Below, piece by piece: positions 1 to 15,373 of a stretch of DNA of 15,373 nucleotides; within the stretch, counting starts at the first letter, position 1, and the number at the start of each line of letters is the position of its first letter. The notes beneath the pieces are model-generated. The model worked only from the letters and a program-made list of their open reading frames with translations. It made no database searches and was not told the origin of the DNA. The DNA is from Fibrobacterales bacterium (GTDB lineage: Bacteria; Fibrobacterota; Fibrobacteria; Fibrobacterales; JAOPTW01). Made by a program: the position numbers and the translations under genes. The stretch covers positions 1 to 15,373 of the forward strand of contig JAOPTX010000121.1 of the NCBI GenBank assembly GCA_051532055.1. The letters run 5' to 3'.

Positions 1-396
1 GATGGTGCCCTGGTTAAAGGGGCAGGTCTGATTCTTTTGGTAGATGATGAGGAAATTATTAGAATTACAGGTAAATTTATGCTTGAAGATATGGGGTATA
101 CGGTGATTTTGGCTAAAGATGGTTCTGAAGCTGTTGACATATTCAAAGCTCGACATTCTGAAATTACCCTAGTTCTTATGGATATGATAATGCCTGTAAT
201 GAATGGTCGGGAAGCATTTTACGAGTTAAAAAAAGTTCAAGAATCCTGTAATGTAATTCTCTCCTCTGGCTTTACTAATAGCGAAAAACTGGATGGACTC
301 AATAATGATGGACTTGCAGGATTTATACAAAAGCCTTATAGAGACATTGAGTTGAGTCAGGTAATAGATAAGGCAATACAACGAGTTCCCAGGTAA
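1..396 (+). CDS. C-terminal receiver (REC) domain, probably of a hybrid sensor histidine kinase (5' truncated by the window)
   Basis: Frame is open from base 1 (DGALVKGAGLILLVDDE...). REC motifs present: acidic pocket LVDDE, phospho-acceptor LMDMIMPVMNG, SSG switch, IQKPY. The 'KGxGxILLVDDE' linker is typical of CckA-like hybrid kinases. Confidence 0.88.
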   Translation, partial: DGALVKGAGLILLVDDEEIIRITGKFMLEDMGYTVILAKDGSEAVDIFKARHSEITLVLMDMIMPVMNGREAFYELKKVQESCNVILSSGFTNSEKLDGLNNDGLAGFIQKPYRDIELSQVIDKAIQRVPR

Positions 397-498
397 TAAT
401 AGAGTTTTGTTTGAGGCTTCCTTTAAATGATTATTTCTTTTAATATATGTAGACTAATAATGACATTTGACCTGAAAATTAAACGGTAAAAATGTATA

Positions 499-527
499 TT
501 GACCCTCGAGGACACACAACATATTCT
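499..527 (+). promoter_or_regulatory. Possible sigma70-type promoter for the amylase gene
   Basis: TTGACC (499-504), 17-nt spacer, TATTCT (522-527), lying very close to the ATG at 538. Confidence 0.35.
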
Positions 528-537
528 GGGGTTAAAA

Positions 538-2769
538 ATGTATACACTATACTTTGTATTGTGTTTGTGCATGCTGTTTTTTATAGCATGTGATAAGGGG
601 GTTTCTCCTATCGATTCACTTCACGCTTCTATAGAAAGTAGTAGCCAAAAAAATCAGCAGTTTCAGTCAAGTTATCAACGATTTAGTTCGGTACTATCAA
701 TGGATAATGGTTCTTTGAGTAGTTCCTTACCTAAAAATATGACCGTGAGTAGTGTAGAAATGAGCTCTATTTCTCTTGATACTCTTGATAGGGTGAGCAG
801 ATCAAGTAGTTCGATCACTGTGATTGGTTTGTCAAGGAGTGTCGTGCAAAATGATACAGGGGTGACTGTACCAAACGACACGATACTTTCGAGCAGTACC
901 CGATTAACGCAATCTTCACTAGGAGTGCAATCAAGTAACCAGCATTCAAGTGAATCTAGGGGGGATATATCGTCCGGTAATCCAGAATTAAGCAGTTCAG
1001 TAATTGCAGTAAGTTCTAGTAGCATCAAAGTGAGTAGCTCAGCTCCTAGTGCTCTGTCGAGTAATGAGCCTTCTTCTTCTTTTTCTTCTAATGCATCCAT
1101 CACACCCAGTAGCTCAAGCTTTGTCTCGGTCATTGTTCCTCCTGCGAATACGCTCCCGCGTACTGTATTTGTGCATCTTTTTGAATGGCAGTGGGCCGAT
1201 ATTGCTCTAGAATGTGAAAATGTACTTGGACCTGGAGGTTTTGCTGCGGTACAGGTATCACCTCCTCAAAAATCCATTCCAGGAGACGTGTGGTGGACTC
1301 GTTATCAACCAATGAGTTATGCCATAGAGGGGCGTTCGGGAAATCGTGCAGCATTTGCAAATATGGTACAGCGCTGTAAGGCAGTTGGGGTAGATATATA
1401 TGTAGATGCTGTAATTAATCACATGGCAGCAGGGGGTAGGAATTATCCTGAGGTTCCTTACGCATCTGGTGATTTTCATGGGTGTACAAGCATCACAAAT
1501 TTTACAGATCGCTGGGAGGTTCAGAATTGTGATCTGCTCGGACTCAATGATCTTGCGACAGAAAAAGAGGATGTGCGAAATAAAATTGCAGCATATTTGA
1601 ACGACCTTATTGGTATTGGCGTAGCCGGGTTTCGTATCGATGCGGCTAAGCACATGCCGGCTTCAGACCTTGCTGCAATTAAAAGTAAATTGACTGGAAG
1701 CCCCTATATATTTCAAGAAGTAATTGGAGCGGGGACTGAACCCATTAAGCCTTCAGAATATACTGGTGTAGGGAGTGTGACAGAATTCAATTTTACTCGA
1801 ACTATTGGGCACTACTTTAAGAGACGAGCACCACTGCATGAGCTCTCAAATATTGGTACCTGGTCAGGATGGCTTCCGAGTAATAGCGCTGTTGTATTTG
1901 TCGCAAATCATGATAACCAGCGTCAGGATACTGATAATACAATCACACACAAAGATGGAGAAGGGGTCAATAATAGCGCCCATATCTTTGCCCTTGGATG
2001 GCCTTATGGCTACCCTAAGATTATGTCAAGCTATGAGTGGGCTGATCATGATCAAGGCCCGCCAGCAGTAGGAGCAAATACTTGTAGTGACGGTTGGCTA
2101 TGTGAACATCGGTCGCGCCCCATTTATAACATGGTGCAATTTAGAAACTACACTCACAGTGTGCCTTATGTAACAGACTTCTGGACTAATGGTGGGAATC
2201 AAATTGCATGGGGGCGCGGTGGTTTAGGGTATGTTGCTCTCAATATGGAAGGGAGTACCCTAACACGTACCTTTAATACAGGTATGCCTGTTGGAACTTA
2301 TTGTGATGCAATTACTGGTGACTTCAATCCGGTAACCAAAGCGTGTACGGGTACGGTTATCTCAGTGAATGGGAGTGGATTGGCTCAGATGACGGTTCCA
2401 CCAATAGGGGCTGTCGCAATACATAGAGGTGTTCGTATTGATGATCAATGTACAAGTAGATGTTCATCCAAAACTGTGCCGGTAACTTTTACTTGTCATA
2501 ATGGTTCTACTGTTATGGGGCAGAGTGTCTATGTTGTAGGTAATATCCCCGAGCTGGGTGATTGGAACGAAGGGGGGGCACGTAAGCTTGAACCTTCTCG
2601 CTATCCTATCTGGGAAGGAGTGATGAATTTACCTGCCAATACTGCATTAGAGTGGAAATGCCTCAAGCGCAATCAATATAATCCTACAGATAATATTGTG
2701 TGGGAAAGTGGTTCGAATACGGTGATTAACTCTGGGAGTGGCGGAGTGAGTACGGTGGGGAGTTTTTGA
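538..2769 (+). CDS. Lipoprotein alpha-amylase: signal peptide II, Ser-rich linker, GH13 catalytic domain (animal/actinomycete/Pseudoalteromonas-like), C-terminal CBM20 starch-binding domain
   Basis: ATG at 538 gives MYTLYFVLCLCMLFFIA-C (lipobox-like FIAC). GH13 motifs: VHLFEW, DAVINH, GFRIDAAKH (nucleophile D), FQEVI (acid/base E), FVANHD, YGYPKIMSSY, GWLCEHR. CBM20 from ~2476: GQSVYVVGNIPELGDW, EWK, WESGSN. Confidence 0.95.
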   Translation: MYTLYFVLCLCMLFFIACDKGVSPIDSLHASIESSSQKNQQFQSSYQRFSSVLSMDNGSLSSSLPKNMTVSSVEMSSISLDTLDRVSRSSSSITVIGLSRSVVQNDTGVTVPNDTILSSSTRLTQSSLGVQSSNQHSSESRGDISSGNPELSSSVIAVSSSSIKVSSSAPSALSSNEPSSSFSSNASITPSSSSFVSVIVPPANTLPRTVFVHLFEWQWADIALECENVLGPGGFAAVQVSPPQKSIPGDVWWTRYQPMSYAIEGRSGNRAAFANMVQRCKAVGVDIYVDAVINHMAAGGRNYPEVPYASGDFHGCTSITNFTDRWEVQNCDLLGLNDLATEKEDVRNKIAAYLNDLIGIGVAGFRIDAAKHMPASDLAAIKSKLTGSPYIFQEVIGAGTEPIKPSEYTGVGSVTEFNFTRTIGHYFKRRAPLHELSNIGTWSGWLPSNSAVVFVANHDNQRQDTDNTITHKDGEGVNNSAHIFALGWPYGYPKIMSSYEWADHDQGPPAVGANTCSDGWLCEHRSRPIYNMVQFRNYTHSVPYVTDFWTNGGNQIAWGRGGLGYVALNMEGSTLTRTFNTGMPVGTYCDAITGDFNPVTKACTGTVISVNGSGLAQMTVPPIGAVAIHRGVRIDDQCTSRCSSKTVPVTFTCHNGSTVMGQSVYVVGNIPELGDWNEGGARKLEPSRYPIWEGVMNLPANTALEWKCLKRNQYNPTDNIVWESGSNTVINSGSGGVSTVGSF

Positions 2770-2832
2770 TTGCTTCCACAGTTGTTTTTGTTTGCTTATT
2801 TTTCTTGGGATTTCAGTCTTCTTTTTTTTGAT

Positions 2833-2848
2833 ACAACACTTGTGTTGT
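2833..2848. promoter_or_regulatory. Perfect dyad ACAACAC-TT-GTGTTGT, possible operator
   Basis: 7-bp inverted repeat with a 2-nt spacer (too tight for an RNA hairpin) in the 300-bp intergenic region upstream of the discoidin gene. Confidence 0.3.
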
Positions 2849-2929
2849 TAAGATAAAAGGTTATTTGTACTTAGAGTAAGTGCTTCTCTGCTTTGATTTT
2901 ATTAATTGATTCTGGTGTGTGAGTTTAAT

Positions 2930-2951
2930 TTTTGAGTACGTTTTGAGTACG
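2930..2951. repeat. Perfect tandem direct repeat 2 x TTTTGAGTACG (11 bp)
   Basis: Read directly at 2930-2940 and 2941-2951. Confidence 0.85.
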
Positions 2952-3026
2952 CTATATTTTCATGGGTGGCGATAGACCATATACATCATGAGTATTTAGA
3001 GGTACCTTTGGTCTCGTTAAATGTAA

Positions 3027-3038
3027 ACACACACACAC
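3027..3038 (+). repeat. (AC)6 dinucleotide repeat in an A/C-rich 5' leader
   Basis: acacacacacac at 3027-3038, continuing as aacacaattaacaattacacaggaatcacac-ATG. Confidence 0.8.
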
Positions 3039-3069
3039 AACACAATTAACAATTACACAGGAATCACAC

Positions 3070-3765
3070 ATGAAACTTAGTAACATTATTAAATCAACAC
3101 TCGTTGGAATCACTTGTATCACATCAATTGCTTCTGCAGCCAACTATAGCCTTGTCTCTCAAATTGCTGAAGTAACAGCTTCAAGTATTGAGTCAACTCA
3201 GTACCCTGCATCAAACCTTACTGATGGAAATAAAGATACTCGTTGGGCGTCCGAATTTGCTGATGGTCAGGAAGTAATTCTTGATCTCCGTTCTTCACAA
3301 TACATTGACAGAGTGGCATTGACATGGGAAGGCGCATATGCTTCAACCTACACAGTATCTACTTCAAATGACTTAGTACACTGGGAATTTCAATATACTC
3401 AAGTACATGGCATGGGTGGTGTTGAAGTTGAAACAAGAGATATGGGTAAATTTCAGTATGTTAAAATTGCACTAGACTACAGAGCAACTTCATACGGTTT
3501 TTCACTCTATGAAGTAGAAGTTTTTACTGATCTTGATCTTCACCTTGAAGCTACAACTATTAAATTGAATGCACACAGCGACTGGGGTAGAAAGCCACTT
3601 CCTTCGTGTGATAATAGCACTGTAGGAACAATTGCAGTACAGAAAGAGGGTCACTACACTATTAATACAGTTGTATACTCATGTGTAAGCTACAGCGCTC
3701 CAAATCTTACAAGTACATTGTTTGGTTGGGTTAAACTTGCAGAAGGTGCACAGCTTCTCGATTAG
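3070..3765 (+). CDS. Secreted F5/8 type C (discoidin/CBM32) domain protein with a small Cys-containing C-terminal module
   Basis: Signal peptide ending ASA-A. Discoidin motifs TASS..E, NLTDGNKDTRWAS, ILDL, LTWE-GAYA, YGFSLYEVEVF. AGGA SD lies 7 nt upstream of the ATG. Confidence 0.88.
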   Translation: MKLSNIIKSTLVGITCITSIASAANYSLVSQIAEVTASSIESTQYPASNLTDGNKDTRWASEFADGQEVILDLRSSQYIDRVALTWEGAYASTYTVSTSNDLVHWEFQYTQVHGMGGVEVETRDMGKFQYVKIALDYRATSYGFSLYEVEVFTDLDLHLEATTIKLNAHSDWGRKPLPSCDNSTVGTIAVQKEGHYTINTVVYSCVSYSAPNLTSTLFGWVKLAEGAQLLD

Positions 3766-3790
3766 TAATCAGATTCTGTAATCGTTTTAT

Positions 3791-3825
3791 AAAAAAAGGC
3801 TCCTTAGCAATAAGGAGTCTTTTTT
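3791..3825. terminator. Bidirectional intrinsic terminator between the discoidin gene and the convergent biosynthetic operon
   Basis: AAAAAAA-GGCTCCTTA-GCAA-TAAGGAGTC-TTTTTT: 9-bp stem (one G-U pair), GNRA loop, A-tract before and T-tract after. Confidence 0.9.
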
Positions 3826-3898
3826 ATTTGTTATAACAGGTTACTAAATAACTTTTACTAAAATACTCCCTACTCATGTTTTGATAGAGTACATTAGA

Positions 3899-5050
3899 CT
3901 ATTTACTTATCCAGCTTTTAAAGCTGACCGTGATACCTCGCCAAATAAATTGTTTCCGGAATAGGCTTACTATGACAAGAAGGGGTTGAAGCATAAGCAT
4001 TAATGGAACATAGATAATGTGCCTGAGTGGAAGAGTATGACTCCTCTTGAGTAAAGTGTATTCATTAATCATTATTCCCATGCTTTCAATGAGAATACTG
4101 AGTAGTAAAGGAACAAATAGAATAAGATGGATATCGGTAAAAAAGAGCATAAGACTCAGGATATACAGAGAGATTGGGGCAAAGAGGCTCAGAATAAGCA
4201 TAGAAAAACTATAGATAAAGGTTTTGCGATCTATTAAGTGCATTATAGCGCGGGGGAGCATAAGCCACCGGATAATTTGTTCAATAACATCCTTCCATGA
4301 TGCACTGTGTTTATTTACCACAATAGGTTCTTTTGAAAGGTGAACTGATTTGCCGGCTCGTCCGAAATAGGTGCCTAAAGAGTGGTCATCAGAGGCTTCT
4401 TTTCGATTATTGTAGAGTGCCTGTTCGGCAACGTCATCTACTGGCCGAATCATCATGCTTGGCCCTATGGATGTATTAAATTGAGACCAGATAAAAGCCC
4501 CGGCATAAAGAGAAAAGTTACTGTAATCAGTATATGCCGCTAATAATGCTTCAGGAGGAGTACTGGCATTTGCGTATATGGGGAGACTGAAGGATAAATG
4601 ACCTTGATGAGACTGGGTTCTTCTCGTCAGGTAGTCATAGTCAATTGAGGTATCGCTATCCATAAACAGAACAGTATCATATGATGCAGCTTTATAGCCC
4701 TGATACATTCTCCAGTTCTTGTCGTACCAATTGTCAGAGAGTTGTTTGCTAATTATAATGGTGACTTGAGGAGAGTACTGATTGAGTCGTTCAAGATTTT
4801 CTGCGTCGGCAACGACAATTACCTCAATAGTATTTTCATAATTTTGTTTACAAAGATTGGTGAGCAATAAATCTAAAGAATGGTCCCAGCCTTTTAAAGG
4901 GATAATTACAGTTATGTCTCCTTGAGATTGGCTATTGGGATCACAGACTATTGGCTTATTTGAAAAACGCAGATAAATTAACATCCATCGTAAAAATAAC
5001 ACGACTGGGATACCCCAGAAGAGACTCATGAATAGAGTGCTATTGATCAA
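3899..5050 (-). CDS. Membrane glycosyltransferase, GT-A fold, ceramide glucosyltransferase/HpnI-like (GT21/GT2)
   Basis: N-terminal TM helix, 'ITVIIPLKG', K in 'DKNWRM', DxD (FMDSD), 'IGPSMM', SDD-H, QxxRW (QIIRW), several C-terminal TM helices. TTG start overlaps the upstream stop (TTGA) and has GGAG 5 nt upstream. Confidence 0.8.
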   Translation of the reverse strand: MINSTLFMSLFWGIPVVLFLRWMLIYLRFSNKPIVCDPNSQSQGDITVIIPLKGWDHSLDLLLTNLCKQNYENTIEVIVVADAENLERLNQYSPQVTIIISKQLSDNWYDKNWRMYQGYKAASYDTVLFMDSDTSIDYDYLTRRTQSHQGHLSFSLPIYANASTPPEALLAAYTDYSNFSLYAGAFIWSQFNTSIGPSMMIRPVDDVAEQALYNNRKEASDDHSLGTYFGRAGKSVHLSKEPIVVNKHSASWKDVIEQIIRWLMLPRAIMHLIDRKTFIYSFSMLILSLFAPISLYILSLMLFFTDIHLILFVPLLLSILIESMGIMINEYTLLKRSHTLPLRHIIYVPLMLMLQPLLVIVSLFRKQFIWRGITVSFKSWISK

Positions 5051-6372
5051 GTCATCTCCGATGTGGTGAACGTTCGTTCAACTCTTTTTAATTTTGCGAG
5101 AGGTAATGGTGCTCTATAAGGAGTAAAAATAACTTGCGGGTGTGTAATTTTATAGCTATCAAATACCATATTCAGGTTGGATACTATTTTCTTATTTTCT
5201 GATTCAGTAGATGAAGTACTGGCTCCATATTGAATAGATACTTCGATTGAACTCATACTTGTTTGTATGATTTTATACTCAGCAATCATGTCGGTAGCCG
5301 TAATTACAGCCCTTCTCATAAAATCAGGATATACTGGAATAGTTTCTCCTGTATGGGTCAAAAAATAAAATATATCATCACACCGCCCTTCTATGCATTC
5401 CAATGCTGTGAGGGCAGATCCACATTTACAGGGAGTGTCTTTTAATGTGAGGATATCATTTAAACGGTATCTAATTACAGGCTGGCTGGTGCGATTGAGG
5501 TCGGTGATAATGGGGATAAACTTTTTTGGATTATTTGGCAAAAATTCTTTTTCAATTATAAGGAGGTCTTCATTTAAATGAAGTGTTCCATGGGCACAGG
5601 TACAACCTATAAACCCTTCAGTTGCTTGATATATTTGATGTATTGTTTGATTATATATTCGCTTTAAATAGAGTTCATCAAGTGGATCGAGTACTTCTGC
5701 AACAGATATAACTTTGATAGGATGTAAGCTTATTGCTCTGGATTCAATACATTGTGCAATGACCTTTAATACTGAGGGTGGGGCAATGAGTATGGTGGGT
5801 TGTATTGTATTGAGTCTGTTGAGATGATCTGTTGCTGGTATGATCATGTCGAAATAGTGAAAGGAAATGGCACCTGCATTACTACTTTCATATAGATTAC
5901 TGTTGGAACGGAGAAACAGTGCAATACGGTTTTTTTGCCATAAAGGGCCAGGGAGTACTTTCGCAAGGGTCTTTCCTGCCCATACGGATTCTTCGTAGGG
6001 AGAAACCAAGAAAAGGCCACGATTACCACTGGTTCCAGAAGATAAACCAATAGTATATCCATTGATCCTTCCATCAAATGAACGATCGGTTTCAGATTTT
6101 ATTGCGTATTCATATGCGTGTTCTTTTGATATTCCAACAGTATTGATCGTATCAAAATGTTCCATCATTGTCTCTTTTGACATGATCTCTATTGTATCTT
6201 TTAGCTGTGAACTATTAGCAGTAATATTTTTATAAAAGAGAGATTTCTTTGATACGGTGCGTAATACTTTTTTTAATCTTTTTTGTTGGTAACGGTGTAT
6301 TCTCATTCGAGAATCAAACGTGAGTATATATCTAGAAATAATAAAATGATACAGTATAATTATTGATTTCAT
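5047..6372 (-). CDS. Adenylate-forming enzyme, F390 synthetase-related / PaaK-like (ANL superfamily)
   Basis: P-loop LSSGTSGNRG, YQATE, IRYRLND, hinge IEGRCDD, terminal lysine in AKLKR, and PaaK-like Zn-site cysteines (CTCAHG, CKCG). ATGA overlap with the upstream gene. Confidence 0.9.
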   Translation of the reverse strand: MKSIIILYHFIISRYILTFDSRMRIHRYQQKRLKKVLRTVSKKSLFYKNITANSSQLKDTIEIMSKETMMEHFDTINTVGISKEHAYEYAIKSETDRSFDGRINGYTIGLSSGTSGNRGLFLVSPYEESVWAGKTLAKVLPGPLWQKNRIALFLRSNSNLYESSNAGAISFHYFDMIIPATDHLNRLNTIQPTILIAPPSVLKVIAQCIESRAISLHPIKVISVAEVLDPLDELYLKRIYNQTIHQIYQATEGFIGCTCAHGTLHLNEDLLIIEKEFLPNNPKKFIPIITDLNRTSQPVIRYRLNDILTLKDTPCKCGSALTALECIEGRCDDIFYFLTHTGETIPVYPDFMRRAVITATDMIAEYKIIQTSMSSIEVSIQYGASTSSTESENKKIVSNLNMVFDSYKITHPQVIFTPYRAPLPLAKLKRVERTFTTSEMT

Positions 6373-7196
6373 AGGCGTGGTAGGTTGGAATGCGTTGAGC
6401 TGCAGTGACAGGGAATGATATTCAGGTTTTTTGATCTCAAATGTAAGGTGTGTAATTTTTTGATTGTATCGAGATAGAGGCTTTTGTCGTGAATGATTAA
6501 ATATGCTAATGGGTGTATTTTTGAAAGTCTTTTGAATTGATCTTCGATCCAGCAGGCATCTGAAATCAATAAATAATCAGCATCCGATGCGCTTAAAAAG
6601 AGTCCCATATGTCCGGGAACATGTCCGGGGAGAGAAACCCCTATAATACTGCCGTCATTAAAAATATCCCACCCGCTCGTAATAGGGTCTATTAATGATC
6701 CGCAGTCAATTTGTTCAGACTTTGAAATAGCATGTGCACGTTTTTCAAAATTTTCAGGTAAGAGGTCTTTTAAAAAGCCATTTTTTACTTGAGCAAAACG
6801 GTTGAGAGTAACAACATTGCGGTAGGCTTCATCTATAAAATGATACTGTGCTGAAGGGAAATCTCTTATACCAGCGACGTGGTCGGCGTGAAAGTGGGAT
6901 ATAATAACATGCTTAATATCTTCTGGATCAATGCCGTGCAGTTTTAATTGATAGGCGGCCGTGGCCTCTGGTGTCACATAAACTGGAGTTAATAGCGCAT
7001 AGAGTTTTTCTGGAAAATGAGCGGTGGCAGTGTAGAAATTGTGAGAGTATCCAGTGTCAAATAAGATGTATCCTTTGGAAGGGTGGTTAATGAGTGCAAC
7101 TGTAGAGGGGAAGATTGATGGTTTAAACGAACCTCCTTTCTTAACTATAAACTCTGGGTGGGTACAATAACCCGCTTCAATAAATTTAATGTCCAT
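6369..7196 (-). CDS. MBL-fold metallo-hydrolase (AHL-lactonase-like subgroup)
   Basis: LFDTG, HxHxDH (SHFHADH), LPGHVPGH, SDACW, terminal CH. The likely start is ATG 7196 (MDIKFIEAG) with an AAGGAG SD 7 nt upstream, overlapping the SDR 3' end. Confidence 0.92.
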   Translation of the reverse strand: MDIKFIEAGYCTHPEFIVKKGGSFKPSIFPSTVALINHPSKGYILFDTGYSHNFYTATAHFPEKLYALLTPVYVTPEATAAYQLKLHGIDPEDIKHVIISHFHADHVAGIRDFPSAQYHFIDEAYRNVVTLNRFAQVKNGFLKDLLPENFEKRAHAISKSEQIDCGSLIDPITSGWDIFNDGSIIGVSLPGHVPGHMGLFLSASDADYLLISDACWIEDQFKRLSKIHPLAYLIIHDKSLYLDTIKKLHTLHLRSKNLNIIPCHCSSTHSNLPRL

Positions 7197-8190
7197 TCGT
7201 GTGCTCCTTAATTTTCCACCAGTCAATGAATCTGCGTGTGCCTTCTTCAAGAGATACTATTGGTACATAGTTCAGGTCTTTTTCTGCAGCACTAATTTTA
7301 AGGGTGCGTGCATGAGCTAAAACGCTTAATGAATAGGGGGTAAGAATTGGTTCTATATTAGGGAGAAATACCTTATGAATGTTTTCAAGAACAAACGATA
7401 AAAGATAGGCAAGAGAATAGGGAATCTTTTTGATTCTTACTGGAATATTTAATTGGGTTAAAAGGTCGGTAAGAAAGGGCACGAGGTCAATAGGGTCACC
7501 ATTGGTAATGTTATAAATGTTTCCAGAATAGAGTGAAGGGGCCTCTACAGCGAGACGTATGGCTTCTGCAACATTATCGACATAGGTGATGTCGATGGTT
7601 GTTGCTTTTTTTCTCAGAACTGGAATACCTTTTGATGAATTCGCTTTTATCAGTCTTGGAAATATTGCCGGATCTTCCGGGCCGAATAGTGCTTGAGGTC
7701 TGAGAGTTATAACTGAAAGACCTTGTGCATAGGCGCTTTTGATTCTTTTCTCTGCAATTATTTTAGTAGCAATATAATTATTTAAGGATCGGGACGGGAG
7801 TGGGTCATTCTCTGAAATGTCATATCGATCGATAAAGCATGAGTAGATGCTTGGGGAGCTGATATGTATCAATCGAGTTATGTTATTTTTAAGGCAAGCA
7901 GCAATTACATTTTCTGTTGCAACGACATTGTTATTATAGAATGTTTTATACTTACCCCATGAACTAGAAAGTGCGGCGCAGTGGACTACAACAGTATATT
8001 GGGCAATGACTTCGTTCACCTGAAGAGTATCGAGGAGGTCAACTTTGTGAAATAATATGCCATCAGCCTGCAGTGCACTGCCTATCGTTTCATTTCGTCC
8101 GAGGGCACTTACAGAATATCCTTTTTCTTTAAGATAATAGCATGTAGCCTTGCCTAAAAACCCTGTTCCACCTGTTATGAGAACTTTCAT
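7186..8190 (-). CDS. Extended SDR, NAD(P)-dependent epimerase/3-beta-hydroxysteroid dehydrogenase-like (OleD-like) reductase
   Basis: VLITGGTGFLG Rossmann motif, HCAA, ISSPS, YxxxK (YIATK), LRPQALFGPED, TYVDNVA. The likely start is ATG 8190, 1 nt after the stop of the fabH-like gene. Confidence 0.93.
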   Translation of the reverse strand: MKVLITGGTGFLGKATCYYLKEKGYSVSALGRNETIGSALQADGILFHKVDLLDTLQVNEVIAQYTVVVHCAALSSSWGKYKTFYNNNVVATENVIAACLKNNITRLIHISSPSIYSCFIDRYDISENDPLPSRSLNNYIATKIIAEKRIKSAYAQGLSVITLRPQALFGPEDPAIFPRLIKANSSKGIPVLRKKATTIDITYVDNVAEAIRLAVEAPSLYSGNIYNITNGDPIDLVPFLTDLLTQLNIPVRIKKIPYSLAYLLSFVLENIHKVFLPNIEPILTPYSLSVLAHARTLKISAAEKDLNYVPIVSLEEGTRRFIDWWKIKEHTNGH

Positions 8191-8191
8191 G

Positions 8192-9199
8192 TTACCCCAT
8201 GTATTGAATGATTTGTGCAGATAAAGCAATACCTGCACCGGTACCAATTAATAAGATATAGTCCCCTTGGTTAATGGATTCTGATTTCAATACTTCATGA
8301 AATGCAGTTGGAATGGAAGCGGCTAATTGGTTTCCGTGCTCTTCAAGAATATCAATCCATTTTTCTTGGGTAATGGGGATTCTTTTCTTGATTAATTTGA
8401 GGGCTGCTCTACTTGCTTGGTGAGGTACAACAACAGTGATGTCAGTATAGGTTATTCCGGTATCTTTAAATAGTCTTTCTAAAAAAGGATTAAGGTGTGT
8501 TAATGTTTTTTTAAATAACTTTGGTCCATTCATTGAAAAGCAATAGTCATCATGTATTTCTTCTCTATACTTACGTGGGGGAAGTGTATTTCCTCCTCCT
8601 TTAATTTCACAAAGGCCCATACCGTCACTATAGGTTTCCATGTGGCTTGCAATTAGCTTGAAAGAACTTCCCATTTGGGGGGCACTCAAAATATGGGCTA
8701 CTGCACCATCACCAAAAAGTGCCGCACTTTCTATGTGGCTTTTATTGAGATGATCATGAGCTGTTTCGGCAGTCACAATAAGTACTTTTGAAAAACGGCC
8801 CATTGCTATCTGCGATACTGTGGTGTCGAGTGCTGTTAAAAAGCTCAAACAGGTTGCATTGATATCAAAACACGGAATGCCGGATTTGCCAAAGCCTAAC
8901 CGGTTTTGAATGATAGCCGCTGTGCACGGTATTGGTTGTTCGAGGGAGGTTGCTGCGAAAATAATGGCATCGAGATCGTTACATTGAATATTTGCCTCAA
9001 TAAGTGCCTTTTGGGCTGCTTTTGCTGCCATGTCAGCGATGGTCTCATGATCCATATAGTAACGAGTGCGAACACCTGTCTTTTTAAAGGAGGTTCCCGA
9101 TGGGACTTCTAATAGAGTATCAAGTTCCTGAGCGGTAACTTTTTTGGTGGGAAGGTATTTGCCTGACCCTAAAATGGAGAATGTAGGTTGAACTCTCAT
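8192..9199 (-). CDS. 3-oxoacyl-ACP synthase III (FabH)-like condensing enzyme
   Basis: GxGxYLP, TGVRTR, catalytic Cys (DINATCLSF), LFGDGA, His (VVPHQAS), Asn (HGNQLAASIP), GTGAG. Probably pathway-specific rather than the housekeeping fabH. Confidence 0.93.
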   Translation of the reverse strand: MRVQPTFSILGSGKYLPTKKVTAQELDTLLEVPSGTSFKKTGVRTRYYMDHETIADMAAKAAQKALIEANIQCNDLDAIIFAATSLEQPIPCTAAIIQNRLGFGKSGIPCFDINATCLSFLTALDTTVSQIAMGRFSKVLIVTAETAHDHLNKSHIESAALFGDGAVAHILSAPQMGSSFKLIASHMETYSDGMGLCEIKGGGNTLPPRKYREEIHDDYCFSMNGPKLFKKTLTHLNPFLERLFKDTGITYTDITVVVPHQASRAALKLIKKRIPITQEKWIDILEEHGNQLAASIPTAFHEVLKSESINQGDYILLIGTGAGIALSAQIIQYMG

Positions 9200-9328
9200 T
9201 TCTGCTATTCCGTATGCTGATTAGGACACTCCATTCAATGTGTATAATTTATGCACGATGAAAAGGAGATGTTCTATTGTATTAGGTACAAATATAGTGA
9301 TTATATCAATTTTTCCATTTGTATATAT

Positions 9329-9356
9329 GTTCTGTGTGATACGGAACACATAGAAC
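9329..9356 (+). promoter_or_regulatory. 10-bp stem-loop/inverted repeat with an ATACGGAA loop in the divergent promoter region
   Basis: GTTCTGTGTG (9329-9338), ATACGGAA, CACATAGAAC (9347-9356), with one G-U pair. The same octamer occurs on the minus strand at 9208-9215. Confidence 0.5.
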
Positions 9357-9392
9357 TGGTTTGTTTATTACAAACTTACTAATTTTCGGCAC

Positions 9393-10505
9393 ATGATAAT
9401 TCCTCTGCTCATTTTACTTCCTACACTCATTTATGCAATTATTCTTATTACTTTGATTGCTGGTGTCATAAAATTACGAGATCGTAGAAACATACATAGC
9501 CGGTGCCCGAGTGTGTCAATTGTCGTTCCATTATACAATGAAGAAGAGGGTGCATTACAGACACTCAGTGCTCTCGCTGCGCAAGAGTATATTGGTGAAT
9601 GGGAGGTTATTTGTATTGATGACCGCTCCACTGATTTGACTTATGAAATAATCAGTACATTTTGTGATAACCATTCACGATTCTCATGTTATTCTATTCC
9701 ACATGATGTAAAGCGTGTCGATTCACCTAAAAAGCGTGCGCTAGAAACTGGGTTTAGCTATGCACAGAATGAAGTGTTTATGAGTATTGATGCCGATAGT
9801 ATCCCTCCTGTGGGTTGGTTGAAATCTATGTCTCAAAACTTCCATTCTGCTATAGAAATTGTACAAGGTCCTAAACAGATACGGGGAAATAATACACCAG
9901 TTATTGTGTATCAAAAAATTGAAACGCTTGTACTCACACTCCTTGAAGGAACATTGTTCACACTAAAATTTCCGGTGATTGCAAGTGCCCCTTCGCTTGG
10001 ATACTTAAGGACTCTTTATAATGCGGTGGGAGGTTTTGAGGACCACAAACAGTACATTTCTGGTGATGACGATATGCTAGTACAGGCAATGAGTAAAAAA
10101 GCTCAGGACTTTTGTTACAATTTGGATCCTGCTGCGGCAGTCCAGACAAGCGGAGTACAATCTGTATCTGAATTGTTTAGTCAAAGGGCTCGCTGGTGTA
10201 GCAATGCAACTCATTATGAAAACAGATGGTATGTCTTATTAATATTCACCGTGTATGCATACTTTCTGTTTTTAGGTATTACGCCAATTCTTTACTTCGT
10301 TACAGATATAACACCAGTATATCTCTTAGGCCCATGGGTCATTAAGTTAACTCTCGATCTGATTTTTCTTAGTATCGGCAGTAAAAAACTTAATAGTCGA
10401 TTGTTGGTTGTTGGAGCTCCATTTGCGCTCATATTCAGTGTCCCGCTATTGCTCTGGGCTATTCCTGCCGGGTATTTTAAGCTTTTTAAATGGGGTGGAC
10501 AATAG
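9393..10505 (+). CDS. Membrane-bound family 2 glycosyltransferase (D,D,D,QxxRW type)
   Basis: N-terminal TM helix, VSIVVPLYNEE, IDDRSTD, KKRAL, IDAD, VGGF, SGDDD, QRARW, and about three C-terminal TM helices. Confidence 0.92.
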   Translation: MIIPLLILLPTLIYAIILITLIAGVIKLRDRRNIHSRCPSVSIVVPLYNEEEGALQTLSALAAQEYIGEWEVICIDDRSTDLTYEIISTFCDNHSRFSCYSIPHDVKRVDSPKKRALETGFSYAQNEVFMSIDADSIPPVGWLKSMSQNFHSAIEIVQGPKQIRGNNTPVIVYQKIETLVLTLLEGTLFTLKFPVIASAPSLGYLRTLYNAVGGFEDHKQYISGDDDMLVQAMSKKAQDFCYNLDPAAAVQTSGVQSVSELFSQRARWCSNATHYENRWYVLLIFTVYAYFLFLGITPILYFVTDITPVYLLGPWVIKLTLDLIFLSIGSKKLNSRLLVVGAPFALIFSVPLLLWAIPAGYFKLFKWGGQ

Positions 10506-10764
10506 ACGAAGAATGTTCGTTCACCGACCTCCACTACCTTTGTTGATAATACGGTAATATGGAAATGGTATCTTTATAGCAATAGTGAATATTTTTATCG
10601 ACATGAAAACTCCAAGACTGTTGCAAATTCTATTCGTTGTGTTCAGATTGCTCAATAGATAGTTCATTGTGCACAATAAACAAACCACATGTGATGCGTG
10701 TCGATGTCCGGGATCTGAAAAAAAAATTCGGGCTTCGCATTACTGAGTTATGTATAATAATAGA

Positions 10765-10793
10765 GTTTGAGTATAAGCTTTTATTACTCAAAC
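10765..10793. terminator. Hairpin overlapping the START-gene stop codon; possible weak terminator
   Basis: GTTTGAGTA (10765-10773) pairs with TACTCAAAC (10785-10793): 9-bp perfect stem, 11-nt loop, no clear U-tract. Confidence 0.35.
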
Positions 10794-11554
10794 AGCTTTG
10801 GATATAATCGATTCATTTGTCGTCTAAACATGGGTTCCATCTCGGGTTGAGTATCATTATCGTCATAAAGCTTTCTTAAATTATCAAAAGCAGTTGATAC
10901 CATATGATCTCCAGTAAGGTTTACGATCCAGTTGGGGAAATGACCCGCTGGGTTAAAATAGAATTGAAAATCAAGTAAGGTATGTTGGTTGTTGGTGCCT
11001 TGAGGTGTCAGTATGAACGTAACTTCCAAAAGGTCCATTCGTACGAGATTTTCTTTTTGGGGTGCGAGGGGGTGAACTATTGAGGTAGCGAATAGAGTAA
11101 TGATCGGGGGCTGGTCTCGTCCTTGTTCGGTAAAGTTGAGAGTACCTTTAATGACCCAATCTCGATTGTTGTAGGGCGGTAGGAAATAGGTTTCACCGTA
11201 TATGATTTGGTAAAAATTATTGAGGTCTTCATCGTAGCTTCTCGTTGTATAATTGCGTTCGATAAGTTTGGATGATTCAAACCAATAGACCCATTCAGAC
11301 ATCAAGGTAGGTTGCACTACCGTAGCGGCTAGTTTTACGATATCGTATTCAATGAGTCCAACTCCTCGAAACTCGTATACATCTTTTTCTGATGATTTTC
11401 TTTCATATAGTATAACACCATCGTTTTCTTTTAATAGGGACCAGTCCTCTACAGGAGTAGCAGTAATCGAAGAGATGGTACCTAAAAGAGTGAAAGCTAC
11501 AATAGATAGTTTTGTCTTATAGTGGATAATATAATAGTTCTGTAAAAAAGACAT
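10784..11554 (-). CDS. Secreted START/SRPBCC-domain lipid-binding protein
   Basis: Hydrophobic signal-like N-terminus, then W-x(6)-G-V-x-L-Y (DWSLLKENDGVILYER), EFRGVG, EW, P-x-x-NRD, HPLAP..VR, NPAGHFPNWIVN: the pattern of bacterial START domains. Confidence 0.82.
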   Translation of the reverse strand: MSFLQNYYIIHYKTKLSIVAFTLLGTISSITATPVEDWSLLKENDGVILYERKSSEKDVYEFRGVGLIEYDIVKLAATVVQPTLMSEWVYWFESSKLIERNYTTRSYDEDLNNFYQIIYGETYFLPPYNNRDWVIKGTLNFTEQGRDQPPIITLFATSIVHPLAPQKENLVRMDLLEVTFILTPQGTNNQHTLLDFQFYFNPAGHFPNWIVNLTGDHMVSTAFDNLRKLYDDNDTQPEMEPMFRRQMNRLYPKLFE

Positions 11555-11713
11555 ATGAGTATGGGATAAAGGGCTTATTAAAAGATATATACGTGAGTGG
11601 AAAATAGTGCGTTTACTAGCACGGCATACTTCATACTAAAAAAATGTTACTATTGGGTTGTAACTTTGTCTTTGATAGGTACCAATCAATTCTTATAGCT
11701 ACTATTTTAAGCA

Positions 11714-11758
11714 CTAACCTACGCATCTTAGGGGATTGCCCTAAGATGCGTAGGTTAG
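11714..11758. repeat. Perfect 20-bp inverted repeat with a 5-nt loop downstream of the dsbA-like gene
   Basis: CTAACCTACGCATCTTAGGG-GATTG-CCCTAAGATGCGTAGGTTAG; the arms are exact reverse complements. Confidence 0.95.
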
Positions 11759-11775
11759 GCGTATAGGTTTTTTAA

Positions 11776-12432
11776 TTATTCACCATACTGAATGGCAATC
11801 TCTTTTGCCACAAGCTTAGTCAACTCATCTAATCCAAAATGAGGGAGTGGCTGGCCATTAACAAAAAACTCTGGGGTTTGTTTTACATTGAGAGCTTTAA
11901 CATCGGCAAGATCTTGTTGAATGAGTTGCGCAATCTTTGGGTCTTGCATATCTTTTTTCAGAAGCTCAATATCGATATTGAGGTCTTTCATATAGCCCCA
12001 AGTAAGGTCGACCTTGGCTTGATGATGGCTAGCCCAGACAGCTTGATAGCCGTAGAGACGTTCAAGAGCTTCCCAATACTTATTTTGCTTGCGGGCAGCT
12101 TCAATAAGGGCAACAATATCTTTGGCGCCATGATGAAATGGTGCATATCGCATAACAAGTTGGACTTTACCTTTTGATTGATCGACAAGTCTTTTTACAG
12201 AATAAAAGAGCTGCCGGCAGGTTTCACAGGCAGGGTCAAAGAACTCGACTATGTACACTTTAGCGTCCGCTTTTCCATACGTGATAGCATGGTCAGGGAC
12301 AAAAATTTGTGCATTCTCTTGGGCAAGAAAATTGCGCTTTGTGGTCTGTTTTGATTTATATATATATGACCCTGCTACATAACAGGCCATGAGGATTGCG
12401 ACAGAAACGAGTACGATTATTCTTTTATTCAT
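11776..12432 (-). CDS. dsbA: DsbA-family thiol:disulfide oxidoreductase (BdbD-like, membrane-anchored)
   Basis: N-terminal TM anchor, G..DAKVYIVEFFDPACETC (CxxC), RYAPFH, cis-Pro loop VKQTPEFFVNG. Confidence 0.9.
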   Translation of the reverse strand: MNKRIIVLVSVAILMACYVAGSYIYKSKQTTKRNFLAQENAQIFVPDHAITYGKADAKVYIVEFFDPACETCRQLFYSVKRLVDQSKGKVQLVMRYAPFHHGAKDIVALIEAARKQNKYWEALERLYGYQAVWASHHQAKVDLTWGYMKDLNIDIELLKKDMQDPKIAQLIQQDLADVKALNVKQTPEFFVNGQPLPHFGLDELTKLVAKEIAIQYGE

Positions 12433-12898
12433 GAGTGGTTCTCTTTTTTAATAGTATTAATAGGGTTACGAGTGCGGTGTATGCTCCCAGCGACAGAAGC
12501 GGAATGGAGATGAATCCAAAGAATTCGATATACTGCTCACTACAGGAGATTCCCTGGCTACAGGGGGTGATTGTTTCGGGTATGATACCCACATAGAGTA
12601 GATTGTGATAGAGGGCAACAAACCACCCAGGAATCACTAAGGGGAGTGAATATTTAATTACTGCTTTATCAAAGGGGAAGAGGCCTACTAAGAATAGTAT
12701 GACGAGAGGGTAAAGGAGGATACGTTGGTACCAACAGAGGGAGCACGGTGGGAATTTCATTACTTCACTAAAAAAGAGTGAACCGAGGACCGAGACGACG
12801 ACAATAATCCAACTGATAAATAATAAAAGCCAGTTTGTGTCGGTATTGGGAGTATTTGCATGATTGGTATTTAGGCGCATATGTTCTATGAGTCTCAA
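12425..12898 (-). CDS. dsbB: Disulfide bond formation protein B (BdbC-like)
   Basis: GSLFFSE, PCSLCWYQR, second Cys pair PCSQGISCS, GFISIP, four TM helices; 8-nt overlap with dsbA. The start could instead be ATG 12880. Confidence 0.92.
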   Translation of the reverse strand: MRLIEHMRLNTNHANTPNTDTNWLLLFISWIIVVVSVLGSLFFSEVMKFPPCSLCWYQRILLYPLVILFLVGLFPFDKAVIKYSLPLVIPGWFVALYHNLLYVGIIPETITPCSQGISCSEQYIEFFGFISIPLLSLGAYTALVTLLILLKKRTTHE

Positions 12899-13095
12899 AA
12901 GAATATTTTATTTATGAGTTAAAAAATAGCACATTGTAAGGAATGTAATGGATATTTATGCGGTATTAATATCCCAGAATGCTCTTCTTACTGGATTGAT
13001 AGATCATTCTCTCATTACAACTAATAGAACATACATTTATAACAACGTATGTCGGTATTAAATAAATGGTCAAACAGCGGCTCTCTTTTGATGAG

Positions 13096-14922
13096 TTACA
13101 TTTCTGGGCTATTTTTGGGGATCTTTACCGTAAATGTACTGCCTTTCCCCAATTCTGTAGTAACCCCTATAGTACCTTTGTGTCGATTCGTTATGATATC
13201 ATACGATATGTTGAGGCCCAGCCCGGTGCCTTCTCCAACTTCTTTTGTGGTAAAGAAGGGGTCAAAAATTTTAGGCTCTACCTCTTTGGGGATTCCTGGT
13301 CCATTATCAGTAAATATACAGTGTATTTCAGATTGATGTTCTTCTACAGTAATAGTAAGTGATCCTTTTTCCTTATCGCTATCGCGTACTGCTTGTGATG
13401 CATTAACAATGAGGTTGAGGAATACTTGATTCAATTCTGAACCATTTGCTTTAATAATGGGTTGATCTGTGTAGTGTTCAATAATATCAATGAAGTATTT
13501 GTACTCATTTTTGGCGACAACAAGGGTACTTTTAATACCTGCAACAATATCGAAGTTATCAAATGTGTTTGACGTGTCAATATGAGAAAAGTTTTTAAGA
13601 TTTTTTACAATAGTGGTTATACGCTTTAGGCCACTCTGACATTCACTTACCAGATCATGTGTGTCATCTAAAATAAAAGAAATATTTCCTTTTTCACTTT
13701 TATGTGAGTCTGTTGAAGGCTGGGTCTCTTTTTCTAGAGTATCGATATAGTGGATTATCTTTTCCAAATAGGTGTTTAATGTAGAAATATTACTCGTAAC
13801 ATATCCTACGGGGTTATTGATCTCGTGAGCTATGCCTGCGGCTAATTGACCAATACTTGCAAGTTTTTCTTGTTGAATCAACTGAGTCTGAGCACTTTTT
13901 AACTGTTGAAGGGTTGTTTCCAGAGTCGTATTGTGTTTGATTAGTTCGTTCTCCCGATCAAGTATGATGTCGGACATGGCAATAAAATTATCATAAAGAT
14001 CTTGCAGTTCCTGGATAGATTTTTCATAGACAGGATGCGTGGGCGAAAACCCTGCTGCGAGGTCAGTTGTGATTTTCTGTAATGTTGCAATAGGTTTGAT
14101 AAGATGCTTTTGTGAAATTCTATAGAATAGCCCAAATAGTACCAAAGAAAGAAAGGCCAAAATACATAAAATCTCAATGATAAGGCTATTGCGGGTATCT
14201 ATATAATCCTGAATATCAGAGATGATACGTACTTTGGTATGAGGGTAAGATAAGGAAGTCCAAAATGCGATACCATTACTTTTCGTTCCAAAACTGAGTG
14301 CTTGATTATCCTTATAGAGAACGGAAATTTGAATCCCTGAAACATTCTTAAAATGAGGGATTTCAAGGATGGATTGTAACGGGAATTCTGCCGAGAGAAT
14401 ACACTCTGTATGTCCATTATACTGCACAGCAGAAAGGAGCCCCCAGAAATAACCTGTATCAGTCTTATAGAGGTGAATAAATGAGGTGAGTGTATCGTTC
14501 AGTATATTTTTAACCCAAGGCATCTCTTTAAATTGGTTTTCACTCAGTGTTGTGTTATTAAATAGTGCATCTCCTTTAAAGTCGAGGAACGCATAGTTGA
14601 CGCTTTTATTAAATACCTTGGTGGCACTGAGAAAGTCATGAAGATTACCTCTATTGAGGCTTGGTTGCATGCAGCTCTGAATGAGTACAGGATATTGGGC
14701 GTAGTCTTTGATTAATGAGCTTCTGGTAGTGAGGTATTGCGTAATGTCAGATACAATTCCTTTAGATTCGCGAAGTCTCTGTATAGATTGGGTCCGCTTT
14801 AACGTTGTATCGATTCTATAAAAGAGAAGAATAGTAATGATGCAGCCAAATACTACAAAAGAGAGTATTGAGGCCGTAAAAACATACCATGATAATTTTT
14901 TGTTTTTTAGAATTATATTCAT
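13096..14922 (-). CDS. Membrane sensor histidine kinase (periplasmic Cache-like domain, HAMP-like linker, HisKA, HATPase; NtrB-type)
   Basis: Two TM helices flank a ~210-aa extracytoplasmic domain. H-box EKLASIGQLAAGIAHEINNP, N-box LNQVFLNLIVNA, G1 DNGPGI, F-box FDPFFTTK, G2 GTGLGL. Confidence 0.95.
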   Translation of the reverse strand: MNIILKNKKLSWYVFTASILSFVVFGCIITILLFYRIDTTLKRTQSIQRLRESKGIVSDITQYLTTRSSLIKDYAQYPVLIQSCMQPSLNRGNLHDFLSATKVFNKSVNYAFLDFKGDALFNNTTLSENQFKEMPWVKNILNDTLTSFIHLYKTDTGYFWGLLSAVQYNGHTECILSAEFPLQSILEIPHFKNVSGIQISVLYKDNQALSFGTKSNGIAFWTSLSYPHTKVRIISDIQDYIDTRNSLIIEILCILAFLSLVLFGLFYRISQKHLIKPIATLQKITTDLAAGFSPTHPVYEKSIQELQDLYDNFIAMSDIILDRENELIKHNTTLETTLQQLKSAQTQLIQQEKLASIGQLAAGIAHEINNPVGYVTSNISTLNTYLEKIIHYIDTLEKETQPSTDSHKSEKGNISFILDDTHDLVSECQSGLKRITTIVKNLKNFSHIDTSNTFDNFDIVAGIKSTLVVAKNEYKYFIDIIEHYTDQPIIKANGSELNQVFLNLIVNASQAVRDSDKEKGSLTITVEEHQSEIHCIFTDNGPGIPKEVEPKIFDPFFTTKEVGEGTGLGLNISYDIITNRHKGTIGVTTELGKGSTFTVKIPKNSPEM

Positions 14923-14928
14923 AGGTAT

Positions 14929-15372
14929 CTATTGTATCAAAATAATTTCATTGTGAGTTCCAAATTGTGCCATTCTGAAGTCTGAGATATATAACGCTTC
15001 ATGGCTATCCTTTTTTAATGGACTCCATGGAGAAAAAGGGAGCTGGTAGGTCTTTACTAATCCGGTAATTGGTGTCGTTAGGTGTTCGAGAGCGTAATGG
15101 AGGTCTTTTCGAATGTCATGTATGTTTTGGTCAAGTGATACTCCATTCAGTGCAGAAATTAGGATACGAGTAAGGTCATAGGCATGGATAAATCCCGTTG
15201 GAGCCTCAAGGGATTGAACATTAGAATATGATGGATATAATTTTTGAAATTGTGAAAAGACTGAGTGTGCAATTGGATGTCCGGTAGTATCAAGAAAAGA
15301 GAAACTTGTTTGAAGGAACTGTAAATCGATCTCATTTCGTATTGCAGCTGGTATAACCTTAGGAAAATCACC
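14929..15372 (-). CDS. C-terminal part of a type-1 periplasmic binding protein (LIV/branched-chain amino acid ABC substrate-binding-like); runs off the window and is absent from the ORF track
   Basis: Hand translation of the open frame 15372->14929 gives GDFPKVIP...FLQTSFSF...PTGFIHAYDLTRILISAL...IRKDLHYALEHL...GLVKTYQLPFS...HEAL..SDFRMAQF...IILIQ*. The 'HAYD..IL..A', 'R.ALE.L' and 'GL.K.Y..PF...H.AL' pattern is that of PBP1 proteins. The stop lies 6 nt before the kinase ATG. Confidence 0.78.
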   Translation of the reverse strand, partial: GDFPKVIPAAIRNEIDLQFLQTSFSFLDTTGHPIAHSVFSQFQKLYPSYSNVQSLEAPTGFIHAYDLTRILISALNGVSLDQNIHDIRKDLHYALEHLTTPITGLVKTYQLPFSPWSPLKKDSHEALYISDFRMAQFGTHNEIILIQ

Positions 15373-15373
15373 T

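Follow-up and report, generated by a model that had tools for sequence, protein, structure and literature searches.

An accessory island of a Fibrobacterales bacterium combines a recurrent four-gene core with two membrane glycosyltransferase genes: a candidate pathway to a sugar-decorated amphiphile

Gene organization of the locus

The DNA analysed here (the window) is a stretch of 15,373 nucleotides from a Fibrobacterales bacterium. The ORF list and a direct read of the minus strand revealed five co-directional genes (9199..3899) in the order KS-SDR-MBL-ADE-GT. These encode a FabH-clade, MxnB/CorB-like ketosynthase III (KS; 8192..9199, 335 aa), an extended short-chain dehydrogenase resembling OleD, NSDHL and 3beta-HSD (SDR; 7186..8190, 334 aa from ATG), a lactonase-like hydrolase of the metallo-beta-lactamase fold (MBL; 6369..7196, 275 aa from ATG), a TIGR02304 'F390 synthetase-related' adenylate-forming enzyme (ADE; 5047..6372, 441 aa) and a GT21/HpnI-like integral-membrane glycosyltransferase (GT; 3899..5050, 383 aa from TTG). 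The open frames of SDR and MBL extend to 8247 and 7250, respectively. An alternative start of GT is the ATG at 5029, and a 367-aa form is present in the protein database. KS and SDR are separated by 1 nt (TAA-c-ATG), SDR and MBL overlap by 11 nt, and the MBL/ADE and ADE/GT junctions are ATGA and TTGA overlaps; direct reading of these junctions bore out the five-gene layout given in the initial annotation. AAGGAG is located 7 nt 5' of the MBL ATG and GGAG 5 nt 5' of the GT TTG.

The operon ends, at the left edge of the island described below, in a bidirectional intrinsic terminator (3792..3825) with a 15-pair stem and T-runs on both strands, in agreement with the strong terminator reported previously. 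This was the top terminator-like site of the scan, which counted 8 such sites in 3600..9500 (3.3 +/- 1.8 in shuffles). At the opposite end, the region 9200..9392 was read as a putative divergent promoter region of KS and the GT2 gene, and it contains an imperfect palindrome (9329-9356), detected by the terminator scan as a 10-pair inverted repeat. GT2 (9393..10505, plus strand, 370 aa) is a divergently encoded membrane glycosyltransferase with a PF00535 match (72.7 bits) and a QRARW motif, and it is probably a second tailoring enzyme. Its paralogue (62% identity) is found elsewhere in the genome (contig C17), in an unrelated context.

The island encodes neither an ACP nor an aminotransferase, and its intergenic gaps (73, 193 and 228 nt) are too short to leave room for an ACP gene. 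No PKS or PP-binding domain was found in the island by ORF and Pfam search, and no serine palmitoyltransferase by domain search; the claim that the cluster lacks both ACP and serine palmitoyltransferase thus stands. The whole window gave no Rfam match at gathering score that would point to a riboswitch or RNA leader.

Predicted functions of the encoded enzymes

All five domain calls of the initial annotation held in HMM searches run as a check, and the catalytic motifs of the five proteins, which had been described as intact, are all present.

KS contains the Pfam domains ACP_syn_III (PF08545) and ACP_syn_III_C (PF08541), with Thiolase_N reaching only 27 bits, and it scored below the cut-offs of PRK07204 (389.8 against 402 bits), PRK09352 (229.5 against 249 bits) and TIGR00747 (202.3 against 292.1 bits). 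Its best PDB matches are MxnB (4V2P, 221 bits) and CorB (4YUC, 194 bits), followed by FabHs (at most 152 bits), PqsD (72 bits) and OleA (about 66 bits). KS is collinear with MxnB and CorB over residues 6/7-332 and has in common with them the active-site motif NA[ST]CLSF and an insertion relative to FabH. The Cys-His-Asn triad (C117/H260/N290) is present. Ile90 aligns to V94 of CorB, at the position of E105 of PpyS and E117 of OleA, where, according to two reports (PMC4578411, PMC9486936), OleA, PpyS and NocG have a catalytic Glu. Judged by sequence, KS is therefore a FabH-clade enzyme closest to MxnB/CorB and not OleA-like. A separate housekeeping FabH-like gene, with 24% identity to KS, is located on contig C70.

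In SDR, which carries the motifs GGTGFLG and Y139xxxK, the Pfam domains Epimerase (PF01370, 134 bits) and 3Beta_HSD (PF01073, 105 bits) were recognized. The best curated families are two NCBIfam OleD models (218 and 212 bits), although the score against the OleD equivalog (218.4 bits) lies far below its cut-off of 580; HpnA gave 110 bits. The best PDB match is a sterol-4-alpha-carboxylate 3-dehydrogenase (6JKG).

MBL matches Lactamase_B (PF00753, 51.5 bits) and has the metal site HxHxDH (HFHADH at 101-106), with no signal peptide evident from its sequence. It scored 82 bits against the NCBIfam AttM lactonase (cut-off 390) and 43 bits against AiiA (cut-off 375). Its best PDB matches are AHL lactonases (e.g. 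9KHQ, 51 bits), and PqsE was not among the matches at E<=1e-3.

ADE scored 485.9 bits against TIGR02304 (cut-off 251.9) over residues 4-435 of 441, and a genome search reproduced this result. The P-loop SSGTSGNRG (111-119), YQATEG (248-253) and K427 are present, and all three are conserved without exception across an alignment of 22 homologues. No Pfam family, including PF00501, matched at E<=0.01. Distant PDB matches are PaaK (9S3L, 4R1L), the PaaK-like ligase 6SIW and AjiA1 (6WUQ), and the ESM Atlas returned 'F390/CoF synthetase' names only. ADE has 4614 homologues at E<=1e-10, with identity never above 51%. A search for fused 'Rosetta-stone' forms found no protein of 773-2205 aa at E<=1e-20, which is weak evidence.

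The best Pfam match of GT is Glyco_transf_21 (PF13506, 55.9 bits, cut-off 21.7), but this family has matches in 12 of 14 control genomes as well, and a 'GT21' match is thus not specific for lipid glycosyltransferases. GT aligns over its full length with HpnI (hopanoid GlcNAc transferase, TIGR03472) at 60.6 bits, below the cut-off of 310, and has the motifs D82, DSD (131-133) and QIIRW (258-262, QxxRW). A sequence search against the PDB gave no match at E<=0.1. In the AF2 model (pLDDT 72), a GT-A domain is combined with N- and C-terminal helices, and the best Foldseek matches are hyaluronan synthases (TM 0.52-0.59). The modelled GT is a membrane GT-A enzyme, with a fold that does not separate lipid glycosyltransferases from oligo- or polysaccharide synthases. 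Its nearest homologue is 67% identical, compared with at most 51% for ADE, which suggests that GT and the core differ in ancestry. A link to hopanoid synthesis, considered from the resemblance of SDR to HpnA, of GT to HpnI and, weakly, of GT2 to HpnB, was rejected, as the scores lie far below the cut-offs and squalene-hopene cyclase (TIGR01507) was not found in the host genome (94% complete).

The operon and GT2 form an accessory island

Comparison with a same-genus genome (G001) placed the operon and GT2 on a 6.9-kb accessory island (about 3826..10733). Contig C71 of that genome matches positions 1-3825 and 10734-15373 of the window with 90% identity, and between these flanks 1.7 kb of other genes replaces the island, homology stopping just past the terminator at 3792-3825. 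In a DNA run (X1), loose ends at positions 3825 and 10758 continue into G001-type sequence. Neither the same-genus genome nor a co-occurring sister strain thus has the island, and relative to G001 the operon and GT2 were gained or lost as one block. The GC content of the island (38.5%) and its tetranucleotide make-up are within the genome's own spread; foreign composition was therefore discarded as a mark of recent transfer. The ORF list and junction alignments contained no integrase, tRNA or flanking repeats as marks of a mobile element.

RNA-library contigs from the same sample cover ADE, MBL, SDR and KS with full identity to the window, and one of them bridges the SDR/MBL junction. This is consistent with transcription, with DNA carry-over being possible. 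The listed contigs leave GT 3899-4617 and most of GT2 uncovered; as the data consist of contigs, this missing coverage is uninformative on expression.

Distribution of the core cassette

Of 80 related loci that were retrieved, 70 have all four core genes (KS, SDR, MBL and ADE), from records of Bacillota, Cyanobacteriota/Melainabacteria, Elusimicrobiota, Actinomycetota and Bdellovibrionota, which substantiates the earlier statement that such a core recurs in diverse bacteria. It is common in cultivable Bacillota (Brevibacillus, Paenibacillus) and patchy in at least 5 other phyla. A literature search found no paper describing the cassette or assigning it a product or function, as the initial annotation had also surmised.

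The genes accompanying the core vary. ATP-grasp genes occur in 62 of 80 loci and Fem/GNAT-like genes in 42 of 80, these being the dominant tailoring genes in Bacillota, and GT1 genes adjoin the core in 4 of 14 loci examined. The expected co-occurrence of a GT21-like gene with the core was limited to 6 of 80 loci and one metagenome contig; otherwise, ATP-grasp and Fem/GNAT-like genes mostly took its place. The same KS-SDR-MBL-ADE-GT order is seen in L077 and L054, and in the metagenome contig (L113, the one usable locus obtained when metagenomes were scanned with GT) an ADE fragment is followed by a GT of the window's own lineage. The two GT21 lineages, with 16-20% identity, are homologous over their full length (hhalign probability 99.3%). 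Loci of the GT21 type are scattered on the core-gene trees, requiring at least 4 changes; the position of the window beside L075 was discounted as evidence, both being long branches. As GT21 genes are rare and ATP-grasp or Fem/GNAT-like genes accompany most cores, GT appears to be an exchangeable tailoring gene instead of part of the conserved core, and glycosylation, for which most cassettes have no GT, is by this genomic comparison not intrinsic to the core.

Proposed pathway and alternative explanations

The gene structure, the enzyme families, the accessory status of the island, the conserved core and its changing tailoring genes are observed; from them we infer substrates, step order and product as follows. 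The five genes and GT2 form an accessory island, which would be biosynthetic and horizontally mobile. Its core (KS, SDR, MBL and ADE) is one example of an uncharacterised four-enzyme cassette that occurs widely. Our tentative preference, held with slightly less than even confidence, is that it makes an amphiphile derived from a beta-keto or beta-hydroxy acid and decorated by the GTs. KS would condense CoA- or ACP-bound precursors into a beta-keto-acyl thioester; as the island has no carrier protein gene, primary metabolism may supply these precursors. SDR would reduce the 3-oxo group adjacent to the carboxyl carbon. MBL may release or open an intermediate by hydrolysis of a thioester (as PqsE) or of a lactone (as its nearest relatives). 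ADE is predicted to activate a carboxylate at the expense of ATP, either a starter acid that enters the pathway first (as in the pqs, flexirubin and aryl-polyene pathways) or the terminal beta-hydroxy acid, for ligation or lactone formation (as OleC). Sugars would then be added to the hydrophobic scaffold at the membrane, by the GT21-like enzyme, the gene of which is translationally coupled to ADE, and probably also by GT2. The joining of the cassette to two membrane sugar-transferases suggests that the product is probably a so far unknown, sugar-decorated, lipid-like compound; as suggested initially, it might be a ceramide-like or mycolate-like lipid in which a beta-hydroxy-acyl ester or amide is glycosylated.

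The closeness of KS to the pyrone-forming MxnB and CorB in active-site motif and insertion, together with the fact that the nearest relatives of MBL are all lactonases, would also suit a small diffusible metabolite of the lactone or pyrone type (a signal or an antibiotic) instead of a membrane lipid. KS would then join an acyl chain to a beta-ketoacyl chain to give a pyrone or lactone, which would be processed or recycled by SDR, MBL and ADE, and the sugars added by the GTs would serve export or self-protection. Such a role would agree with the two-component regulators or ABC transporters that flank several cassettes and with the GT1 genes of the macrolide/UDPGT type near the core in L020, L054, L072 and L075. 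We consider it unlikely, however, given that the island has no PKS or carrier protein for delivery of the beta-ketoacyl chain, that both of its GTs are of the GT2/GT21 type and integral to the membrane, and that the relatives of SDR work on beta-keto acids, not on pyrones.

It could also be argued that the GTs are functionally separate neighbours (making a diacylglycerol glycolipid, an oligosaccharide or an exopolysaccharide) and that the core product is unglycosylated, as in the majority of other genomes, or, in a variant of this explanation, that the core provides an acyl chain for attachment to an oligosaccharide built by the GTs, as in Nod factors. This would account for the 74 of 80 cassettes without a GT, the apparently different closest relatives of GT and the core, the processive synthases among the best fold matches of GT, and the housekeeping context of the GT2 paralogue. 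However, GT is coupled to ADE by the TTGA overlap and the GGAG ribosome-binding site, two distant GT21 lineages are both located after ADE in unrelated organisms, and the operon and GT2 were gained or lost jointly, which makes this explanation improbable. A catabolic cassette, in which a lactonase opens a lactone, a ligase forms the CoA ester, SDR oxidises the hydroxyl and a thiolase-fold enzyme cleaves the product, is very improbable: every enzyme class involved has catabolic members, PaaK itself among them, but KS falls in the condensing FabH clade with its triad and only a marginal Thiolase_N score, and GTs, ATP-grasp ligases and Fem/GNAT transferases as accessory genes are typical of biosynthesis.

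A broader proposition, possible although rather doubtful, is that KS-SDR-MBL-TIGR02304 represents an unrecognised, widespread pathway to a common scaffold of the beta-hydroxy-acid type with interchangeable head-group modules. Sugars would be attached by GT21, GT1 or GT2 enzymes in the window's organism and a few other phyla, and amino acids by ATP-grasp and Fem-like enzymes in Bacillota. Together, these compounds would be envelope glyco- and aminoacyl-lipids of a new family, of which the island would encode the glycolipid form, variable among co-occurring marine strains. If this modular scheme is correct, experimental study of the cassette would provide an annotation for thousands of 'F390 synthetase-related' genes and could bring to light a new class of surface lipids or small molecules. 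As the island differs between two closely related populations of the same sample and RNA-library contigs match it, it is a candidate strain-level ecological trait, affecting, for example, surface properties or interactions.

Comparison with known systems

The oleABCD system consists of the OleA thiolase, the OleD reductase, the OleC beta-lactone synthetase and the OleB hydrolase. As in that system, the island encodes a thiolase-fold condensing enzyme, an extended SDR, an adenylate-forming enzyme and a hydrolase in one operon. The parallel drawn in the initial annotation stands for the reductase, whose best curated match is OleD and which probably reduces a 3-oxo acid. It does not extend further, since KS lacks the OleA-type glutamate, having Ile at the position of the Glu base, and belongs to the FabH clade (66 bits to OleA). 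ADE is a PaaK-like TIGR02304 protein, not OleC, as it has no PF00501 match; the hydrolase has the MBL fold, whereas OleB has the alpha/beta fold, and the island adds GTs.

The pqs system includes the PqsA ligase, the ketosynthase III PqsD and the MBL-fold thioesterase PqsE. The island resembles pqsABCDE in combining an ANL ligase, a FabH-like KS and an MBL-fold hydrolase that may act on a beta-keto-acyl thioester, and pqs provides a precedent for an MBL as thioesterase and for an adenylating enzyme acting first. In contrast to pqs, KS reaches only 72 bits with PqsD, PqsE is missing from the MBL matches listed, and the island has no PqsBC equivalent but has SDR and GTs. MxnB and CorB, the best solved-structure matches of KS, have its active-site motif and a hydrophobic residue at the Glu position (PMC4578411); their substrates, however, are PKS-borne beta-ketoacyl chains, whereas the island has no PKS or ACP and the partner genes differ.

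GT21-type lipid glycosyltransferases include the bacterial Pgt. GT resembles ceramide glucosyltransferase and HpnI in the PF13506 match, the full-length HpnI alignment, the D..DxD..QxxRW motifs and the N-terminal and C-terminal helices. It differs from HpnI in its score (60.6 against 310) and in a host genome in which the search found no squalene-hopene cyclase. The Bacillota cassette (KS, ATP-grasp, SDR, MBL, ADE and Fem/GNAT-like), also uncharacterised, has the four core genes in the island order, with ADE identities of 43-50%. Its tailoring genes encode an ATP-grasp ligase together with a Fem/GNAT-like transferase (or a classical SDR), whereas the island has GTs in their place.

Operon organization and enzyme families

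The minus strand of the window carries five co-directional ORFs, running from 9199 down to 3899, which encode a FabH-clade ketosynthase (KS, 9199..8192), a reductase (SDR, 8190..7186), a metallo-beta-lactamase-fold hydrolase (MBL, 7196..6369), a TIGR02304 adenylate-forming enzyme (ADE, 6372..5047) and a GT21/HpnI-like glycosyltransferase (GT, 5050..3899). On this strand, the KS stop codon (TAA, 8194-8192) lies 1 nt before the SDR start (ATG, 8190), the MBL start (ATG at 7196, preceded by AAGGAG) overlaps the SDR end (7186) by 11 nt, MBL and ADE have ATGA in common, and ADE and GT share TTGA, with GGAG located 5 nt upstream of the TTG. Past the GT gene, a hairpin of 15 pairs with T-runs on both strands (3792-3825) was the top terminator-like site. 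Direct reading of the junctions confirmed every detail of the operon described in the initial annotation (co-directional genes with this gap and these overlaps, and a terminator), and a motif check found the complete set of catalytic motifs in all five proteins, which had been thought intact. KS and the plus-strand GT2 gene diverge from a 193-nt region containing an imperfect 10-pair palindrome, GTTCTGTGTG...CACATAGAAC (9329-9356), which could be a candidate operator for some regulator.

Families were assigned by Pfam and NCBIfam profile searches and the nearest structures by a PDB search. The profiles agree with the five enzyme identities proposed previously: ACP_syn_III, 3Beta_HSD, Lactamase_B, TIGR02304 and Glyco_transf_21, suggested at that stage as a check, each matched its gene. 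KS is composed of ACP_syn_III and ACP_syn_III_C and scores 389.8 bits with PRK07204, slightly below the cut-off of 402; its closest solved structures are 4V2P (221 bits; its protein is called MxnB in the literature) and CorB (194), followed by FabHs (at most 152), PqsD (72) and OleA (about 66). For SDR, Pfam gives Epimerase and 3Beta_HSD. Among curated families it scores highest with the two models of OleD, a 2-alkyl-3-oxoalkanoate reductase (218 and 212 bits, where the cut-off is 580), and among structures with a sterol-4-alpha-carboxylate 3-dehydrogenase; both OleD and this dehydrogenase act at a 3-oxo/3-hydroxy group that lies beta to a carboxylate. MBL is nearest to AttM-type lactonases (82 bits; cut-off 390), with AHL lactonases as top structure matches. 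ADE exceeds the TIGR02304 cut-off (485.9 versus 251.9 bits); in the PDB it has distant matches only, to PaaK and to PaaK-like ligases that form esters or amides. GT matches Glyco_transf_21 (55.9 bits), and its match to HpnI is weak though full-length.

The four-enzyme cassette in other genomes

The four enzymes KS, SDR, MBL and ADE (the core) form a cassette that is conserved and mobile and is combined with exchangeable tailoring modules. Among 7999 candidates scored, 4614 ADE homologues were found at E ≤ 1e-10 (top identity 51%), and most of the named sequences within the best 120 belong to Bacillota. A genome scan matched at least 600 stretches; 580 of those listed encode relatives, and the top 80 loci were retained and searched by phmmer with the window's proteins and three extra queries. 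In 70 of these 80 loci the complete core fits within 7 kb, and contig ends interrupt several of the remaining 10; the statement of the initial annotation that a FabH/SDR/MBL/F390-like core recurs in diverse bacteria is thereby borne out. The accompanying genes include an ATP-grasp gene (62/80 loci), a Fem/GNAT-like gene (PF13480/PF04339; 42/80) and, in the Paenibacillus amylolyticus group, a classical SDR following ADE. A GT21-like gene is present in six loci (L039, L054, L062, L072, L075 and L077), two of which, from Paenibacillus caui (L054) and a Gastranaerophilaceae MAG (L077), have exactly the gene order of the window. TIGR02304 is sporadic in the class of the latter (2/151 genomes).

In a closer look at 14 loci, 33 of the 103 unlabelled ORFs were run against Pfam. 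GT1-type enzymes adjoin the core in four of these loci (L020, L054, L072 and L075). L020, from a Clostridia MAG, represents a further sugar-handling tailoring set (3785-6777): ahead of its core stand genes for a PIG-L-family deacetylase and a SAM methyltransferase as well as a divergent GT1 gene. Five GT21-type loci, and only cassettes of that type, share a protein (134-293 aa) that has an SxSxG motif and no Pfam match and may be a serine hydrolase or an acyltransferase (L039:7059-7904, L062:6982-7863, L075:6356-7006, L072:2455-3051 on the minus strand and L054:11893-12297); tblastn found no match to it in the window's genome.

A variable island

The window is a complete contig of a 5.17-Mb genome (94% complete). 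A contig of the same-genus genome G001 matches window positions 1-3825 and 10734-15373 with 90% identity, the homology ending right past the terminator and restarting about 50 nt beyond the START-domain gene. These breakpoints delimit a variable block (3826-10733) comprising the five-gene operon and the divergent membrane GT2 gene (9393-10505), a unit which is a 6.9-kb accessory island. Its counterpart in G001 is only 1.7 kb long (C71, 4671-6352) and encodes two proteins, a hydrolase resembling isochorismatase (184 aa) and an AraC regulator of the DJ-1/GlxA type (344 aa); since two other genes occupy the place of the island, the locus is a replacement hotspot rather than a simple insertion site. 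TIGR02304 was not found above the cut-off in any of the 60 relatives searched, and 295 further genomes from the phylum contained no GT match at E ≤ 1e-10. The composition of the island does not differ from that of the genome. A GT2 paralogue (62% identical) is encoded on the minus strand of another contig of the same genome (C17, 7103-8224), in a context unrelated to the island (lipoyl synthase, an aminotransferase and TPR/SLH proteins); G001 has a copy as well (68% nucleotide identity).

Beside the island, the window encodes an alpha-amylase with a CBM20 starch-binding domain (499-2769), whose N-terminal hydrophobic leader is followed by about 200 extremely Ser-rich residues, and an F5/8 type C (discoidin) domain protein (3070-3765) with at least seven paralogous matches genome-wide (28-47% identity). 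The adjoining minus-strand gene (10784-11554), whose product has a START-like lipid-binding domain and an N-terminus resembling a signal sequence, is conserved in the island-free G001 and thus lies outside the island.

Depth in the DNA run X1, possibly the source sample, is about 485 over the island and about 545-940 over its flanks, the flanks being deeper because a second, approximately 10% divergent strain contributes about 260-300. This second population, of roughly half depth, is seen on positions 1-3825 and 10734-15373. At 3825 and 10758, contig ends lead into exactly G001-type sequence, and therefore an island-free sister population coexists with the island-bearing one. Contigs from an RNA library of the same sample (X2) are identical to the window on ADE, MBL, SDR and KS, one of them crossing the SDR/MBL junction; being contigs, they do not permit ranking of the genes by expression, and they are consistent with transcription, though they may also stem from DNA carry-over. 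Short contigs identical to the window, inside the island, also occur in a run from a second study (X3).

Proposed linkage of the glycosyltransferase to the core

The GT of the window represents a rare lineage with five homologues (33-67% identity), and shares only 20% identity with the L077-type GT; hhalign nevertheless shows homology of the two lineages from end to end (probability 99.3%, E 7e-21). In the sole metagenome contig with the window's GT lineage, an ADE C-terminus is located immediately upstream. GT-type loci are scattered on both the ADE tree (79 rows; L059 and L076 left out as partial) and the concatenated four-gene tree (44 rows; L026 and L074 left out), which requires at least four changes. 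The pairing of the window with L075 on these trees was set aside, both being long branches.

We favour a functional link, in the GT subtype, between the core and membrane glycosylation. This is suggested by gene arrangement: two very distant GT21-like lineages occupy the position immediately downstream of ADE, the GT start in the window shows translational coupling to ADE, additional GT1 genes recur in GT-type loci, and the operon and the GT2 gene are gained or lost as a single block. Alternatively, GT may be an oligo- or polysaccharide synthase, or may be unlinked to the core. A sequence search of the PDB gave no matches for GT, and its AF2 model (pLDDT 72, pTM 0.74) shows a membrane enzyme of the GT-A type with hyaluronan synthases as best Foldseek matches, which is compatible with such a synthase; moreover, PF13506 matches 12 of 14 control genomes, and cassettes without GT are the majority. 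Co-occurrence of GT with the core, on which the initial annotation had made its proposal depend, is seen in the six GT21-like loci and is absent from the other 74. A hopanoid is an unlikely acceptor, as squalene-hopene cyclase was not found in the genome.

Comparison with known pathways

The enzyme families are all known already; what is new with respect to the searchable literature is their combination, its spread and its modular tailoring. A full-text literature search, in a collection with few subscription journals, found no description of the cassette and, as presumed previously, no product assigned to the core, and searches for 'F390 synthetase-related' or 'TIGR02304' returned zero papers.

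The analogy with the ole (oleABCD) pathway, drawn in the first reading, stands for the reductase, for which OleD is the best curated family, and fails for the condensing enzyme. Ile90 of KS is aligned opposite V94 of CorB, the position at which, according to passages of PMC4578411 and PMC9486936, PpyS, OleA and NocG have a catalytic Glu. KS lacks the Glu base required for deprotonating a plain acyl chain, and should therefore use malonyl units, in the manner of FabH, or a beta-ketoacyl nucleophile, in the manner of MxnB and CorB. By analogy with the pqs (pqsABCDE) pathway, a ligase, a type III KS and an MBL thioesterase acting upon a beta-keto-acyl thioester would fit equally well. ADE would catalyse the first step in a pqs-like route and the last step in an ole-like one.
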